NCBI GenBank assembly: GCA_039714075.1 | Contig: JBDLKA010000004.1 | Span: 25,782 to 89,781, forward strand | Direction of reading: 5' to 3' | Length of the DNA: 64,000 nucleotides | Source: Candidatus Krumholzibacteriota bacterium | GTDB lineage: Bacteria; Krumholzibacteriota; Krumholzibacteriia; LZORAL124-64-63 | Shown here: positions 1-64,000 of the stretch, in pieces | Layout: the number at the start of each line of letters is the position of its first letter | How positions within the stretch are numbered: position 1 is the first letter of the stretch | Notes under the pieces: generated by a model | Told to the model about the DNA's origin: nothing | The model's input: only the letters and a program-made list of their open reading frames with translations | Database searches by the model: none | Made by a program: the position numbers and the translations under genes

Positions 1-368
1 TCCAGCGCATCGGCGATCTGGAGGGTGAGATCGACCGCTGACTCGATCGCCAGGGGTTGGCCGCCGATGTGTTGCTGAAGGGCCTGCCCCTCCAGCAGTT
101 CCATGACGATGAACCGCCTGCCTTCCCACTCGCCGATGTCGTAAATGGAGCAGATGTGGGGGTGGTTCATCGCCGAAGCGGCGCGGGCCTCGCGAATGTG
201 ACGATCGACATTCTGTGGTTTCGTGGCCACCTCGTCGGGAACGAATTTCATGGCGACGTTGCGCCCAAGACGCGTGTCCTGGGCCTTCCACACCACACCC
301 ATCCCGCCTTCGCCGATCTTCTCGATCAGGCGGTAGTGCTGTATGGTTTGACCAGACTGGATGGACAC
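1..368 (-). CDS. Hanks-type Ser/Thr protein kinase, N-terminal part (runs off the window start)
   Basis: Not in the ORF track. Manual minus-strand translation from GTG at 368 (RBS GGGGAG upstream) gives SIQSGQTIQHYRLIEKIGEGGMGVVWKAQDTRLGRNVAMKF...REARAASAMNHPHICSIYDIGE...VMELLEG, i.e. kinase subdomains I-V, open to position 1. Confidence 0.92.
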   Translation of the reverse strand, partial: MSIQSGQTIQHYRLIEKIGEGGMGVVWKAQDTRLGRNVAMKFVPDEVATKPQNVDRHIREARAASAMNHPHICSIYDIGEWEGRRFIVMELLEGQALQQHIGGQPLAIESAVDLTLQIADAL

Positions 369-577
369 GAATTTTCTCCCCCTGGTCGTCCCGACCATCC
401 CAGAGCATGATATTCCGCTCGAAAGTGGTATTTCGAGCTCGATTCATATCATATCATACTAATATGTATTTGTTAAGAAAGGGGCGCTATGCACTCCGAC
501 TGGCCGATTTGAGACATTTTTGATATTAATTGGTGGGTTCCAGGCGTTACCGCTCATTCCTGAATTCTGGAGACCCT

Positions 578-3277
578 ATGCAATCCGGTCAAACCCTTGC
601 GCACTTCACCCTCGTGGAAAAGATCGGCTCCGGAGGGATGGGTGAAGTCTACCGCGCCACCGACGCCAAGCTGGGCCGGGACGTGGCCCTCAAGATCCTT
701 CCCTCCGAATTGAGCGGCGACCCCGAGCGCGAAACCCGCTTTCATCGGGAAGCCCGCGCCCTGGCCAGCCTTCAGCATCCCAACGTGGCCTCGGTGTACG
801 GTTTTGAAGAAGTGGACGGGATCCGCTTTCTGGTCATGGAACTGATTTCGGGCTCGGAACTAACCGTACGGATGAAAGAAGGTCCCATCCCGGTCGAGGA
901 AACCCTGGACATCGCCCGCCAGATTGCCGCGGGCCTGGAGGCCGCCCACGAAAACGGCATCGTTCATCGTGACCTCAAACCGGCCAACATCATGGAAACC
1001 GAAGACGGCGAAGTGAAAATCCTGGATTTCGGATTGGCCCAGGCCTGGTTCGGCGAGGACGACACCCAGCATGAGTCCGCCACGTCCCCGACCATGACCG
1101 CGGCCATGACCCAGGCCGGCGCCATCCTGGGTACGGCGGCCTACATGAGCCCCGAGCAGGCCAGGGGCGCGGGTGTCGATCGGCGCACCGACATCTGGGC
1201 TTTCGGAGCGATCCTTTTTGAAATGCTGACCGGCAAGCAGCTCTTCAAGGGCGAAACCATCAGCGACACCCTGGCGGCCGTTCTCCGCAAGGAACCCGCC
1301 TGGGATTCCCTGCCCGTAGACGAAGCTCCCGAGCTTTGCCGGTTGATCGAACGTTGCCTGGAGCGCAATCCCAAGCAGCGTCTGCGCGACATCGGCGAGG
1401 CCCGCATCTTTCTGCAGGACGGCGGGGCCAGCATATCCAATTTTAGTTTTTCCCAGCTGGGCATGGACGCGGCGCCGGCGGAGTCCGCGCGCGCGAAAAC
1501 CCCGGTTCCCCTGTTGGCGATTCTGGCTCTGGTATGCTTGTCGGTTGGCACGGTCCTGGGATGGAAGATTGTCGCCCAACCGAAGCCCGCTCCCCTGCTG
1601 CACACCATGATCCCCGCGCCCAAGGATGCTGATTTCGATCTCAGGAGCCCGGCCCCGGGTCCGGCCGCAATCTCTCCTGACGGGACCAAGATGGCCTTTA
1701 CGGCCGTGGATGAATCGGGAACCTCCCAGCTGCATCTGCGACACCTGGACAAGGGCGAGTCGGTCGTTCTGTCGGGCACCGTGGGCTCGGCCTACCCCTT
1801 CTGGTCACCCGACAGCGAGTTCATCGGGTTCTTCGAGCCCAATGCGGGGAAACTCAAGAAGGTGGCGGCGGCCGGCGGGCCCCCCGTCACCTTGTGCACC
1901 GCGCCCAACGGCAAAGGGGGATCCTGGAACAGCCGGGGAGAAATCATCTTTGCTCCCAATCACAACGGCGGGATCTTCAAGGTCCCGGACATCGGGGGGG
2001 CGCCTGTCCAATTGACGACCCTGGACCCGGACCATGATTCCCACCGGCACCCCCGCTTCCTTCCTGGGGGCACAAATTTTATTTTCACCGGTCGCGCCCT
2101 TAGCGGAAACATCAACAGCATATTCCTGGCCTCAACGGACACGGCCATTGCACCTAGAATAATTTCCGAATCGCAGACCAATGGGGACTTTGTCAACGGC
2201 AACCTGCTGACTGTCCATGAGGGCGTTTTGATGGCCACTCCGTTTACACCGGACCAGGAGAAGGTGACCGCGGGTGCGACCCCGTTGGTGGAAAACATCC
2301 TGAATATTCAGGGAGCCGCGGTATCTGTTTTCAGCCCCTCACCGACGGGCATGCTTGTCTTTCAGACGGGAGTCTCCATCAATGTGGGACAAATCATTTC
2401 CTGGGTGGAAATCGAAAAGGGGGTCGTGGAACCTCTAGGTGAACCCGGTCAGGTTTTTCATCCCTTTATTTCCCCGGACGGGAGTCAGGCTCTGCTTGAA
2501 GTGCGCAATGCGTCCAATGAAGGTACGGACCTGTGGCTTTTGGATCTGGCCACGGGTTTGCGGACACGGTTCACGTTTGCCGCGGGCGACGAAAAACGCC
2601 CCTGCTGGTCGCGTACAGGAAAAGACGTGTTCTACGAATCAGTTGAAAACAACTCCTTCCGGATCATGCAGCAACCGGTGGAGGGACAGGGCGGCGCCGC
2701 CATCATTCTTGAATCCGACCGGGAAATCGCGCCTTCCAGCGTGGATCCCGAAGACAAGTTCCTATTGGTCGATTTCGAACGGGAGGACGGCAATTTTGAA
2801 CTCCGCCGGATCACCCTGGAGCCCGGTCTGGACGAAATGGTCACCCTGGCCACTGCGCCTGACGCCAATCTGGGCGGTGGTGAGTATTCGCCGGACGGTC
2901 GCTGGATCGCCTATCACACCGAAAGCGCTTCCGGATGGGATATCTTCGTGATCGCGGCCGAAGGTGGAGCGCGCAAGTGGCAGGTGACAACCGACGGTGC
3001 TGTATATCCCAAATGGGCAACAGGCGGAACGGAATTGTGGGTCAGCACATTCAGCGGAGATCTGCGCGTGTATTCCGTGGACGGTACCGGGCAGACCTTC
3101 CGCGTGGGGAACTTTATCCAGACCCCGATTAACATCGGCCCGGGCCCGAGTGGCAGTTTCTATGACCTGCACCCCGACGGCTTGCGGGTTCTCCAGACCG
3201 GAATGGATCCGGCTTTCCGTTCCGAAGTGTCCCATCTTCACCTGGTCACGGATTGGAAACGGGGGCTTGCCCAATAG
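578..3277 (+). CDS. Hanks-type Ser/Thr protein kinase with TM helix and C-terminal PD40/TolB-like beta-propeller
   Basis: GSGGMGEVY, VALK, HRDLKPAN, DFG and YMSPEQ motifs; TM segment LLAILALVCLSVGTVLGW; repeated SPDG/WSPD blades. Start moved to ATG 578 (GGAGA upstream). Confidence 0.93.
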   Translation: MQSGQTLAHFTLVEKIGSGGMGEVYRATDAKLGRDVALKILPSELSGDPERETRFHREARALASLQHPNVASVYGFEEVDGIRFLVMELISGSELTVRMKEGPIPVEETLDIARQIAAGLEAAHENGIVHRDLKPANIMETEDGEVKILDFGLAQAWFGEDDTQHESATSPTMTAAMTQAGAILGTAAYMSPEQARGAGVDRRTDIWAFGAILFEMLTGKQLFKGETISDTLAAVLRKEPAWDSLPVDEAPELCRLIERCLERNPKQRLRDIGEARIFLQDGGASISNFSFSQLGMDAAPAESARAKTPVPLLAILALVCLSVGTVLGWKIVAQPKPAPLLHTMIPAPKDADFDLRSPAPGPAAISPDGTKMAFTAVDESGTSQLHLRHLDKGESVVLSGTVGSAYPFWSPDSEFIGFFEPNAGKLKKVAAAGGPPVTLCTAPNGKGGSWNSRGEIIFAPNHNGGIFKVPDIGGAPVQLTTLDPDHDSHRHPRFLPGGTNFIFTGRALSGNINSIFLASTDTAIAPRIISESQTNGDFVNGNLLTVHEGVLMATPFTPDQEKVTAGATPLVENILNIQGAAVSVFSPSPTGMLVFQTGVSINVGQIISWVEIEKGVVEPLGEPGQVFHPFISPDGSQALLEVRNASNEGTDLWLLDLATGLRTRFTFAAGDEKRPCWSRTGKDVFYESVENNSFRIMQQPVEGQGGAAIILESDREIAPSSVDPEDKFLLVDFEREDGNFELRRITLEPGLDEMVTLATAPDANLGGGEYSPDGRWIAYHTESASGWDIFVIAAEGGARKWQVTTDGAVYPKWATGGTELWVSTFSGDLRVYSVDGTGQTFRVGNFIQTPINIGPGPSGSFYDLHPDGLRVLQTGMDPAFRSEVSHLHLVTDWKRGLAQ

Positions 3278-3307
3278 GGTCAATCGGCCCTTTCGTCCAC
3301 CAACGAC

Positions 3308-3337
3308 AGAAGGGGCGCCCTTGCGAGCGCCCCTTCT
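3308..3337. terminator. Probable bidirectional intrinsic terminator
   Basis: Stem AGAAGGGGCGC / GCGCCCCTTCT between the convergent kinase and actP genes. Confidence 0.7.
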
Positions 3338-3358
3338 TCTGTCGGCCGTTGAATCTCC

Positions 3359-5230
3359 CTATGCCTGGACCTTCTTCCGGGTCGCCAAAGACACCACGAC
3401 CAGCGTCAGGAAACTGAGCGGAATGGAGATGATGCCGGGTTGCCCCAGGGGATGCCAGGCGGCCTCGGCGGTGAGTCCGTAGGGGCCCGCGAACATGGCC
3501 GGACCGGTCAGGATGATTCCCAGCGCCGCGACGATACCCACGGTGATGGAGGCGACAATGCCCGCCGCCGTGGTCTTCTTCCAGAACAGGAGCATGAGGA
3601 TGGCGGGCAGGTTGGCCGACGCAGCCACCGCAAAGGCCCAGCCCACCAGGAAGCTCACGTTCACCCCGCGGAACACGATACCCAGGATGATGGCCACGAT
3701 GCCCACCGCGAAGGCGGCGATCTTGCCGGCGCGAACCTTCTCCTTCTCACTCAGGTTCATGCCGCCGAAACGGTCCATGAGGTCATGGGCCACCGCGCCC
3801 GAAGCGGCCACGATCAGGCCGGCCACCGTACCGAGCACCGTCGCGAAGGCGATGGCCGAGATGATGGCGAAAAGCACCCCGCCGAACGACATGGCCAGCA
3901 GCGGCGCCGACATGTTGTTGTCCGCCGGGTTCACCGTGCCGCTGGTGGCCGCGCCCAGACCCATGAAAAGGGTCAGGACGTAGAAGAAACCGATGGCGGC
4001 AATCGCCACGATGGTCGACTTCCGGGCACAGGCCGGGCTGGGAACCGTATAATAGCGGATGAGGATGTGCGGCAACGCGGCGGTGCCGAAGAAAAGGGCC
4101 AGCATCAGGGAAATGAAGTTCAGCTTCTGCCAGCCCGTTTTCACCTTGAACTTCGCGCCGGGTTTCATTTCCTCGGTTCCCGAAACGGTCTTGGGGTAAT
4201 ACACGCTGTATTTTGCACCGTCTTCGTCGAACACGGTCTTCTTGTGCCACTGCTCGATCCGCGTATCGGGGTGGGTCAGGCGGGCCAGGAAACCGGCCGG
4301 GCCCAGTGAGCCGGTGCCCCGCGCGGCTTCTTCCTCGTTCATGCCGCCGATCGCCTTGATCCGGCCGACCGGATTCAGCAGTCCGTCGGGCTTGCCGTTG
4401 ACCAGGGACCCGCTACTCCACTGGGCCTGCCAAAGAGTGCCGTCGGCATCCTTTTTCCACCACGAAACGACGCCTTCGTGGGAGAACTTCAGCAAATCGC
4501 CGACCGTGTGCTTCAGAAGGTAGCCCTGACCGGCCAACTCCACCTCGGTGGACTGTTCCGGAATATTGAGCAGGGCCTGCCCTTCGGCATCCTTCAGGCT
4601 CGGTGGCTCGGTACTCAAACCGCGCACCATGACCGAGACCACCAGAATGGTGGAAAAGATCAGCAACAGGCCGCCCTTGAGGAACTGGACGTAGGTGGTG
4701 GAAGTCATGCCCGCGGTGGAAACAATGGCGATCACTATCGCACCGACGATGATCACGCCCACCCAGTGGGGCAGGCCGAGCAGGGGTTCGACAAGGGAAC
4801 CGGCGCCGTTCATCTGGGGAATGAGGTAGCAGATGGAAACCACCAGGGTGGAAATCGCGGCGGCCAGCTTGATGCCGCGGCTGTCGAATTTTGCATCCAG
4901 GGCGTCGGTGAAGGTGAATTTTCCCATGCGCTTCATGGGCTCGGCCACCACGAAGAGCGCCACGACCCAGCCGGCCAGATAGCCGATGGAGTATAGGAAG
5001 CCGTCGTACCCGAGGGTGGCGATCATCCCGCAGATGCCCAGGAAAGACGCGGCCGACAGGTAGTCGCCCGCGAAGCTGATGCCGTTGACAGCCCAATGGA
5101 TTTGTCCGCCCGCGGCGTAGTACCCGGAGGCTGACTTCGCCTTGCGCGCAAAAAAGAAGCTCAGGTAGAGCACCATCAACACGAAGAGCGCAAAGATGAC
5201 GATGGACAGGGGAGTTCCATGCAGATTCAT
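3359..5230 (-). CDS. actP: Cation/acetate symporter, sodium:solute symporter family
   Basis: YYAAGG, GDYLSAASFLG, GTAALPHILIRYYTVP and AFAVAASAN motifs; many TM helices; directly downstream of a DUF485 gene. Confidence 0.88.
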   Translation of the reverse strand: MNLHGTPLSIVIFALFVLMVLYLSFFFARKAKSASGYYAAGGQIHWAVNGISFAGDYLSAASFLGICGMIATLGYDGFLYSIGYLAGWVVALFVVAEPMKRMGKFTFTDALDAKFDSRGIKLAAAISTLVVSICYLIPQMNGAGSLVEPLLGLPHWVGVIIVGAIVIAIVSTAGMTSTTYVQFLKGGLLLIFSTILVVSVMVRGLSTEPPSLKDAEGQALLNIPEQSTEVELAGQGYLLKHTVGDLLKFSHEGVVSWWKKDADGTLWQAQWSSGSLVNGKPDGLLNPVGRIKAIGGMNEEEAARGTGSLGPAGFLARLTHPDTRIEQWHKKTVFDEDGAKYSVYYPKTVSGTEEMKPGAKFKVKTGWQKLNFISLMLALFFGTAALPHILIRYYTVPSPACARKSTIVAIAAIGFFYVLTLFMGLGAATSGTVNPADNNMSAPLLAMSFGGVLFAIISAIAFATVLGTVAGLIVAASGAVAHDLMDRFGGMNLSEKEKVRAGKIAAFAVGIVAIILGIVFRGVNVSFLVGWAFAVAASANLPAILMLLFWKKTTAAGIVASITVGIVAALGIILTGPAMFAGPYGLTAEAAWHPLGQPGIISIPLSFLTLVVVSLATRKKVQA

Positions 5231-5526
5231 GCGATTTCCTCCCCGCCGACGGACCTGCCGGCAAGTTCGTTTTCCTTACCGGTACACTTGTGGTTGTAGA
5301 TGAGGGCCATCACCAGAGCCAGGACGATCAGCCCCATCCCGTAGACAACGGCGAGGTTCAAACCCATGAAGACGATGACCTGCATGACTTTGCCCTCGGC
5401 CACAACGTTGGCCAGGACAAAACCCACGTACACGACGCAGTAGATGAGGAACATCACTACGCCCAGGCGAGTCTTGTAATTGCTCGCCGGATCAGGTCCG
5501 GATTCGGGGGCGGGTCCCTGGTGCAT
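5227..5526 (-). CDS. DUF485 (YjcH-like) small membrane protein, ActP partner
   Basis: Two TM helices; 4-bp overlap with the actP start; ATG 5526 with AGGAGG RBS. Confidence 0.82.
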   Translation of the reverse strand: MHQGPAPESGPDPASNYKTRLGVVMFLIYCVVYVGFVLANVVAEGKVMQVIVFMGLNLAVVYGMGLIVLALVMALIYNHKCTGKENELAGRSVGGEEIA

Positions 5527-5769
5527 GACTTCCTCCTGGGGAAGGGGGCCGGGGCTCAAGGACCGCTACGTGCGGCCCATCAAGGGTGATGGCGACGAAA
5601 TTAATACCCCGTTAAATGAATAACAAATAAAATGAAAGTTAAATTTCTGTTGGGTGTATTTTCTGGTTCCATAGGCAAATACGGAAATTGCTGGTGGGCA
5701 AACCGCCGGTTGGAAGGCTCCCCTGCATCGGTTATTATTACCAAGCATTTCTCCCGAACCGGAGTTCTC

Positions 5770-7833
5770 ATGAAGCGACTCGTCGTTCGCACCATCCTAC
5801 CGGCCCTGCTGGCCATCGGACTCTTCTCGGGAGTCGTGTTCTTCTCCTTTCTTCCTTCCCTGAAAAGCTCCGTGATGGATCAGAAGCGGCTCATGATCCG
5901 CGAGCTGACCGAATCGTCCTGGAACATCCTGGCCCGCTTCGAGGCCGAGGAAAGAGCCGGCCGACTGACCCTCAATGAAGCCCAGACCGCCGCCGTGGAA
6001 CAGATCCGCAGCCTCCACTACGGTCAAGAAGGCAAGGACTACTTCTGGATCAACGACATGGAACCGCGGATGATCCTCCACCCCTACCGCACCGATCTGG
6101 AGGGCGAGAGCCTGTCCCGGTTCGCCGATCCCCACGGCAAGCTCATCTTCGTCGAGATGGCCGCGGTCGTGAAGAGTGACGGGGCGGGCTACGTGAACTA
6201 CATGTGGCAGTGGAAGGACGATCCTGATCGCATCGTGCCGAAGCTGTCCTACGTGAAGGGGTTTTCGCCCTGGGGCTGGATCATCGGAACCGGCGTCTAT
6301 ACCGACGACGTCGATACCGAGGTAGGATTGGTGACCAGCCGCCTGCAGGCCGCAGCACTGCTGATCCTGGCCATGGTATCGCTCCTGATGGTCATCCTTC
6401 TGCGGGCCAGTTTCCAGGCCGAGCGCGGGCGTTTGCGGGCAGCGGCCGCTCTGCGAGGGTCCGAGGAAAAATACCGCTCCCTGGTCGAATCGGCCGGTGA
6501 GTCGATTTTCATGTCCATCGGCGGCGAGGAGCTCTTCGCCAACGCGAGCATGTTGAGGATGGTGGGCTACAACCGGGAGGAATTCGCGGCCCTCGATGTT
6601 GCCGATCTGGTGCGGCCCACGGCGGCGGAACTGGAGAGCGGCCGGCGTTCCTGGCAGACGGTCATGGACGGCATGACGGCGCCCACGAGGTACGAGGCCG
6701 AATTGATCGACCGCGACGGCCGGACCATCCGGGCCATGATCACCCTGTCGCGCATCGTGGTCCAGGGAAGGGTTGGATTCATGGCTGTGGTCACGCGATT
6801 GGCCAAACCGCGGGAACTCGACCTCATGACGACCGAGACCGCCGAGGATCTGGCCGCCGCCAACCGGCGCATGGCGACCATGGCCAGCCTCATGATGAGT
6901 CACGATGCCGAGGCGATGCCCGTGAGCCGCATGCTTTCGGAGAATGCCGATGCCGCGGTCCGCAAAGGCATAGAATTGGCCGTTGCCGAGTTGGGCCCAC
7001 CTCCCCTCCCCTTCGAGGTCATGCTCCTGGGCAGCCTGGGCCGGGCCGAGGTCAGCCTTCTGGCAGATCAGGACCATGCCATCATCTACCCGGACACCGA
7101 AGACGAAAAAACCGTGGTTCAGGAATATTTCCTGGGCCTGGGGTCGCGGCTTTCGGAAATCCTCGACGCGGCGGGCTACCCGTTCTGCCCGGGCGGGATC
7201 ATGTCGGGTGAGCCTCGCTGCTGCCAGTCGCTCTCGGGTTGGCGCCGGACTTTTTCCGGCTGGATCAACACTCTCGAGGCCGAAGACCTGTTGCAGGCCA
7301 AGATATTTTTCGATTTTCGCGGCAGCCTGGACGAGATGAACCTCACTGGCGAACTCTGGGAGCACCTGCGGGCGGAAATATCCCGCCAGCCACGATTCCT
7401 CCACCTGTTGGCCCGCAGCGTGCTGATGTACGAACCCCCGTTGAAAGCTTTTGGCGGCTTCGCCCTGGAGGAACGCAAGGGTGACCGGGGGACCTTTGAC
7501 GTCAAGGGAGTCCTGGCGCAGATCGTTGATCTCGTACGGCTCCGGGCGTTGCAGCACGGGATCATCGTCACCGGAACCCTGGACCGTCTCGAAGCGTTGT
7601 CGGCCGGCGGCCACCTGCGGGCCGAAACCGTCCGCGATACCGCCGCCGCTTTCCGCTTCCTCATGGGTCTTCGCCTGAATCACCAGGCGCGCCGGATCCT
7701 GGAACGGCTCGAACCGGACAATCGGATCGATCCGGAGGCTCTCGATGAGGCGGCGCGCAAACAACTCAAGACGGTGTTCACGAACCTCAAGGCGTGGCAG
7801 GCGACCCTGGACCACGAGTTCAAGGGGGTGTGA
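5770..7833 (+). CDS. Membrane sensor nucleotidyltransferase: TM-sCache-TM-PAS-DUF294-DUF294_C
   Basis: Single-Cache motifs (DYFWIND..MILHPY..DPHGK..GYVNYMW..PKLSYVKGFSPWGWIIGTGVY); PAS (SEEKYRSLVE..ANASMLRMVGY); NTase signature GSLGRAE...DQDH; GYPFCPGGIM, IFFDFR and FDVK. Start moved to ATG 5770 (GGAG RBS). Confidence 0.88.
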   Translation: MKRLVVRTILPALLAIGLFSGVVFFSFLPSLKSSVMDQKRLMIRELTESSWNILARFEAEERAGRLTLNEAQTAAVEQIRSLHYGQEGKDYFWINDMEPRMILHPYRTDLEGESLSRFADPHGKLIFVEMAAVVKSDGAGYVNYMWQWKDDPDRIVPKLSYVKGFSPWGWIIGTGVYTDDVDTEVGLVTSRLQAAALLILAMVSLLMVILLRASFQAERGRLRAAAALRGSEEKYRSLVESAGESIFMSIGGEELFANASMLRMVGYNREEFAALDVADLVRPTAAELESGRRSWQTVMDGMTAPTRYEAELIDRDGRTIRAMITLSRIVVQGRVGFMAVVTRLAKPRELDLMTTETAEDLAAANRRMATMASLMMSHDAEAMPVSRMLSENADAAVRKGIELAVAELGPPPLPFEVMLLGSLGRAEVSLLADQDHAIIYPDTEDEKTVVQEYFLGLGSRLSEILDAAGYPFCPGGIMSGEPRCCQSLSGWRRTFSGWINTLEAEDLLQAKIFFDFRGSLDEMNLTGELWEHLRAEISRQPRFLHLLARSVLMYEPPLKAFGGFALEERKGDRGTFDVKGVLAQIVDLVRLRALQHGIIVTGTLDRLEALSAGGHLRAETVRDTAAAFRFLMGLRLNHQARRILERLEPDNRIDPEALDEAARKQLKTVFTNLKAWQATLDHEFKGV

Positions 7834-8579
7834 ATACCGTGACGCCACCGAGCGACGGCACCGTCCTTCTGGTCAGCGACATCCACTCGCACTATCACGT
7901 CATCGACGCCCACATCACCCATGCCCGTGAAAAGCTCGGGCGCACCGTGGAACAGGTCCGTGTGCTGGGCGACTTCGGCCTGTTCGGGCCCAATCTCCAC
8001 GACTTTTTCCGACGGGACGGCCGCCGTTTCTCGCTTCCGGTCGCCTTCATCGAGGGCAACCACGAGGACTTCCGGAATTTCGACGATCTGGTCCACGACT
8101 ACGCCGATGTCGTGACCCATCTGCCCCGGAACTCGGTACATGATTTCGGTTCCGGGCGCTGGCTGTGCATCGGGGGCGCGCAGTATATGGACGCGTGGTC
8201 GACGCCGCCGGGCTGCGAGATCCGTGACCAGGACATCGCCCGGTGTTTGGAAAATCCGCCCGGGAGTATCGACATCGTCATCAGCCACGACTGCCCCACG
8301 AACATCGGCGTGACAAGCGAGGCCGAATTCGGGCATCTCGGTCAGCCGGGGATCGCGGGCCTGGCCCGGGTTGCCGATCACCTGCGGCCGAAGTTGTGGT
8401 TCTTCGGCCATCATCACCGGTGGCACGATAACGAGAGCGGCGGAACCCGCTTCGTTGGTCTGCCCCAGAGTTGGCAGGGATACGTACTGCTCGGCGGTGC
8501 CGGAGAGCTGGATCTCGTGGAGCACGAAGTCGCTCTTCCGCGACGACCCGGGTGGTGGCGGTGGATCGGGTTGAAATAA
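7830..8579 (+). CDS. Calcineurin-like metallophosphoesterase
   Basis: DIH, GDFG, GNHE, SHD and GHHH metal motifs; GTG 7830 overlaps the upstream TGA (GTGA). Alternative start 7839. Confidence 0.85.
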   Translation: MNTVTPPSDGTVLLVSDIHSHYHVIDAHITHAREKLGRTVEQVRVLGDFGLFGPNLHDFFRRDGRRFSLPVAFIEGNHEDFRNFDDLVHDYADVVTHLPRNSVHDFGSGRWLCIGGAQYMDAWSTPPGCEIRDQDIARCLENPPGSIDIVISHDCPTNIGVTSEAEFGHLGQPGIAGLARVADHLRPKLWFFGHHHRWHDNESGGTRFVGLPQSWQGYVLLGGAGELDLVEHEVALPRRPGWWRWIGLK

Positions 8580-8725
8580 GGGCCCGACCGATTGGGCCCG
8601 ACCGCCAATCCCCATAACACACTATATCTTATTACGTTGCAAAACCGGACTTAGGGCGTTATCGTTGTCGGACACCGTAACAAATCCATCAGGGACATCC
8701 TTCTGCGCATCCGACGGACAACCTC

Positions 8726-10390
8726 ATGATCAACCTGACCAACATCTCCAAACGCTACGGCCGTCAGATCCTTTTCGTGGAGACCTCCTTCCAGCTCAAC
8801 CCCGGCGAGAAGGTCGGCCTTGTCGGTCCCAACGGCGCCGGCAAATCCACCATTTTTCGTCTGATCGTGGGTGAGGAAGATCCCGACGAGGGCACCGTTT
8901 CCGTACCAAAGCGCACGACCATCGGCTACTTCCGTCAGGATATCGGCGAGATGTCCGGGCGCTCGGTGCTGGATGAAACCATCGCCGGCAGCGGCCACCT
9001 GGGTGAACTTCACCACGAGTTGAAGGACCTTGAACTGGCCATGGCCGATCCGGAACGGGCCGACGAGATGGAGAAGATCCTGGCTCGATTCGGCGAAGTG
9101 CTGGAGATCTACCAGGGACAGGGCGGCTACGACCTTGAAGCCCGCGCCCGCATCGTCCTTGGTGGACTGGGGTTCACCGACGACCAGATCGCCGGCGACT
9201 CGGGCGCGCTTTCGGGCGGCTGGAAAATGCGGATCGGCATGGCGCGCGTGCTGCTGGCCCGGCCCGACGTGCTGCTCATGGACGAACCCACAAACCACCT
9301 GGACATCGAATCGATCCTCTGGCTGGAAAAATTCATCAGGGACTACCCGGGCGCGGTTCTGCTCACCTGCCACGACAAGGATTTCATGAACCGGGTGGTC
9401 AGCCGGATCGTGGACATCGACGGCGGCGAATTCATCGCCTACACGGGCGATTACGACCACTACGTCCGGCAACGGGCCGTGGCCGAAAAAAACCGCGAAG
9501 CCACCTACGCCCGCCAGCAGGCCATGCTGGCCAAGGAGCGCCGCTTCGTCGAACGATTCGCCTCACACGTGGCCAAGGCGGCACAGGTACAAAGCCGGGT
9601 CAAGAAGCTGGAGAAGATCGAACTGGTCGAGCCGCCGCGAAGGCGCAAGATTGTCGAATTCAAGTTCGAGGCTCCCCCGCGCTCCGGGGACGATGTGGCG
9701 GAACTGGTTGGCTTGTCGAAGGCGTATGGACCCCGCGTGATCTACGACGACTTCAGCCTCAAGATCCGGCGCAAGGAACGGTGGTGTGTTCTGGGGCGCA
9801 ACGGCGCGGGAAAGACCACCCTGCTCAAGTTGGTGGCCGGCAAGTTGGCGGCCGATTCCGGGTCGGTGCGACTCGGGGCCAACCTCAAGGTGGGTTACTT
9901 CGCCCAGCAGTCCCTCGAGCAACTCGACCCGGCGCTTACCGTTTTCGAACATGTTCAAAATTCATTTCCCGTCGAGGGCCGCGGTGTGTTGTGCAATCTG
10001 CTGGGAGCGTTCCAGTTCTGCGGCGACGATATCGACAAGCCGACCCGCATTCTTTCAGGCGGTGAAAAATCGCGCCTGGTGCTGGCCCAGATGCTGTTCG
10101 ACCCGCCGAATTTCCTGATTCTGGACGAGCCCACCAACCATCTCGACCTCGAGACCAAGGAAATGCTCGTGGATTCACTGGCCGATTTTGAAGGCACCAT
10201 GCTCTTCGTCAGTCATGACCGGACGTTTTTGAGGGGGCTCAGCAACCGGGTTCTGGAGTTGCGACCGGGCGACCAGGATGTGAAGGGGAAGACAGAGGGT
10301 GTGCCTGCCCAGCCGCCGCTGGTTTATGACGGCACCTACAGTGAGTTCGTGGCCCGGACGGGGAATGAGGCCTCGGGGGTTCACAGGTAA
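8726..10390 (+). CDS. ABC-F family ATPase
   Basis: Two ABC domains (GPNGAGKST / LSGGW / DEPTNHLD and GRNGAGKTT / LSGGE / DEPTNHLD); no TM segments. Confidence 0.93.
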   Translation: MINLTNISKRYGRQILFVETSFQLNPGEKVGLVGPNGAGKSTIFRLIVGEEDPDEGTVSVPKRTTIGYFRQDIGEMSGRSVLDETIAGSGHLGELHHELKDLELAMADPERADEMEKILARFGEVLEIYQGQGGYDLEARARIVLGGLGFTDDQIAGDSGALSGGWKMRIGMARVLLARPDVLLMDEPTNHLDIESILWLEKFIRDYPGAVLLTCHDKDFMNRVVSRIVDIDGGEFIAYTGDYDHYVRQRAVAEKNREATYARQQAMLAKERRFVERFASHVAKAAQVQSRVKKLEKIELVEPPRRRKIVEFKFEAPPRSGDDVAELVGLSKAYGPRVIYDDFSLKIRRKERWCVLGRNGAGKTTLLKLVAGKLAADSGSVRLGANLKVGYFAQQSLEQLDPALTVFEHVQNSFPVEGRGVLCNLLGAFQFCGDDIDKPTRILSGGEKSRLVLAQMLFDPPNFLILDEPTNHLDLETKEMLVDSLADFEGTMLFVSHDRTFLRGLSNRVLELRPGDQDVKGKTEGVPAQPPLVYDGTYSEFVARTGNEASGVHR

Positions 10391-10506
10391 GGACAAAAAG
10401 CAGCGGGGGCATAGGCGGCGACGGGGCGCTTTTTTACCAAGATAATTATGATAGGCTGCAGATAGATATCCAGTTGGTGTCAGCCACCCGACGGAGCAGG
10501 TCATCC

Positions 10507-11055
10507 TTGGAATCGTTTGCCAAAGCCAGGGAGTTCGTGGAGCACCGAGGTTACGTCCGCGTCCGGCAGAAGTCTATTGCCGCGCTGAAGCTTGCTTCCA
10601 TCGATGATCCCATCAAGGATATCATTGAGGGATTCGCCGAACTCCCGCATTGCTTCACCCTTCAGTGTTGCTATGGACACTTCCTTTGCACACCCGAGCA
10701 GGACCTTCACAATTTTGAGCCGATTCCCCTCGGGTTTTCCGGTCGGGCAACCTATCGAATTGCTTACATCGCTTTTTGTCTGGAGAATAGCCGGCGTGGG
10801 AAAGCACTTAGGCAGTCACTTGCCCGACTACCGGCGATTGATCCCGACTACATCCAGTTCGGGTCAGCGGATTGGTTCTGGGAACGGTGGGTGAATTCGT
10901 ATGCTCTGCAGGTCGAACCCAAGGCCCACATGTTGAAGGATGAGGCCGTTCTGGGACCGGTTGAAGCACGGCACACTCAGGCTGTTCGCGATCATTTTTT
11001 CGGGGAGCTCAGAGTGTTGCTTGCTGCAGAACTAAATGAGAATGAGACAGGCTGA
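10507..11055 (+). CDS. Hypothetical protein
   Basis: Open frame with protein-like composition (IDDPI...FTLQCCYGH), filling the gap between flanking genes; probable TTG start at 10507 after GGAGCAGG. Confidence 0.65.
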   Translation: MESFAKAREFVEHRGYVRVRQKSIAALKLASIDDPIKDIIEGFAELPHCFTLQCCYGHFLCTPEQDLHNFEPIPLGFSGRATYRIAYIAFCLENSRRGKALRQSLARLPAIDPDYIQFGSADWFWERWVNSYALQVEPKAHMLKDEAVLGPVEARHTQAVRDHFFGELRVLLAAELNENETG

Positions 11056-11114
11056 CAAGAGCTTCCACCTGACAAAGCCAGCATTTCCCCAACTCCCCCA
11101 TTGTTCCCACAACC

Positions 11115-11142
11115 AGAAAAGTGCCCCCGGGGGCACTTTTCT
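11115..11142. repeat. Perfect 28-bp loopless palindrome, probable terminator or REP-like element
   Basis: AGAAAAGTGCCCCC|GGGGGCACTTTTCT between convergent genes. Confidence 0.85.
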
Positions 11143-11178
11143 CAAGTGATATCAGGGATAGGCTGCAGGGAGGTAAAA

Positions 11179-13083
11179 CTATTTGGCCAGCAGCATCCGA
11201 CGCGTTTCCACTTCGTCCCCAGCATGCAAACGATAGAAATACACCCCCGTAGCCACCGTCCTCCCTGCCTGATCCCTTCCCATCCAGACCTTTTCGTGCT
11301 GCCCCGCTGCCTCGCTGCCGGAGTACAAAGTCCGCACCAGCCGTCCAGCCAGATCAAACACCTGAAGATCCACCTGGCCCGCGCTTTCCAGCTCGTACTT
11401 GATGGTGGTCGATGGGTTGAAGGGGTTGGGCACGTTCTGATGCAGCACCACTCCAGCCAGGACACCCGTACCCGGAACCGGGCTCAACTCGGGCTGGAAA
11501 ACCTTCCCCACGAATTCCGGCCGGTCGATAAAGGGATTCCGGTTGCCCTGGATGTCATAGACCGCCTCGTTGCGGTCGACCTCCTTGGCACTGACCGGAT
11601 CGTCGGCGTTCCATTCCAGCAACAGGGCCTCGGCCCAGGGCAGCAGTGTCGCGCCGGAAGTCATGTCGCTGCCGGGCCAGCCCGCGTCTTCCCCGAAATA
11701 CCGCGTGGTCATGTAGAAGTAGGCGCGGGCGAAATCGCCTTTGTACTCGTCGATGGGTTCGAAGACGGTCCCGCTATAACCCGGATAGGCGCAGGGTCCC
11801 AACCGGCTCCCGTTGAGCGAGGTCCAGGTGGGCGAATTCACCTCGCCGAAAGGAAAGCTGCCCCGCTTGTTGTTCACCTCGTTGTCCGTGGGGACGACCA
11901 TGAACACGTCGGAATACATGGGAGAGGTCGCGCCGTACCAGCTGCTGGGCCAGGAATGTTCGCGGTTGTAACCGGTTCCCTCGGTGCCGGCGGTTCCCCC
12001 CTGGTCGACGCCGAAAGTGTATTCGTAAGGCGGCGTCCCCCCGGGCACGTCCGAGTACATGTCCCAGACCTTGCCGTTGGGCTTGTCGTCCGTGGTGTAG
12101 AAGGCCGACCATAGGCCGTCGTAACTGATGACCGTATGATTATCGATGATGTTGTGCAGGGCCGCCCGCAGGGGCTCGCCGATCAGACCCTCGGCGGAAG
12201 TGTAATAACCCGGCGGGATGTTCGCCCCGGGAATGGTATAGGAGTCCTCGCCGGAGACCGTTTCGGCCGGAATGTCGTTGGCCGCGGTGACACTGAAATA
12301 GATAACGGTTCCCGCGACCTGGCCGGGGATCGGGGTGGCCGTCTGGAAGGTGTCGCCACCGGTGTTGGTCATGGTGATGGGATTGATCAGCGCGCCGGAT
12401 ATCGTACCCCAGTTCAGGGTCACGGCCGTGATGTTGGCGACCGCATCGGTGACCGCCGCCTGCACGTCAACCGTCTCGCTTTCCACCGGAGATGCAGGCA
12501 CCGTGGTGATGGATCCGATGACCGGACCATCCCCGGCCACCGCGCTGTGCGTTCCCGGCGTGGCTTCGCTGGGATAATCGACGGGAGTGGCCGTCCACTC
12601 GGCGGCGTTATAGGCCGGGCTGGGCGAGGTGACATCCCCGTTCCGCACCATGGTCATGTTCTCGAACGCGACACCGGGCACCACGATGTCGTCGACGACA
12701 GTACCCAAGTCGTTTTTCAACCGGGCGCCGTCACCGATCTTCCCGTTCCAGGTGGAATTGCTGGTCGACCAGGCCTCGGCCGGAAAATCGACCGGGAAGA
12801 CGTCGACCGTGGTCTGGTCTCCCGCCACCAGGGCCTGTCCCGGAGCAATCGTTCCCGACAGGTTCCAGGTAAAGATCTCGACGGAGTTTCCCATCGCCAC
12901 GATCTGCCAACCGGTCAGGTCCTCGGCCGTCGCGCCGGAGTTGTAGATCTCGATGTACCGGTCGGTCAGGTAATTGACGCGGGGGTCGCAGAGTTCGGAC
13001 ACCAGGACGTCGGCCTGCGCGGCCGGAGCCAGGGCGGAAAAAACAAGCAGAACCAAGGCGAGTTGGGCGATGACCATTTTCAT
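11179..13083 (-). CDS. Secreted endonuclease I family nuclease with lamin-tail domain and C-terminal FlgD-Ig/T9SS-like domain
   Basis: Signal peptide; lamin-tail motif YIEIYNSG; nuclease motifs NREHSWPSSW, KGDFARAYFYM and QGNRNPFID; PNPFNPST C-terminal domain. Confidence 0.9.
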   Translation of the reverse strand: MKMVIAQLALVLLVFSALAPAAQADVLVSELCDPRVNYLTDRYIEIYNSGATAEDLTGWQIVAMGNSVEIFTWNLSGTIAPGQALVAGDQTTVDVFPVDFPAEAWSTSNSTWNGKIGDGARLKNDLGTVVDDIVVPGVAFENMTMVRNGDVTSPSPAYNAAEWTATPVDYPSEATPGTHSAVAGDGPVIGSITTVPASPVESETVDVQAAVTDAVANITAVTLNWGTISGALINPITMTNTGGDTFQTATPIPGQVAGTVIYFSVTAANDIPAETVSGEDSYTIPGANIPPGYYTSAEGLIGEPLRAALHNIIDNHTVISYDGLWSAFYTTDDKPNGKVWDMYSDVPGGTPPYEYTFGVDQGGTAGTEGTGYNREHSWPSSWYGATSPMYSDVFMVVPTDNEVNNKRGSFPFGEVNSPTWTSLNGSRLGPCAYPGYSGTVFEPIDEYKGDFARAYFYMTTRYFGEDAGWPGSDMTSGATLLPWAEALLLEWNADDPVSAKEVDRNEAVYDIQGNRNPFIDRPEFVGKVFQPELSPVPGTGVLAGVVLHQNVPNPFNPSTTIKYELESAGQVDLQVFDLAGRLVRTLYSGSEAAGQHEKVWMGRDQAGRTVATGVYFYRLHAGDEVETRRMLLAK

Positions 13084-13316
13084 TTAGGAACCTCGTTTGA
13101 ATCGATTTTACTCCTGATTTCAATAAGTAATTTTATCACAACCGCAGTAAAAATCAAATTATCGGAGACCTTGACCCTGAAGGTTCATTTCCATCAACAA
13201 AGTGCCTGACGGAACCCTCTCCCTGCTGGCCAGACTCCGCAGAATGCGTATATCATCCAGCCAAGCATCAACCGAACCGTAACACGGCGGCCCGCGCCAA
13301 AGGCGAGTAATAGAAC

Positions 13317-15248
13317 ATGCCCGACATCCAAAGCGTCCTGCTGTTCGTGGTGGGATTCATTCTCATCGCCGTGGCGGCCGAACGCCTGGGTGAAAAGTTC
13401 ACCCGCTTCCGCATGCCCCTGATCACCGGTTACCTGCTGACCGGGATGCTGGCCGGACCCTACGTCCTGGACCTCATCACCGCCGAGGCCACCCTTCGCC
13501 TGCGCTTCGTGGACGAGATGGCGCTGGGCTTCATCGCCTTCGCCGCCGGCGGCGAACTGTACGTGCGCGAACTCAAGGGGAAATTCCGCGGCATCGCCTG
13601 GGTGACCGGTGGACTGGTCATGGTGACGTTCGTGTTCGGATTCGTGGCGGCCTTCCTTCTGTCGGGCATGATCCCGGGCCTGGCGTCCCTCAGCCCCGCC
13701 GTGCGGGCCGCCGCCTCGTTGCTGGCCGCGGCCATCCTGGTGGCCAGGTCTCCTTCCTCGGCCATCGCGGTGACGAAGGAACTGCGGGCCCACGGCCCCT
13801 TCACCAAAACAGTCCTGGGCGTGACCGTGATCATGGACGTGGTGGTCATCGTCGCCTTCGCCGGCGCGGCCGCGGTGGCCGACGCCCTGATCTCCACCGA
13901 AGCCCTCGATTTCAGCTTCCTGGGTCTCCTGGTCGCAGAACTGGTGGCCTCGCTGGTGGTGGGAGTCCTGGTGGGATACATCGTGGGCTGGGTGGTCAGC
14001 CGGAGGATGTCGGGCAGCTTGAAGTCCGCCGTCATGCTGGCCCTGGGGTACGGTGTCTTTTTCCTTTCGCACAGCCTGGCGCAATTCAGCCAGACCTACC
14101 TGCCCTGGGAATTCCTGCTCGAGCCCCTTTTCACCTGCATGGTGGCCGGTTTCGTGGTCACCAACCGGACTTCCTACCGCATCGATTTCGCCAATATCCT
14201 GCACGATACCGGGCCGCCGGTGTACGTGGTGTTTTTCACCTTGACGGGAGCCTCGCTGGCGCTGGACGTCCTGGCCCAGACCTGGATGCTGGCCATCATC
14301 CTGTTCGCGGTTCGCCTGGTGGCGATTTTCCTGGGTTCGAGCGGCGGCATGGCCCTGTCCGGCGCGCCGGCCCGGCACAGCCGGATCGCGGGCATGGCCT
14401 TCATCACCCAGGCGGGCGTCGGCCTCGGACTGTCCAAGGAAGTCGCGGTGTCGTTCCCCGGTTGGGGCGAATCGCTGGCCACGGTGATGATCGCGGTGAT
14501 CGTCATGAATCAGATCGTGGGTCCGCCCTGCTTCAAGTGGGCCTTGCACCGCGCGCGCGAGACGCACACCCGCGCCACGGTCGGTGAAGACAAGACACCC
14601 CGTTACGCCATCGTCTTCGGCCTGGGCGGCCATGGGCAGACCCTGGCCCGCCAGCTGCGCCAGCACGGCTGGGAGGTGCGCATCGCTTCGCGCCGCGCCA
14701 AGGAACGGCAGGCCGAGGTGGACGCTTCGGATCTCGACATCCAGCCCATCGGCGGCATCAACCTAGAGGCCCTGCAGGATCTTGAGGCGGACCGGGCGCG
14801 GGCGGTGATCGGACTGCTTTCGGACGAGGACAACCTGACCCTCTGCGAACTTCTCTACGAACACTTCGGAACCGAAACCTTGATCGTGAACCTGCACGAC
14901 CGGGAATTCCTGGAGCAGTTCCGCCAGCTGGGCGTATGTGTCGTGGATCCGGGCACGGCGCTGGTCAGCCTGATGGACCATTGCGTGCGCTCGCCCGCGT
15001 CGACCTCGCTGCTGATGGGTCTGGATCCCGAGCAGGACGTGGTCGACATCGTGGTCCGCAACCGCGACCTGCACAAGGTTCCGTTGCGGGATCTGCGGCT
15101 TCCGCTCGACGTCCTGGTCCTGTACGTCAAGCGCGGGGACCGCCTGATGCACTCGCACGGGTTCACCCAGCTCGAACTGCATGACCACGTGACGTTCGTG
15201 GGATCGGAGGAAAGCCTGGACGAGGTCAGGCTGAGGTTCCAAGCGTAA
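13317..15248 (+). CDS. Cation:proton antiporter with TrkA-N/TrkA-C (RCK) domains
   Basis: About 12 TM helices, then Rossmann-like IVFGLGGHG and a C-terminal RCK_C-like segment. Confidence 0.85.
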   Translation: MPDIQSVLLFVVGFILIAVAAERLGEKFTRFRMPLITGYLLTGMLAGPYVLDLITAEATLRLRFVDEMALGFIAFAAGGELYVRELKGKFRGIAWVTGGLVMVTFVFGFVAAFLLSGMIPGLASLSPAVRAAASLLAAAILVARSPSSAIAVTKELRAHGPFTKTVLGVTVIMDVVVIVAFAGAAAVADALISTEALDFSFLGLLVAELVASLVVGVLVGYIVGWVVSRRMSGSLKSAVMLALGYGVFFLSHSLAQFSQTYLPWEFLLEPLFTCMVAGFVVTNRTSYRIDFANILHDTGPPVYVVFFTLTGASLALDVLAQTWMLAIILFAVRLVAIFLGSSGGMALSGAPARHSRIAGMAFITQAGVGLGLSKEVAVSFPGWGESLATVMIAVIVMNQIVGPPCFKWALHRARETHTRATVGEDKTPRYAIVFGLGGHGQTLARQLRQHGWEVRIASRRAKERQAEVDASDLDIQPIGGINLEALQDLEADRARAVIGLLSDEDNLTLCELLYEHFGTETLIVNLHDREFLEQFRQLGVCVVDPGTALVSLMDHCVRSPASTSLLMGLDPEQDVVDIVVRNRDLHKVPLRDLRLPLDVLVLYVKRGDRLMHSHGFTQLELHDHVTFVGSEESLDEVRLRFQA

Positions 15249-15301
15249 GCGGCCGGGATGGTGTCCATGCAAATTGACGAAAATGTTCATAGGTTGTTTT
15301 C

Positions 15302-16162
15302 ATGAAAATGGCTCCACAGCACGTCTTTATCATGGTCCTGTTCGTCGCGTTGTTTGCGGGCGGCGCGGCTGTCGCCGTCGAAAACGAAACTGATACTGAT
15401 ACCGATACCGTTTCCGAAACCGAAAGCGAAAACCGCAACGTACTGGATGACGCCCTCCACGGCGGCAAGATCCTGGTCCACGACACCGCGCACATCCTCG
15501 TCTCCCCGTTCCGCATGGGCAAACGTGACGCGCTTCAGCTGGGGGCCATCCTGGCCACCACGGGAATTTTCCTGGTCTTCGACGAGGAAATCCACGGCGC
15601 GGTGACCAGGAATGCCGACGAGTTTCCCGTCAAACCCCTGGCGGAAGTGGGCCGGTTCCTGGACCCGCTGGGCTACGGCAGCATGAATGTGTACTACTTC
15701 GGGGGTCTGGGGGCCTCGTATGCCGCGGGCTGGGACACGGGCACGGCCATGTTCGGGCAGATTCTCACGTCTTTTGCGGTCTACGGAATTTTAAAACGTC
15801 CGGTCGAAGCCGTGGTCGGCCGCAGCCGGCCCTACGAAGGCGAAGGGGCCTACTCCTTCGGCAACAGCGACGCCACCTCGTTCTTTTCCGGACACACCAT
15901 CAACATCTTCCAGCTGGCCACCATCACCAGCCACCATGTCGCCCGCCCCTGGTTCACCTGGCTGGCCTATTTCGGGGCCGGGAGCGTGGCCGTGCAACGC
16001 ATCGAAAGCGACGCCCACTGGCCCAGCGACGTGTTCCTCTCGGCGGCCTTCGCGGTGGCGGTCTCGCGGGGCGTCATCGCGCTGCACGAGGGGCGCAAGA
16101 TGTCCGTGGTTCCCCACGCCGGAAACGGTGGGGCCGGAGTCGCCCTGGTCTGGCGCTTCTGA
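15302..16162 (+). CDS. PAP2 family phosphatase
   Basis: K..GRSRP, SFFSGH and R.....HWPSDV motifs; signal peptide. Confidence 0.85.
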   Translation: MKMAPQHVFIMVLFVALFAGGAAVAVENETDTDTDTVSETESENRNVLDDALHGGKILVHDTAHILVSPFRMGKRDALQLGAILATTGIFLVFDEEIHGAVTRNADEFPVKPLAEVGRFLDPLGYGSMNVYYFGGLGASYAAGWDTGTAMFGQILTSFAVYGILKRPVEAVVGRSRPYEGEGAYSFGNSDATSFFSGHTINIFQLATITSHHVARPWFTWLAYFGAGSVAVQRIESDAHWPSDVFLSAAFAVAVSRGVIALHEGRKMSVVPHAGNGGAGVALVWRF

Positions 16163-16190
16163 CCCCGGTCTTCTGATCCCTGCTTTCCGA

Positions 16191-19190
16191 TCAACGCACC
16201 CAGGTCACCTTGCGCACCATGTGTTCGTCCGTGCGCGGTCCCTTGACCGAAAGCCGCACCAGGTACTGGCCGCTGGCGACCGTCCGGCCCTCGCCGTCAC
16301 GTCCGTCCCAGACGGCCACGTGCGTTCCCTCGGGCGCTTCGGTGCGCATCACGGTCCGGATCCTCCGGCCCCGGATGTCGAAAACCTCCAGTGAAGCCAC
16401 GGCCCGTTCCGGCAGCGAGAACGAGAATTGTGCCTGACTCGATGCCGGGTTGCCCGTCGCCAGAGCGAACCGGACACGCGTGATTCCCGACGAGGACGGA
16501 TCGTCCACACCGCTGACGATGTCTTCCGGGCACTCCCAGCAGCCGGTGCGTTGCGGATCGTGTCCCTGCATGGCCCAGGTGGCCCACGACGAACCCGGAG
16601 CGTTGTTCAGATCGAAGATCATCAGCTGCGATTCATCCAGGACGACGAGTTCGGTGCTTCCGTCCAGATCCAGATCGCCCATGGCCGCGGTCTGGTGCAC
16701 GTAGCTGGGGGTCGCTCGGGGCCACCCGCCCAGCAGGTTGCCGAAGTTGTCCCACGCCCGGATCTTCTTGTCCCGGGCCCCGATGATGACATCGCCCGAA
16801 GCCCCTTCGATCTCGCCCATGATGGGATCCGCGTAGATCCACCAGCCGACACCCGTACTGACGGGATATCCGACTGCGGAACCACCGTGATAATAGGCCA
16901 GATGGACTTCGTAGTTCTGAGCCGCGAATGCGATCTCTGGCTCACCTGTACCCAGGCAATTGGCCAGCGCGGCGCTGGACAACGGGTAAGTGTCACCGGT
17001 GTAATAGGGCCAGCCTGGAAGTTCCGTGCCGTCGTCGTCCAGAGCGTGCATGTACCCGTTGACCGTGGGCACCAGGACTTCCACGTCTCCGTCGCTGTCC
17101 AGGTCGCCCAGGGTCGGTACGTCACTGATGGTGGTCGGCATGGTTTCGGCGAACGACACCAAGCCCGACGGATGGTAGGACGCCACCCAGTGGGTACCGG
17201 CGATGACCAGCTCGTTCAGGCCGTCGCCGTTCACATCACCGATGGCCGCCGGGTGCAGGAGAGGCTCAACCGTGGCCGGGAAGAAGAACCCCGGCGGGAC
17301 CCGGCCGCTGTAATTGAAGGCTTCGGCATGGCTGCCTGCACACACCGCGACCACGCGGTGGTAGGGCGGGCCGAGGGTGCCGATGCTGACGTGGGCCTCT
17401 GCGGAATCGATGGCGCTGATCGGCCAGCCTGGAATCAGCGTGCCCGAGGGGTCGTACAGGAAGATCTGCCCGTTTACGGCGCCGACCGCAATCTCGGGCG
17501 ATTCGTCACCGTTCAAGTCGCCCACGGCCACGGGACTGCCGGACAGGGTCACCCCGGGCACCACCGGCCAGCCGGCCACCGGAGTACCATCGTGGTGCAG
17601 GGCCACCACCTGATCGCTGTCGTTGCTGAAAATAATTTCCAGATCGCCGTCACCGTCGAGATCGACTACCGCCGGAGCGGTCTTGGGCGGGTGCAGCAGT
17701 TCAATGGGTGAATCCGGCTCCTCGACCGGCCAACCGGGATCGTTGAACCACTCCGCGTCGAACAGCATCTCGCGACCGCTGACTTCATAGTGGTATGACC
17801 AGAAAGCACCGATCCGTTCACCCTGGGCAAGGTTCAGGGCGGCGGGATAACAATTGACGGAAACGATGCCCTCGTGCGCACCATCCGTGAAAACCTGGGG
17901 ATCCGACCAGACCGTCGGCGCGGAAGCAGCGGCCCTTATGATCTCGGTTCCATGTCCGAAATTGTTCATGATCCAGGTATCGGTACTGGACTGCCAGACC
18001 AGACCCCGCACGTCCCCGTACCCCAAATCAAAAGACGTGGGCCAGGTGGTGCCCTGGTCAGCGGAGGCACGGATTTCGATATGGGAACTTGTGCCGGGTG
18101 GGTCGAAATCGTCCGTGATCATGACTTCGTCCCCTGTTTGCGAGGCCGCGATAAGGGGAGCCCGGTTTTCGAAACCGTCCGAGGTCGAGGACAGGGCAAG
18201 AACGGTGCCCCAGGAGCCGGAACCGCCGCTGGCGAAGGAATCGGCTCGCCGGTACCGGAAGGCCGAGTCGAAGGCGCCGTTGGTGGATATGAAAGACCAG
18301 ACGACGTGAACCTTGGAGTTGAAGCCGTAGGCGACACGGGGATTCCAGTAATCGCGATCAGCCACAGCCAGCTCGGCGATTGTGTATTCGGTTTCCCAAC
18401 TGTCGCCCTGGTTCGTGCTGCGGGCGAACCAGATCTTGTCGTGGTCGATGCCCCGGCTCCGGGCCGTCAAGTAAAGGTAGTAGCTGCTGAAGTTTGGGGC
18501 ATCTGTCGCCATATGGGGAGTCCAGACGTGTTCCCCCGTCGATTCGATGGCGGCGACCTCGGTGAACACGGGGACCGCTGCCGACAGCTCCGCGTGAACG
18601 ACGACGATATATTCGTTGCCCACGGCAGGTGTTTTTCGACAAGCGACGAAGCAGCGATCCTGGGAGCCCTCCGCAATAAGAATTTCAGCATTCCCGTACC
18701 GCACCGACGGACTGGGGTCCGCTATGGAACCCCACAGGGGCCAGGTCAGTCCGCCGTCGGTCGAACGATGGATATCGATCTGGTCGTTCGACACGGCGTT
18801 GGGCACACCCTGGGCAATATACCCGTACCCGTTGCTGTCGAATGCCGTGGACGGGTATTCGGGAATATCTGCAAACGGTATGGCATACATCAGCACGTCG
18901 TCGCCACCGATTTGTTCATGGGTCGTGGCTTGTTTATCGGCGCCAAACGATGTCACCATGCCATCGTGTTGAGAAGTCCCCGATTCCCGGACTTCGATCC
19001 GGGTCCGACCGGATCCAGGTATCACGGGTTGCAGGTCGGGGGGGAAAATCTTCACGCTCGAGCCGTCATCCGGCGGAGGTGGGGTTGGTGTACGTTCCAA
19101 TTCAGCCGAGACCGGGACCACCGTGCACACCAGCAAGGCAAAAACCGGCAGCCATATCCGTAACGATGATTGAATTAGCGGGTTCTTCAT
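16191..19190 (-). CDS. Secreted protein with BNR/Asp-box and FG-GAP-like repeats and C-terminal FlgD-Ig-like domain
   Basis: Asp-boxes STDGGLTW, STNQGDSW, SADQGTTW; repeated DLDGDGDLE / PGWP units; C-terminal VFDIRGRRIR..WDGRD..SGQY. Confidence 0.85.
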   Translation of the reverse strand: MKNPLIQSSLRIWLPVFALLVCTVVPVSAELERTPTPPPPDDGSSVKIFPPDLQPVIPGSGRTRIEVRESGTSQHDGMVTSFGADKQATTHEQIGGDDVLMYAIPFADIPEYPSTAFDSNGYGYIAQGVPNAVSNDQIDIHRSTDGGLTWPLWGSIADPSPSVRYGNAEILIAEGSQDRCFVACRKTPAVGNEYIVVVHAELSAAVPVFTEVAAIESTGEHVWTPHMATDAPNFSSYYLYLTARSRGIDHDKIWFARSTNQGDSWETEYTIAELAVADRDYWNPRVAYGFNSKVHVVWSFISTNGAFDSAFRYRRADSFASGGSGSWGTVLALSSTSDGFENRAPLIAASQTGDEVMITDDFDPPGTSSHIEIRASADQGTTWPTSFDLGYGDVRGLVWQSSTDTWIMNNFGHGTEIIRAAASAPTVWSDPQVFTDGAHEGIVSVNCYPAALNLAQGERIGAFWSYHYEVSGREMLFDAEWFNDPGWPVEEPDSPIELLHPPKTAPAVVDLDGDGDLEIIFSNDSDQVVALHHDGTPVAGWPVVPGVTLSGSPVAVGDLNGDESPEIAVGAVNGQIFLYDPSGTLIPGWPISAIDSAEAHVSIGTLGPPYHRVVAVCAGSHAEAFNYSGRVPPGFFFPATVEPLLHPAAIGDVNGDGLNELVIAGTHWVASYHPSGLVSFAETMPTTISDVPTLGDLDSDGDVEVLVPTVNGYMHALDDDGTELPGWPYYTGDTYPLSSAALANCLGTGEPEIAFAAQNYEVHLAYYHGGSAVGYPVSTGVGWWIYADPIMGEIEGASGDVIIGARDKKIRAWDNFGNLLGGWPRATPSYVHQTAAMGDLDLDGSTELVVLDESQLMIFDLNNAPGSSWATWAMQGHDPQRTGCWECPEDIVSGVDDPSSSGITRVRFALATGNPASSQAQFSFSLPERAVASLEVFDIRGRRIRTVMRTEAPEGTHVAVWDGRDGEGRTVASGQYLVRLSVKGPRTDEHMVRKVTWVR

Positions 19191-19355
19191 TGTCGGGACC
19201 TCCCTCCAGGACCTGTTTTTCTGTTCACGCTCCTTTTGCTATTCTCACCAAGATCCGAGCGGCTCAGGCCAATTGCGTCCGGGGCTCCAGTGGATCTTGG
19301 ACCTTGTTCTGAATTTTGAATTTCACTTTACTTTAACACATGTGGTGGACCCGAT

Positions 19356-19480
19356 GTAATAAAATGGTTGTGCCAAAGCAATTGTGTCCGTCGCTGGATT
19401 GCAGGTCATGGTGATGGAAATAAGCAGCCACCGTAACAAAGTGACAAAAGGAGGTGCCCCGGGGCACCTCCTTTTGATGT
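19356..19480. repeat. Intergenic 125-bp repeat, copy 1, ending in a perfect 32-bp palindrome (19445-19476)
   Basis: Ungapped alignment to 35620-35720 gives 76/101 identities by hand count; 24-nt identical core GGATTGCAGGTCATGGTGATGGAA. Confidence 0.88.
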
Positions 19481-19529
19481 TTGGATTTTCTTCGCGGCCC
19501 GACCTACCGGCAGGCCGATCCCAACGGCC

Positions 19530-20273
19530 CTATTTCCTGATCTTGTCCAGCAACCCCTTCGCCTGCTCCTCCACTTCGTCCTCCACCAGGTCCCGGGCCT
19601 TGTTCTCGATTTCCGCCCGGGCGATCTCGTCGGTGGCCTTCCTGGTCAAGGCACTCAGCACGGCCTTGGCGATCTCATCGGGCAGGGCGCCCTGGGCGCC
19701 GCCGATGTCATCCAGTCGGATCGCGGGCAGATCCAGGGACCGCTTTTCCAGTCCGAGTGCGGAAGCATCGACTTCGATGTGTCCCTTTTCGAAGATGAAC
19801 CGCTTGATCCGGATCCGCTTCACGTCGTCTTTCTTCTGGTCGCCGCCGTCGCCGCCACCGCTGGATGAACCGGCGTGCTGCTGCACGTTCTTCTGCAATT
19901 CGCCGATATTCGAGGAGCCCTTCTTCATGAACTCGGCGTTGACCACCGGCGCCTGAACGCGGATCTCCTCGATCACGATCGGGTCCTCACGGAGGCTTTC
20001 CAGATCGATATCCACGGTGATCTCATCGAGGGTGAAGGCCTGGCGGGTGCCAAAGGCCTCGGGACTGGCGATGCTGAGCCCGGCAATGGTGGCGCGGCCA
20101 TCGCGCAGGGAAATGTCGACGCCCGAAACGGCGACGTCGGTCTCCGTCACGGTGCTGCCCTGGTCCTCGATGACCTTGGCGACAATGGAATTGAGGTTGG
20201 TCAGGAAATAGAAAACGCCGCCGATTAAAACGAGCGCCAGGACGACGACGACTCCGATCAAAATCTTCTTCAT
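19530..20273 (-). CDS. AsmA/DUF748-like membrane-anchored protein
   Basis: N-terminal TM anchor followed by a beta-rich AsmA-like pattern. Confidence 0.6.
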   Translation of the reverse strand: MKKILIGVVVVLALVLIGGVFYFLTNLNSIVAKVIEDQGSTVTETDVAVSGVDISLRDGRATIAGLSIASPEAFGTRQAFTLDEITVDIDLESLREDPIVIEEIRVQAPVVNAEFMKKGSSNIGELQKNVQQHAGSSSGGGDGGDQKKDDVKRIRIKRFIFEKGHIEVDASALGLEKRSLDLPAIRLDDIGGAQGALPDEIAKAVLSALTRKATDEIARAEIENKARDLVEDEVEEQAKGLLDKIRK

Positions 20274-20440
20274 GAGAATGCTCCTAACCCTGCGGTCGGT
20301 TTGTATGAGCTCCCCCGTACATATGGTAGCCGCGGTTGCCCATTCCTTGAAGAACGAAGTTGTTGATCAACCGGACTGATTCTGCCTGGTTATTTCCCTC
20401 GTTCTGCCAGGGCAGGTATGCAATCGTTATGCCCAACAGG

Positions 20441-20470
20441 AAAACCCCGCCACTCAAAGAGCAGCGGGGC
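20441..20470 (-). terminator. Intrinsic terminator
   Basis: CCCCGC..GCGGGG stem followed by a T-run on the minus strand, just after the LamG gene. Confidence 0.6.
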
Positions 20471-20497
20471 CTTGGTCGTCAGGAAAAAATCCCCACC

Positions 20498-21925
20498 TCA
20501 CCTCAACAGTATCGCCTTCCTCGTCTCGACCTTCCCCCCGATATCCACGCGGAAGAAGTATTCGCCCGAGGGTACCGCACGGCCGGATGAATCACGCCCC
20601 TGCCATTCGACGGAATGTTTGCCGGCCGCGTATTGCCGGTCAGCCAGATTCGCGATCAGGCGTCCCCGAATATCGTAGACCAGCACGCGAACCTGATGCG
20701 TCTGGTCGGTGGAAAAAGAGATGGCCGTGGTGGGATTGAAGGGATTCGGCGTGATCCGGATGTCCTGATCGCCGAACAGACCCTTGTTCCCGCCCCACGC
20801 GGCCTCGATCATGTCCGCCCCGCTGATCGGCTGACCGTCATACGTTTCCCCGGTCAGCGAAACCTTGGTGTCGCCGCACTGGATACCGGAATCGGGAACG
20901 CGGAAGTGGAACAGCAGGTCCAGGTCGCCGTCTCCATCCACATCCGTTTCGTGACGGACAGGACCTTTAAGGTTGGCGTGAGCTTCTGCAGTTTCAGCGG
21001 GGCCGAAAAGAACGGTGGCATGATCGACGTTGGTCGCATCGAATTCAGCCGTCGTGAGCAGGGCCACCGGCACAACATGGTTGGCGTGAGGGTTGCAATT
21101 GACCCGGTTTTCATCACTATCGGGTTTCACATCAATGCCGACGTCGATGGTTGCGGGCGCACACTGCGGAATCTGCACCTGGTCCCAGGTCGGGTCGAAA
21201 TCATCACTGTCCGGGGTGCTGCCGCGGGTGGCGTCATTTCCGTTGAACGAGCTGTCGAAAGCGGTCTGACCGGAGCCCTCATCAAACTCCCAGCAGGCCA
21301 CCAGACCCGCTTCGTCGCCATCCAGTTTGGAACACATCATCTGCTGGATCTGCTCCGGCGTGCGCGCGACCTCCCAGAGACGGACCTCATCGATCGAGCC
21401 GATGATCCCGTCGACGAAATTGCCGAAACGCCCAATCATCACGTCCCTGTCGTACGCGTGGATTTGACCGGACGCTGCCCTGCTGCTCACTTCCACGCCA
21501 TCCACGAAAAGGCGCATCGCCGTTCCGTCATAAGTTCCGGCGACATGCACCCACTGGCCATAGGGCAAGACATCGAGTGGGGACCTCAGCAAGTGGCGCG
21601 TACCGTTGATCGCCAAATCGAACAAAAACTCCTGCGACCGTGAGTTGATGCCCAAATGGTACTGGTAATAGGGAGCGCTGTGACTGGTGAAGGGCTTTTC
21701 AATGAGGGGGCAATTGCCCAGATCCCAGAATTGTCCGGGGATCATGCACCACACTTCGATGGTAATGGCATCGGCGGGATCGAGGGTCTCGTTTCCCGCG
21801 GCGTGCAGATAGTCTCTCCCGTCAAACTGGAGCACATGGTTTGCACCGGCGGCATCCGAACCTGAAAAAAGGAACACGGCGAAAAGAAAAATCAGGAAAG
21901 CGCTTCGGCGCAGATATGGATACAT
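20498..21925 (-). CDS. Secreted LamG/concanavalin-like domain protein with C-terminal FlgD-Ig/T9SS-like domain
   Basis: WVHVAGTYDG..LFVDG..IDEVRLW LamG motif; PNPFNPTT C-terminal domain; start moved to ATG 21925 (signal peptide). Confidence 0.85.
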   Translation of the reverse strand: MYPYLRRSAFLIFLFAVFLFSGSDAAGANHVLQFDGRDYLHAAGNETLDPADAITIEVWCMIPGQFWDLGNCPLIEKPFTSHSAPYYQYHLGINSRSQEFLFDLAINGTRHLLRSPLDVLPYGQWVHVAGTYDGTAMRLFVDGVEVSSRAASGQIHAYDRDVMIGRFGNFVDGIIGSIDEVRLWEVARTPEQIQQMMCSKLDGDEAGLVACWEFDEGSGQTAFDSSFNGNDATRGSTPDSDDFDPTWDQVQIPQCAPATIDVGIDVKPDSDENRVNCNPHANHVVPVALLTTAEFDATNVDHATVLFGPAETAEAHANLKGPVRHETDVDGDGDLDLLFHFRVPDSGIQCGDTKVSLTGETYDGQPISGADMIEAAWGGNKGLFGDQDIRITPNPFNPTTAISFSTDQTHQVRVLVYDIRGRLIANLADRQYAAGKHSVEWQGRDSSGRAVPSGEYFFRVDIGGKVETRKAILLR

Positions 21926-22161
21926 GGTCAACCCCCGAACAATTTGAATGGAATATGAAGCAGAACCCGATGTTGCCAAACCGAAGGGTGATTATACCTC
22001 ATATCCTACCGAAAGTAAATGAGTTGGAAGGGAAAACCCGATTGATATTTCCGGCTGGAACTCGAGACATGGACTTGCCGGCAGACCCGGTTTATAGTTA
22101 AATTGGATCTTTTTACTCTTGGTTGTCCGGTTTTCAGAACACCTTCCCAAGGAGACGAACA

Positions 22162-23187
22162 ATGAACCGCCAGCTCGACCCGGGTCACATCATGCAGACC
22201 GCCACCGGCTTCTGGGCCTCGAAGGTACTGCTCACCGCCGTGGAACTGGAACTCTTCACCGTGCTTGACGACGAATCCATGACCGCCCCTGAACTCGGCG
22301 AAATCCTGGGGCTGCACCCGCGCGGCACTTTCGATTTCTTCGATGCCCTGGTGGCCCTCAAATTCCTGGACCGCGATGGCGACGGCCCCGGGGGCCGGTA
22401 CAGGAACACTCCCGAGACGGCCGCTTTCCTGAACAAGAAAAGCCCCACCTACATCGGTGGAATGCCCGAGATGTTGAACAGTCGCCTCTTCGGTTTCTGG
22501 AACCATCTGGGCACCGCCCTCAAGACCGGCGAGCCCCAGAACGAGATGCGGACCCACGGCAAGCCGATCTTCGAGGAACTTTATGCCCACACCGACAAAC
22601 TGGGCGAGTTCCTCTCCGCGATGACCGGCTTCCAGGCCGGCAACTTTTCCATACTGGCCGAGAAGTTCGACTTCAGCGGATACAAGACGGTCAGCGACAT
22701 CGGGGGCGCCCTGGCTCTTATGTCCTGCATCCTGGGAGCCCGTCATACCCACCTGACGATCAATACCTTCGACCTGCCGCCGGTCGCTTCCCACGCCCAG
22801 GAACACATTGATGCCGCGGGCCTGACCGACCGTGTTTCCGTGGTCTCCGGCGACTTCTTTGTCGATGACCTGCCCCGGGCCGACGTCATCACCATGGGGA
22901 ACATCCTGCACGACTGGAATCTGGAAAAAAAGAAGATCCTGATCCACAAGGCCTATGAAGTGCTTCCCGAGGGGGGTGCCCTCATCGCCATCGAAAACCT
23001 GATCGACGATGCCCGCCGGGAAAACGCCTTCGGTCTCCTCATGTCGCTCAACATGCTCATCGAGTTCGGTGATGCCTTCGACTATACCGGAGCCGACTTC
23101 CGCGAGTGGTGCGCGGAAGCCGGCTTCCAGCGTTTCGAATTCATCCCCCTGGCCGGCCCGACCAGCGCGGCGGTCGCGTACAAGTAG
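22162..23187 (+). CDS. SAM-dependent O-methyltransferase family 2 with N-terminal dimerization domain
   Basis: DIGGALA, FDLPPV, GDFF and ILHDW motifs; ATG 22162 after AAGGAG. Confidence 0.9.
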   Translation: MNRQLDPGHIMQTATGFWASKVLLTAVELELFTVLDDESMTAPELGEILGLHPRGTFDFFDALVALKFLDRDGDGPGGRYRNTPETAAFLNKKSPTYIGGMPEMLNSRLFGFWNHLGTALKTGEPQNEMRTHGKPIFEELYAHTDKLGEFLSAMTGFQAGNFSILAEKFDFSGYKTVSDIGGALALMSCILGARHTHLTINTFDLPPVASHAQEHIDAAGLTDRVSVVSGDFFVDDLPRADVITMGNILHDWNLEKKKILIHKAYEVLPEGGALIAIENLIDDARRENAFGLLMSLNMLIEFGDAFDYTGADFREWCAEAGFQRFEFIPLAGPTSAAVAYK

Positions 23188-23241
23188 GGACCGATGTGTC
23201 CGGTTGCCGGATCGGGAAAAGGCCTGACCGGCAACTCCCTG

Positions 23242-26200
23242 TCACTTGACCAGGGACATGCGCCGGGTTTCGGTATGATCCCCGGCCTCGAACCGGTACA
23301 GATAGATTCCCGCAGGCGCCGGTCGACCCGCGTTGCTCCTGCCGTCCCATTGTTCTTCGTGGCGGCCGGCGGTCATTTTCCGGCCGTCTATCAGGGTGCG
23401 GACGGTCCGTCCCGCGATATCGAATACGGTCAACCGGACCGGGACATCCTTCGCCAGGTCAAACCGGATGACCGTGCTGGGATTGAACGGGTTGGGATGG
23501 TTCGGGAAGAGAGCCGAATGCAACGGCGTGGTTGCATCGGGCACTTCCGAAACCATGTTCACCACGACCGCCGGGCTCTCGTTCCCCGCAAAGTCCGTTG
23601 CTGTCAGGAAGTAATAGCCCGGATTCGGCCCTGATATGGTCAGCATGGTCCCGGTAGTGTGGTCGATCACGACCGCGGTCCCGTCCAGGGTCGGATTGGC
23701 GGACCCGTAGACCGTGAAATAGCGGAAATCCGGCTCGTCATTTTCGTTCCATGCCAATTGGTCGGCCGCCGCCAACACGAATCCCGTCGGAACCGAGGGC
23801 GCCAGGTTGTCCACGGAGTAGCCACTGTCGGGCGCGGCATCGAAATAGACCCCCGGCGTGGCGGTGCGCGCCCGCACGAAAAATACCGACTCGTACATGC
23901 CGTCGGTGATGGTCGAGTCGCCCAGGGTGGGCACGACGACGGCGTACTGGTCCTCGGCGTCGGCCGGCACGGTCGTCACGAAGTGCCAGTCACCGGGCGG
24001 GTAGGCCTTGTCCCATTCCGCCACGCCACTTTCCATGGATGCCAGGCTGTCGATGCGGCGGTAGACGGCATACTCGGTTATCGGCATCGCACTGCCGACA
24101 AAGTCATAACCGGAACGCTCCCACGCGAGGCTCACCTGGCGGCCCTGGTCCCCGGGCACGTCGACGATCGCATCGACGGTCGGAATATCGTACAGCCACT
24201 CGAATTGAAGGTTGGAACAGCTGGGATTCATCTGCGGCCGAACCACAGTGTGGTTGGAGCGCCATTTCAACTGGGTACCGGGGCTGGCCAGGTTGTACCA
24301 ATTGCCGTCGGCGGCCACCGGCGCATAGGCCGTGCCCCCGTCGGAGCTCAGTTCCCAGGTAACATCTTCGGTCTGGATCGTGGACAAACGAGCCTGAACG
24401 GCATTGCTGGAAAGGGTGGCGAAAACCGTCGAATTGGCATAATTCGACCAGGGATCGAACATTCTCTGGGAAACGGCCACGGTTTCCATCCCGTACGTGC
24501 TATTGCCGAGGTAAACGTGGTTTCCGGCCACGGCCACACTAGCCGCCGTGTAGGAACCGTCGTAGGCGTCGATCAGGGTTGGAATGGCCGGGTCCGTGAT
24601 GTCCAACCGGACAATGCCGTGGAGTTGCACCCCGACGAACAGGTCGTCACCCCTGACCCGGACGTCCAGCGCGGAGGCGGATGTTGCATAGGTTCCGATT
24701 TGCGACGGCACCGCCGGATTGGACACGTCCAGCACGACGACACCGTTGTACGAGTCCGCCACGTACGCCTGGTCGCCGTCAACAGCCACATCATAGGCAT
24801 ATGATGTATCGAATACCGTAACCGGGGAAAAGCGAACTCCGGCACTCGGAAAAAATTCCAGGACCTGGATGCCGGGCGCCCCCAGGGCGACGTAGACATA
24901 ATTACCCTCGATATCCAGACTCCAGCCCGTGCCCGCCAGCCCCATCGGGCCCATGACTCCGATGGCGGGCAAGGAACCGAGACTGAAGGCATAGATGCTG
25001 CTGCCCCCGAGCAGAGCGGCCCTGTCCCCTTCGATGGCGATGGCGCTGAAGGAACCAGCGGTCTTGTTGGCCAGGGTCGGATTGGACAGGTCGCTGATGT
25101 CGAGCACCACGAAGCCCTGAATGGCATCGGCGATGAAGGCATAATCACCGGCTACTTCCACCTGCTTGCAGCTCCAGGTGTAAGCCGGGTCCTTGAATTG
25201 GCCCAGGAGATTCGGGTTTTCCGGATCGTTGATATCATAGATGTAAAGTCCGTTGTTCCCCGCGGCAACGAACGCCACATCGCCTACGATGGCAGCGTGG
25301 GTGTATCCCACGGCGCCGGCTTGGCCGCCAACGGACTTCAGTGGAATCGTCTTGGCCGCCTGATAGCCGTAAAGGAGGCCGCCTGTGGCAGCCAAATAGG
25401 CGGAGTTTCCGGCCACGGTGACGGCCATGCCCGAAGCGGTGGCCGTACCCGTGGTGATCGTCTGAATCGAAGCGGGATCCCGGACGTCGAGCAGGGTGAG
25501 TCCGTCGGTGTAGTCCGCTACATATGCGTATCCGCCCACAATGCATACGTCACGGGAGTCGCCGCCCGTTGCTGCGGCGCCGACCTGGACCGGAAGCGCC
25601 GGGTCGGTGACGTCCAGCACCAGGAGTCCCCCGGATCCGTCGGCGACATAGGCGGTATTGCCTTCCACGAAAAGGCCGTAGGCATTGCCGGGCGTGATCT
25701 TGAAACCGACCTGCAACATGAGGGACGGATCGCTGACGTCGAAAATCCGGTAATGGTGGGTGTAGCTGACCGAATGAAGAAGGTCTCCGTCCAGAACCAG
25801 GTCTCTGACCGTGGAGGTGGTCGTTATCGTGTCCAGTACGTTGGGTGCCGTGGGGTCCATGATGTCGATCGCATGGATTCCACCGTAATCACTCGCCAGA
25901 AACGCGGTATTCCCGTCGACAACTACATCATAGGCGGATCCGTACGGGTCGACATTGCCTATCAAAACCGGCGTGGCCGGGTCGGAAATATCGAGAATCT
26001 GCAGACCGCTCCCGCCGTCCGCCAGATAGGCGATGTTGCCGTCGACTGCAATCCCGTATGAGGTGCCGGTTGTGTTGTAACTTCCTGCTATCGAAGGCGA
26101 GAGCGGATTACTGATGTCCATGACCACCAGGCCGGCCGTGTATGCGGCAATGTAGATGTAGTTTCCATCCACCACCATGTCCCGCGGTTGTCCGGTAAGT

Positions 26201-26409
26201 ATGGCCTGGAAATCCCAGTCCATGTAGAAGGGGCCCATACGGATTTCCCCGTCCGCCGTCGACCAGACCGCCGAGGTGCTACCTTTGTAAGTGGTTGTGG
26301 TGAAATCCTCTTCAAAAAAGCCGGCCCCCACCGCCAGGGTCGGCATGAGGCCGGCCGTCACGATGGCCAATACCAGCGCGCAACCCAGTTTCTTCATTCT
26401 CGAATTCAT
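23242..26409 (-). CDS. Secreted LVIVD-repeat protein with C-terminal FlgD-Ig/T9SS-like domain
   Basis: More than ten repeats of AYLAD..GLQILDISDP; PNPFNPST C-terminal domain; ATG 26409 after GGGAGA. Confidence 0.88.
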   Translation of the reverse strand: MNSRMKKLGCALVLAIVTAGLMPTLAVGAGFFEEDFTTTTYKGSTSAVWSTADGEIRMGPFYMDWDFQAILTGQPRDMVVDGNYIYIAAYTAGLVVMDISNPLSPSIAGSYNTTGTSYGIAVDGNIAYLADGGSGLQILDISDPATPVLIGNVDPYGSAYDVVVDGNTAFLASDYGGIHAIDIMDPTAPNVLDTITTTSTVRDLVLDGDLLHSVSYTHHYRIFDVSDPSLMLQVGFKITPGNAYGLFVEGNTAYVADGSGGLLVLDVTDPALPVQVGAAATGGDSRDVCIVGGYAYVADYTDGLTLLDVRDPASIQTITTGTATASGMAVTVAGNSAYLAATGGLLYGYQAAKTIPLKSVGGQAGAVGYTHAAIVGDVAFVAAGNNGLYIYDINDPENPNLLGQFKDPAYTWSCKQVEVAGDYAFIADAIQGFVVLDISDLSNPTLANKTAGSFSAIAIEGDRAALLGGSSIYAFSLGSLPAIGVMGPMGLAGTGWSLDIEGNYVYVALGAPGIQVLEFFPSAGVRFSPVTVFDTSYAYDVAVDGDQAYVADSYNGVVVLDVSNPAVPSQIGTYATSASALDVRVRGDDLFVGVQLHGIVRLDITDPAIPTLIDAYDGSYTAASVAVAGNHVYLGNSTYGMETVAVSQRMFDPWSNYANSTVFATLSSNAVQARLSTIQTEDVTWELSSDGGTAYAPVAADGNWYNLASPGTQLKWRSNHTVVRPQMNPSCSNLQFEWLYDIPTVDAIVDVPGDQGRQVSLAWERSGYDFVGSAMPITEYAVYRRIDSLASMESGVAEWDKAYPPGDWHFVTTVPADAEDQYAVVVPTLGDSTITDGMYESVFFVRARTATPGVYFDAAPDSGYSVDNLAPSVPTGFVLAAADQLAWNENDEPDFRYFTVYGSANPTLDGTAVVIDHTTGTMLTISGPNPGYYFLTATDFAGNESPAVVVNMVSEVPDATTPLHSALFPNHPNPFNPSTVIRFDLAKDVPVRLTVFDIAGRTVRTLIDGRKMTAGRHEEQWDGRSNAGRPAPAGIYLYRFEAGDHTETRRMSLVK

Positions 26410-26539
26410 CTTGGTCTCCCCTTGTCCTTGCTGTGGATGCTCCCAACCATGCCTGCTCTCATCAAACACCATCCGGAGTCGGATTAAGTTGCAGGGGATT
26501 GAGGATTTGGCAGGGAAGTGTTTGTGGGGGGGGTTTCTT

Positions 26540-26575
26540 CCGGCCGCCAAACCCCCGCGGGCTTGGCGGCCGGAT
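26540..26575. terminator. GC-rich hairpin, probable terminator
   Basis: TCCGGCCGCCAA / TTGGCGGCCGGA inverted repeat just downstream of 26603-28660. Confidence 0.55.
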
Positions 26576-26602
26576 GGAATGAAAATCAAAAAGAAACGCG
26601 GA

Positions 26603-28660
26603 CTACTTCAACAGCGTGATCCTCTGGACGAAGCTCCGGCCACTTGCCTGCAACCGCAGGAAGTAGACCCCGCTCGCCTGCCTGCCGGCGTTCCAGGTCA
26701 AGCTGTGATGGCCGGCTGTCTGCTCCTGCGCCACCAACGTCCGGACCTTTTCGCCGGCCACGTTGTAGACACTCAGCTCGACCGGACCGTCGCGGTCCAG
26801 GGTATACGCGATCTTCGTGACCGGGTTGAAGGGATTGGGACTGACACCTTCGATGCCGAGGGTGCCCGCGACCTGGTCAAGGACGGGCGGATCGGCGTGC
26901 ATCAGCAGGAGGACGTCCGACCCTGAATATTCTTCGCCGCCCATTTCGAAAGTCAGCTCCAACTCGACGCAGAATTTCTTGGTCGGCACCACATCGGGCG
27001 GCAGCATGGCCAGGATGGCCGCCACCACTTCCTGGGTATCGAACTTGATGGTCATATCGAGGAAGCCGTCCGGACCATCGGTCGAGCAGCTGTTGCAATC
27101 CAGCAACTCGCCGTCGTAGGGAGTGGCGACATCCTCGAAAGCGGTCCGAATCGGCACTACGAAGGCGTTTTCCAGATCCTCTTCACCCATCCTGAGAGGC
27201 AGCGGCAGATCCGCGGTCACCGGCGCTACCCCTTCCAACCGGATCGAAGCCGGATCAATCATGGTCACGTCCACTTCGTCCGTGCCCAGGATAGCCACCG
27301 GCAGCACACCCTCACCCGTTGCGTTGACCGGATTGGGACAGGAGGTCGGCTTGATGTCGACGAAGATATCGGGAGGCTCGAGCTCCGGTACTTCGGTGGC
27401 GTTGAGGATATTGATATACCAGGCGGTCGCGAGGGGGCCATACCAGGCCGAGTACCCGCTCCAGCTCCCATCGGGGTTTTGAATGTCCACCAGGTATTGG
27501 CAGTAGTGGGAGTACCAGTCGTCCGCGGCCGAGGCCAACGGATCCTCGGCAAAGCCGATCGTATAGCCGCCGGTGGCAGCCGCCATCCCCGTACCGACCA
27601 GAATCGGTTGTGCCAGGGAAAAGACCACATCAGTCAGGCCGTAGACGGACAATCCCTTGTAGACGGCCCACATGGCATAGGGGTGATTGAAGTTGCCGTA
27701 CCAGGTGCCGCTGGGGAAGGTGTTCCACCGGCCGTTGATGAAGTTGATGGCGGCCTGGACGGACGGATGCGAGACCGCCCGGCCGACGACCGCAAACTCC
27801 AGCAGCAGGCCGCCGGTCTTGCTTACGTTGACATATGACGTGGGAGAGCTGTAGCCGGAACCGCCACTGGTGTCGTTCTGGACATAATCAGCCCAAAGTT
27901 CCAGTTCGTCCCGAACGTATTGCGGAGCCCCCAGTCCCCAGTCGGCGGCATACAGGTAGGGCAGGGCGCCCCACTGCGCCGTGGAATTGTCGGAGCTGCC
28001 GTAATTGGCGTCGTAGCGCCAGCCGCCCCGGTAATTGCCTGTGTTGGGCTCGACCTGCCCCCAGCTGAACCAGTCGACCAGGTCCTGCATGAGTTGGGCC
28101 CAGGTCAACCCGCTGACCGCTGTAGAACCCATTCCGATGACGGTGTTTTTGCCCAGCCGCTCCCCGAGCGCATAAACGGTCGGGACACAAATCCCGGTCG
28201 TGTAGACGTTGCGGTTGGGAACACCGATGTTGAAATAGATGGCCTGGTGGTTGCCGCCGTCGTTGGTGAAGATGCCGTCATTATTGTAGTCCTCGGCATA
28301 GCGTGTGTAGACGGCCAACTCAACGCCGAAGCGACTGTCCACTGCCGCCCGGTTGAGCATGTACAGGACCGCCCGGCCCACGACATCCCCGTAGTTGACG
28401 CCGTTCATTTCAAAGTCGACGCCGGGCAGCCATTCCTCTTCGACAAAAGCCAGGGTTGCCGCCGCGGTGGTGGCCAGGGTCCCGTCGTTGCTCAAGTTCC
28501 AGTAACCTTCGCCTCCGCTGACGACCTGGGTTTGGGCCAGCCAGACCAGGGCGGTGTCGATGGCCGCCTGTTTCTGCTGCTCGGTAGCGGCCAGAGCGCT
28601 GCCCCCAAGTACCAGGACAAGCAGGGCAACGGCAATGATGGTGAGAGAATAGTTCCTCAT
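26603..28660 (-). CDS. Secreted protein with prenyltransferase/squalene-cyclase-like QW repeats and C-terminal FlgD-Ig/T9SS-like domain
   Basis: WLAQTQ, GGWRY..DNSTAQW and YLVDIQNPDGSW repeats; PNPFNPVT C-terminal domain. Confidence 0.78.
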   Translation of the reverse strand: MRNYSLTIIAVALLVLVLGGSALAATEQQKQAAIDTALVWLAQTQVVSGGEGYWNLSNDGTLATTAAATLAFVEEEWLPGVDFEMNGVNYGDVVGRAVLYMLNRAAVDSRFGVELAVYTRYAEDYNNDGIFTNDGGNHQAIYFNIGVPNRNVYTTGICVPTVYALGERLGKNTVIGMGSTAVSGLTWAQLMQDLVDWFSWGQVEPNTGNYRGGWRYDANYGSSDNSTAQWGALPYLYAADWGLGAPQYVRDELELWADYVQNDTSGGSGYSSPTSYVNVSKTGGLLLEFAVVGRAVSHPSVQAAINFINGRWNTFPSGTWYGNFNHPYAMWAVYKGLSVYGLTDVVFSLAQPILVGTGMAAATGGYTIGFAEDPLASAADDWYSHYCQYLVDIQNPDGSWSGYSAWYGPLATAWYINILNATEVPELEPPDIFVDIKPTSCPNPVNATGEGVLPVAILGTDEVDVTMIDPASIRLEGVAPVTADLPLPLRMGEEDLENAFVVPIRTAFEDVATPYDGELLDCNSCSTDGPDGFLDMTIKFDTQEVVAAILAMLPPDVVPTKKFCVELELTFEMGGEEYSGSDVLLLMHADPPVLDQVAGTLGIEGVSPNPFNPVTKIAYTLDRDGPVELSVYNVAGEKVRTLVAQEQTAGHHSLTWNAGRQASGVYFLRLQASGRSFVQRITLLK

Positions 28661-28909
28661 GAGAATCCCCCCTCGATTCATGGTAAGAACGATTTTTGAA
28701 GATTAAGGCCGGTAGGAATCCTCCGTGAGAATCGTCACCTCCCTTGCTCCCGTTCCTTGAGGGGGAGAAGTAGATTGGCCTGTCTTGAAATCCGCTGGGC
28801 GAGGGGAGGGCAAGGCGGAGACAATAACACAAACTCAATTTTAAAAACAACAAATTTTACCAGAATTGTCCACAATGTCAGTATGACAAAGGCCGGCCGC
28901 CAAATCGGA

Positions 28910-28925
28910 TGCCCCCCGGGGGGCA
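28910..28925. repeat. 16-bp loopless palindrome, same core as 11115, 19445 and 35709
   Basis: TGCCCCCC|GGGGGGCA in an intergenic region. Confidence 0.6.
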
Positions 28926-28994
28926 GTATTATGTTAAGTAATTGAAACAATTGGATCTAAAAGTGGGGCCTTGGGGTGGTTTTTTGACTTTTGA

Positions 28995-29975
28995 CTATGG
29001 AGCAATATCCAGTACGGCCCCGTAAACGGCCTGGACAACCATGGCCATGCGCTCGTAGTCGAGCTTGTCGGCCGTATCCTCCTCGGTGTGGTAGTTCCGG
29101 TTCCTCAGGTAGGCCGTATCGGTGATCATGACCCCGGGGTAGCCCTGGTTGCGGTAGTTGAGGTGGTCGGACCAGTCGACGCCGGGCACCCACCGGGGCG
29201 GAGCGTTTATGGAGTAGACCGGCAGCGCGGTCGCGCCCCGCATGGCCGCCTTCACCCGGCGCACATCCCCACCTGAACCCATGTCCCCCACGACGCCGAT
29301 CCAGTTCCCCTCGGTCGGGTAGAAAAGCTTGAGGATCGACAGGGGAAAGCGCTGGCTGTCCGGTTCGTCGCTGAAGTAACCGATCATCTCCAGGGCGATC
29401 ATGGCGCGGACTTCGATTCCCTGTTCGTCCAGGTGCCGCGCGTGGACGGCGCTGCCCATGTTTTCGGTGCGGAAGAAGGGCGGTTCTTCCAGGGTGTAGG
29501 CCACCAGTTCCACGGTGAGCGGCAGATCGGCGCCGTCCAACAGCCGCGCGAGTTCCAGCAGGCCGGCCACGCCGCTGGCGTTGTCATCCGCCCCGGGGAG
29601 TTCGCCGTAGGCGTCGTAGTGGGCGCCGACCACGATGCGCTCATCGGTCAGGGGACCGAGCTGGAGGATGACGTTGCGGTATTCGGTGCCGTTGACGGTG
29701 TAGGTTTGTTCGGAACAGAGGCCTGAGGTCCGGGCGAACCGCGAGTGGATATAGTTGGCGGCGGCGTTGAGATTATCCATGTGTTGGTAGTCCCTGGGCA
29801 CCAACTCCTCCGCAAACACCCTGACGCTTGTCTGGAGTTGCGCCGTATCCACTTCGCCCGCCACTACCCGGGAATCCTTTGAAAGCACCGGCTGGGTAAC
29901 CTGGCACATGACCCCAAGGAGCAGAAAGACAATCAGCAGCACAATCACAATCAGGAATTTTTTCAGTTTTCTCAT
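28995..29975 (-). CDS. M28 family metallopeptidase
   Basis: GAHYD, GADDNASG, LEEPP, LEMIG, SDH and YHT motifs. Confidence 0.9.
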   Translation of the reverse strand: MRKLKKFLIVIVLLIVFLLLGVMCQVTQPVLSKDSRVVAGEVDTAQLQTSVRVFAEELVPRDYQHMDNLNAAANYIHSRFARTSGLCSEQTYTVNGTEYRNVILQLGPLTDERIVVGAHYDAYGELPGADDNASGVAGLLELARLLDGADLPLTVELVAYTLEEPPFFRTENMGSAVHARHLDEQGIEVRAMIALEMIGYFSDEPDSQRFPLSILKLFYPTEGNWIGVVGDMGSGGDVRRVKAAMRGATALPVYSINAPPRWVPGVDWSDHLNYRNQGYPGVMITDTAYLRNRNYHTEEDTADKLDYERMAMVVQAVYGAVLDIAP

Positions 29976-31006
29976 CTTGTACCTTCGGTCCCTGAGGCCC
30001 TGAATTCGACCTTCCCTCTCTCCACCGTATTACCCTCGTCCAGGCGGCGAAACAGGTACACCCCGCCATCCCCTGACGATCCTACCACAAAATACCCGCC
30101 AACCATTTCCTTCCTGCCGACGAGTTCCAGGTTTTCATCATAGATGCACATCAGGGTGTGGGTGTCCATATCGTCGTCCCGCCTGAAGGATGTTGCAACG
30201 GCGCCCCCGTTCGGCAGGGGCACTATGCCGGTCGTTCCCGACAGGAAGCGGAACGTGGTTCGATCGCCATCGACTTCAGGCATCGGCGGCACCTCGACGA
30301 AACCCTCTCCACCTTCGGTTGTGGTCAAAAGGAGGTCGCCGGCTTGATCGTATTTACGAACCAGCAGGGGAGCCATCTGCAAATAGAGCAAAGCCCCGTT
30401 GCTGGTGACGGCCAAATGGCCTCCCGCATACACCGATTCGACCCTGGAGGGAATATCCAGGCCGACGGCATACGTATCGGAGAACGATTTGATATGCCGG
30501 CGTGACGGATCGTAAAGGTCCACGGTGGTGTGGTTCGTCAGATTGTTGGCGGTAATGGCGATCCCGCCATCCGGCAGGACGGCTATGGACCTTGCAGACG
30601 AGGCCGGGTTGGCCCGGTCAAAGGAACCGACATGTTTTCCTTCCGTGTCCAGGATCTGCACCCGGCCGCCCTGGCCGGTGGCATAGATCCGATCCTGGGA
30701 ATCCATGGCTATGACAAAATAGGGCATGAGATCCCCGGGGCCTTCCCCCGGCCTTCCCCATTGCCCCACGAACTCTCCGTTCGGTTTGAACTTGAAGATG
30801 CACTCCTGTTTGATGTCGCCGATATAAATGTTGCCCTGAGAGTCCTCCACCACTGGTGTCACATTGCCGAAAAAATACTCATTCTGGTCTGCTTCGGATC
30901 CTAGAACCAGATCTATTTCAAGTTCGAAATCGAGAGAATTTTCCGGATAGGCAAACGAGGGGAGCACCAGGGCAAGAACAGTCAAAAGCAGGGCGATTTT
31001 TTTCAT
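29972..31006 (-). CDS. Secreted six-bladed (NHL-like) beta-propeller protein
   Basis: Signal peptide; DSQGNIYIGD..FKF..WGRPGEGPG blades; overlaps the M28 start by 4 bp. Alternative start 31021. Confidence 0.75.
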   Translation of the reverse strand: MKKIALLLTVLALVLPSFAYPENSLDFELEIDLVLGSEADQNEYFFGNVTPVVEDSQGNIYIGDIKQECIFKFKPNGEFVGQWGRPGEGPGDLMPYFVIAMDSQDRIYATGQGGRVQILDTEGKHVGSFDRANPASSARSIAVLPDGGIAITANNLTNHTTVDLYDPSRRHIKSFSDTYAVGLDIPSRVESVYAGGHLAVTSNGALLYLQMAPLLVRKYDQAGDLLLTTTEGGEGFVEVPPMPEVDGDRTTFRFLSGTTGIVPLPNGGAVATSFRRDDDMDTHTLMCIYDENLELVGRKEMVGGYFVVGSSGDGGVYLFRRLDEGNTVERGKVEFRASGTEGTR

Positions 31007-31039
31007 TCGTATTCCGTTCATCTCAAGCCGGTGCTTTCT

Positions 31040-31759
31040 TCACCGGGCACCGGGTGAAAAAGCCCCCGAAATGGAGGCTGCCCGGGGTTCGCCGGTGAAA
31101 TACTGATTGATAAACTTCCCAAAGGTAACCAACCCCTCCTTCTCGTATTCCCAGGAGCCGTCCTCGATGCGGTAGAGGGTGTAGCCTTGGCAGGCTTCTC
31201 CGGATGTTGCTTCACCGCAGGGCGGACGAACCCAGACTTCCAGATTGCCGTCGATATACAAAGGAGCATGGCCATCGGCACTGGTTATGGTGAACTCGAC
31301 CCGAAAATTGACTCTCTGGAGGTTGTAGGCAACGGCCCCCCATGAATCCGTATCGCATTCCGGGCCACACCATTCGGTGGTGCGCTGAAAACGATTCACC
31401 TCCAACCCGGCAACGCCCGGAGCCGTCCCGCCATCATTGTTCAGGATTTCCCGACCGGAAAAAACATTCCGCCAGACCTGGATCATTTCCCCCTGGTTCA
31501 GGTACTCCGTCGGAAGCGACAGTTCAACCACATCCTCATCCCTGAACTTGAAAGTGAATTTCTTAGTGTCGTGATCGAACAGAGAGGCCAGCGCCTCGAT
31601 GTCTCTTGCCTCCAATGCGGAAACAAAGGCAACCATCAACTCGTCAGGAGAAGAAATCCTGCCCTCCGGGATCGTGATCGGGGGATCATCGTCAGAACAG
31701 CCGACCAGCAGCAAGGATATCAGGCAAAAAATGCCCAGGGTTGTTCCCGGTCGCCTCAT
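31040..31759 (-). CDS. Putative lipoprotein
   Basis: Lipobox LVGC followed by SDDD. Confidence 0.7.
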   Translation of the reverse strand: MRRPGTTLGIFCLISLLLVGCSDDDPPITIPEGRISSPDELMVAFVSALEARDIEALASLFDHDTKKFTFKFRDEDVVELSLPTEYLNQGEMIQVWRNVFSGREILNNDGGTAPGVAGLEVNRFQRTTEWCGPECDTDSWGAVAYNLQRVNFRVEFTITSADGHAPLYIDGNLEVWVRPPCGEATSGEACQGYTLYRIEDGSWEYEKEGLVTFGKFINQYFTGEPRAASISGAFSPGAR

Positions 31760-31955
31760 GGTCTCTCCAAATTATTTACAAACAGCCCGTTTGTTGATCG
31801 AAAGCATTATATCACAGGGGTTCTGGAATATTGAGTCATTTGGGGAATCGAATCAACTGGTTGGAAATTGGATCCTGGAATTATGCCTGAAAACCGGGAC
31901 CCGGAGCAATCCGGGCCCCGATTGACCATCCAGGGGCCGCCCCTGGTCGTAATAA

Positions 31956-32603
31956 TTAAAAAGGCGTCAGAAGTATCGTTGTCTCGGTATCACCATTTAC
32001 AGCGCGCCAGCCTGTCGGGGAAGGGTAATCCGAAATCAGCGGGTGGTAGAACACGTTCATTTGTTCTATCTGATCATTGATACACCATTGCCCGGCTTGA
32101 TCGCCGCCAGACGGAACAATGATATTCAAACCGATGGGATCCGATTGATACCTGGGTTTACCATTGAAGTCCCCAACGTAATTGAAAGTGTAGTCCACGG
32201 AACCCTGGGGCGATCCCGTAACCGTGAAACCCTCGGGCTCATCGGTCAAGCCGTTGGCGACATCGGATAAACCACTTTCACCCGTGGAATTCGCGGCACT
32301 GACCTTGTAATAGTACGTCGTAAAATAACCAAGACCCGTGTCGACGAATTCCGTCAAATCTCCTGAATATACCTGGGCGAAATTCGCCGAGGCATTGTCC
32401 GACCTGAACAATAAATATTCCGTTGCGTTATCGGAGGCGTTCCAGGACAGGGCTATGCTCGCCACTCCCGTATCGGTAATGGACAATCCGGTGGGAACAG
32501 CGGGAACGGGCTTGGGGGTGGTGCCGTTATCGGAATCCGAATCGGAACATCCCGACAACAGGCACAATAAGAAGATGGACGAGAAAATGATGATCGGTTT
32601 CAT
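31956..32603 (-). CDS. Putative lipoprotein with fibronectin type III domain
   Basis: Lipobox LSGC; PTGL..LSWNA..YYYKVSAANSTGES FN3 pattern; ATG 32603 after AGGAGG. Confidence 0.8.
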   Translation of the reverse strand: MKPIIIFSSIFLLCLLSGCSDSDSDNGTTPKPVPAVPTGLSITDTGVASIALSWNASDNATEYLLFRSDNASANFAQVYSGDLTEFVDTGLGYFTTYYYKVSAANSTGESGLSDVANGLTDEPEGFTVTGSPQGSVDYTFNYVGDFNGKPRYQSDPIGLNIIVPSGGDQAGQWCINDQIEQMNVFYHPLISDYPSPTGWRAVNGDTETTILLTPF

Positions 32604-32934
32604 GGCTCCTCCTGATTTTGAAAACGAACCTGCATCACGGATGCGCAGCAAAGTACACCTTGAAATAATTCAGGACAAGCACAATATTGCGCCTATTGAG
32701 CACTATAAGCATCTTGTATTCCAAGCAGTTATGGCAGGATGTCGACAGCGGGCAAGCCTTCACTTCAGCAACGTCATGCGCCTGGTATCCACGTACCCTC
32801 GGATCGGCGTGAACCGTCCCGCCTTCAGTTGATACCGGGATAAGGTGGTTTTTTGCACCGCTAGCGGTGTCCCGAAAAGAAGCAAGAAGCGATCCGTCAA
32901 TTTATGCCACCCACTTGGAGATTTGCAGCTCAGC

Positions 32935-33879
32935 CTATTTGATCAACGTCATCCTCTTCGTCTCGACATAGTCGCCGGCCTCGAGGTGGTAGAAGTAGAC
33001 GCCGGCAGGAACGATTTGGCCGTTCATGTCTCTTCCTCGCCAATCGACTTCGTTACGGCCCCGAACTGCGATCTCATCGTTCATCAGGACATTCACCAAA
33101 CGTCCGGCTACGTCGAATACGCGCAGACTCACTTTCTGTTCTTTCGGCAGGCTGAAGGCAATCGTCGTTTGGGGATTGAAGGGGTTAGGGACCGCATCCA
33201 GAAGTGCGGTCCTCTCCGGCATCGGCAGACTTGCGCTCACGGCGTTGACCGTGAACGAGGTCGGAAAAACCGGCTGGGTAGAGTTATTGCCGGTCCAGTT
33301 CGCCGGGTTGTTGATGGCCGCCAACAACTCGGCGGCGGTGCCGGTGGTGGGACCGGTATAGCTGTAGTTGTCCATCTCCAGCGCCATCGCCACGTTCGCG
33401 CCCGAGAGGGCGGCGGGCAGGGCCGAAGTGTTGGAGGAGGTCGCGTCTGCCTCCCAAGCCGTGCCGTTATCGTGGTAGCCGTAGAGGAGCGTGCCCGTAA
33501 GGACCCCGCCGCCGTCGATGGAACCCTCGAAAGCGAAGATCTGGTCGCCGCTGGATGAGAGGTTGAAGCCGCCATCAACCCCCGGCATGTAGACCACAGT
33601 ACCGGCGGCGAGGCCGCCGGCAGGTACGGTGTAGGTGACGACACCCTCACCAATGCGGAAGACAGTCGTATTGCGCCACCCGTTGTCCGTGAACGATATC
33701 TCGGTGCCTGCGTCGATGGTCGTCAAAGCGACGAAGGCGAAGGCCTTCGCCAAGGGGCTAATGTCCGACCGGAACCCGACGATGGCGACGTCACCAGAGG
33801 TGAGCTGGGCGTTGGTGATCGTCGCGGAGGCCGTGATCAGCCCGAAGACCAGAAGCCCAATGACCAGACGAGAATTCAT
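32935..33879 (-). CDS. Secreted protein with C-terminal FlgD-Ig/T9SS-like domain
   Basis: Signal peptide; GDVAIVGF..ISFTDNGW..GDQIFAF module; PNPFNPQT C-terminal domain. Confidence 0.82.
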   Translation of the reverse strand: MNSRLVIGLLVFGLITASATITNAQLTSGDVAIVGFRSDISPLAKAFAFVALTTIDAGTEISFTDNGWRNTTVFRIGEGVVTYTVPAGGLAAGTVVYMPGVDGGFNLSSSGDQIFAFEGSIDGGGVLTGTLLYGYHDNGTAWEADATSSNTSALPAALSGANVAMALEMDNYSYTGPTTGTAAELLAAINNPANWTGNNSTQPVFPTSFTVNAVSASLPMPERTALLDAVPNPFNPQTTIAFSLPKEQKVSLRVFDVAGRLVNVLMNDEIAVRGRNEVDWRGRDMNGQIVPAGVYFYHLEAGDYVETKRMTLIK

Positions 33880-35543
33880 TTTGTTCCTCCTAAAGAAATG
33901 CCGTCCATCTGTAACCTGACCGAAAACGTCGCACCCTTGTCGCTATTGTTTTCGGCCGTGACCGAACCCCCATGCCTTTCGACGATCTGCTTCACGAGCG
34001 CCAGCCCGAGACCGGTGCCGTCCTTATCGTAAGCCGTGGCATTGCTGGCCCGGAAGAACTCATCAAAGACCTGGTCGACTTCGTCCGTTGGAATCCCTAT
34101 GCCCGTATCCCGGATGGTGATGACGATCTGATCATTTCGGACCACACCGCGGAGAGCGACCTTCTCGTGCTCCGGGGTATACTTGATGGCGTTGAAAAGC
34201 AGGTTGGTGATGGCTTCCGTAAGGGAAAGTTCGTCTCCGGTCATCGTGTCGATGTCCGGGTCCACATCCGCCTCAAGCGTGATGTTCTTGTCCGTGGCCC
34301 GCGGCCGGACCGTATCCAGGGACTTGGCGATGGCCTCCTTGAGGGAGAACGACGCCACCTCCATCCGCCCGCTCAACCTGAGCCTTGTCAGGCGCAGGAG
34401 ATCGGCAATGAAGGACAGGACCTGGGTGGTCCGCCGCGAAGCTCGCTCCACCAACTCGGCCTTCTTTTCCGGCGACCCGATCCCTGAATCGTTGGCGGCG
34501 ATCGCGAGACAGCTTTTTATGACACCGAGGTGCCCCTTGATGTCATGGGTGACGCGGGACACGTACTCGTCCTTGATGCGGTCTTTCTCCTCGAGCTCCC
34601 GGTTGGCCTGTCTCAGCGCCTGTTCCTTTTCCTGCAGCTCACGGAAGAAGAGGTTTTTCTGGACGAAGTTGATCTGGCGCGAGATCGCTTCGATGAAATC
34701 GAACATCGATTCCGGCACATTCTCTTCCGGAAGATCGACGTAGAGAAGATCGACGGAATCGGCGGTCTTGTTGACGCGGGCCGCATAGACGTTGTGCGGC
34801 GGCATTTCACCGGCGAAGGTCAGCTTCAGGTCCTGAGTGGACGCGGGATGGCTCTTGGCCATGACCGGAGTCGGGGTGAGGCAGGCCGATTCCAGAACCC
34901 GGTGAGAGAACCGCACGGGGGCAGAGGCGCCCGGACGATTCCCGTCCCCCCGTGGGACCTGGTGGGCCAGCACTTCGGGTTCACCAGTAAAGGTCTCGCC
35001 GTCGAGAGAGAGCCGCACGATGGCGACGAAAGTCTGGATGGACTCCGCCAGCTGATCGCACGCCTGGGCGTACAGATCCGCGGAGTTAGACATCTTCAGC
35101 AGGTTCTCGGTGAAGGCGTTGAAGGTGGGAAGCAGCAGGGGTCCCAGGATGGTGGCGGGATCGGCCCGGTAAGAAATGACCTCCTCCTGGCTCCCCCGGT
35201 CGACGACAGAAAACGACTGCCGGTCCTGGCCGTCCTCACCGGACCCGGCCGACTCACCCCCCAGGGCCAACGTGAAACAGGCGAGCGATATTTTCAGCCC
35301 GGGAACCATCTCCTGGGTCTTCATCCGCCGGCCCTTGAGGAATATACCGTTGCGGCTGTCGAGATCCTCGATGATCCAGCTCTCATCCACGGCGCGGTAG
35401 ATACGCGCATGACGTCGGGAAACGCTCTCATGGTTGAGGATGACGTCGTTCATGGGATCCCGTCCCAGGCGGGTGCCGGCGGGATCCAGGACGACCTCTT
35501 TTGTTCCGGTGGGGCCGGAAATCGTAAGGGAGACTTCAGGCAT
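33876..35543 (-). CDS. Cytoplasmic FHA-domain histidine kinase
   Basis: FHA motifs LGRD, VSRRHA and DLDSRNG; H-box THDIKGHL; NLLFNAIKY, DTGIGI and GTGLGL; no TM segments. Confidence 0.9.
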   Translation of the reverse strand: MPEVSLTISGPTGTKEVVLDPAGTRLGRDPMNDVILNHESVSRRHARIYRAVDESWIIEDLDSRNGIFLKGRRMKTQEMVPGLKISLACFTLALGGESAGSGEDGQDRQSFSVVDRGSQEEVISYRADPATILGPLLLPTFNAFTENLLKMSNSADLYAQACDQLAESIQTFVAIVRLSLDGETFTGEPEVLAHQVPRGDGNRPGASAPVRFSHRVLESACLTPTPVMAKSHPASTQDLKLTFAGEMPPHNVYAARVNKTADSVDLLYVDLPEENVPESMFDFIEAISRQINFVQKNLFFRELQEKEQALRQANRELEEKDRIKDEYVSRVTHDIKGHLGVIKSCLAIAANDSGIGSPEKKAELVERASRRTTQVLSFIADLLRLTRLRLSGRMEVASFSLKEAIAKSLDTVRPRATDKNITLEADVDPDIDTMTGDELSLTEAITNLLFNAIKYTPEHEKVALRGVVRNDQIVITIRDTGIGIPTDEVDQVFDEFFRASNATAYDKDGTGLGLALVKQIVERHGGSVTAENNSDKGATFSVRLQMDGISLGGTK

Positions 35544-35619
35544 CCTGTCTACCTTTCCATCGCAAACGGTGAGACGGGTATTACTGATTTTGACTATACC
35601 ATATCGATGGGGTTTTCCA

Positions 35620-35746
35620 GTAAGACGATGGTTGTGGCTTCGAAATTGTGTTTCACACCGGATTGCAGGTCATGGTGATGGAATTCGGCGGCAACCACAA
35701 CGAAATGGCAAAAAGAGGTGTCCCCGGGGGCACCTCTTTTTGATGT
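35620..35746. repeat. Intergenic 125-bp repeat, copy 2, with near-perfect palindrome at 35709-35742
   Basis: Homologous to 19356-19480. Confidence 0.88.
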
Positions 35747-35888
35747 ATTGGAGACAGTCAGACAAATTCCGGATATGCGAAGTCCATTTTTTCAATGATA
35801 CAGGACATCTTTTGTGTTATTTTGGGTGATGTCGGGAATGGGAGAGCAAGGCCATTTCCTGATGTTCATGGTTTTGAAGGGAAAAACG

Positions 35889-36317
35889 ATGCGAAAAATG
35901 TTGTATGCGGTCCTCGTAAGTTTGTTCATCGGCGGGTTGTCGATCGACCCGGCCACGGCTTCGGACCACGATAAGAATCCGGCGGACGAATCCGGGTCCG
36001 GCGTGAATCTGGAGAGCTTGTTGAAGGCGGAGCTTGAGGGATTCGAGGGAGCCGAGGTCATCGTCAGCCGGGTGACCTTTCCTCCCCACTCCTCGCTGCC
36101 GAAGCATTGGCATCCCGGCGAGGAATTCGCCTACATTCTGGAGGGTTCGGTCATCCTGTGGCAGGACGGCGAGGACGATCTCGTGGGCCAGGCGGGAGAC
36201 GTCATCAAGATCCCCCTGAAGAAGGTGCACACCGCCCGTACCGGGGACGAGAGCGCCACCGTCCTGGTGTTTCGGGTTCACGAACAGGGCAAGCCCGAGC
36301 GTGCCCTCGTCGAGTAA
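35889..36317 (+). CDS. Cupin domain protein with signal peptide
   Basis: HWHPGEEFAYILEG and GD..IP..VH cupin motifs. Confidence 0.85.
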   Translation: MRKMLYAVLVSLFIGGLSIDPATASDHDKNPADESGSGVNLESLLKAELEGFEGAEVIVSRVTFPPHSSLPKHWHPGEEFAYILEGSVILWQDGEDDLVGQAGDVIKIPLKKVHTARTGDESATVLVFRVHEQGKPERALVE

Positions 36318-36323
36318 TGAACA

Positions 36324-36351
36324 TCGGCCCCGGGTCTGGACCCGGGGCCGA
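36324..36351. terminator. Hairpin between convergent genes
   Basis: TCGGCCCCGGGTC / GACCCGGGGCCGA. Confidence 0.65.
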
Positions 36352-36377
36352 ACAACAAATCAACTATCCGTTCCAGG

Positions 36378-38141
36378 TCACTTGAGCAGCATCATCTTCC
36401 TGGTCTCTACCAGGTTGCCCGTTTGGAGCTGGTAGAAATAGATACCGCTGGAGCGACCGCGGGCATCCCACGTCACCGCGTGCATGCCTTCACCCAGGAC
36501 ACCATCGACCGGGGTATCGACCAGACGGCCGCGTGCGTCATAGACGCGCAGGGCGGTGTATCCCTCGTGCGGAAGCACGAACTGGAACACCGTGGTCGGA
36601 TTGAACGGATTCGGATGATTGGCCAGCTGGACCGCACCGGTCGCGGGCAGGCCGCGGCGGTACACGTCGCCGCTCTCGCAGCTGCGTGTGGTCACGTTCG
36701 AGGCCGGATCGTAGGTCAGCGAAGCGTGGGTAACGTCGGTCACCTCGAAGCACCACTCGCCCGAGGGGTTCTTCAGCTTGGGCGTCGAGAAGGACGCGAC
36801 GCCGGTCGAACCTGTCAGGGAGCTCAGGGTCCCGCTGTTGGGGCCGTCATAGCTGACGGTCACCGTGGCGCCGGCCGCAGGCGCACCGCCGTCGTCGACG
36901 ATGGTGACACTGCAAAGGCCGGTGTTGTTGGGCCCGGCGACCTTGCGGCTGACGGCAATGTCAGAGACGTACATCGTGCTGCCGCCGCTGCCCGGCTCGG
37001 TGACCGTGATGTACCCGTTCCTGGTCAGGGTGTCCGAACCGTCGCCGTTGGCCACCGTCAGACTCACGTTGTAGCTGCCCGCGGCGGTGTAGGTGTAGCT
37101 CGGATTCTGGGCGGTCGAGGTGCCGCCGTCGCCGAAGGTCCAGTCCCAGCTCGTGGGCCCGCCGGTGGACTCGTCGCTGAACGCCACGGTCAGCGGGTAG
37201 TCGCCGCTGGTGGGGGTCCCGCTGAAGGCCGCCGTCGGTCCGGTGGGCGTCGTGCCGCCGTACATGGTCGGGCGGTAGAGGGCCATCTGCTGGTTCATGC
37301 GCGTGGTCTGGTCGGCCGTGAACTCGTACATGCAGTAGTCGTCCGTGTAGTCCATGAAGTTGGTGATGGGGTCGATGCCCGGAGCGGAGCAACTGTCGCG
37401 ACCCTCGGGGCACCCGTAGGCCGGGGAGCTTTCCTGGGGAGTGTCGTCGCAGTAGTCGTTGGGCTCCGTGCAGCCGTCCTGGAAGGTGTGATACAAGCCG
37501 AGGAAGTGACCCGTCTCGTGGGTGGCCGTGTCTCCCTCGTTGTAGGGATCGGCCCAGCCGCCGGGGACCGAGCCCCAGAGGCAGACGACGCCGTGCAGGT
37601 AGCTGTCCTCGGGATACATGTCGGGGAAGGTCGCGTAGCCCAGCAGCCCGCCGCCGATGTCGCAGAAGTAGAGGTTGTAGGTGGTGGCCGGATCGATGGC
37701 CAGGGCCTGCTTCATCTGGACCATCTGGTTGCTGCCGTAGCGGTGGGTGGACCACCTGGTATTGTAGGTGCGGTCGATGCTTGCCAGGGAGAAGCTGAAC
37801 CCGGTGCCCTGGTAGGCGGCGTTGAGTACGTCCATCTGGTCGTAGATGTAGGAATCGGGCACGTCGGCGTAGCCGTCATCGTGGGCGACGACGTGGATGG
37901 CGACCGGAATCACGACGCCGGCCTTGTCGCGCATGAAGCCGCTGGCCTTGAGCCAGGCATCGACCGCCTGGGCGTTCCGTTCAATGTCGTCGGCGGTCGG
38001 GACAGGCGTGGAGCAACGGACCCCCTGGACCACGGCTCCGGCGGAATTCTGATAGGTGATGTCGGCGGCCATGACGGCCGTCCCGAGCATCAGGATAGAT
38101 AGCGACAACAACATGAATCCCAATGGCTTGAATCTCTCCAC
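36378..38141 (-). CDS. Secreted M43 (pappalysin/ulilysin-like) zinc metalloprotease with PKD and FlgD-Ig/T9SS-like domains
   Basis: HETGHFLGLYH zinc motif; NFMDY Met-turn; PKD motif WTFGDG; PNPFNPTT C-terminal domain. Confidence 0.92.
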   Translation of the reverse strand: MERFKPLGFMLLSLSILMLGTAVMAADITYQNSAGAVVQGVRCSTPVPTADDIERNAQAVDAWLKASGFMRDKAGVVIPVAIHVVAHDDGYADVPDSYIYDQMDVLNAAYQGTGFSFSLASIDRTYNTRWSTHRYGSNQMVQMKQALAIDPATTYNLYFCDIGGGLLGYATFPDMYPEDSYLHGVVCLWGSVPGGWADPYNEGDTATHETGHFLGLYHTFQDGCTEPNDYCDDTPQESSPAYGCPEGRDSCSAPGIDPITNFMDYTDDYCMYEFTADQTTRMNQQMALYRPTMYGGTTPTGPTAAFSGTPTSGDYPLTVAFSDESTGGPTSWDWTFGDGGTSTAQNPSYTYTAAGSYNVSLTVANGDGSDTLTRNGYITVTEPGSGGSTMYVSDIAVSRKVAGPNNTGLCSVTIVDDGGAPAAGATVTVSYDGPNSGTLSSLTGSTGVASFSTPKLKNPSGEWCFEVTDVTHASLTYDPASNVTTRSCESGDVYRRGLPATGAVQLANHPNPFNPTTVFQFVLPHEGYTALRVYDARGRLVDTPVDGVLGEGMHAVTWDARGRSSGIYFYQLQTGNLVETRKMMLLK

Positions 38142-38370
38142 GGCGAGCTCCTTTGATCAGGTAGGAGTGGATTGGCGAACTACAGGATGGCTATAGAGCG
38201 GAGATGTCCTGAGGATTTGCGGGGACGTGACCCATACACGACAAACCCTGCACACCACACGTCTCGAAAATCATACTAGCATGAATGGTAATCTGTTTTC
38301 AATATAAAATAGCGGACCAATCCGCTTTCTGAACCGGCGGCAAATGTATTCCCTTAATCCGTGTCGGAGG

Positions 38371-41300
38371 TCACCTGACCAGCATCATCTTCTGCAACAA
38401 ATCCCCCGCACCGGTCTCCAGTTTCGAAAAGTAGACTCCCGAAGCAACCGCCCGGCCGCGACCATCGGTGCCGTTCCACACAACCTCGTGTTCGCCGGCT
38501 GGCATGACCTCGCCGAGCAGCGTCTTCACCAGTTGGCCGCGGGCATCGAAAACCCGCAATTCCACAGGTCCGGATGACGGCAGACTGAAGCGGATGCCCG
38601 TCATGGGGTTGAACGGATTCGGAGCGATCCTCATGGACAATTGCGGCCGCGGGGTGTTCCCGTTGTCCAGCGCGAATTCCCCGTCGTTCAGACCGGCCAC
38701 CGCCATCGCCACGTCACCGGAAGCCGGCAAGGTTGGGTGGATCTCCCCCTCGAGGACCACCGAGGGGGGTTGCCCTTCCGAACCGCTGCCGGATCCCACC
38801 CAGAAGTAGGCCGGCTCCGCATCGGTAACCGAAACGCGCATGTGCACGAGTTGGAGAGGTCGATCGGAAAGCGTGCGGCGGGTTACGGGATACCCCACGA
38901 CCAGGCCGTCGCCGGCAGTGAAATCGAGACCGGTTCCCACCAGGTCCTGTTGGTGGACGACGACGTTTCCGCTCACCCGAATCCGCAGGTCGAAAGCCTC
39001 GATGCCGGTCTGGGCGGCGGAACCGTGCAGAACGACATAGGCATCGATCTGCTCGCCCGGGTCAAGCATGCGCGAGCTCCAGATTCCCGCCGCGTCGAAA
39101 ACAACTCCCATGGTTCCAACGAGCCGGGTCCCGGCCGACCCGCCCCCGGCCACGATCGTCTTGGCCGGAACCGGGCACGACACTCCCATGACCGGACCGA
39201 GCTTGGCCACATCGGACAGGTTGATCATCCCGTCCCAGACGAAATCCGCGGCATAGTCGTACGCTTCACCGAAATAGATGCCGGCAAAATCGGCCACGTC
39301 ATTCAGGGACACCTCGAGGTCGCCCGTGATGTCGGCGCCGTTGACGAAATACTCGAGGCCGTCAAGCCCGCCCGGGTAGCTTGTCGTGTTCAACAGCGGA
39401 TCATCCACGCTCACCTGCAGCAACTCGCCCGGTCCGCTATGGCCGCCGGCGAAAAGAACTCCGCTGATGGTCGTTGCGCCGGTTGCGTCCGTCGGGCCAT
39501 CAGCCGTCAAGGGAGAACCGGGGCATTGGGTCCAGCCGCCGTACTGGGATCTGACGCTTATCTTTTCGGCCGGGAAGCCCACGACCGGATCGCCGAACCC
39601 GTCGACAACCTGCACACCAATGGCAGCATCCACTTCGATTGGCGCCGCACCGGATACGCCGTCCCAAGACAGGGCCGCGGTCAGCGGATGGCCCAGGCCG
39701 TCGGGCGTCGCGAAGAGGGAAACCGGTCCGCCGAGGGCCTGCACGGGGAAGACGGTCACGTTGATCTCGCCCGCAGGTTCGGGTTCTGATCCGGCGGCAT
39801 AGTTCTGCAGGATGTCCTCCAGGGGCAAGGAGCGATCGAACAGGGCGACAAGGTGAAGCTCGCCGAGCCAGGGCCGGTCACCCGTCAGTTCGTTGGCCAC
39901 TCCCAGGCGGTAGGATCCATCCCAGTTCGAAAAATCCCCGGTTGTCTGACCGTTGACCCGTTCCACCCCGTCGACGAAAATCCTGGTCAACCCGGCGCTG
40001 TTGCGAGTGAACACCACATGGGACAATTCCGTGGTCAGAGTCCCTACCAGGGTCGCGAGTGCGGGTTTCCCGTTCAGGTCGGTGGTCGTCGACCGCAGCC
40101 GCACTTCGTAGACGTCCGAGGCCTCTCCGTAGACACCCTGCCCGAGGGTGAAATTCCGCGTCCCGGTATCAGGCGAGAGGGTCACGATGCGGGCGGGTCC
40201 GTTCTGGGTGAGGTTGGCCGGCTTGATCCAGGCCTCGATGGTGATCTCGTTGGTGGCCGTCACCGCGTCGATGAGTTTGGTCGAAGCTCCCGCCGTGCCG
40301 ATCACCGTCGAGCCGTTGACGGACAGGGCGCCGGCCAACCAACCCACGGCGCCGGGGTCGTCGATGACCAGGTCGGCCGGAGTCCCCACTCCGGACAAGT
40401 CGTTGACCGTATTCCCGCCGCCCTCGTTGAAATCATACAGGACGACCTGGCCCGCCGTGGCCCGGGACCCGGGTACCAGCACGGTGAGGACGGCCTCATC
40501 GCTGACATCGCCGCCCAGCCCGTTGGTCACCACGCAGCGGTAGAGATCGCCGTCGTTGACGGCCGCAAGCGGTGGGGTCGTGTAGGTGGAATCGGCGGCG
40601 GCGGGAATATCCATCCCATTGACCTGCCACTGGAAGGAAAGCGGGTCGGCACCGACCGCGACGACACCAAAAGTCGCGGTGGCTCCTTCGAGGGCGAACG
40701 TGCTCGAAGGCTGGGTGACCACACTGGCGGGGACATTCGAATAGTCCACGTACCGTACGACCACGCCCGGCCCCGGCCAAAGGTATTCCGCGCCATGGTG
40801 GGAACTGGCGGAATAGACCGTGACGGTATTCGTGCCGTTCTGCAGAATGTTCGTGGGGATTTCGATCTGGTCGAACGAATAGGAATGGTCCTCGCCGAAT
40901 ACGGGGGTGGTCCAGCCGTTCACCCGCGTCCAGTGGACCTCTCCGGGCTCGGCTTCACCATTGAGCCCGTTCCAGGTGGCGACAAGAAGGCGCGCCGACT
41001 CGGCGTTGACCAGATCGTGCCCTGCCGGAATGACGAAGTCGCTGGAGCGGGTCCGGCCGGCCCTCACCCAGTATTTCTCCGGAACACCGGTCGGACGGTA
41101 CATCGCGACACTGATTCCGGGGCGGCTGAGGGTCAGGCCCGACACCCGGTCGGTGACGAACCACAAACCATTCGCATCCCGGATGCGGGCGACGACTTCC
41201 ATCCCGCCGGCCGGCTGGTCGGGAATCCAGGAGTTGTCCCAGGACACCGAGAAGGGCGAAGAGATCGTCGTGCCGATGTGATTGCGGATCATCACCGAGG

Positions 41301-42063
41301 TGTCGGACCGCAGACGATGGTAGCTTTGCTGCCAATCGGTGAATATGCCGTCGCCGTCGGCGTCGTAGTCATCGTAGTAGCCGATGAACTCGACGCGGCT
41401 GATGCCCGCGCCGCTGGCGGCATCCGCTGTGAAGACGGGACTGATACCGATCGTGTCTCCGGCCGCCGGGCTGGTGATGTTCCCGGTCGGCGCCGTTTTC
41501 TGGCCCGGATCGTAGAAGACCCGCAGGAGGAATCCGTACCACCCCCACTGCCCCCAGCCGAAGCTGTAGCACGTCTGTCTATCGGAAATGCCCTCCAGCG
41601 AGTTGTTGCCCTGCACCAGGTCCGCAAGAGGGACTTCGACTTCGATGGAAAACTGATGGTTGTAACACTCGGGGCTCGTCGGGGTGTTGGCGATCTCGGG
41701 AATGTCGATCCAGTTGTTGCCGTTCAGGCGGAACTGCTTGCCGATCGTTCCGATGTGCCCGCCCCAGACATCGATGACCGCCACGGCCCTGATCGCGCCC
41801 TGCAGGTCGGACACCGAAAGACTGAGCACGGGATTCGGCAGGAAGGTGGAGGGAGAATTGTTGGGATCCCCCACATAGGTGGCGTCAGGGTCCGTCACCC
41901 TCCACAGGTTGTTGCTGTTCGGAATGATCCTGGAAAATTCCTTGTACACCAGACCCGGCGCCACGGCCTTCAGGGTGTCGGAAGTCGAATACTGGGCACA
42001 CACCGGATTTCCCGCCAGCACCAGAAAAACGACGGCAAGAAAAATAAATGGCACCTGGCGCAT
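38371..42063 (-). CDS. Large secreted multidomain protein (Ig-like, LamG, dockerin-like, FlgD-Ig/T9SS-like C-terminal domain)
   Basis: Signal peptide from ATG 42063; Ig-like FQWQ..YRCVVTN; LamG ITIEAWIKP..SHVVFT; paired Ca-binding-like loops; PNPFNPMT. Confidence 0.82.
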   Translation of the reverse strand: MRQVPFIFLAVVFLVLAGNPVCAQYSTSDTLKAVAPGLVYKEFSRIIPNSNNLWRVTDPDATYVGDPNNSPSTFLPNPVLSLSVSDLQGAIRAVAVIDVWGGHIGTIGKQFRLNGNNWIDIPEIANTPTSPECYNHQFSIEVEVPLADLVQGNNSLEGISDRQTCYSFGWGQWGWYGFLLRVFYDPGQKTAPTGNITSPAAGDTIGISPVFTADAASGAGISRVEFIGYYDDYDADGDGIFTDWQQSYHRLRSDTSVMIRNHIGTTISSPFSVSWDNSWIPDQPAGGMEVVARIRDANGLWFVTDRVSGLTLSRPGISVAMYRPTGVPEKYWVRAGRTRSSDFVIPAGHDLVNAESARLLVATWNGLNGEAEPGEVHWTRVNGWTTPVFGEDHSYSFDQIEIPTNILQNGTNTVTVYSASSHHGAEYLWPGPGVVVRYVDYSNVPASVVTQPSSTFALEGATATFGVVAVGADPLSFQWQVNGMDIPAAADSTYTTPPLAAVNDGDLYRCVVTNGLGGDVSDEAVLTVLVPGSRATAGQVVLYDFNEGGGNTVNDLSGVGTPADLVIDDPGAVGWLAGALSVNGSTVIGTAGASTKLIDAVTATNEITIEAWIKPANLTQNGPARIVTLSPDTGTRNFTLGQGVYGEASDVYEVRLRSTTTDLNGKPALATLVGTLTTELSHVVFTRNSAGLTRIFVDGVERVNGQTTGDFSNWDGSYRLGVANELTGDRPWLGELHLVALFDRSLPLEDILQNYAAGSEPEPAGEINVTVFPVQALGGPVSLFATPDGLGHPLTAALSWDGVSGAAPIEVDAAIGVQVVDGFGDPVVGFPAEKISVRSQYGGWTQCPGSPLTADGPTDATGATTISGVLFAGGHSGPGELLQVSVDDPLLNTTSYPGGLDGLEYFVNGADITGDLEVSLNDVADFAGIYFGEAYDYAADFVWDGMINLSDVAKLGPVMGVSCPVPAKTIVAGGGSAGTRLVGTMGVVFDAAGIWSSRMLDPGEQIDAYVVLHGSAAQTGIEAFDLRIRVSGNVVVHQQDLVGTGLDFTAGDGLVVGYPVTRRTLSDRPLQLVHMRVSVTDAEPAYFWVGSGSGSEGQPPSVVLEGEIHPTLPASGDVAMAVAGLNDGEFALDNGNTPRPQLSMRIAPNPFNPMTGIRFSLPSSGPVELRVFDARGQLVKTLLGEVMPAGEHEVVWNGTDGRGRAVASGVYFSKLETGAGDLLQKMMLVR

Positions 42064-42200
42064 GGGGTCCCCCAGGAGAAGAATGAATGATGTCCAAAAG
42101 GGGTTGCGGCCGAATGATAATTCGGCCGCATTCGGAATATCCCCCCCAGACACCATAGATTGGTCAGGGGTATTCCGCTACCTGACGGGGATTGCAGCGC

Positions 42201-43148
42201 TCAGCGGGTTATCAGCCCCAGCCCGATGTGGACGCCGAAAATGGTTCCGCCGTATTCGTCGATCACCAGGCCGGGTTTGTGGGTAAGGTCCAACCCCACG
42301 TCCAGCACCATTCCGCGGCCCAGCGGGACCAGGCTGCCCAGCCGGGCCAGAAGCGCGCCCTTGTTTGCAGTGAATTGATTGAGTTGAAGACCCGGCACTT
42401 CGGTCTTCGCCTTGTGGCGCAGGAGACCAACGCCAAACTCCGCGTAGGGGATGTGGCCCAGCGCCGCGAACGGTCGAGTGGGCAATCCCACCAGCAGCAG
42501 GAACTCGTCGATGCCCAGGTCGGCGGTCGCGTCGACCTCGTTGAAGCCCTCGTCAAGAACCTTGAAGCTGACGCTCCCCCCGCTCTGGCGGATGTAAGAC
42601 AGTGTGATCCAGTTATTGTCGTCGATTCTCAACCTTGCGGTCGCCTGAAGACCGGGCGACGACTCGAATCCATTGAACCAGTCACCTTCGTAGTGGGCGT
42701 AGGTGCCGCCCAGCGTCAGGGCGAAATCGAACAACGACGGGGCGCCCAGACGATTTTCGGGATCGGGTTCCGCCAATGATCCAGGTTGTGGCGCAGGGCT
42801 CTGGCGATACGCCGACGATCCATCACCTTCCGGGCGAGCCGCCGCGATTTCGGAGGTCAGATCCGCGCCGTCGGCAGCGTACACGGCTACGACTTCTTCA
42901 GGCGGAAAGTCGCGATGACGCCCGTCGCTCAGCGTGATCCGCACGAGCGACCCGCCGGGAAGCCAGCGCAGGGAGACATCCGACCAGGTCCAGCCCTCGG
43001 CCGTCGTGACCTGAACTCCTTTCCACGTCGTCCCGTCGGGTAGCTCGTTCACCTGAGGGTCTCCGCCGACTTCCTGAGCAGAAGCCGTGCCGGCGGCCCA
43101 GAGACAGGCCAGCATGATCACAACTCCGATTTGTCGCGGTATCATCAT
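42201..43148 (-). CDS. Putative outer-membrane beta-barrel protein, paralogue 1
   Basis: Signal peptide from MMIPRQ (GAGGT RBS); amphipathic beta-strands in the C-terminal half. Confidence 0.65.
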   Translation of the reverse strand: MMIPRQIGVVIMLACLWAAGTASAQEVGGDPQVNELPDGTTWKGVQVTTAEGWTWSDVSLRWLPGGSLVRITLSDGRHRDFPPEEVVAVYAADGADLTSEIAAARPEGDGSSAYRQSPAPQPGSLAEPDPENRLGAPSLFDFALTLGGTYAHYEGDWFNGFESSPGLQATARLRIDDNNWITLSYIRQSGGSVSFKVLDEGFNEVDATADLGIDEFLLLVGLPTRPFAALGHIPYAEFGVGLLRHKAKTEVPGLQLNQFTANKGALLARLGSLVPLGRGMVLDVGLDLTHKPGLVIDEYGGTIFGVHIGLGLITR

Positions 43149-43174
43149 ACGGTTATCCACCTCGGTGTTCGCCG

Positions 43175-44125
43175 TTACCAGCTCACCCAACCGACCCCGG
43201 CATGAAACGCAATGAAGGTGCCGCCGGGCCCATCTTCCAAGAACGAGGGCTTCAGGCCGACGCGCATCTGCAGGTCCAGCACCGAATTTTCGCGCATGGG
43301 CACCAGGACTCCGAGCTGGGCCACGATGCCGAGATTGCCGCCGGAGTGACTCTCGGAATCGAATCCCGGCGCCTGCGCCGTCGTCTTTACCCGGATGGCG
43401 GTTAGGCCCAACTCGCCCGTCATGAACGGGCGCCGGTCGGATCGCGATCCCAGGCGTCGTCCCAACACCAGGCAATACTCCATGAAGCGACGCGAGAATT
43501 CGGCCGTCACCAACGGGCCCGGGCCTCCGGTGTCGATGTGGAAGTCATGGCCGCCTGCAGCCTGATTACGGTACGCCAGGCCGAGCCATGATTTGCCGCT
43601 GATGCCAATACGAATCGTCCCCATCAGACTGAGTCCCGGGTGCAGGCTCGAGAAGGCATCACCCCCAAGAGCGCCCCAACCGGCCGAGGCCGTCCAGGCG
43701 CTGCCGAATACCTTGGCACGACCACCCTGTGCCAGCCCACGCTGCTCGGAGCCAACGATGCCGATCTCGTTGTGAACCGGCGTCGCAGGCGCCGGTTCCT
43801 CGGGGGCGCCGGCGGGTCTGGCGGCCATGACCTCGGCCCGCAGATCGCGGTATTCCGAACCAACGATTCGCATCAGCCGGTCCGGATGCACGTCCATCCA
43901 GCCGCCGTCCGACCGCAGCAGGTGCAGCCGTGAGCCATCGGCAACCCAACGCACTGTCACGTCGGTGATGACCCGGTCGTCTTCCAGCACGACGAATGAC
44001 GGCGTCCACGACGGACCGGCAATCGTATCGCTCGGCGCCGCGACTTCCTGGGCGTACGCTACGCCGCCGGTCACCAGATGAAGAAGGAATGCGAGGGTGG
44101 AAACGAACCGGATATTGTCATTCAC
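43175..44125 (-). CDS. Putative outer-membrane beta-barrel protein, paralogue 2
   Basis: Same architecture as its neighbour; ends in an aromatic residue (GVGWVSW); GTG start uncertain. Confidence 0.62.
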   Translation of the reverse strand: MNDNIRFVSTLAFLLHLVTGGVAYAQEVAAPSDTIAGPSWTPSFVVLEDDRVITDVTVRWVADGSRLHLLRSDGGWMDVHPDRLMRIVGSEYRDLRAEVMAARPAGAPEEPAPATPVHNEIGIVGSEQRGLAQGGRAKVFGSAWTASAGWGALGGDAFSSLHPGLSLMGTIRIGISGKSWLGLAYRNQAAGGHDFHIDTGGPGPLVTAEFSRRFMEYCLVLGRRLGSRSDRRPFMTGELGLTAIRVKTTAQAPGFDSESHSGGNLGIVAQLGVLVPMRENSVLDLQMRVGLKPSFLEDGPGGTFIAFHAGVGWVSW

Positions 44126-44318
44126 GAAAAAATTCCCATTAGTCGGATGTTCATCGATGTTACAAGTCAACAGGCCACGGCACAATTGTGAGCGGTCGCC
44201 GGATTCCAAACCGGGCACCTGGAACAGGTGGGTTCAACCTGCTGCTACCTTTAGATCAGCATATCATAGGGATTCGGAGTATTTAAGATCAATTTGCAGG
44301 GTGGAAATGGTATTCCAG

Positions 44319-44645
44319 CTAAGAGGGAACGGATGAACCGGAGGCAACCATGTCCGATTCGCACCTAACCGCGGGCCCCAAATCGTTCAGCCGCAGATGA
44401 CAGAAGATGTGTTGCCCGTCGGCATCCACGATGCGCAGTTCATCATCCTGCGTGGTATCGGTCAGGACCCGGTCGAAGGTCGGTCCATACCACCGCCGAA
44501 CCTCGTCGACGGGGATTTCGTGCGCGATGAACTTCCCGATGCCCTTCGCGGCCATGCGCGAAATCAAGTCCGGATCGTCCAGCGTATCGAGTGAGGTGAG
44601 GACAAGGATGGGTCCGGATCCCGTGAAGACTATTGCCGCCTTCAT
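44319..44645 (-). CDS. Small hypothetical cytosolic protein
   Basis: Strong RBS AAAGGAGG; MKAAIVFTGSGPIL..KGIGKFIAHE. Confidence 0.75.
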   Translation of the reverse strand: MKAAIVFTGSGPILVLTSLDTLDDPDLISRMAAKGIGKFIAHEIPVDEVRRWYGPTFDRVLTDTTQDDELRIVDADGQHIFCHLRLNDLGPAVRCESDMVASGSSVPS

Positions 44646-44948
44646 GGCGCCCTCCTTTCATGGGAACGGACGGTCAAGGCCGTACCGAGAGAGGTAGTCT
44701 CAAGATAAACAGGGCGGGCATGGATCGCCGCCGAGCTACAAGGATGCGCACCCCTTCGAACCGGTTGGAGTATGCATTGACCCGGTGGCCGGCTTGCGGT
44801 TAAATCAGTTCTGCCTATGATTTCCGCAAGGAGGAAAATGATCACCCTTCTCTTCCTCCGACGCTTCCCCCATATCGCTGTCAATCTTGCGGGCGGTCCT
44901 GTTCGGCTCGGGGTTTTGTAATAACAACTGATCAGAAGTGAAGGATTG

Positions 44949-45191
44949 ATGGCAGGTTACCCACGGCATTGGAATTTTGACGAGATCTATGATTCGGCGG
45001 ACCGCGGCTGCGGCGATTTCATCATCGACCTGCGTGAAGTGATGACGGATCTGGAACCGGGAGCGACGCTTATGGTGGCCAGCCGCGACGCCGGCGCTCC
45101 GGTGGAAATCCCGGCCTGGTGCCGCCTGACCGGTCACAAACTGATCGCGGCCGAACCGCCTTTCTACCTGTTGTGCAAGCGCGATACCTGA
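44949..45191 (+). CDS. TusA/SirA-like sulfur carrier protein
   Basis: 80 aa; DRGCG in place of the TusA D.RG..CP motif; RDAGAPVEIPAWCRLTGH; ATG 44949 after GAAGGA. Confidence 0.82.
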   Translation: MAGYPRHWNFDEIYDSADRGCGDFIIDLREVMTDLEPGATLMVASRDAGAPVEIPAWCRLTGHKLIAAEPPFYLLCKRDT

Positions 45192-45213
45192 ACCTGAAGG
45201 AAGGATACCGATC

Positions 45214-45579
45214 ATGGCCAATACATTCTGCGTGACGATTACCGAGAGCAAAACCAACGGTGACAAGGCCACCGTGGGTTTCGTGGTGGCCAACGCGGCC
45301 CTGGGCAGCGACAAGGACACCCTGGTTTTTCTGAGCGCCGACGGCGTGTGGTCCGCGGTCAAGGGCGAAGTCGACAAGATCGTCGAGGGCGAACCTTTCG
45401 CTCCGCTCAAGGAGCTGGTCGAGAAGTTCACGAACGGCGGCGGCAGGATCCTGGTCTGCTCCCCTTGTATGAAAAAGCGAGGCATCACCGAGGACATGCT
45501 GATCGAAGGTGCGGCTCCAGCGGGCGGGGCCGCCCTGGTGGAGTGGCTGTCCAACGGATCGCCCTGCGTGGGGTACTAG
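45214..45579 (+). CDS. DsrE/DsrF-like protein with CxxC
   Basis: VFLSADGV and GGRILVCSPCMKKRGI. Confidence 0.85.
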   Translation: MANTFCVTITESKTNGDKATVGFVVANAALGSDKDTLVFLSADGVWSAVKGEVDKIVEGEPFAPLKELVEKFTNGGGRILVCSPCMKKRGITEDMLIEGAAPAGGAALVEWLSNGSPCVGY

Positions 45580-45581
45580 AA

Positions 45582-46328
45582 ATGGCGGGACTTGACGATC
45601 TGGTTCCGGATCATGTTTTCGACGGCGGTGACCTGGACTGCGGGTCGGGCCTGGTACTGCTGATCCGGGAGCACATGCTCAAGGTACCGCCGGACGGTGT
45701 CCTGGAGATGCGTAGCGTCGAATCCACCGTGGCCGACGACCTGCCGCCCTGGTGCCGCATGGTGGGACACGAGTTTCTGGGGTCGCTTCCCGGGGAATCG
45801 GCCGCCCAGAAACGGTTCTTCGTGCGGAAGGGAGCCGGCCAGGTGGCGCAGGAAGAAGCCAAAGCCCTGGAAGAGGACAAGGACCGCGCCCGACAATACC
45901 AATGGCGCCTGCGGGCACGGGCGTCAGGTCATCTGAAGACCACGGTCTACTGTCGCAACTTCCAGTGGGATCTGGGGCAGCCCGCCAGTTTCGAGGAGAA
46001 GGACGCACATCCTTCGGCGGTGGAGGCCGTGCTGGGGGCCCTTGCCGGCGACCTGGTGACGGGGTTTTCCTCGGCTGCGGCCGCCTCCGGTCTGACGGTG
46101 GACGATGTGGAACTGACGGCCTGTGGAAGGTTGCACGATGTCATGGCCCACCTAGGTCTGAGCGAGGGCGATCCATCGTTTGCGGCCATCGAGGTGAAGC
46201 TGTTTGCCTCGACATTCGACGATGAAGAACGTGTGCGCACGGTCTGGGAAAAGACGGTCCGGCGTTCACCCCTGGCGGCAACCTTGGCCAAGGCCACGGA
46301 GTTGGTGGCGAAGATCGCCATCGTGTGA
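45582..46328 (+). CDS. TusA-like + OsmC-like fusion protein
   Basis: True start ATG 45582; N-terminal DGGDLDCGSG..DLPPWCRMVGH; C-terminal OsmC-fold pattern PSAVEAVLGALAGDL..RSPLAATL. Confidence 0.82.
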   Translation: MAGLDDLVPDHVFDGGDLDCGSGLVLLIREHMLKVPPDGVLEMRSVESTVADDLPPWCRMVGHEFLGSLPGESAAQKRFFVRKGAGQVAQEEAKALEEDKDRARQYQWRLRARASGHLKTTVYCRNFQWDLGQPASFEEKDAHPSAVEAVLGALAGDLVTGFSSAAAASGLTVDDVELTACGRLHDVMAHLGLSEGDPSFAAIEVKLFASTFDDEERVRTVWEKTVRRSPLAATLAKATELVAKIAIV

Positions 46329-46337
46329 GGAGAATCA

Positions 46338-47489
46338 ATGTTCGACGTGACTCAGGTAGGTAGCTGGCCTCGCTCAAGAGACCTGCTGCGCGCCCTGCGG
46401 GACAAGCGGTTGGGGCGTATGTCCCGGGACGAGTTCGACAAGGTGGCCGACGAGGAAGTGCGCCGCTGCGTGGCCCACCAGGTGGAAGCCGGGGTGGACC
46501 TGGTTGTCGACGGCGAGCAACGGCGCGATAACTTCTACTCCTTCGTCGCCGACAAACTCGACGGCACCCGCCTGATGTCCCTGGCCGAGATGCTCGATAC
46601 CGTGGACGACAAGGCCGCCTTCGAGGAAATGCTTTCGACCCTGGATGTGCCGGCTTCGGCCATCCGCAATCCCACCTGCACGGGCCGGATCTTCCGCCGC
46701 GAACCGCTAGCTGTAGAAGAACTCAAGTTCGTGCAGCAAATTACGAACAAGCCGGTGAAAGTCACCCTGCCAGGGCCCTATCTCCTGACCCGCTCCATGT
46801 GGGTGGGTGCGTTTTCCAGGGCCGGTTACGACGACAAGGCCGAACTTGGGGACGACGTGGTGAAGATCCTGCGCGAGGAACTCGGGGAGCTGCGCGACGA
46901 GGGCGCCGCCTTCGTGCAGTTCGACGAGCCGGTCCTGACCGAGATCGTCATGAGCGAGGACAACGACCGCCGCACCTTCATGTGAGCCACCCTGGCCACC
47001 CGCCGTGATGCGGGTGCCGAGCTTGAATACGCGGCCGAGCTGATCAACCGGATCACCGACGGAATCGAAGGCGTCCGCACCGGTGTTCACGTCTGCCGCG
47101 GCAACTGGAGCCGACAGGAAGACGTGTTGCTGACAGGTGACTATCACGCGTTACTGCCCGCATTCGACGCCATGAAGATCGACCAGTTCGTGCTGGAATA
47201 CGCCACGCCCCGGGCCGGCGAGCTGGCCATTGTCGGCGAGGCCTTGAACGACCGGGAGCTTGGTCTGGGCTGCGTGAATCCCCGCACGGATGATGCCGAG
47301 GATTCCGCCGACATCGTGGCGCGCGCCGAAGAAGCCCTGCGGTACTACCGGCCCGACCAGATCTTCCTGAACCCCGACTGCGGTTTCGGTTGCTTCGCCA
47401 ACCGTTGCGTCAACGAAGAAGAGCACGCGGTGGCGAAATTGAAATCCATGGTCGGTGCTGCGCGAAAATTGAGGGAGCGGCATGGATAG
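46338..47489 (+). CDS. Cobalamin-independent methionine synthase (MetE catalytic domain)-like protein, 383 aa, probable selenocysteine at residue 216
   Basis: ORFs 46338-46985 and 47124-47489 share a frame, separated only by TGA 46983-46985. VGSWPR, DGEQRR, TLPGP and VQFDEP lie before it; Zn ligands HVC, E and PDCG lie after it; SECIS-like hairpin follows. Confidence 0.85.
46992..47021 (+). promoter_or_regulatory. Putative bacterial SECIS element
   Basis: Stem CACCCGC (46997-47003) / GCGGGTG (47010-47016), loop CGTGAT, extended by GG/CC and CT/AG pairs with bulges; starts 11 nt after the TGA. Confidence 0.72.
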
Positions 47490-47507
47490 GGTAGTGGGAA
47501 GGCCAAG

Positions 47508-48074
47508 TCAGGTCCAAAGGTGATCCACGGCCTTCACCAGGCGTTCGGGTCCATCGCCGTCGGGTGAGACGATCAGGTAATTGACGATCCCGATGTTGAG
47601 TGATGTGAGCAACTTGGCCAGGCCTTCGATGTCCACCGCGGGCGCGAGATCCCCCGCCTCCCGGGCGGCCCTCAGGTTGGCGAGATAGCGGCCCTCGGTA
47701 CCCTCGACCATGCTGGTCACCTTGGCGAAGGCGTCGCCGGGAACCACGAACTTTTCGCGGATGAGATTGACGGCGAAGCAGCCGTGGGTGGTGCCGAACT
47801 CGAGGAGCGCCTGGTAGGCATCCCGTATGTTCTGCAAACCCAGCGGCTTGCGGTCGTAGATGGCCGAAAATGACGCCAGCTCCTCCATATAGGCCGCCAG
47901 GGCCGCCATGAACAGCCCTTCCTTGCCCCCGAATTCCTTGTAGAGGCTGAACCGGTTGATCCCGGTGACCTCTACAAGCTCCTTCAGGTGGGTGCCTTCG
48001 TATCCCTTGGTCCAAAACAGCTTCATCGCCTTGTTCAGGACGTCGTCACGGTCGTATTTGCGTGGGCGGCCCAT
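47508..48074 (-). CDS. TetR/AcrR family transcriptional regulator
   Basis: MGRPRKYD..FWTKGYEGT..GINRFSLYKEFGGKEGLF helix-turn-helix. Confidence 0.92.
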   Translation of the reverse strand: MGRPRKYDRDDVLNKAMKLFWTKGYEGTHLKELVEVTGINRFSLYKEFGGKEGLFMAALAAYMEELASFSAIYDRKPLGLQNIRDAYQALLEFGTTHGCFAVNLIREKFVVPGDAFAKVTSMVEGTEGRYLANLRAAREAGDLAPAVDIEGLAKLLTSLNIGIVNYLIVSPDGDGPERLVKAVDHLWT

Positions 48075-48126
48075 TTTTTTTCCTCTCCCGGTTGGTTGTA
48101 TTTCAACAATTTACAATGATTCTGCG

Positions 48127-48204
48127 AGTTTGCAACCTATCGTTCTAAAAAAACTCTTGCGGACGGAATTAATCTTGATTAGTTTGACACCTATCGTTCT
48201 GAAA
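48127..48204. promoter_or_regulatory. Two putative TetR operator sites
   Basis: AGTTTGCAACCTATCGTTCTAAAA (48127-48150) and AGTTTGACACCTATCGTTCTGAAA (48181-48204) in the divergent promoter region. Confidence 0.7.
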
Positions 48205-48244
48205 CTAGTCAAGTCCCCTGAAATAATGAAAAAGAGGTACCAAA

Positions 48245-49192
48245 ATGGCGAACTACTCCTACGAAAAATGCTTGGCTTCTTCCTACAAGGTCAACTGGCG
48301 GATCGAGGACATCATCGGCGGTCGGGAATTCGATCGCAACAAGCACTGGCTGCCCGCGGCCGTCTCCGGTGAATCCCGTATCCAGGGGCTCTCGACCGAC
48401 GAGCGGCGGATGCTGACCCACGTCGAAATGGCCGCCTACACCCACCTCTTCGGCTACGTCGAGGAGTTCATCGCGCCCAAGGTTGCCGACCTCGCCAAGG
48501 AATACGAGATCGACGAACGCATCGCGTTCGACGCCTTGACGAACTTCGCAGCCGAAGAGGTGAAGCACATGAACCTTTTCAAGCAGCTGCGGGCCATGGT
48601 CGATGAGACCCTGGGTTTCGAGACCGACCTGATCGGAGGCCAGGCCGACACCGCCCGCTACGTGCTCAGCAAGAGCACGGGCGCGGTGCTTCTGCTGACC
48701 GCCTGTATCGAGTGGTTCACCCAGCAGCACTACCTCGAGGCCTTCCGGGACGACTCGGACCTCGATCCCTTCACCACCGACATCTTCAAGGCCCACTGGC
48801 AGGAGGAGTCGCAGCACGCCCAGATGGATCATATCGAGGCGGTGCGGGCCTTCTCCAACATGGATCGCATGCAGCGGGACGAGGCCGTGGACGACCTGAT
48901 CGAACTGGTCGGGGCGGTGGACGGCATGCTGCAGGACCAGGTCGAGCGAGACATGAAGAACTTCATGACCTACACCAACCGGAAGATGGATGCTGAAATG
49001 GCCGACGAGATGCGGCGAGGGCTGCTGAGCGCCAAGCGGTGGACCTTCATCGAGTCGGGAGTCACGCATCCCCGGTTCATGGAGCTCATCGAGGAAGTGA
49101 CCGACGAGAAGCAGCGGGAGCGCATCGGCGCCGCCTTGACGCCTCTGCTCGGCAACGAGCTGATGGCAGAGACGGCGGAAGATGCGGGATGA
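48245..49192 (+). CDS. Ferritin-like diiron protein (AurF/desaturase-like)
   Basis: E (YVEE), EEVKH, E (IEW) and EESQH diiron ligand pattern. Confidence 0.78.
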   Translation: MANYSYEKCLASSYKVNWRIEDIIGGREFDRNKHWLPAAVSGESRIQGLSTDERRMLTHVEMAAYTHLFGYVEEFIAPKVADLAKEYEIDERIAFDALTNFAAEEVKHMNLFKQLRAMVDETLGFETDLIGGQADTARYVLSKSTGAVLLLTACIEWFTQQHYLEAFRDDSDLDPFTTDIFKAHWQEESQHAQMDHIEAVRAFSNMDRMQRDEAVDDLIELVGAVDGMLQDQVERDMKNFMTYTNRKMDAEMADEMRRGLLSAKRWTFIESGVTHPRFMELIEEVTDEKQRERIGAALTPLLGNELMAETAEDAG

Positions 49193-49322
49193 GAAGGGCG
49201 GATCCCTCCCGGCGGCCGAAGTGTCGCCGGGAGCCCCCCGTTTCCACGCTTCCCGGCTGCAAGATGCAGAACATTATGGTAAATTATATTCAAATTCATG
49301 CTTGATCCCCGGGAGGTCGTCC

Positions 49323-51017
49323 ATGGAAGAACGAATCTGGCACAAAGCATACGACGCGGATGTTCCGCCCGATCTGGAAATCGAGAAGACGACCATACCC
49401 GACCTTCTGGAAGACGCGGCTGCCCGCTATCCCGAGGCTGCGGCGATCCATTTCATGAACCGCACCATGACGTATCGCGAGTTGCGCGATCATGTCGACC
49501 GCCTGGCCACCGCCTTGTCGGATCTGGGCGTGGGCCCGGACAGCAAGGTGGCCGTGCACCTGCCCAACCTGCCCCAGACCGTGATCGCAGTGTCGGCCAT
49601 CTTCCGCCTCGGCGCCCAGTCGGTGATGACCAATCCCCTGTACGTCGGCCGTGAGATCGAGCACCAGTGGAACGACGCCGGCTGCGAAACGGCGATCACC
49701 GCGAACTTCCTTTACGAGCGCCTGCTGAAGAACCGGCGCGACAAACTGCCGGTGCGCAACTACATCATCGCGTCGATTCCGGAGTACCTGCGCTTTCCGT
49801 TGAAGCAACTGGCGCCGCTGAAGTTGAAGAAAGCCGATCCGCCTCTCTATGCCAAGGTCGCCGCCGGCGACGGCATCCATTTCTTTTCGGACCTGATCGC
49901 CGGGACAACTGCCCGGAAACCGGATGCTGAAGTTCAGTTCGACGACGTGGCCATGCTTCAGTACACCGGCGGCACCACGGGCGTGGCCAAGGGTGCCATG
50001 CTGACCCACGCCAACATCACCAGCAACGTGGGGCAGATCGTCTCCTGGTTCCCCAACACCGTCCAGGGAAAGGAGGTGCTGCTGGCGGCGTTGCCGTTCT
50101 TCCACATCTTCGGTTTCACGACCTGCATGATGTGGGCCCATAAGATCGCCGCGGCCCTGGTCCTGGCGCCCAATCCTCGCGACATACCTGCGCTGATCAA
50201 GAGCATCAGTAAGCACAAGGTGACACTGTTTCCCGCGGTGCCGGCCATGTTCAACGCCATCAACCAGCATCCGGGCATCGAGAAAGTGGACATGTCCAGC
50301 ATAAAGAGCTGTTTCTCCGGCTCGGCGCCGCTGCCCATCGCCGTCCTGCAGCGCTTTGAAGAGCTGACCGGCTGCCGCATCGTCGAGGGTTTCGGCCTGA
50401 CCGAATCATCGCCGGTGACCCACGGCAATCCCATGCAGGGCGTGCGCAAGATCGGGTCCATCGGCATCCCTTTTCCCGGCACCGACATGAAGATCGTCGA
50501 TGCAGAAACGGGCAAGACCGAGATGGCCCCGGGCGACGAAGGCGAGTTGATCATCAAGGGCCCCCAGATCATGAAGGGCTACTGGAACCGACCCGATGAT
50601 ACCGACCAGGTGCTGCGCGACGGCTGGCTATACACCGGCGACCTGGCGGCCCAGGACGAGGACGGCTACTGCGTGATCGTCGGTCGCAAGAAAGACATGA
50701 TCATCGCCAGCGGTTACAACATCTACCCCGATGAGATCGACCGTCAGCTGATGGCCCACCCGGCGGTTCTCGAAGCCTGCACCATCGGCATTCCCGATCC
50801 GAATCGAGGCGAGTCCATCAAGTCTTTCGTCGTGCTGAAGCCCGATGCCACTGCAACGAAGGACGAGCTGCGGGAGTACCTGCTGGAGAACCTGGCGCGT
50901 TACAAGGTGCCCCGGGTTTTCGAATTTCGAGCGGAACTGCCCAAAAGCTCCATGATGAAGCTGCTCCGGCGCGAGCTGAGGGACGAGGAACTGGCGGCCA
51001 TGGGGAGCGAGGACTAA
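49323..51017 (+). CDS. fadD: Long-chain fatty acid-CoA ligase (FadD-like)
   Basis: YTGGTTGVAKG, EGFGLTE, GWLYTGD and GRKKDMII motifs; ATG 49323 after GGGAGG. Confidence 0.85.
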   Translation: MEERIWHKAYDADVPPDLEIEKTTIPDLLEDAAARYPEAAAIHFMNRTMTYRELRDHVDRLATALSDLGVGPDSKVAVHLPNLPQTVIAVSAIFRLGAQSVMTNPLYVGREIEHQWNDAGCETAITANFLYERLLKNRRDKLPVRNYIIASIPEYLRFPLKQLAPLKLKKADPPLYAKVAAGDGIHFFSDLIAGTTARKPDAEVQFDDVAMLQYTGGTTGVAKGAMLTHANITSNVGQIVSWFPNTVQGKEVLLAALPFFHIFGFTTCMMWAHKIAAALVLAPNPRDIPALIKSISKHKVTLFPAVPAMFNAINQHPGIEKVDMSSIKSCFSGSAPLPIAVLQRFEELTGCRIVEGFGLTESSPVTHGNPMQGVRKIGSIGIPFPGTDMKIVDAETGKTEMAPGDEGELIIKGPQIMKGYWNRPDDTDQVLRDGWLYTGDLAAQDEDGYCVIVGRKKDMIIASGYNIYPDEIDRQLMAHPAVLEACTIGIPDPNRGESIKSFVVLKPDATATKDELREYLLENLARYKVPRVFEFRAELPKSSMMKLLRRELRDEELAAMGSED

Positions 51018-51027
51018 GCGTACGAGC

Positions 51028-51066
51028 AGCACCTTCGGGATGTCGGAAATCGGCAGGCAAGTTCAA
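51028..51066 (+). repeat. 39-bp direct repeat, left copy
   Basis: 34/39 identical to 55540-55578. Confidence 0.85.
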
Positions 51067-51118
51067 CATCCTGCCAGAGGCGATGCCACCCACATGAATT
51101 GACGGAAAGGTACGCGAT

Positions 51119-53644
51119 ATGGGTTGGGGTTTACCACCCGCCAATAATACCGCCGACTTCATGACTCGCTTGGCTTATGTGCTCTCCGGGGGGCTGATCG
51201 GGTACTATTATCAAATCCACAGGGTTTTTCTGGACGCCACGACAAAGGGAATCCCGACCAGGACGGCAATGGGCTTTGTTGTCGGCGCCGGCATCGGGCT
51301 ACTTTTTTGTCTGCTGATGAAAGCTGTCGCCGGTTCGCAATTATACCGAGTCCTGAAGAAATCCCTCGGAGCATCCACAAACTTCCTGATCTACGCGGCC
51401 TCCGCCTACCTGGCGTATATTCTTCTCAAGAATTCGCAGACGGTATTCCGGTCGGAGTCACACGTTTACGACATTTTGGCTGTATACCCTTTGTTTGCCG
51501 CATTGGCTTTGGTTGCGGCGCTGACGATCAAACACAAGACCCGAAATCCGTTTGCGGTTTCGTCTTTGTTCACTTTCCTGGTTTTCGCATCGTATATCGC
51601 CATAAAGACGGGTACCGTTACAGGCTTGGGCATCGCACTGGTCTATTATCTCTACTTGTTGGTGCTGGGACGTTTCATCGCCGGCGGAATCGCCAAGATC
51701 GTACGCATGCCGCTTGATACTCCGCTGGAGACGCTCCTTGTCTCCTTTGTCTCCGGGATCCTGGGCAACTACGTGTTGTGGTACATCCTGGGACAGCTGT
51801 TTCTCCTGTATTCCGCCACGGCCTATTGCGTCGGGTTCCTTGTATTGGGAAGTGGTGTCCTCCGTTATGGGCGCTCCGCACTTCGGGGCGCCAAAGCAAC
51901 AATTCATGTCGCGGCTGATTTACTGGACAGGAGAACCGACCATACCGCATCCGTTCTCGCCAACGTGACTCTATTCGTCCTGCTGCTGTTGATCGCAGTG
52001 TTGACGATTCGATTCCCGGGCAGCGGTGACTCGGCTGCCCGCATGTACTGTGCAACCGTGTTCAAGTTCACCGAGATGCACGGCTTTGTCTTTCCTCCGT
52101 TCTTTCAGCATTGGCCTTTGCTTTACCAGCCTCTACTGCTCGAGACCACCGGCCTGCCGCTCTATTTGACCGGCGGCATCACCGCCTTGCGTTTCTTTCA
52201 TGGGACGATCTATTTCAGCTTCATTCCATTTCTCGTGCTGCTCTGCAGGAGGCATGACCTCCCCTTTCGCACTATTGTCATATTTACCCTCATAGTCGTT
52301 GCTTCCAGTTTCTCGCTCCGCCTCGCCTACTTTGACAAACCCAGCGTCATCGCCTACCCGGCCGTTACGTCGTTGCTGGCCGTTTGCCTGGTGATGTTGA
52401 GATACCCGCGACCGTGGTATGCCGTGATCGCCGGGGCGCTCACCGCCATCATTTACAATTCCAAGCTCGTACTAATACTTGGCGCCGCCGCGGCCATTGT
52501 ACTGCTCACGGTTCATCTGGCCCTCAGCGGCTCGGTGAAGAACAACGGAGCGTGGCGCCGTGCCATCGCGGTGGCCCTTGGACTCTTTATTGTCGCCGCC
52601 GCGCCGCATGCCATCCAAAATACCTGCCTCCGCGGAAACCCCCTGCATCCTTTTGCCGCCGATGTTTTCCAAACGAGCCGCGATTTTCCGGAAGAGTTGG
52701 CGTTTGCCGAAATTCCCGGGGAGTTCTACCGGAAAACCATGCCCACAGCCATGCCTGCGGAGATTTCATCAATCAACCTCGACAAGTCCGAGGGGATGTA
52801 TGGACCATATGTTCATGACCGGTACGCTCCCAACAATCGCAAAGGCAGGTACACCCGGTACTCCGTGTCCGTGGTTGTGATTCTGGCGTCGGTACTAATG
52901 CCGGTATTCGTAATAATCAGACGGGACGTGATCACTGTTTTTTGCGCCGTATTGGCTGCCGTCAGTTTCTATTTCTGGTTCGGGTGGATCGGCGACGGAT
53001 TACGATACTCGACCTTTTTTCCCTGCATGGCCCTGCTGATTTCCATCCTTGTCAGCCGACCACTTCTCGGCAACCGCACGCTCGATGTCGTATGGCGATA
53101 CCTGTTTTATGGCCTGCTGGTGCTCTCTATTCCCATCGGAATCTACTTTACAGCCGCTGATCCCGGGACGGCGCACGTGGTCGACTCTCTGCTCAACCGC
53201 AGCGACAAACATAAATGGCTCGAGCCTGGAATTCATATGACGACGACCTATCTGCGGCAACACAGCGAGTCCAAACCGGTCCTGCTCGTCGCGGATATGA
53301 CGGTCACCCAGTACGGGTTCTTCCAGCCCAATTTCCTGTACCAACCAATTCACTGGCGTGACGACTTTTTCACGAACATGGTATATTTGTCGACAATCAA
53401 ACCGACTCACCTGATGACACCCGGGAGCCTCGACAACAGTTTACTGATCAAGCACTACCCTTTCCTCCGGGACCATTTGTCGCTTGAGAAAATCGTTCAC
53501 GAACCCGGGGTACATTTTCAACTGTATCAATTTGATGATGAGACTCCATGGGCGGAATACCATGCGGAGCATGTTCGAAAAGAGGCGTTTGTCCCCGGAC
53601 ATCTGAAGGATATCAAGAGATTCCTGAAGCGGTACAGGTCGTAA
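51119..53644 (+). CDS. Large polytopic membrane protein, possibly GT-C-fold glycosyltransferase-like
   Basis: Many TM helices; GNPLHPF loop; start uncertain (51119 or 51161). Confidence 0.65.
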   Translation: MGWGLPPANNTADFMTRLAYVLSGGLIGYYYQIHRVFLDATTKGIPTRTAMGFVVGAGIGLLFCLLMKAVAGSQLYRVLKKSLGASTNFLIYAASAYLAYILLKNSQTVFRSESHVYDILAVYPLFAALALVAALTIKHKTRNPFAVSSLFTFLVFASYIAIKTGTVTGLGIALVYYLYLLVLGRFIAGGIAKIVRMPLDTPLETLLVSFVSGILGNYVLWYILGQLFLLYSATAYCVGFLVLGSGVLRYGRSALRGAKATIHVAADLLDRRTDHTASVLANVTLFVLLLLIAVLTIRFPGSGDSAARMYCATVFKFTEMHGFVFPPFFQHWPLLYQPLLLETTGLPLYLTGGITALRFFHGTIYFSFIPFLVLLCRRHDLPFRTIVIFTLIVVASSFSLRLAYFDKPSVIAYPAVTSLLAVCLVMLRYPRPWYAVIAGALTAIIYNSKLVLILGAAAAIVLLTVHLALSGSVKNNGAWRRAIAVALGLFIVAAAPHAIQNTCLRGNPLHPFAADVFQTSRDFPEELAFAEIPGEFYRKTMPTAMPAEISSINLDKSEGMYGPYVHDRYAPNNRKGRYTRYSVSVVVILASVLMPVFVIIRRDVITVFCAVLAAVSFYFWFGWIGDGLRYSTFFPCMALLISILVSRPLLGNRTLDVVWRYLFYGLLVLSIPIGIYFTAADPGTAHVVDSLLNRSDKHKWLEPGIHMTTTYLRQHSESKPVLLVADMTVTQYGFFQPNFLYQPIHWRDDFFTNMVYLSTIKPTHLMTPGSLDNSLLIKHYPFLRDHLSLEKIVHEPGVHFQLYQFDDETPWAEYHAEHVRKEAFVPGHLKDIKRFLKRYRS

Positions 53645-53736
53645 TCACCCGTATTTCAGAAGTTTGATTCATAAATCACGTGTTATAATTTGAATTGTGA
53701 AATTTGAACGGCCGCCGAACACCCTGGATACCATAT

Positions 53737-55485
53737 ATGGAACATAGTCCGTCCGCACAAGTGGGCATCAATCACAAATCCAACTGGGGACCGATTGTTG
53801 GTTCACTACTCATCCCGGCAATATATTGCCTGTTGTTTTCCCAATTCCTGAAGTGGTTGCTGCCCGGTACCGAAACCAACGTCAACGCCGTATTCGTCAG
53901 CTACACCTGGAAAATCTTTTTCCTGGCCTCGCTGGGTGCATATCCGCTGTTTCTTGCGATCTGCAAAATTCGGAAAACCGCAATAAATGTGATCGAGCGT
54001 CGTAAGGACAAAATCTCCGTCGCCGACACCATCCTGATCCTGCTCCCTCTCACACCCGTTGTACAATATGTCGTGAACAATCAGGATATCCTGTCGGTAT
54101 CCGGCTCGCTGGCGGTCATCGCGGCCATGGCCGCCTTTTCGATCATATTGGTGTTGCTGATCCCGGCTTTGTTTTCGATCGTAGGTTCGCCCAGACCGCT
54201 GGCGCTTTTCGGTATGGCATACGCGTTCACAATCACGAACATGGCCTCTTTGACCGCCCATTCGAAATGGTTCGAGCGCGGTGAACTGAAGATTCAGTTC
54301 GCGCTCTTCGTGTCGGTTTTCATGGTTGCCCTGCTTCTCTACAATATCGTGGGCAGGAAGTTTACCCATTTCGTCGTCGGACTGTTTTTTGTCGCCAACA
54401 GCGTCAACGGTTTGATATCTGTCGACAGGAACGACGGGAATTTCGTTTCTGACCCCGTAGAGAACAAGATAACCGAGCTCATCGCCGACCGACGGCCACT
54501 CACGACCCCGAATATCTACTTTCTCGTATACGATGCGTATGTCGGCAGTGAAACAATGAACGGATATGGTATCGACAACAGCGCGCAGGAAGCCTATCTC
54601 ACAAAACAGGGATTCCAGTTCTATCCGCACGCGTATTCAATCAGCGCTTCTTCAATCCCCACCATCAGCCGCATATTCAATGTGTCGAGGTCGCTGCACG
54701 CCCAGCCGAGAAAGGCCGTATCCGGAGACGGGCACGCCCTGCGTCTTTTGCAGGAATTTGGTTACAAAACCCATGGACTATTCTGGAGCGACTATTTTTT
54801 CCAGAATGTCGGCTCGCATTATGACAGTTCATTTCCTGAACCCGCTGCCCCGGAGTGGATGCTCGTCAAAGCGATCTTCATGGGCGAGTTTCGTTTCGAC
54901 AGCCCATCCGACAACCCGCCGCGACAGGAATTCCTGGAAAGAAAAGTTGCTGTTTTCGAAAATAACGGAAGCAAGCCGAAATTCGTCTACATACATGACG
55001 ACCATCCCGGTCACAGCCAGAACTCCGGTATCTGCCTGCCCGATGAGACCGACCGGTTCATCAAGCGGTTGAAGGTCGCCAACGCAGAGATGAAGAGGAA
55101 TGTCGACCTGATCCGGCGGGCCGATCCCGAGGCCATCGTCATTGTCGCGGGAGATCACGGTCCCTATCTGACCAAGAATTGTACCGGCACCAGGGGCGAT
55201 TACGATATTGCGGAGATCTCGCGACTGGATCTCCAGGACCGGTACGGAACTTTTTTGGCCATAAAATGGCCCGATGAAAAATTCGAAAAATATGATGATA
55301 TCGTCATCATACAGGATCTGTTTCCGGTAATTTTTTCATTCCTGTTCGAAGACGACAGTTTCCTGTCGACAAAAATGACCCCGATCACGGGCTCCGCGTC
55401 CATCACGACCAGTGGCGCCGAGGTCAGGTACGGATTGATACGGGGCGGCATACATGACGGCGAGCCCATATTCCTGGGCCCATGA
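53737..55485 (+). CDS. Membrane protein with C-terminal sulfatase/alkaline-phosphatase-superfamily domain
   Basis: N-terminal TM helices; PNIYFLVYDAY, HPGH and IVIVAGDHG motifs. Confidence 0.78.
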   Translation: MEHSPSAQVGINHKSNWGPIVGSLLIPAIYCLLFSQFLKWLLPGTETNVNAVFVSYTWKIFFLASLGAYPLFLAICKIRKTAINVIERRKDKISVADTILILLPLTPVVQYVVNNQDILSVSGSLAVIAAMAAFSIILVLLIPALFSIVGSPRPLALFGMAYAFTITNMASLTAHSKWFERGELKIQFALFVSVFMVALLLYNIVGRKFTHFVVGLFFVANSVNGLISVDRNDGNFVSDPVENKITELIADRRPLTTPNIYFLVYDAYVGSETMNGYGIDNSAQEAYLTKQGFQFYPHAYSISASSIPTISRIFNVSRSLHAQPRKAVSGDGHALRLLQEFGYKTHGLFWSDYFFQNVGSHYDSSFPEPAAPEWMLVKAIFMGEFRFDSPSDNPPRQEFLERKVAVFENNGSKPKFVYIHDDHPGHSQNSGICLPDETDRFIKRLKVANAEMKRNVDLIRRADPEAIVIVAGDHGPYLTKNCTGTRGDYDIAEISRLDLQDRYGTFLAIKWPDEKFEKYDDIVIIQDLFPVIFSFLFEDDSFLSTKMTPITGSASITTSGAEVRYGLIRGGIHDGEPIFLGP

Positions 55486-55539
55486 CCTCACAACCGCTGA
55501 TCTTGCCGGTGCCAGGAACATCCCCGGCTACACATTTGT

Positions 55540-55578
55540 AGCACATTCGAGATGTCGGAAATTGGCAGGTAAGATCAA
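55540..55578 (+). repeat. 39-bp direct repeat, right copy
   Basis: 34/39 identical to 51028-51066. Confidence 0.85.
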
Positions 55579-55648
55579 ATTTCCCTTTTAATATTTTTCT
55601 ATGTTTGTCAAAAATTAAATGTTTCCCGTCAGGAATGGGCGGCCGGGT

Positions 55649-56488
55649 TCAGCGCACCAGTGACTCCAGCAGTGCGGTGGCCTGTTCGCCCTCGTCAAAG
55701 CCGGACACACCGATCAACTGCTGCGTATCACCCATCAGAACGACAACGCCGCGGTAGGGAACCTCGCGCGTGAACACCAGCTGTTCGTCACGTGAGGACT
55801 GCGTCCACTTGCCGCTGCCATTGCGCAGGAAAGCCTTGCTCGGCTTCATCACGAACAACCGGTATTTATTCCCCCCGGCGTCCTGGTAGTCGGCGTGCAG
55901 ACAGGCTTTGAGGTCCTCCAGGCCGAGAAAGTCGCTGCCGGAAAAGGCCACGGTACCGGGCACCCGCCCCTCCTCGGGCAGGGCCTCCAGTTCCGCGGGC
56001 AGACCGGATTCGCCGGGCAACCCCTTTGCCACGTCCTGCAGGGCGGCGCGCAACGTCGGGGCCGGAATGTCCCCACCCCCGGCCTCGATCTTCACATAGA
56101 AGCGGTTCTTGATCAGCAGGCCCCGGTAGGGTGGTTGCAATACCGCCGCCGAACCAACATCCGACAGCGCCTCGGCCTCCGCCGGCTTTTCGGTCTCGTA
56201 GATTCCGTATGCATCGAGGGGAGACCCCATGTCATACAAACTGACGGTGAGAGCGCCATCACCCTGCTCGAAATCGGCCACCACCAGATCCCTGAACCGA
56301 TAAGTCAGGAACAACTCCGCCGCACCGTTGATGTATTCCCACAGGTCCTCACGACCGTAGCGGTACTCCTGGTCCACCGCGGTCCAGCCGGCGGGAACGG
56401 GCACGTGAACCTCCGGCGGCTGGGCGAGCACGGGCATCGCGGCCATCGCCAGGGCGGCCAGCACCAAAACAAGACCAATCTTCTTCAT
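55649..56488 (-). CDS. DUF6599-like exported protein
   Basis: Signal peptide from ATG 56488 (AAAGGA RBS); LWEYINGAAELF..YDMGSPLDAYGIY. Confidence 0.75.
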   Translation of the reverse strand: MKKIGLVLVLAALAMAAMPVLAQPPEVHVPVPAGWTAVDQEYRYGREDLWEYINGAAELFLTYRFRDLVVADFEQGDGALTVSLYDMGSPLDAYGIYETEKPAEAEALSDVGSAAVLQPPYRGLLIKNRFYVKIEAGGGDIPAPTLRAALQDVAKGLPGESGLPAELEALPEEGRVPGTVAFSGSDFLGLEDLKACLHADYQDAGGNKYRLFVMKPSKAFLRNGSGKWTQSSRDEQLVFTREVPYRGVVVLMGDTQQLIGVSGFDEGEQATALLESLVR

Positions 56489-56513
56489 GTCGGTCCTTTC
56501 CGATCCGAACCAC

Positions 56514-57584
56514 CTACAACTGGGTGCCAGACAGGGGGAGCAAGCGGTCCAGCGCATCGTAGTTTGGCATGGACGGACAGATGGTGTGCGCGTCGGGGTT
56601 CCCCAGCACCCACTGGAAGCTCTTGAGATCCAGTTCGTCCTGGGTCTTGATGCCGTGCTTCTCGATGAAGGGTTGGCTGCGCGCCACGCTATCGGTGAAA
56701 TTGGCGTTCTCTCGTTCGAGATATTTCTTGATCCGTTCGACGGCCTGCTCGCGTGTGTTACCCTGGCCCTCGAGGTATTCGAACCACTCCTGGATCTGCT
56801 CACTGGGATTTTCGGGATCGTACACGGGCATCTCCATCATTCCGGTGGCCGACTTCATGATGGTCGTGCCGATGTTCTTTTCCTTGCAGACCTGCAGCAC
56901 CCGCTCGCCTTCCTCGGCGTTCAAAAAACCGTAGGACAGCAACATCACGTCGTAGTGGCCCGATTCGGCCGCCTTGATCAGCACCGTGTCCATGGCGTCG
57001 GGCTCGTCGCCCCGTGGGCCGTGGCTGCTGATACCGATGTGCTTCAACTTGCCCTCCTCCTTGAGCTGCCGGCAGGCGTTCAGGAAGGGCTCGTTCTCCA
57101 CCAGTTCGACATCGGCGATGCCGTGGGCGTAGAGGGCGTCCGCATAAGGCGACTGCAATCGCTCGAGGCTCTTGTTGAAGCGCTCTATCAGGTTCTGCTG
57201 GTCGAATTCCCCGTCGATGTCCAGCTTGGTGACGATGAAGATCTTTTCCCGTTCCATGTGCTTCATCGCCTCGCCGATCTTCGTCTCGGAGTCGCCGTTG
57301 CCATAGCTTTCGGCCGTGTCGAAGAGGTTGATCCCGTGGTCGTAGGCGTACCGCACAACGTTGGATTCGGCGATGCTGCCGCAGCCCATGCTGATGTCTC
57401 CCACCTCGAATCCGGTCCGGCCCAGTGTGCGGTAGCGCTTGATCCGGGGCGTCGTCTCGGCGTCGAGCATGCGCGACCACACGGGCCCGGCCGCCACACC
57501 CAGGGCGGCCACACCTCCGGCGGCCAGAAAATCACGGCGGGTGATGCCGCTGGATAACACCTCGTGCAGATCGTACTTGGTCAT
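56514..57584 (-). CDS. Aldo/keto reductase with twin-arginine signal
   Basis: TRRDFL; YRTLGRTG, FDTAESYG, IVTK, LYAH and IGISSH motifs. Confidence 0.88.
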   Translation of the reverse strand: MTKYDLHEVLSSGITRRDFLAAGGVAALGVAAGPVWSRMLDAETTPRIKRYRTLGRTGFEVGDISMGCGSIAESNVVRYAYDHGINLFDTAESYGNGDSETKIGEAMKHMEREKIFIVTKLDIDGEFDQQNLIERFNKSLERLQSPYADALYAHGIADVELVENEPFLNACRQLKEEGKLKHIGISSHGPRGDEPDAMDTVLIKAAESGHYDVMLLSYGFLNAEEGERVLQVCKEKNIGTTIMKSATGMMEMPVYDPENPSEQIQEWFEYLEGQGNTREQAVERIKKYLERENANFTDSVARSQPFIEKHGIKTQDELDLKSFQWVLGNPDAHTICPSMPNYDALDRLLPLSGTQL

Positions 57585-57598
57585 GGGTCTTCCTTCCT

Positions 57599-59266
57599 CT
57601 AGTAGCCGTAGGGGGTTTCACCGGCCTCGTTTCCGGAATCTTCGTAAGAGTAGCCGCCGGACAGGATCGGCTGGTTGTCCGGGTGACGGTCCTCGTTGGC
57701 GCTGACCACGCGGATTGCGGCCAGATCCTTGAATACACACTTGGTTTCGCAGATACCGCAGCCGGTGCAGCGTTCGGGATCGACCCGGGGGAATTTGATG
57801 GTGCTCACATTGCCCTCGCGGTCGGTCGCATCGCGCATCTCGAAGGTGATGGCTTTGTCCGGCACCGGACAATGCTCCTCGCAGACGATGCATTCCCGGC
57901 CGAAGGCGAAAGGCAGGCAGCGTGTCGTGTCGAATACCGCCAGGCCGATCTTGACCTTCTTCTTCTCCGGCAGGGGCAGAGGCGCGATGGCCTCGGTGGG
58001 ACAGACCTGGCCGCAGGCGTGGCACTCGAACTCGCACCAGCCGATGGCCGGTACCAACACCGGTGACCACAAGCCCTCCAGGCCGGCCTCGGCCCAGGTC
58101 GGCTGCAACCCGCCCGAGGGACAGGTCTGCATGCACAGACCGCATTTGACGCAGCGCTGCAGGAAATCCGGCTCCGCCCTGGCTCCGGGCGGTCGGATCA
58201 GGGCGGGGTTGAAGGTCTTGGCGTTGGCGGCCGGTGTTATGCGCATCATCGAGAGCGCCGCCACTCCACCCACGGCTGAGGTCAGCACGCGCCGCTTGCC
58301 GAGATCCACAGTGCCTGCAGACGTCTTCTTCAACGGAGGAATCCATTTAAAGTCCAACCCCTGGTTGCTGCACGACCCGACGCAGTTCCAACAGCCGAAG
58401 CACTCGGTGGCCAGCCATTCGTCAGGTTTTTCGGGCTGAGCCGCCGCCGGGCAGGCCAGGGTGCATTTGTGGCAGCTGTTGCACTGGGCGGGATCGCTCG
58501 TTAGTCGCAGCAACGGCCGTGCGGCGACCAGACCCAGCATACCCCCCAGTGGACAGAGGTAGCGGCACCAGAAATGGTTGCGGACCAGGTTCAGCAGTAG
58601 GGCCGCCGCGAAAATCAGGAACACGGCGCTGGTTCCCGAGAACACCCGCAGCTCGGTGGAGGTGACCCGCTCCTGCCACCAGCGGTAGAACGGCTCAGTC
58701 AGATCGCGCAGATGCCAGGGACCCAGGTGGGGATCGGCCAGGTAGATCCCGTTGGACATGGCGCTCACCGCGATGTCCCCCGCCGGCAGAACCGTCAAGG
58801 ACACGCTGCGGTAGAGGAGGGAAAAGGGGTCAAGAACTCCGACCCACTGGGCGCCCAGGGCCGTCATCACAAGCAAGGCGACCAAGACGTAGAACTTCGC
58901 CCGCTGCCAGCGGCTGAATTCCTCGGTGCGCTTCACCACCCGCCGGAACTGGTTGCGCAGGCTGCCCACGGCGTTGTGCAGCGTGCCGAGGGGACAGAAC
59001 CAACCGCAGAATACACGCCCGAAAACCAGGGTGACCACCAGGGTCAGCAGCCCCAGCAGCGAGATTCCCGCCAGGGTGCGGGTGGCCAGCCAGGAGCTGA
59101 TCATGACGAGGGGATTCAGGTCGAAGAACAGGTCCACCGGTGCCGAAGGGGCGGCCCCGTCGGCCGGGCGGTTGGCCGTCAACAGGTAAAGGAAGGCCGC
59201 CAGAACCACGACCTGAACCGATCGGCGGATCCAAATGATCCGGCGGGCCCGCTGGACGGCACTCAC
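57599..59266 (-). CDS. Membrane polyferredoxin (NapH/MauN-like fused to NapG/MauM-like)
   Basis: FCGWFCPLG and WCRYLCPLG; multiple CxxCxxCxxxCP motifs; IRPPGA; GTG 59266 overlaps the upstream TGA. Confidence 0.88.
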   Translation of the reverse strand: MSAVQRARRIIWIRRSVQVVVLAAFLYLLTANRPADGAAPSAPVDLFFDLNPLVMISSWLATRTLAGISLLGLLTLVVTLVFGRVFCGWFCPLGTLHNAVGSLRNQFRRVVKRTEEFSRWQRAKFYVLVALLVMTALGAQWVGVLDPFSLLYRSVSLTVLPAGDIAVSAMSNGIYLADPHLGPWHLRDLTEPFYRWWQERVTSTELRVFSGTSAVFLIFAAALLLNLVRNHFWCRYLCPLGGMLGLVAARPLLRLTSDPAQCNSCHKCTLACPAAAQPEKPDEWLATECFGCWNCVGSCSNQGLDFKWIPPLKKTSAGTVDLGKRRVLTSAVGGVAALSMMRITPAANAKTFNPALIRPPGARAEPDFLQRCVKCGLCMQTCPSGGLQPTWAEAGLEGLWSPVLVPAIGWCEFECHACGQVCPTEAIAPLPLPEKKKVKIGLAVFDTTRCLPFAFGRECIVCEEHCPVPDKAITFEMRDATDREGNVSTIKFPRVDPERCTGCGICETKCVFKDLAAIRVVSANEDRHPDNQPILSGGYSYEDSGNEAGETPYGY

Positions 59267-60210
59267 GACAGGATCTTCTCGACCGGCTTCAGCGAGGCGA
59301 AGTCGAGGGTGCCCAGCCCCCGCTTCGCGGCGCCGGCGATATGGCCGATGTCCTCGGGCCTGTGCCCCAGCAAGGTCGCTCCGAACGCGTCGATCGCCAC
59401 GATGTCCGTCCCGGCGGCCACGATGCCGCGAACCTCGACATCGTCGGGATCGCCACCCTGGGGTCCGTGGTCGGTCAGGACGCGCACCGCGTCCAGCACG
59501 GTAATCCGGGGCTTCATGAAGCGGGTGATGTCGGCCAGGCAGGCCTCCATGTTCTGGTGCCAGGCGCTGCGATTGCCGCCGATCACCCCCATGTAGTTCT
59601 TCATGGCCACGGAGCACCCCGTCAGGCCGTGATGCTTGAGGATAGGCACGTTGATCACCAGGTCGGCCTCGGCCACCTCCAGGTAGACCGGCCACTCCTT
59701 GAGGAATTCCCCGCCCAGGGGCATGTCCTTGTAACGTTTCTCGTCCAGATAGATCATCCTGCCGCCGGTCGCTTCCACGACCTTGGCGATACCGCTGTTG
59801 CGATAAGCCTGGCGGGCAGGATGGCAGGGGTGATCGCCCACCTTGACCGTCTTGGCGCCGGCGGCCAGGCACATGCGAACCAGCGCGCCCACCACGTCCG
59901 GGTTGGTGTTGGCCGCCAGTTCAGGCCGGCGGTTCCAACCGATGTTGGGCTTGATCCACACCGTTTCGCCCTTGTTCACGAAGCGGTCCATTCCGCCCAG
60001 GGAGGCGATGGCGGCCTCGGTGAGGCCGACCGCGGCGGCGGTCAGGTTGGCGGCGGCGAGTTCGGCCTCGTCCCAACGGGCGATTGACATTGTCGGCACC
60101 GGGTCGGCGGCCAGGGCCGCACGCGCCAGGGCGGCGAAATCCGCCGTCAGCAGGCCGCCACCGACCAGGGCCGATGTCTTCAGGAAATCACGGCGGGTGG
60201 AGTCGGACAT
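59263..60210 (-). CDS. DUF362 domain protein with twin-arginine signal
   Basis: STRRDFLK; IKPN..TNP; INVPILKHH..AMKNYMG; DIVAID. Confidence 0.88.
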   Translation of the reverse strand: MSDSTRRDFLKTSALVGGGLLTADFAALARAALAADPVPTMSIARWDEAELAAANLTAAAVGLTEAAIASLGGMDRFVNKGETVWIKPNIGWNRRPELAANTNPDVVGALVRMCLAAGAKTVKVGDHPCHPARQAYRNSGIAKVVEATGGRMIYLDEKRYKDMPLGGEFLKEWPVYLEVAEADLVINVPILKHHGLTGCSVAMKNYMGVIGGNRSAWHQNMEACLADITRFMKPRITVLDAVRVLTDHGPQGGDPDDVEVRGIVAAGTDIVAIDAFGATLLGHRPEDIGHIAGAAKRGLGTLDFASLKPVEKILS

Positions 60211-60211
60211 G

Positions 60212-60763
60212 TCAGGACCTCCCCGGTGATTGTGGTTCCGGGGCACGGGAAACCTTCGCGCCCCGATCCTTCCAGGTCCAGGCCAGGCCCCCGCAAAGGA
60301 GGATGAACGAAAGAGTCGCCAGCTGGTAGATCCAGGAGGTGGCGATCAGGTCGCCGCTCAGCAGCGACACCCGGATCAGAATAAACTTGGCCGCATAATA
60401 GGCGGCCTTGCTGGCGAGAATGGAACCGGCCGCGGCCGGAACGAAGCGGTTGGTTTTCCGCGAAAGGCCGAAGAACAACAGCGTGTTGAGCACCAGTTCA
60501 CCCTGGATCAGCACAACCTTGGGGAAAACCGGATGCCCGCTGGTCAGCATCGCCAGCAGAGGCATCCACACGGCCATCAGCAGCGCGTTGCGGCGGCTCG
60601 AGCCGATAATCGCCACGAAGAGCAGAAGACGCATGGGGTCGAACAGGTAGAAGGGAAGGGCCGCGGCGTGGGACAGTGCGGGCACGGCGACGACGGCGGC
60701 GCAGAGCAGCACGTCCAGGGAAATGGTCCTGAAGGCCGGCCGGTCTAGGGCAAGTGTGGACAT
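60212..60763 (-). CDS. Small polytopic membrane protein (ECF S-component-like)
   Basis: About six TM helices; ends 1 bp before the DUF362 start. Confidence 0.6.
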   Translation of the reverse strand: MSTLALDRPAFRTISLDVLLCAAVVAVPALSHAAALPFYLFDPMRLLLFVAIIGSSRRNALLMAVWMPLLAMLTSGHPVFPKVVLIQGELVLNTLLFFGLSRKTNRFVPAAAGSILASKAAYYAAKFILIRVSLLSGDLIATSWIYQLATLSFILLCGGLAWTWKDRGAKVSRAPEPQSPGRS

Positions 60764-60857
60764 CCGCTTCTCCATCGGTTTCGGGACGATGCGAATATAC
60801 CACACGACAGGAGAAAACGGCCTGCCGTTTTCATGTACATGGACGCTCGCCGTGGGC

Positions 60858-61652
60858 TTACTGCGAAATAAACGCTATGACTTCTTTCCACCAAGGCAGT
60901 TCCGCTTCAACCGGCATCTCGTTATGTCTTGTATCTTCAAACAACCATAGTTTCTTCTTTGCCGTTATTGATTCAAATAGCTTTTTTCCATGCTGCACCG
61001 GAACAACCTCATCGTGTTCTGCGAGTACGACAGCTATATTTCCTTCATATCCTTGAAGGTTATCAATATTGTTGTATTTATCTAGAACCAACCAACGTGC
61101 AGGGAAGAACCAATAGTGTGTTTGAGCCAAATTCGGCAGGGAATCCCAAGGCAGAAACAGGACCACTCCTTTTATGGGGATGTCCGTATTACTTAATGCA
61201 CTGGAAACGACTCCACCCCCTAGTGACTCACCCCATACGAACAGCGGTTCCCCATACTCTTGATAGGCAAGCCTTATTGTTTCAAGCGCATCCTTAACCA
61301 ATACATCTTCACTGGGGTGACCAGCTCGACCTCCATAGCCGGGATATTCAGCCAAAATAACTCGTAAATTTTGAATTGAAAGCGCCTTGGCATAGAAGCT
61401 GCGGTGATAGGCTGTGCCTGCATTGCCATGAAACACTATGACAGTTCCCTTTGCGTCAACCGGTTCTCCATGACAGATAAATCCTTGAAAATTATCAAAC
61501 GAAGGCCAATAGAGTAGACCTTCTTCAATTGCACGATCTTCTGACAATTGGATTACGTTCGGCAGATAGAGCATTTTCCGCTGAAAAACAAATGCAATAG
61601 AGCTTAACGCTACATATCCGCCCAAGGCATATAACAATATTTTCCAAATCAT
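60858..61652 (-). CDS. Alpha/beta hydrolase
   Basis: FHGNAG, EYPGYG, GESLG nucleophile elbow, DEVVP and HN; start moved to ATG 61652. Confidence 0.88.
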   Translation of the reverse strand: MIWKILLYALGGYVALSSIAFVFQRKMLYLPNVIQLSEDRAIEEGLLYWPSFDNFQGFICHGEPVDAKGTVIVFHGNAGTAYHRSFYAKALSIQNLRVILAEYPGYGGRAGHPSEDVLVKDALETIRLAYQEYGEPLFVWGESLGGGVVSSALSNTDIPIKGVVLFLPWDSLPNLAQTHYWFFPARWLVLDKYNNIDNLQGYEGNIAVVLAEHDEVVPVQHGKKLFESITAKKKLWLFEDTRHNEMPVEAELPWWKEVIAFISQ

Positions 61653-61859
61653 TTCGTCCAACGACTTTTGTCCCGAAATTATTTTCATGGCCAAACCGGA
61701 CCGCCTGTTAACCGAAAACAGTATATCACACGGTTTCTGAGAGAAGAGGATCAATTTGAAGTCGTTTGGGGCCATTCAGTTGCCCTGTTAAATCAAAATC
61801 CATAATTTCTCTTAGGGTTACTTGTTGGAAGGATATTGAGCATTTTTCCTGGGGGCAGC

Positions 61860-62210
61860 ATGGATCGTATTAATCCCAAAACCATCGTTTTGTGTTTGTT
61901 CATCTCCTTTTTTTTCCTTCCATCGCCACCCAAAGTCTGCGGCAACCTCTCTGGTTGCGGGGCCTGCTGGGCTGATTTAGGTCTCGCCAGGATAATGTCT
62001 CAAGACAAGGAGGGAGCTCTTATCGCTTTTGACAAGGCGGTCGTATTGTCCCCTGACTCAGCCGTCGCCCTGCACAACCGGGGTATGCTTCATCTTCAGG
62101 AAGGCCGGACAAAGGCTGCACTGGATGACCTTGCTCGAGCTGCTGAAATTGCCCCCCAAGACCAACAAATCGTTACGGATTTTCAGCGGGCGAAATTGGC
62201 CAACAAATAA
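61860..62210 (+). CDS. Short TPR-repeat protein, possibly a remnant
   Basis: TPR-like helices (ALIAFDKAVVLSPD..ALHNRG..ALDDLARAAEIAP) after a signal-like N-terminus. Confidence 0.55.
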   Translation: MDRINPKTIVLCLFISFFFLPSPPKVCGNLSGCGACWADLGLARIMSQDKEGALIAFDKAVVLSPDSAVALHNRGMLHLQEGRTKAALDDLARAAEIAPQDQQIVTDFQRAKLANK

Positions 62211-62220
62211 AAGGTCACTA

Positions 62221-63000
62221 TCAATCTATAATGGAATACAGATACAATTTTTCGTAAGAATCACTTACGATATATACTCTAGCATTCTCATAATCTACTG
62301 CAATCCCTTCTGCTTTATCTACATCAATTGGATACTCGGTCAGTACGCTACCCGTAAGGTCGCACTTATAAACCTTTTCATTCTGATCGCTTACAATCCA
62401 CAAGTGCTGATTGTGGGATTCATAATAAATGCCGGAAAAATCATAAGCAAAATTAATGCGTTTATATGTCAGCAGATTGAATTCCCCGTCCAGTTCGATC
62501 AACACACCCGGATCTTGTTCTTTCAGGAGAAAGAAATGACCGTTTGAAGTGTTTATTGTTACTCCCTCCAGCCCGCTGTTTCCTGCAGCTCCGGTGACAT
62601 CTATCCGTTGAAGTTCATTTCCTAGATTGTCCAACTGTACTATTTGTGACAGATATTCCTCTGCAACCCAAAGTGTGCTGTCTCCGGGATCAATAGCTAT
62701 TCCCTCAAGATCATTCCCGGTATAGGCAAGTGTTTCCAGCACGTTACCGCCAAAGTCGACTTTGTAGACTTTTCTAGTCTGGTCACTGACTGTCCAAAGT
62801 GCTTGTTTATCGATTGAAAAACACAATCCCGAAGGTTCGTCTACGTGGATATTTACAGTAGATATCAATTCCAGTTCTGGTTCTTCCTGTGGCGGAGGTT
62901 CCGTCTCGGTGGGCGTATTATCCGCACACCCTGAAATCAGGATTATGCTCAGCCAGATAAATCCATGGCGATTAAACCTGCAGAGTTCACTTGTATTCAT
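62221..63000 (-). CDS. SdiA-regulated (YjiK-like) beta-propeller lipoprotein
   Basis: Lipobox ISGC; EPSGL..LWTVSD, DLEGI, GLEGV, DFSGI and KAEGI repeats. Confidence 0.8.
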   Translation of the reverse strand: MNTSELCRFNRHGFIWLSIILISGCADNTPTETEPPPQEEPELELISTVNIHVDEPSGLCFSIDKQALWTVSDQTRKVYKVDFGGNVLETLAYTGNDLEGIAIDPGDSTLWVAEEYLSQIVQLDNLGNELQRIDVTGAAGNSGLEGVTINTSNGHFFLLKEQDPGVLIELDGEFNLLTYKRINFAYDFSGIYYESHNQHLWIVSDQNEKVYKCDLTGSVLTEYPIDVDKAEGIAVDYENARVYIVSDSYEKLYLYSIID

Positions 63001-63068
63001 GAAATCCCCTGTCGCTTCTATATATTCGTCCGCCCTGATATTCAAGAATGCGGCTTTGCGCCACCAAA

Positions 63069-63101
63069 CAAAAAACCCCGCCACTTAACAGAAGCGGGGT
63101 T
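63069..63101 (-). terminator. Intrinsic terminator of the RRM gene
   Basis: AACCCCGC..GCGGGGTT followed by a T-run on the minus strand. Confidence 0.75.
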
Positions 63102-63133
63102 CCAATCATCAACCCGTAGGTTGACTGACTAAC

Positions 63134-63439
63134 CTACCAACGGTCGCCGCCGCCACCGCCGCCGTAGCCGCCACGGCCACCGCCGCCGCCGCCACGGGGT
63201 TTGTCCTGGGCCTCGTTCACGCGAAGCGCGCGGCCGTCCATTTCCTTGCCGTCCAGGTTCTGGATCATGGTCGACAGGGCGTCGTCATCGACTTCGATGA
63301 AGCCGAAGCCGCGGGGACGACCGGTTTCGCGGTCGTTGATCAGAGCGACGGAGTGAACCGTGCCGTGCTGGCCGAACAGTTCTTTGACATCGTCTTCGGT
63401 CGCGCTGAAGGGCAGGTTGCCCACGTAGATCTTCTTCAA
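63134..63439 (-). CDS. RRM RNA-binding protein with Gly-rich tail
   Basis: RNP2 IYVGNL and RNP1 RGFGFI; TTG start at 63439 after GGAGA. Confidence 0.93.
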   Translation of the reverse strand: MKKIYVGNLPFSATEDDVKELFGQHGTVHSVALINDRETGRPRGFGFIEVDDDALSTMIQNLDGKEMDGRALRVNEAQDKPRGGGGGGRGGYGGGGGGDRW

Positions 63440-63907
63440 GGTCTTTTCTCCAAATGTCGGCGTGCCGACTAAACCAAGCACTCAGGATCGCCAGCTTCTT
63501 CCGGCAGATCCGCTGCGCTTCAAATTGGCTCGGCAATTAATTCGCTCGCCGAACCTTGGTTCCCCCGACTGTCGGGGGAATTCCATGGACGCGCCGTCGT
63601 CGCTGTTAACCAGATCCGATCGGCGGACACAAATTCTGAGAGATTCTGAGAGATTCTGAAAGTCTGAGATGTTTTCGAGGCATCCCCATTCCCCAGCAGC
63701 GAAGCAGAATCTCTTCTCAAACTCTATCGGCGGAGTGGCGTCTGTCGCCCGGCTCCCTAGGTAGGACGCTATTCGTGAACTTTTTCTAAGATCCACGGCA
63801 CCCTGAATAACCCTTGGATACAATAATATACAATTTTTCAGCATCCCCTAAGGAAAACTGAAGCCACATCCCCCAATACGAACAAAATGGAGTTTTGACT
63901 TTGGACA

Positions 63908-63939
63908 ATGGTCCGCCCTGGTTTTCCAGGGCGGACCAT
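63908..63939. terminator. Perfect 14-bp hairpin
   Basis: ATGGTCCGCCCTGG TTTT CCAGGGCGGACCAT. Confidence 0.6.
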
Positions 63940-64000
63940 GCCGGCAATCAAGTTTCCAGTGTCCTGCCTCGCGAAACTCAGTCCATCTTGGAAATCGCCG

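Follow-up and report, generated by a model that had tools for sequence, protein, structure and literature searches.

For Escherichia coli MetE, the identities of the Zn ligands and of the homocysteine-binding residues S433, E484 and D599 are given by Price et al. 2021 (PMC7857596), in which the core folate-independent methionine synthases MesA–MesD are also described; a term search of that paper finds TusA, DsrE and selenocysteine unmentioned. Related methyltransferases of the UroD superfamily have been proposed to demethylate methyl-selenides, according to a passage in PMC10418091. Selenocysteine (Sec) forms of DsrE-like, rhodanese-like and OsmC-like proteins are known (Table 1 of PMC13188914), and the bSECIS criteria in the same source are a loop of 3–9 nt, a stem of 4–16 bp, a G at loop position 1 or 2, a UGA-to-loop distance of 16–37 nt and a minimum free energy (MFE) of ≤ -7.5 kcal/mol. 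Here, we describe a MetE-like gene with a single in-frame TGA, which very probably encodes a selenoprotein. It lies in a 64-kb window, by which we mean the whole stretch of DNA that was analysed, and all positions below are those of the window.

Positions 46338–47489 encode one 383-residue protein with the MetE catalytic (Zn, TIM-barrel) fold. The open reading frames 46338–46985 (215 aa) and 47124–47489 are in one frame, and its translation has a sole internal stop, TGA (DNDRRTFM-stop-ATLATRRDAG), before the TAG terminator at 47487–47489. The original prediction had read the gene in this way, and the reading is confirmed by the translation and by Pfam, in which PF01717 (Meth_synt_2) is a single match that runs across the TGA (residues 4–376, E = 1.8e-33, 116.7 bits vs a cut-off of 21). 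It had also placed all MetE-type Zn ligands past the TGA; H251, C253, E287 and C348 are indeed all 3′ of it and are invariant in 24/24 aligned homologues. S9, E60 and D196, the equivalents of the homocysteine-binding residues listed in PMC7857596, are invariant in the alignment as well, and both halves of the gene are under strong purifying selection. The AF2 model of the protein (pLDDT 87.2, pTM 0.89) has the MetE barrel fold, with Foldseek TM scores of 0.74–0.76 to Thermotoga maritima MetE. Residues 209–212 and 216–221 form a low-confidence loop past the DEP strand of the model, and the loop segment with residue 216 aligns with a gap in both canonical MetE and 1YPX in the profile alignment; as modelled, residue 216 sits on a flexible loop with no counterpart in canonical MetE. 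The enzyme is a member of a distinct subfamily, which we call FMC/FMU; it has no folate-binding N-terminal domain but retains all four Zn ligands together with the three residues that bind homocysteine.

A conserved cassette of four genes ends with the MetE-like gene; in order, it encodes a TusA-like protein, a DsrE-like protein, a TusA-like/OsmC-like fusion and the MetE-like enzyme (Table 1). Gene 1 matches PF01206 (TusA) at 30.4 bits vs a cut-off of 28.6, with a weak NCBIfam TusA match; its orthologues were found in flanked loci, and the Cys columns are kept in 53/56. Gene 2 matches PF02635 (DsrE; E = 1.5e-15, 57.9 bits vs 22.7) and is present in 71 of the 80 sources used for clustering (the window included), with C82 and C85 kept in 71/72. 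For gene 3 the Pfam OsmC match scores 29.6 bits, the TusA match is weak and so is that to NCBIfam OsmC_like_Se (19.7 bits vs a cut-off of 95). This gene adjoins the MetE-like gene in 75 loci found by tblastn, and its C20 and C58 are invariant in 25/25. TusA-family and DsrE-family proteins with conserved Cys are encoded together, co-occurring in 71–76 of the 80 sources, and the only conserved neighbours of the MetE-like gene are the TusA-like, DsrE-like and OsmC-like genes. No in-frame TGA was found in cassette genes 1–3 in the loci examined. Sporadic stops occur in two MAGs, a TAG in the dsrE-like gene of one (L034) and a TAA in gene 3 of the other (L045).

Table 1 Features of the cassette and of the MetE-like gene, in window positions
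Feature	Position	Strand	Basis or remark
Gene 1: TusA-like sulfur-carrier protein, 80 aa, Cys22 (CG motif), Cys59 (AWCR)	44949..45191	+	PF01206
Gene 2: DsrE-like protein, 121 aa, conserved C6 and C82-x-P-C85	45214..45579	+	PF02635
Gene 3: fusion of N-terminal TusA-like (DLDCGSG, PPWCR) and C-terminal OsmC-like domains, 248 aa	45582..46328	+	Pfam OsmC
Ribosome-binding site GGAGAA	46329..46334	+	Sequence reading; 3 nt from the ATG at 46338
Gene 4: MetE-like Zn enzyme, 383 codons, UGA at codon 216 very probably read as Sec	46338..47489	+	
In-frame TGA, codon 216	46983..46985	+	Aligns with the invariant Cys of homologues
SECIS-like hairpin	46993..47019	+	Fold, pairing across 119 sequences, synonymous constraint, bSECIS criteria
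Lower stem	46993–46996 / 47016–47019	+	In window
Upper stem, ACCCGC pairing with GCGGGU	46998–47003 / 47010–47015	+	Fold
Apical loop CGUGAU	47004–47009	+	Fold
Zn ligands H251 and C253 (HVC of HVCRGNW)	47088..47096	+	Invariant columns, match solved-MetE motifs
Zn ligand E287	47196–47198	+	Invariant column, matches solved-MetE motifs
Zn ligand C348	47379–47381	+	Invariant column, matches solved-MetE motifs

The TGA is common to the relatives of the gene. Database proteins that match the N-terminal half (80–100% identity, one being the window's own) end at the same codon, after [RK]TFM, in 120/120 of those listed, and 108 of these 120 are exactly 215 aa long. No full-length relative was found above 70% identity; hence the nearest relatives are all TGA forms. 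A DNA pattern that permitted TGA, TAA, TAG or TGG at the codon matched at least 120 species genomes from more than 10 phyla, and among the 120 loci listed the codon was TGA in 118, TAA in 2 and TAG or TGG in none. Relatives with an aligned TGA, which the original prediction had suggested looking for, therefore exist in quantity. The two TAA loci were rejected as chance matches without open frames. When flanks were included, the frame in 73 of 79 TGA loci was open for at least 198 aa upstream of the codon and for at least 150 aa beyond it. Long upstream frames of 411–480 aa in seven loci (L004, L011, L015, L020, L026, L027 and L040) were considered as OsmC-like/MetE-like fusions and rejected, because the upstream gene is in a different frame.

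FMC, which the original prediction had given as the reading of related proteins at this site, was borne out. The aligned residue is Cys in 24/24 aligned homologues, in 119/120 full-length relatives (as FMC) and in 120/120 relatives in which a TusA-like domain is fused to the enzyme (as [ST]FMCG). In MetE-like subfamilies that are further removed, a residue other than Cys occupies the aligned position, which argues that residue 216 is not required for the basic chemistry of the fold. On a tree, Sec and Cys forms interleave, and 63 of 73 Sec forms fall in one clade together with two rows labelled Cys (P0011 and P0016), of which P0011 in fact is without the Cys/Sec segment. A private nonsense mutation or an assembly error in a pseudogene would account for a lone stop that splits the gene, and some relatives do look damaged (L035, L039 and L019). 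However, with the identical TGA codon in 118 other species genomes among the matches listed, every listed N-terminal protein ending there and strong selection on both halves, we give this explanation practically no weight; the recurrence in 118 other genomes also means that the combination of one frame, TGA and hairpin is not due to chance.

A hairpin immediately downstream of the UGA had likewise been proposed, and it was recovered at the expected place. It starts 12 nt past the UGA and its apical loop 18 nt past it, and with a 6-nt loop, a 6-bp stem, an 18-nt spacing and an MFE of -17.3 kcal/mol it falls within all bSECIS limits of PMC13188914. Across 119 sequences, 95.3% of the hairpin cells are paired and the loop reads C-G-U/G-G-A-Y, with G as the second loop base and U or G as the third. 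In the same sequences synonymous entropy collapses at codons 221, 222, 225 and 226: ACC encodes Thr221 in 115/118, compared with 137/238 for the two remaining Thr codons, CGC encodes Arg222 in 112/119 and GCG encodes Ala225 in 104/110, and the codon bias at the stem has Fisher p values from 4e-18 to 1e-36. Arg223 is encoded only by CGU (78) or CGG (34), so that the loop has U or G just where the consensus calls for it. The stability of the hairpin is not above that of dinucleotide shuffles (z = -0.29) or of same-peptide synonymous recodings (median z -0.78; best 5% reached by 10/119 sequences); the synonymous-site conservation was therefore relied on in its place. Compensatory covariation is weak, with two double changes and an observed score reached by 7/500 shuffles, the RNAalifold consensus is uninformative (4 pairs, -0.28 kcal/mol), and Rfam at gathering thresholds gave 0 matches in the window.

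Codon variation next to the hairpin bears on whether the UGA is passed at all. Gene callers everywhere predict a 215-aa protein, and an in-frame GTG at 47124 could start a second polypeptide, so that the UGA might be a true stop in a split gene or the 215-residue N-terminal part might be all that is made. However, that GTG is the first in-frame start 3′ of the TGA and lies beyond H251 and C253, and the 46 codons between the TGA and this GTG include the invariant residues A217–A220, R222, D224, H251, C253 and R254–W257. These codons vary synonymously and so are translated; for residues 217–220, invariant in 119/119, the codons vary freely (1.6–2.0 bits). With no start available there, the stretch must be translated by read-through. 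The Cys forms, moreover, are single chains, and we consider a true stop very improbable.

Read-through could in principle do without Sec, for instance if a near-cognate tRNA inserted Trp or Cys independently of SelB. This is improbable in our view, given that true orthologues have TGA only and never TAG or TAA, that relatives have Cys, the usual Sec counterpart, at this position, and that a conserved hairpin within the bSECIS limits lies at a suitable distance. TGA is, furthermore, an ordinary stop in these genomes: it ends cassette gene 3 (46326–46328) and the MetE-like gene itself in 37/75 loci. Because the TGA is common to the relatives, Cys is aligned with it and the hairpin conforms to the bSECIS description and has constrained synonymous sites, residue 216 is very probably Sec, as the original prediction held, with decoding of the UGA directed by the downstream hairpin. 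The flexible loop in the model is consistent with the further suggestion that Sec216 would serve as an additional nucleophile, apart from the Zn ligands.

The search for Sec machinery covered the 64-kb window and the flanks of the loci. Within the window there is no selA, selB, selD or tRNA-Sec, in the 60 loci scanned (L001–L060) there is no tRNA-Sec, and the flanks of 121 sequences (120 loci and the window) contain no selA. As selC can lie unlinked to the gene, the absence of tRNA-Sec nearby carries no information. Among 131 TGA read-through candidates in the window, there was no other convincing selenoprotein: 15 were run against Pfam and none had a domain across the TGA, and when all 131 were screened by codon-position GC, only the MetE-like gene, the ordinary junction of genes 3 and 4, and antisense frames remained. 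Matches to carrier species in the BSepDB supplement were set aside, as they occur only in the list of all 64,762 genomes analysed and have no bearing on Sec use.

In Proteobacteria, a TusA-like domain is fused to the Cys-form enzyme in at least 120 protein clusters. Together with the strict genetic linkage to TusA-like, DsrE-like and OsmC-like genes, this fusion points to a widespread, uncharacterised pathway. A plausible if tentative role for Sec216 (Cys elsewhere) is that of a site of sulfane sulfur or selenium exchange, proposed from gene neighbourhood, gene fusion and analogy. The residue would trade sulfane sulfur, or selenium, in either direction with the TusA-like domain's Cys, and the loop would then bring residue 216 up to the Zn, at which the thiol of a homocysteine-like amino acid would be bound; Sec216 would act like the Sec of the known DsrE-like, rhodanese-like and OsmC-like selenoproteins. 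It is possible, though on the unlikely side, that the FMC/FMU proteins are not methionine synthases at all but the terminal enzyme of an undescribed sulfur/selenium relay. The Sec or Cys of the mobile loop would accept a sulfane sulfur or selenium atom from a TusA-like carrier and pass it on to a Zn-bound homocysteine-like substrate, or withdraw it from that substrate. If so, the MetE fold would gain a new chemistry and its first selenoenzyme, and the relay would extend over more than 10 bacterial phyla, with the Cys form in many Proteobacteria.

Two other functions were weighed. The invariant Zn ligands and S9, E60 and D196 (E. coli S433, E484 and D599), and a size similar to that of known core synthases, would suit a core folate-independent methionine synthase in which residue 216 is redox-protective or regulatory, for example by guarding the Zn-thiolate, and in which the carriers serve another purpose. 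We consider this unlikely, given that every NCBIfam methionine-synthase cut-off is missed (the best model, NF003317, reaches 186 bits vs 406), that no gene for MesX (DUF1852) or a corrinoid protein is found among the neighbours, and that the conserved neighbours are confined to sulfur-carrier types, one of them fused to the enzyme in Proteobacteria. The cassette might instead salvage or traffic selenium, for instance by stripping the methyl group from a methylated selenium compound or by perselenide carriage, and so supply the element for making selenophosphate and Sec. The gene for the fused Cys form in Paracoccus ferrooxidans is flanked by selA (PF03841, 502 bits) and trxB in one direction and by TusA, DsrE and cysteine desulfurase genes in the opposite one, and the methyl-selenide demethylation proposed for UroD-superfamily relatives in part of PMC10418091 would be a precedent. 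However, this selA linkage was seen in the single Paracoccus ferrooxidans locus examined and in 0/121 of the other sequences searched, and the cassette is without selD, selB and yedE in the clustering of 80 sources, which makes selenium supply a distinctly unlikely function. An exchange site on a mobile loop remains our preferred, tentative reading.

In public annotation the gene appears as a 215-aa truncated 'methionine synthase' or as a hypothetical protein. Because it is called as truncated, the annotation would be wrong in no fewer than 118 species-level genomes, and likewise in at least 119 additional protein clusters at 90% identity among the 120 N-terminal matches listed; the enzyme is probably functional. 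If recognised, it would add to the selenoproteome a new family with a Zn-dependent alkyl-transfer TIM barrel. The family is missing from the selenoprotein collections consulted, a check that the original prediction had proposed: no MetE-like family is among the 119 families of the 2026 catalogue, which has no entry with PF01717 domains, and there is no dedicated NCBIfam model for the FMC/FMU family. The families of Haft & Tolstoy 2025 and Deng et al. 2026 were compared through the table and text of the review. In the literature, we found no paper on a MetE-like selenoprotein or on a TusA/DsrE/MetE-like cassette. Cultured, tractable carriers include Paracoccus versutus and Pseudomonas stutzeri for the Cys form and Desulfopila aestuarii and Desulfobulbus alkaliphilus for the Sec form.

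Compared with MetE (E. coli; T. maritima 1T7L, 3BQ6 and 1XDJ; Neurospora crassa 4ZTX), the window protein shares the catalytic TIM barrel (Foldseek TM 0.74–0.76, E of about 1e-21), a profile match at E = 1e-31, PF01717, the H-C-E-C ligands and the GS, GE and DEP substrate motifs. It differs in having about 20% identity, 383 aa vs about 750 with no N-terminal folate-binding barrel, an extra loop (R-T-F-M-C/U-A) that is a gap in MetE, and a gene in a sulfur-carrier operon; a Sec form of MetE is itself absent from the 2026 catalogue. The scores place it outside canonical MetE (EC 2.1.1.14), with PF08267 at 23.5 bits, below the cut-off of 27, over 75 residues, TIGR01371 at 100.5 vs 929.95 and NF003556 at 104 vs 541. 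The core synthases MesA–MesD (PMC7857596) are, like it, single-barrel MetE-like proteins of about 340–380 aa with the Zn and homocysteine residues, and MesD (3RPD) matches at E = 1.9e-31 with TM 0.73 but about 20% identity; the window gene is without their MesX (DUF1852) or corrinoid partner and has TusA-like, DsrE-like and OsmC-like neighbours instead, and by the NF003317 score it falls outside this group too. 'Methionine synthase II' of the YxjG/YxjH type (NF004875, NF005085) has the same length, with Listeria 1YPX aligned over residues 2–383 vs 2–364 (E = 5e-31) and NF005085 over 2–377, but the family cut-offs are missed (114 vs 313 and 98 vs 576 bits) and 1YPX is without Cys at the aligned loop.

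A further comparison is with the TusA::MetE-like fusions of Proteobacteria, which are annotated MetE and whose carriers include Paracoccus versutus, Xanthobacter, Nitrospirillum and Pseudomonas stutzeri. These belong to the same FMC subfamily (42% identity, [ST]FMCG in 120/120), have the same TusA and DsrE neighbours and share the TusA-like motifs DLDCGxG and P.WC with gene 3 of the window. They differ in having Cys instead of Sec and in having the TusA-like domain joined to the enzyme, whereas in gene 3 it is joined to an OsmC-like domain; in Paracoccus the fusion is further accompanied by selA, trxB, a cysteine desulfurase gene and genes for two unknown proteins. In the known DsrE-like, rhodanese-like and OsmC-like selenoproteins, Sec replaces the reactive Cys of sulfur-transfer or thiol-redox proteins, and the cassette of the window is made up of the same protein families. 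Here, in contrast, the DsrE-like, TusA-like and OsmC-like genes are without TGA, and the Sec would instead lie in the enzyme of the MetE fold.

The MetE-like gene forms a single 383-codon frame whose only internal stop is a TGA at codon 216, as the original prediction had read it, and one Pfam match to PF01717 (MetE catalytic domain, residues 4–376, E = 1.8e-33) spans that stop. The four proposed Zn ligands (H251, C253, E287 and C348) were likewise correctly placed 3′ of the TGA and are invariant in 24/24 aligned homologues. A protein-collection search with the read-through protein matched thousands of full-length relatives. The best 120 share 58–70% identity with it, and 119 of these carry Cys at the position aligned to residue 216 in the motif [ST]FMC, which bears out the FMC expected at this position in related proteins by the original prediction; the lone exception, P0011, lacks six residues around the site. 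With the 215 residues of the N-terminal half as query, 120 matches were listed at 80–100% identity, counting the window's own protein; every one of them terminates in ..[RK]TFM, and the length is exactly 215 aa in 108. Hence, the closest relatives are all cut by gene callers at the same codon.

A DNA pattern back-translated from residues 213–224, with TGA, TAA, TAG or TGG at codon 216, found at least 120 loci in species-representative genomes. Among those listed, 118 have TGA, none has TAG or TGG, and two have TAA, both chance matches with no open frames around them. Cys and an aligned TGA, the two states to be sought in homologues according to the original prediction, therefore both occur. 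Flanking DNA was available for 79 TGA loci, and in 73 of these the frame is open for at least 198 aa upstream and at least 150 aa downstream; among the rest, L033, L046, L048 and L077 sit close to the end of a contig, and the MetE-like genes of L035 (TAA 48 codons after the TGA) and L039 (stop 5 codons before it) look damaged. That of L019, with a stop within the N-terminal half, also looks damaged; all three are from MAGs. The TGA carriers, as labelled in database records, include Planctomycetota, Desulfobacterota (among them the cultured Desulfopila aestuarii DSM 18488 and Desulfobulbus alkaliphilus DSM 24258), Verrucomicrobiota, Acidobacteriota, Bacteroidota, Krumholzibacteriia, Eisenbacteria, Calditrichia, Gemmatimonadota, Gammaproteobacteria, Fibrobacteraceae and Armatimonadota, at identities to the window protein of up to 84.3%.

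Features of the window discussed in the text
Feature	Position	Strand	Remark
ORFs of 193 and 337 aa	10474-11055; 11101-12114	+	one frame, single TGA between
Very large secreted/surface proteins	16191-28681; 36378-42156	-	FG-GAP, LVIVD, Laminin_G_3, PKD domains; FlgD_ig or Por_Secre_tail sorting domains at end
Gene 1, TusA-like protein	44949-45191		head to tail with genes 2-4
Gene 2, DsrE-like protein	45214-45579		head to tail with cassette
Gene 3, TusA-like domain fused to OsmC-like domain	45582-46328		ends in TGA, 46326-46328
Gene 4, MetE-like	46338-47489	+	starts 10 nt past gene 3 stop
Codon 209	46962-46964	+	Asn
In-frame TGA, codon 216	46983-46985	+
Earliest in-frame start 3′ of TGA	47124	+	past two Zn ligands
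Segment with C352, C357	47391-47408	+	follows Zn ligand C348
Terminator TAG	47487-47489	+
TetR-family regulator	47508-48074	-	converges on 3′ end of MetE-like gene

Residues 217–220 are invariant in 119/119 sequences while their codons vary freely (synonymous entropy 1.6–2.0 bits), and no in-frame start follows the TGA before 47124, which excludes both a pseudogene and a split gene. The same triplet also serves as an ordinary stop, ending the gene just upstream and terminating the MetE-like gene itself in 37/75 loci, so its meaning in these genomes depends on context. On the tree, 63 of the 73 Sec forms (TGA at codon 216) fall in one clade together with two rows labelled Cys; Sec and Cys forms interleave, the usual pattern of Sec/Cys exchange. 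One of the two rows, P0011, is actually without the Cys/Sec segment. This full-length 377-aa protein from a 1156-nt contig reads ..EDQR/TLATRRD.. with the Sec-type peptide TLATRRDAG, and its gap reflects either natural loss of the Sec codon or faulty assembly. Two further Cys features were observed near these sites. Codon 209 encodes Cys in 73/119 Sec-form genes (L001–L120), seven residues before Sec (C-x6-U), a position taken by Ser, Gly or Gln in Cys-form relatives; this Cys is a possible resolving partner of Sec. The sequence after C348 is DCGFGCFANRCVN in Sec forms and in the Cys relatives nearest to them (alignments A1 and A5), in contrast to DCGFGTFANRP in more distant Cys forms, and so the Sec clade has two extra Cys close to the Zn site.

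The hairpin predicted immediately after the UGA is also present. It begins 12 nt downstream, with a 6-bp stem (ACCCGC/GCGGGU) and a 6-nt loop, CG(U/G)GA(U/C). The bacterial SECIS consensus, as given in a May 2026 review (PMC13188914), has a 3–9 nt loop, a 4–16 bp stem, G as the first or second loop nucleotide with G or U usually next, and a UGA-to-loop distance of 16–37 nt with MFE ≤ −7.5 kcal/mol; the hairpin agrees on all four counts (spacing 18 nt, MFE −17.3 kcal/mol). Across 119 sequences the stem is paired in 95.3% of cells, against 28–49% with partners slid by 1–3 columns. The strongest evidence is synonymous constraint relative to other codons of the same genes: Thr221 is ACC in 115/118 (137/238 at Thr213 and Thr218), Arg222 is CGC in 112/119 (Arg211 and Arg212 are more varied) and Ala225 is GCG in 104/110 (four other Ala codons are more varied), with Fisher p from 4e-18 to 1e-36. 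Arg223 uses CGU (78) or CGG (34) only, the U/G that the consensus prefers at that loop position. No stability excess was seen over dinucleotide shuffles (z = −0.29) or over synonymous recodings that leave the peptide unchanged (median z = −0.78). Few compensatory changes occur (2 cells), RNAalifold gave no consensus structure and Rfam gave no match. At six loci, mostly Bacteroidota-type (L010, L016, L035, L086, L103 and L113), the TGA is followed by TRSDAD or TRSDAG, and the common hairpin is replaced in place by a longer, bulged one with a 7-nt loop, a second SECIS solution for this gene.

Cys in relatives, the shared TGA, read-through and the SECIS-like hairpin together support the prediction that residue 216 is Sec: it is very probably selenocysteine, and we regard the selenoprotein reading of the gene with high confidence. 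No selA, selB, selC or selD was found within the 64-kb window or in the flanks of the loci examined, and no second selenoprotein gene was detectable in the 64 kb. Recoding of the TGA between the 193- and 337-aa ORFs is unsupported, since neither ORF nor their read-through product has a Pfam match. Elsewhere in the window, the terminal sorting domains of the very large minus-strand proteins suggest an FCB-type (type IX-like) secretion cargo cluster.

In our assessment, the gene represents a new family of selenoproteins, linked to a cassette that is itself uncharacterised. None of the 119 prokaryotic selenoprotein families and subfamilies in Table 1 of PMC13188914 is MetE-like or assigned to PF01717, and the FMC/FMU family lacks a model in NCBIfam release 20, in keeping with the original prediction, in which MetE-like enzymes were not known among the commonly listed selenoprotein families. 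Methionine synthase, MetE and homocysteine go unmentioned in the main texts of the GOS paper (PMC2398784), Peng et al. 2016 (PMC5029168), deep-Sep (PMC12013277) and BSepDB (PMC13326102), and methionine synthase, PF01717 and homocysteine are absent from three deep-Sep supplements and part of one BSepDB supplement. The protein-collection search returned no Sec-annotated full-length relative, and a full-text literature search found no published description of a MetE-like selenoprotein.

The AlphaFold model, of high overall confidence (pLDDT 87.2, pTM 0.89), matches the T. maritima MetE catalytic barrel (TM 0.74–0.76, ~20% identity) and, at a similar level, MesD (3RPD) and 1YPX. The protein is not a canonical MetE: it lacks the folate-binding N-terminal barrel, and its scores fall far short of every NCBIfam methionine-synthase cut-off. 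It does not fit MesA–MesD either (~20% identity, different partners). S9, E60 and D196 are also invariant and align to the MetE motifs GS, GE and DEP, which contain S433, E484 and D599, reported as the homocysteine-binding residues of E. coli MetE (PMC7857596). Judged by this alignment, the Zn-bound substrate is likely a homocysteine-like amino-acid thiol. That the protein acts simply as a core methionine synthase, its Cys/Sec serving protection or regulation, is conceivable on these grounds but in our view unlikely. The R-T-F-M-C/U-A segment has no counterpart in canonical MetE or 1YPX, where the alignment shows a gap, and is modelled as a low-confidence, presumably mobile loop after the DEP strand. 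The best 150 cluster representatives include 63 full-length proteins; only 11 of these have the FMC motif, mostly top scorers, and more distant subfamilies have other residues there; hence, the Cys/Sec position defines a subfamily.

When the ORFs of 80 sources (the window plus 79 flanked loci) were all clustered, the MetE-like halves were recovered in 77–78, the TusA-like/OsmC-like group in 76 and the DsrE-like protein in 71, compared with at most 18 for any other sense-strand gene. Cys residues that are invariant or nearly so occur in every carrier protein. Single in-frame stops in two MAGs, a TAG in the L034 dsrE-like gene and a TAA in L045 gene 3, are probably sequencing errors or decay rather than recoding. 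No locus in other genomes matched the window's TetR-family regulator beside the cassette, so its position there is not conserved.

In Paracoccus, a Cys form with 42% identity to the window protein (tblastn, plasmid and chromid records) has the same TusA-like domain (DLDCGNG, PAWC) fused N-terminal to the MetE-like domain (SFMCG). This fusion family is large, with at least 120 clusters at 72–98% identity in many Proteobacteria; [ST]FMCG is found in 120/120 listed clusters and the N-terminal CG motif in 119. Many members, including P0289 (Pigmentiphaga humi), are named '2-hydroxypropyl-CoM lyase' or '5-methyltetrahydropteroyltriglutamate--homocysteine methyltransferase' at source, probably wrongly, since these proteins lack the folate domain and carry a fused TusA-like one. 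On P. ferrooxidans pFER4 (L121, record positions 1317076–1328122), genes for TusA, DsrE, a 168-aa membrane-like protein and a 522-aa protein without a Pfam match lie upstream of the fusion gene, as does a cysteine desulfurase gene on the opposite strand; selA and trxB lie downstream. A selA without adjacent selB is an unusual arrangement and may hint at a selenium link. Selenium salvage by the MetE-like enzyme would fit these neighbours, but they are not seen at Sec-form loci, and we consider this role quite unlikely.

The analysis shows a MetE-fold Zn enzyme that has Sec or Cys on an additional, mobile loop and is encoded alongside sulfur-carrier proteins or fused to them. We tentatively propose, at somewhat below even confidence, that a sulfane sulfur (or selenium) atom would be exchanged between the loop Sec/Cys and the TusA-like domain's Cys, and that the loop residue would carry this atom to or from the Zn-bound substrate; a role other than this exchange, core methionine synthesis or selenium salvage is unlikely. 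Sec would speed the exchange, by analogy with DsrE-like, rhodanese-like and OsmC-like proteins, for which Sec forms are known (Table 1 of PMC13188914).

Follow-up and report, generated by a model that had tools for sequence, protein, structure and literature searches.

A probable MetE-like zinc enzyme with a predicted selenocysteine, encoded beside TusA- and DsrE-like carriers in a Krumholzibacteriota genome

In methionine synthase MetE and the single-domain enzymes MesA–MesD, zinc is held by the equivalents of H251, C253, E287 and C348 of the protein described below, and homocysteine is bound by the equivalents of S9, E60 and D196, according to the available part of PMC7857596; selenocysteine (Sec) is not mentioned in the main texts on MesA–MesD (PMC7857596, PMC7005905). 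Catalogued selenoproteins with methyltransferase or carrier folds include arsenite methyltransferase, MduS, methylated-DNA–protein-cysteine methyltransferase, and DsrE-like and OsmC-like proteins (PMC13188914, Table 1). The consensus for the bacterial SECIS hairpin, as found in the accessible portion of the same paper, comprises a G within the first two loop positions, 16–37 nt from the UGA. Finally, the transfer of sulfur from TusA to DsrE is established in another system (PMC4175335, excerpted text).

The locus described here lies in a 64,000-nt stretch of DNA from Candidatus Krumholzibacteriota bacterium (contig JBDLKA010000004.1, positions 25,782 to 89,781; hereafter, the window). A MetE-like gene is located there as the last member of a tightly spaced operon on one strand, preceded by genes for TusA-like, DsrE-like and TusA–OsmC proteins:

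44949..45191, + strand: TusA-like protein, 80 aa, with Cys21 and Cys58 (PF01206, above cut-off)
45214..45579, + strand: DsrE-like protein, 121 aa, with Cys6 and C82xxC85 (PF02635)
45582..46328, + strand: fusion of a TusA-like domain (Cys20, Cys58; weak PF01206 match) and an OsmC-like domain (PF02566, above cut-off)
46338..47489, + strand: 383-aa barrel enzyme made of one MetE-like (PF01717) domain, predicted to bind zinc, with Sec216 (PF01717 match, AlphaFold model, 3RPD match)
46983..46985, + strand: in-frame TGA, predicted to be read as Sec, in a low-confidence loop without MetE counterpart (codon and protein alignments)
46998..47015, + strand: bacterial SECIS-type hairpin inside the coding sequence, with G at loop position 2 (fold and cross-locus conservation)

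Databases carry a truncated product of 215–220 aa for such genes (e.g., SHO42629.1), and in the cultured type strain Desulfopila aestuarii DSM 18488, which has the family, the gene is annotated as a truncated 220-aa protein. The first-pass annotation of the window had instead joined the open reading frames 46338–46985 and 47124–47489 into one 383-codon frame with a single TGA and had placed all four zinc ligands 3' of it; the present analysis agrees on both points. The TGA at codon 216 is the sole internal stop, the frame ends with the TAG at 47487–47489, and a purine-rich ribosome-binding site precedes the ATG at 46338, whereas the GTG at 47124 is merely the first GTG past the TGA, and the second open reading frame has no real gene start. 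At 46983–46985, where TGC, TGT or TGG would have indicated a misassembly, the assembled contigs read TGA: the stretch is found with 0 differences in a single contig of the possible source run, and an 89-nt contig from a separate study (run X4) covers the TGA, also with 0 differences. An assembly error at this codon is, hence, unlikely.

Codon 216 is TGA in 94 of 138 related loci and Cys in the remaining 44, with no other codon at this place. The genome loci (n = 58) comprise 52 with TGA and six with TGC or TGT, and the best 80 of 573 metagenome loci split into 42 with TGA and 38 with Cys codons. The TGA loci share 57–90% identity and contain no further internal stop. Among full-length protein homologues, Cys occupies position 216 in 119 of 120 (one gap), so the FMC motif that had been named for related proteins was correct, and the earlier proposal that residue 216 is Sec gains the shared TGA and the Cys homologues as its support. 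A UGA=Trp code, a private nonsense mutation and an assembly error were considered as well and are rejected on the basis of these shared TGA and Cys loci together with the contigs.

The hairpin that had been proposed immediately downstream of the UGA is real: a six-pair stem (46998–47003/47010–47015) carries the loop CGUGAU, starting 18 nt past the UGA, in agreement with the consensus as it stands in the accessible portion of PMC13188914. Within one genome, or by folding energy, this is weak evidence: z equals −2.2 for the 45 nt that follow the UGA and just −0.8 to −1.3 in three longer stretches, and a stem of the same type follows 132 of the 4190 TGA codons terminating long open frames in this genome. 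Rfam gave 0 matches in 44000–48500. It is the comparison across loci that makes the evidence strong: all five core pairs are preserved in 94 of 95 TGA loci (the window included; 90 distinct sequences) vs 1 of 44 Cys loci, and the hairpin codons 221, 222, 223, 225 and 226 rank 1–5 of 116 conserved degenerate sites for the lowest synonymous variation among the TGA genes. Covariation is scant, with one two-sided compensatory change.

The genome of the window encodes selA, selB and selD, all above curated cut-offs, as well as tRNA-Sec (selC), i.e., all four genes on which the first-pass reading depended. Its selD (L003, G000:C31:20863-21777) is a selenoprotein gene itself, with an internal TGA (SAG-U-AAK). 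Among the 50 of 58 genomes tested for the machinery (44 TGA, 6 Cys), a selA match was found in 41 of the 44 TGA genomes, and selB exceeded the cut-off in 41 of 44; three TGA genomes of unstated completeness (G036, G040 and G041) have neither a selA nor a selB match. All six Cys genomes possess a selA match, so loss of the machinery does not explain the Cys forms, and the idea that these mark genomes without it is ruled out. Overall, the UGA at codon 216 is almost certainly decoded as Sec by SelB via the downstream hairpin, yielding the full 383-aa protein.

The evolution of the site was followed in a quick IQ-TREE tree built without residues 214–228 and without seven short TGA rows, leaving 132 of 139 rows, with the root set by hand on two distant Cys rows. 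The tree needs three changes, i.e., a single gain of Sec (clade of 94 rows, SH-aLRT 100) and two reversions to Cys, which sit in verrucomicrobial-type genomes still having selA; the starred branches force only two changes. It also shows the RNA hairpin fixing the protein residues R223, A225 and G226. The deepest branch of the Sec clade is made up of two divergent TGA forms (L118 and L133, 58% and 57% identity) reading FM-U-GSL, with the same hairpin and then an Rv1680-like gene. Two further cysteines go with the clade: C352 is found in 89 of 91 aligned TGA loci vs Thr in 38/38 ancestral Cys loci, and C357 in 75 of 91 vs Pro in 38/38. The TGA loci span seven phylum labels, mostly Planctomycetota. 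Around the window's genome, the gene is patchy, occurring in three of 40 relatives (one TGA form, two Cys forms) and in none of seven same-genus genomes. One relative, G090, had been taken for a second TGA form, but its TGA is the terminal stop, and it belongs to the Cys forms.

A second, independent Sec lineage at the same site (FY-U-G) is probable in Bacillota, judging from protein sequences. In the P0130 90% cluster, some members have 395 aa and Trp at the site, and others, including KXB43665.1 (Tissierellia bacterium), end just before it; the distant homologues as a group (the P0130 cluster, P0265, P0200) end at ...SFY or read FYWG. Proteins ending exactly before the site, with Trp in their cluster mates, imply a TGA there. 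A plasmid search with P0130 returned only three 34% matches, and the Bacillota lineage was not found there as DNA.

The read-through protein matches PF01717 over residues 4–376 (E 1.8e-33), and its gene is the sole PF01717 gene of the genome. The AlphaFold model, with Cys in place of Sec, has a mean pLDDT of 87.7; its top structural match is MesD (3RPD; Z 38.3, rmsd 2.2, 318 aligned, 24% identity), and MetE matches through its catalytic half (1XDJ; Z 35.8, rmsd 2.5, 330 aligned). With the equivalence to MetE and MesA–MesD taken from sequence alignments, 120 homologues show no variation at H251, C253, E287, C348, E60 and D196, and S9 is present in 117, with three gaps. The enzyme would thus be a barrel of the core-MetE type binding zinc and a homocysteine-like amino-acid thiol, and what seems a broken gene very probably encodes a complete zinc enzyme, a relative of the catalytic half of methionine synthase. 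Still, S9, E60 and D196 may be retained for structure across PF01717, which speaks against the explanation favored below.

Residue 216 lies in a stretch without MetE counterpart, which coincides with a gap in the 4ZTX alignment and comes after the strand closed by D196. In barrel folds, the loops that follow the strands point toward the active site. The pLDDT is below 50 at residues 209–211 and 216–221; the predicted Sec loop is, hence, a low-confidence part of the model, which does not place the reach of residue 216 to the zinc.

The N-terminal folate-binding half is missing (383 aa vs about 750 aa for canonical MetE). The TIGR01371 score is 100.5 bits vs a cut-off of 929.95, the scores fall far under every NCBIfam methionine synthase cut-off, all PRK models remain below cut-off, and ESM Atlas returned only generic methionine synthase names. 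A full-length MetH is encoded in the same genome. CoFeSP (PF03599) had no match in this 92% complete genome, with the control genomes matched; MesX (PF08908) had no match either, nor did the control genomes give one. The enzyme appears to belong neither to MetE nor, on the tests run, to MesA–MesD, seemingly working like a core MetE zinc–thiol enzyme, and it is presumably not the cell's methionine synthase. Other MetE-like proteins met in the searches include the more distant P0169 (736 aa), interrupted by an intein that contains Hint and homing endonuclease domains, and P0176 and P0266, in which a nucleotidyltransferase or cytidylyltransferase domain is joined to the MetE-like one.

The carrier operon, missed in the first-pass annotation, favors sulfur transfer over methyl transfer. 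The methyltransferase activity and the part of Sec as an additional nucleophile, both put forward in that annotation, are putative. In the loci with a match, the TusA-like protein keeps Cys21 in 43/43 and Cys58 in 42/43; the cysteines of the DsrE-like protein are kept in 42–43 of 44 loci, the rest being unaligned. In the first set of loci, none of the three carrier-gene products is a selenoprotein. OsmC/Ohr peroxidases have two catalytic cysteines. The OsmC-like domain of the operon features Asp at the position of the Cys in 2OPL and no conserved Cys column, and in the 95 of 106 rows matching the pattern the conserved Pro is preceded by Ser, Ala, Leu or Gly, never Cys; such a domain, apparently devoid of the usual catalytic cysteines, is not expected to be an OsmC/Ohr peroxidase. 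A sigma-70 promoter scan gave 0 sites, and no terminator-like site was found after the enzyme gene.

The neighborhoods of the two forms differ in loci with at least 2300 bases upstream (62 TGA, 25 Cys). DsrE adjoins 58/62 TGA vs 0/25 Cys loci and TusA 57/62 vs 0/25, counts reflecting few independent events, since the link of Sec to the carriers amounts to one gain and two losses. The OsmC-like gene accompanies both forms (57/62 vs 23/25), whereas an Rv1680-like binding protein (10/62 vs 24/25) and an Rv1679-like acyl-CoA dehydrogenase homologue (5/62 vs 23/25) adjoin mainly the Cys forms. Among five genomes looked at, three TGA genomes without adjoining carriers hold a TusA–OsmC gene elsewhere, and two Cys-reverted genomes have the OsmC domain only. 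A more distant branch has the enzyme with a TusA domain joined to its N-terminus in 7 of the 13 long matches chosen for the scan; several of these fusions are Cys forms that keep FMCG. The window's genome has no Rv1680-like match and only 24–28% dehydrogenase matches, and no close match to the Rv1679/Rv1680-like genes was found in five other Sec genomes; the minimal unit here is, thus, the set of four genes. Genes related to corrinoids, folate or SAM did not turn up among the conserved neighbors.

In 13 of the 62 TGA loci (e.g., L017:5582-6196, L023:6149-6733), the small TusA protein has an additional cysteine-rich, zinc-finger-like domain at its N-terminus, its gene often lying downstream of the enzyme. 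Some carrier genes elsewhere contain a TAG, a TAA or a frameshift (L018 DsrE codon 16; G043:C6:147101-147820; L144:4952-5204), representing decay or assembly errors. In the window, a TetR-family regulator gene (47508–48074, − strand) converges on the operon, preceded by a gene for a 315-aa protein with ExxH motifs (48245–49192, − strand), which we take to have a ferritin-like look; neither is conserved beside the relatives. By eye, 42263–43475 and 43175–44218 (both − strand) encode adjacent, similar-looking exported proteins with C-terminal beta-barrel-like sequence, and 36378–38141 and 38371–42156 (both − strand) encode large exported proteins with a common C-terminal domain (HPNPFNP/APNPFNP), the former also with an HEXXH metalloprotease motif and a PKD-like repeat.

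The favored explanation, which is plausible rather than probable, is that of a carbon–sulfur or sulfur-transfer enzyme whose Sec sits on a mobile loop and carries sulfur to and fro between a thiol bound to zinc and the TusA/DsrE carriers. In this scheme, zinc would activate a homocysteine-like thiol, and Sec216 would serve as a transient covalent carrier through which sulfane sulfur moves between the thiol on the zinc and cysteines in the TusA domains encoded alongside. Reloading or reduction of Sec216 might then fall to DsrE, through its CxxC, and to the clade-specific C352/C357 of the enzyme, and the cysteine-less OsmC-like domain, present with both Sec and Cys forms, could be a scaffold or a ligand-binding partner. 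Sulfur transfer, whose chances are put somewhat below even, is preferred over methionine synthesis because the conserved partners are sulfur carriers, no methyl-donor protein is found among the neighbors, and MetH is present. Against the relay, the main Cys clade has no adjoining TusA or DsrE (0/25), so the carriers are not universally linked to the enzyme, and both domains are also tied to general selenium handling through YedF (PMC5322559, text available in part). The full reading, i.e., a MetE-fold zinc enzyme turned from methyl transfer to a Sec-dependent sulfur-transfer or C–S bond enzyme with its own TusA/DsrE persulfide relay, a nucleophilic counterpart of the TusA–radical SAM enzyme in Rv1679–1681-type loci, with Sec gained at least twice, is tentative and, taken as a whole, somewhat doubtful.

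Less likely, though with points in its favor, is a folate-independent methionine synthase or S-methyltransferase, i.e., a fifth Mes-type family, in which Sec or Cys216 takes part in methyl transfer or in redox protection of the zinc site and TusA/DsrE form a reducing system. All seven functional residues of MetE are kept, MesD is the top structural match (3RPD, Z 38.3), and MesD likewise needs an accessory protein, as stated in the portion of PMC7857596 at hand. However, the genome has MetH, the conserved neighbors include no corrinoid, folate or SAM-related gene, the scores lie far under the NCBIfam methionine synthase cut-offs, and the patchy occurrence (0/7 same-genus genomes, 3/40 relatives) fits such a function poorly.

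The association of the Cys forms with Rv1680-like (24/25) and Rv1679-like dehydrogenase (23/25) genes suggests a thioether-forming or -cleaving step in a specialized organosulfur pathway shared with the Rv1679–Rv1681-type locus (flavoprotein, binding-protein-like protein, TusA-linked enzyme), with a substrate other than homocysteine and with Sec only boosting the rate. The radical SAM model for Rv1681 has a weak N-terminal match to the TusA domain of the window, and the Rv1679-like flavoprotein reads VMAP at what we take to be, from the dehydrogenase consensus, the position of the catalytic Glu of active dehydrogenases. This possibility is nonetheless unlikely: the window's genome has no Rv1680-like match and only 24–28% dehydrogenase matches, the five other Sec genomes have no close match, and both neighbor proteins score under the curated cut-offs (399 of 600 and 215 of 400).

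That TusA and DsrE track the Sec state, and that YedF, which joins the same two domains, is tied to selenium metabolism (PMC5322559, in the part available), would also suit a Sec216 that is a ligand of the zinc or has a structural or regulatory role, with TusA/DsrE as passengers of general selenium handling that entered the operon along with Sec. This is quite improbable, given that the four canonical ligands are all invariant and that Cys forms of the enzyme carry TusA fusions, so the link between TusA and the enzyme is independent of selenium. Lastly, a TGA that is a true stop (in a pseudogene or split gene), that encodes Trp or that arose in assembly is hardly tenable: the truncated database entries (215–220 aa) and the three TGA genomes without selA and selB matches would fit it, but the TGA is common to 94 loci of 57–90% identity with no other internal stop, Cys alone takes its place at these loci, the hairpin is frozen, and the neighboring genes end normally in TGA.

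The first-pass annotation had doubted that MetE-like enzymes were among the listed selenoprotein families, rightly so: the 2026 table of 119 families (PMC13188914) contains no PF01717 or MetE-like family, and no selenoprotein model of NCBIfam 20 matches the enzyme. No MetE or methionine synthase was found by term search in PMC12013277 (text and four supplements), PMC13745706 (text), bioRxiv 2022.07.06.499078 (text), or PMC13326102 (text and part of the supplement). No report of the family came up among the literature listed, where PMC12013261 (Haft and Tolstoy 2025) was covered via a review table only and Table S2 of BSepDB may lie outside the coverage. The selenoprotein family is real and apparently uncatalogued, and the 2026 catalogue has no entry with this fold. 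In a large, little-known MetE-like subfamily, the presence of Sec singles out residue 216 as important for function, the TusA fusion and the operon supply testable partners, and the link to Rv1679/Rv1680-like genes provides a handle on another orphan locus, for whose families the literature, as far as it was covered, offered no functional study (Rv1679–Rv1681).

Compared with the C-terminal domain of MetE (1XDJ, 1T7L, 4ZTX), the enzyme has the same barrel fold, the H/C/E/C zinc ligands and the three homocysteine-binding residues but only 21–26% identity, and it features inserted loops, including the Cys/Sec loop. MesA–MesD (PMC7857596, PMC7005905; MesD = 3RPD) are alike in single-domain size and functional residues, whereas the enzyme here comes with TusA, DsrE and OsmC-like partners and its genome yields no CoFeSP match. 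The catalogued selenoproteins named at the outset share the UGA with a downstream hairpin and the Cys-containing orthologues; in the window, however, Sec is predicted in the barrel enzyme, the DsrE and OsmC-like neighbors are not selenoproteins, and the FM-U-AT motif, unlike those proteins, has no UxxC or CxxU. Relatives of Rv1679 (FadE16) and Rv1680 (NF049984, NF049985) flank the Cys forms, and the Rv1681-type protein (NF049973) begins with a similar TusA-like domain, followed by a radical SAM domain in place of the MetE-like one; still, the scores for these families are under the cut-off, and the window's genome is devoid of an Rv1680-like match. The Metallosphaera DsrE3A–TusA pair (PMC4175335) and YedF, with its TusA-like and DsrE parts (PMC5322559), represent the same domain families with conserved cysteines; as far as the available parts of both sources go, the TusA motif of the window (CGxG/CGxF) differs from their CPxP, and the known carriers are coupled to Hdr-like complexes or SelD, those described here to a MetE-like enzyme.
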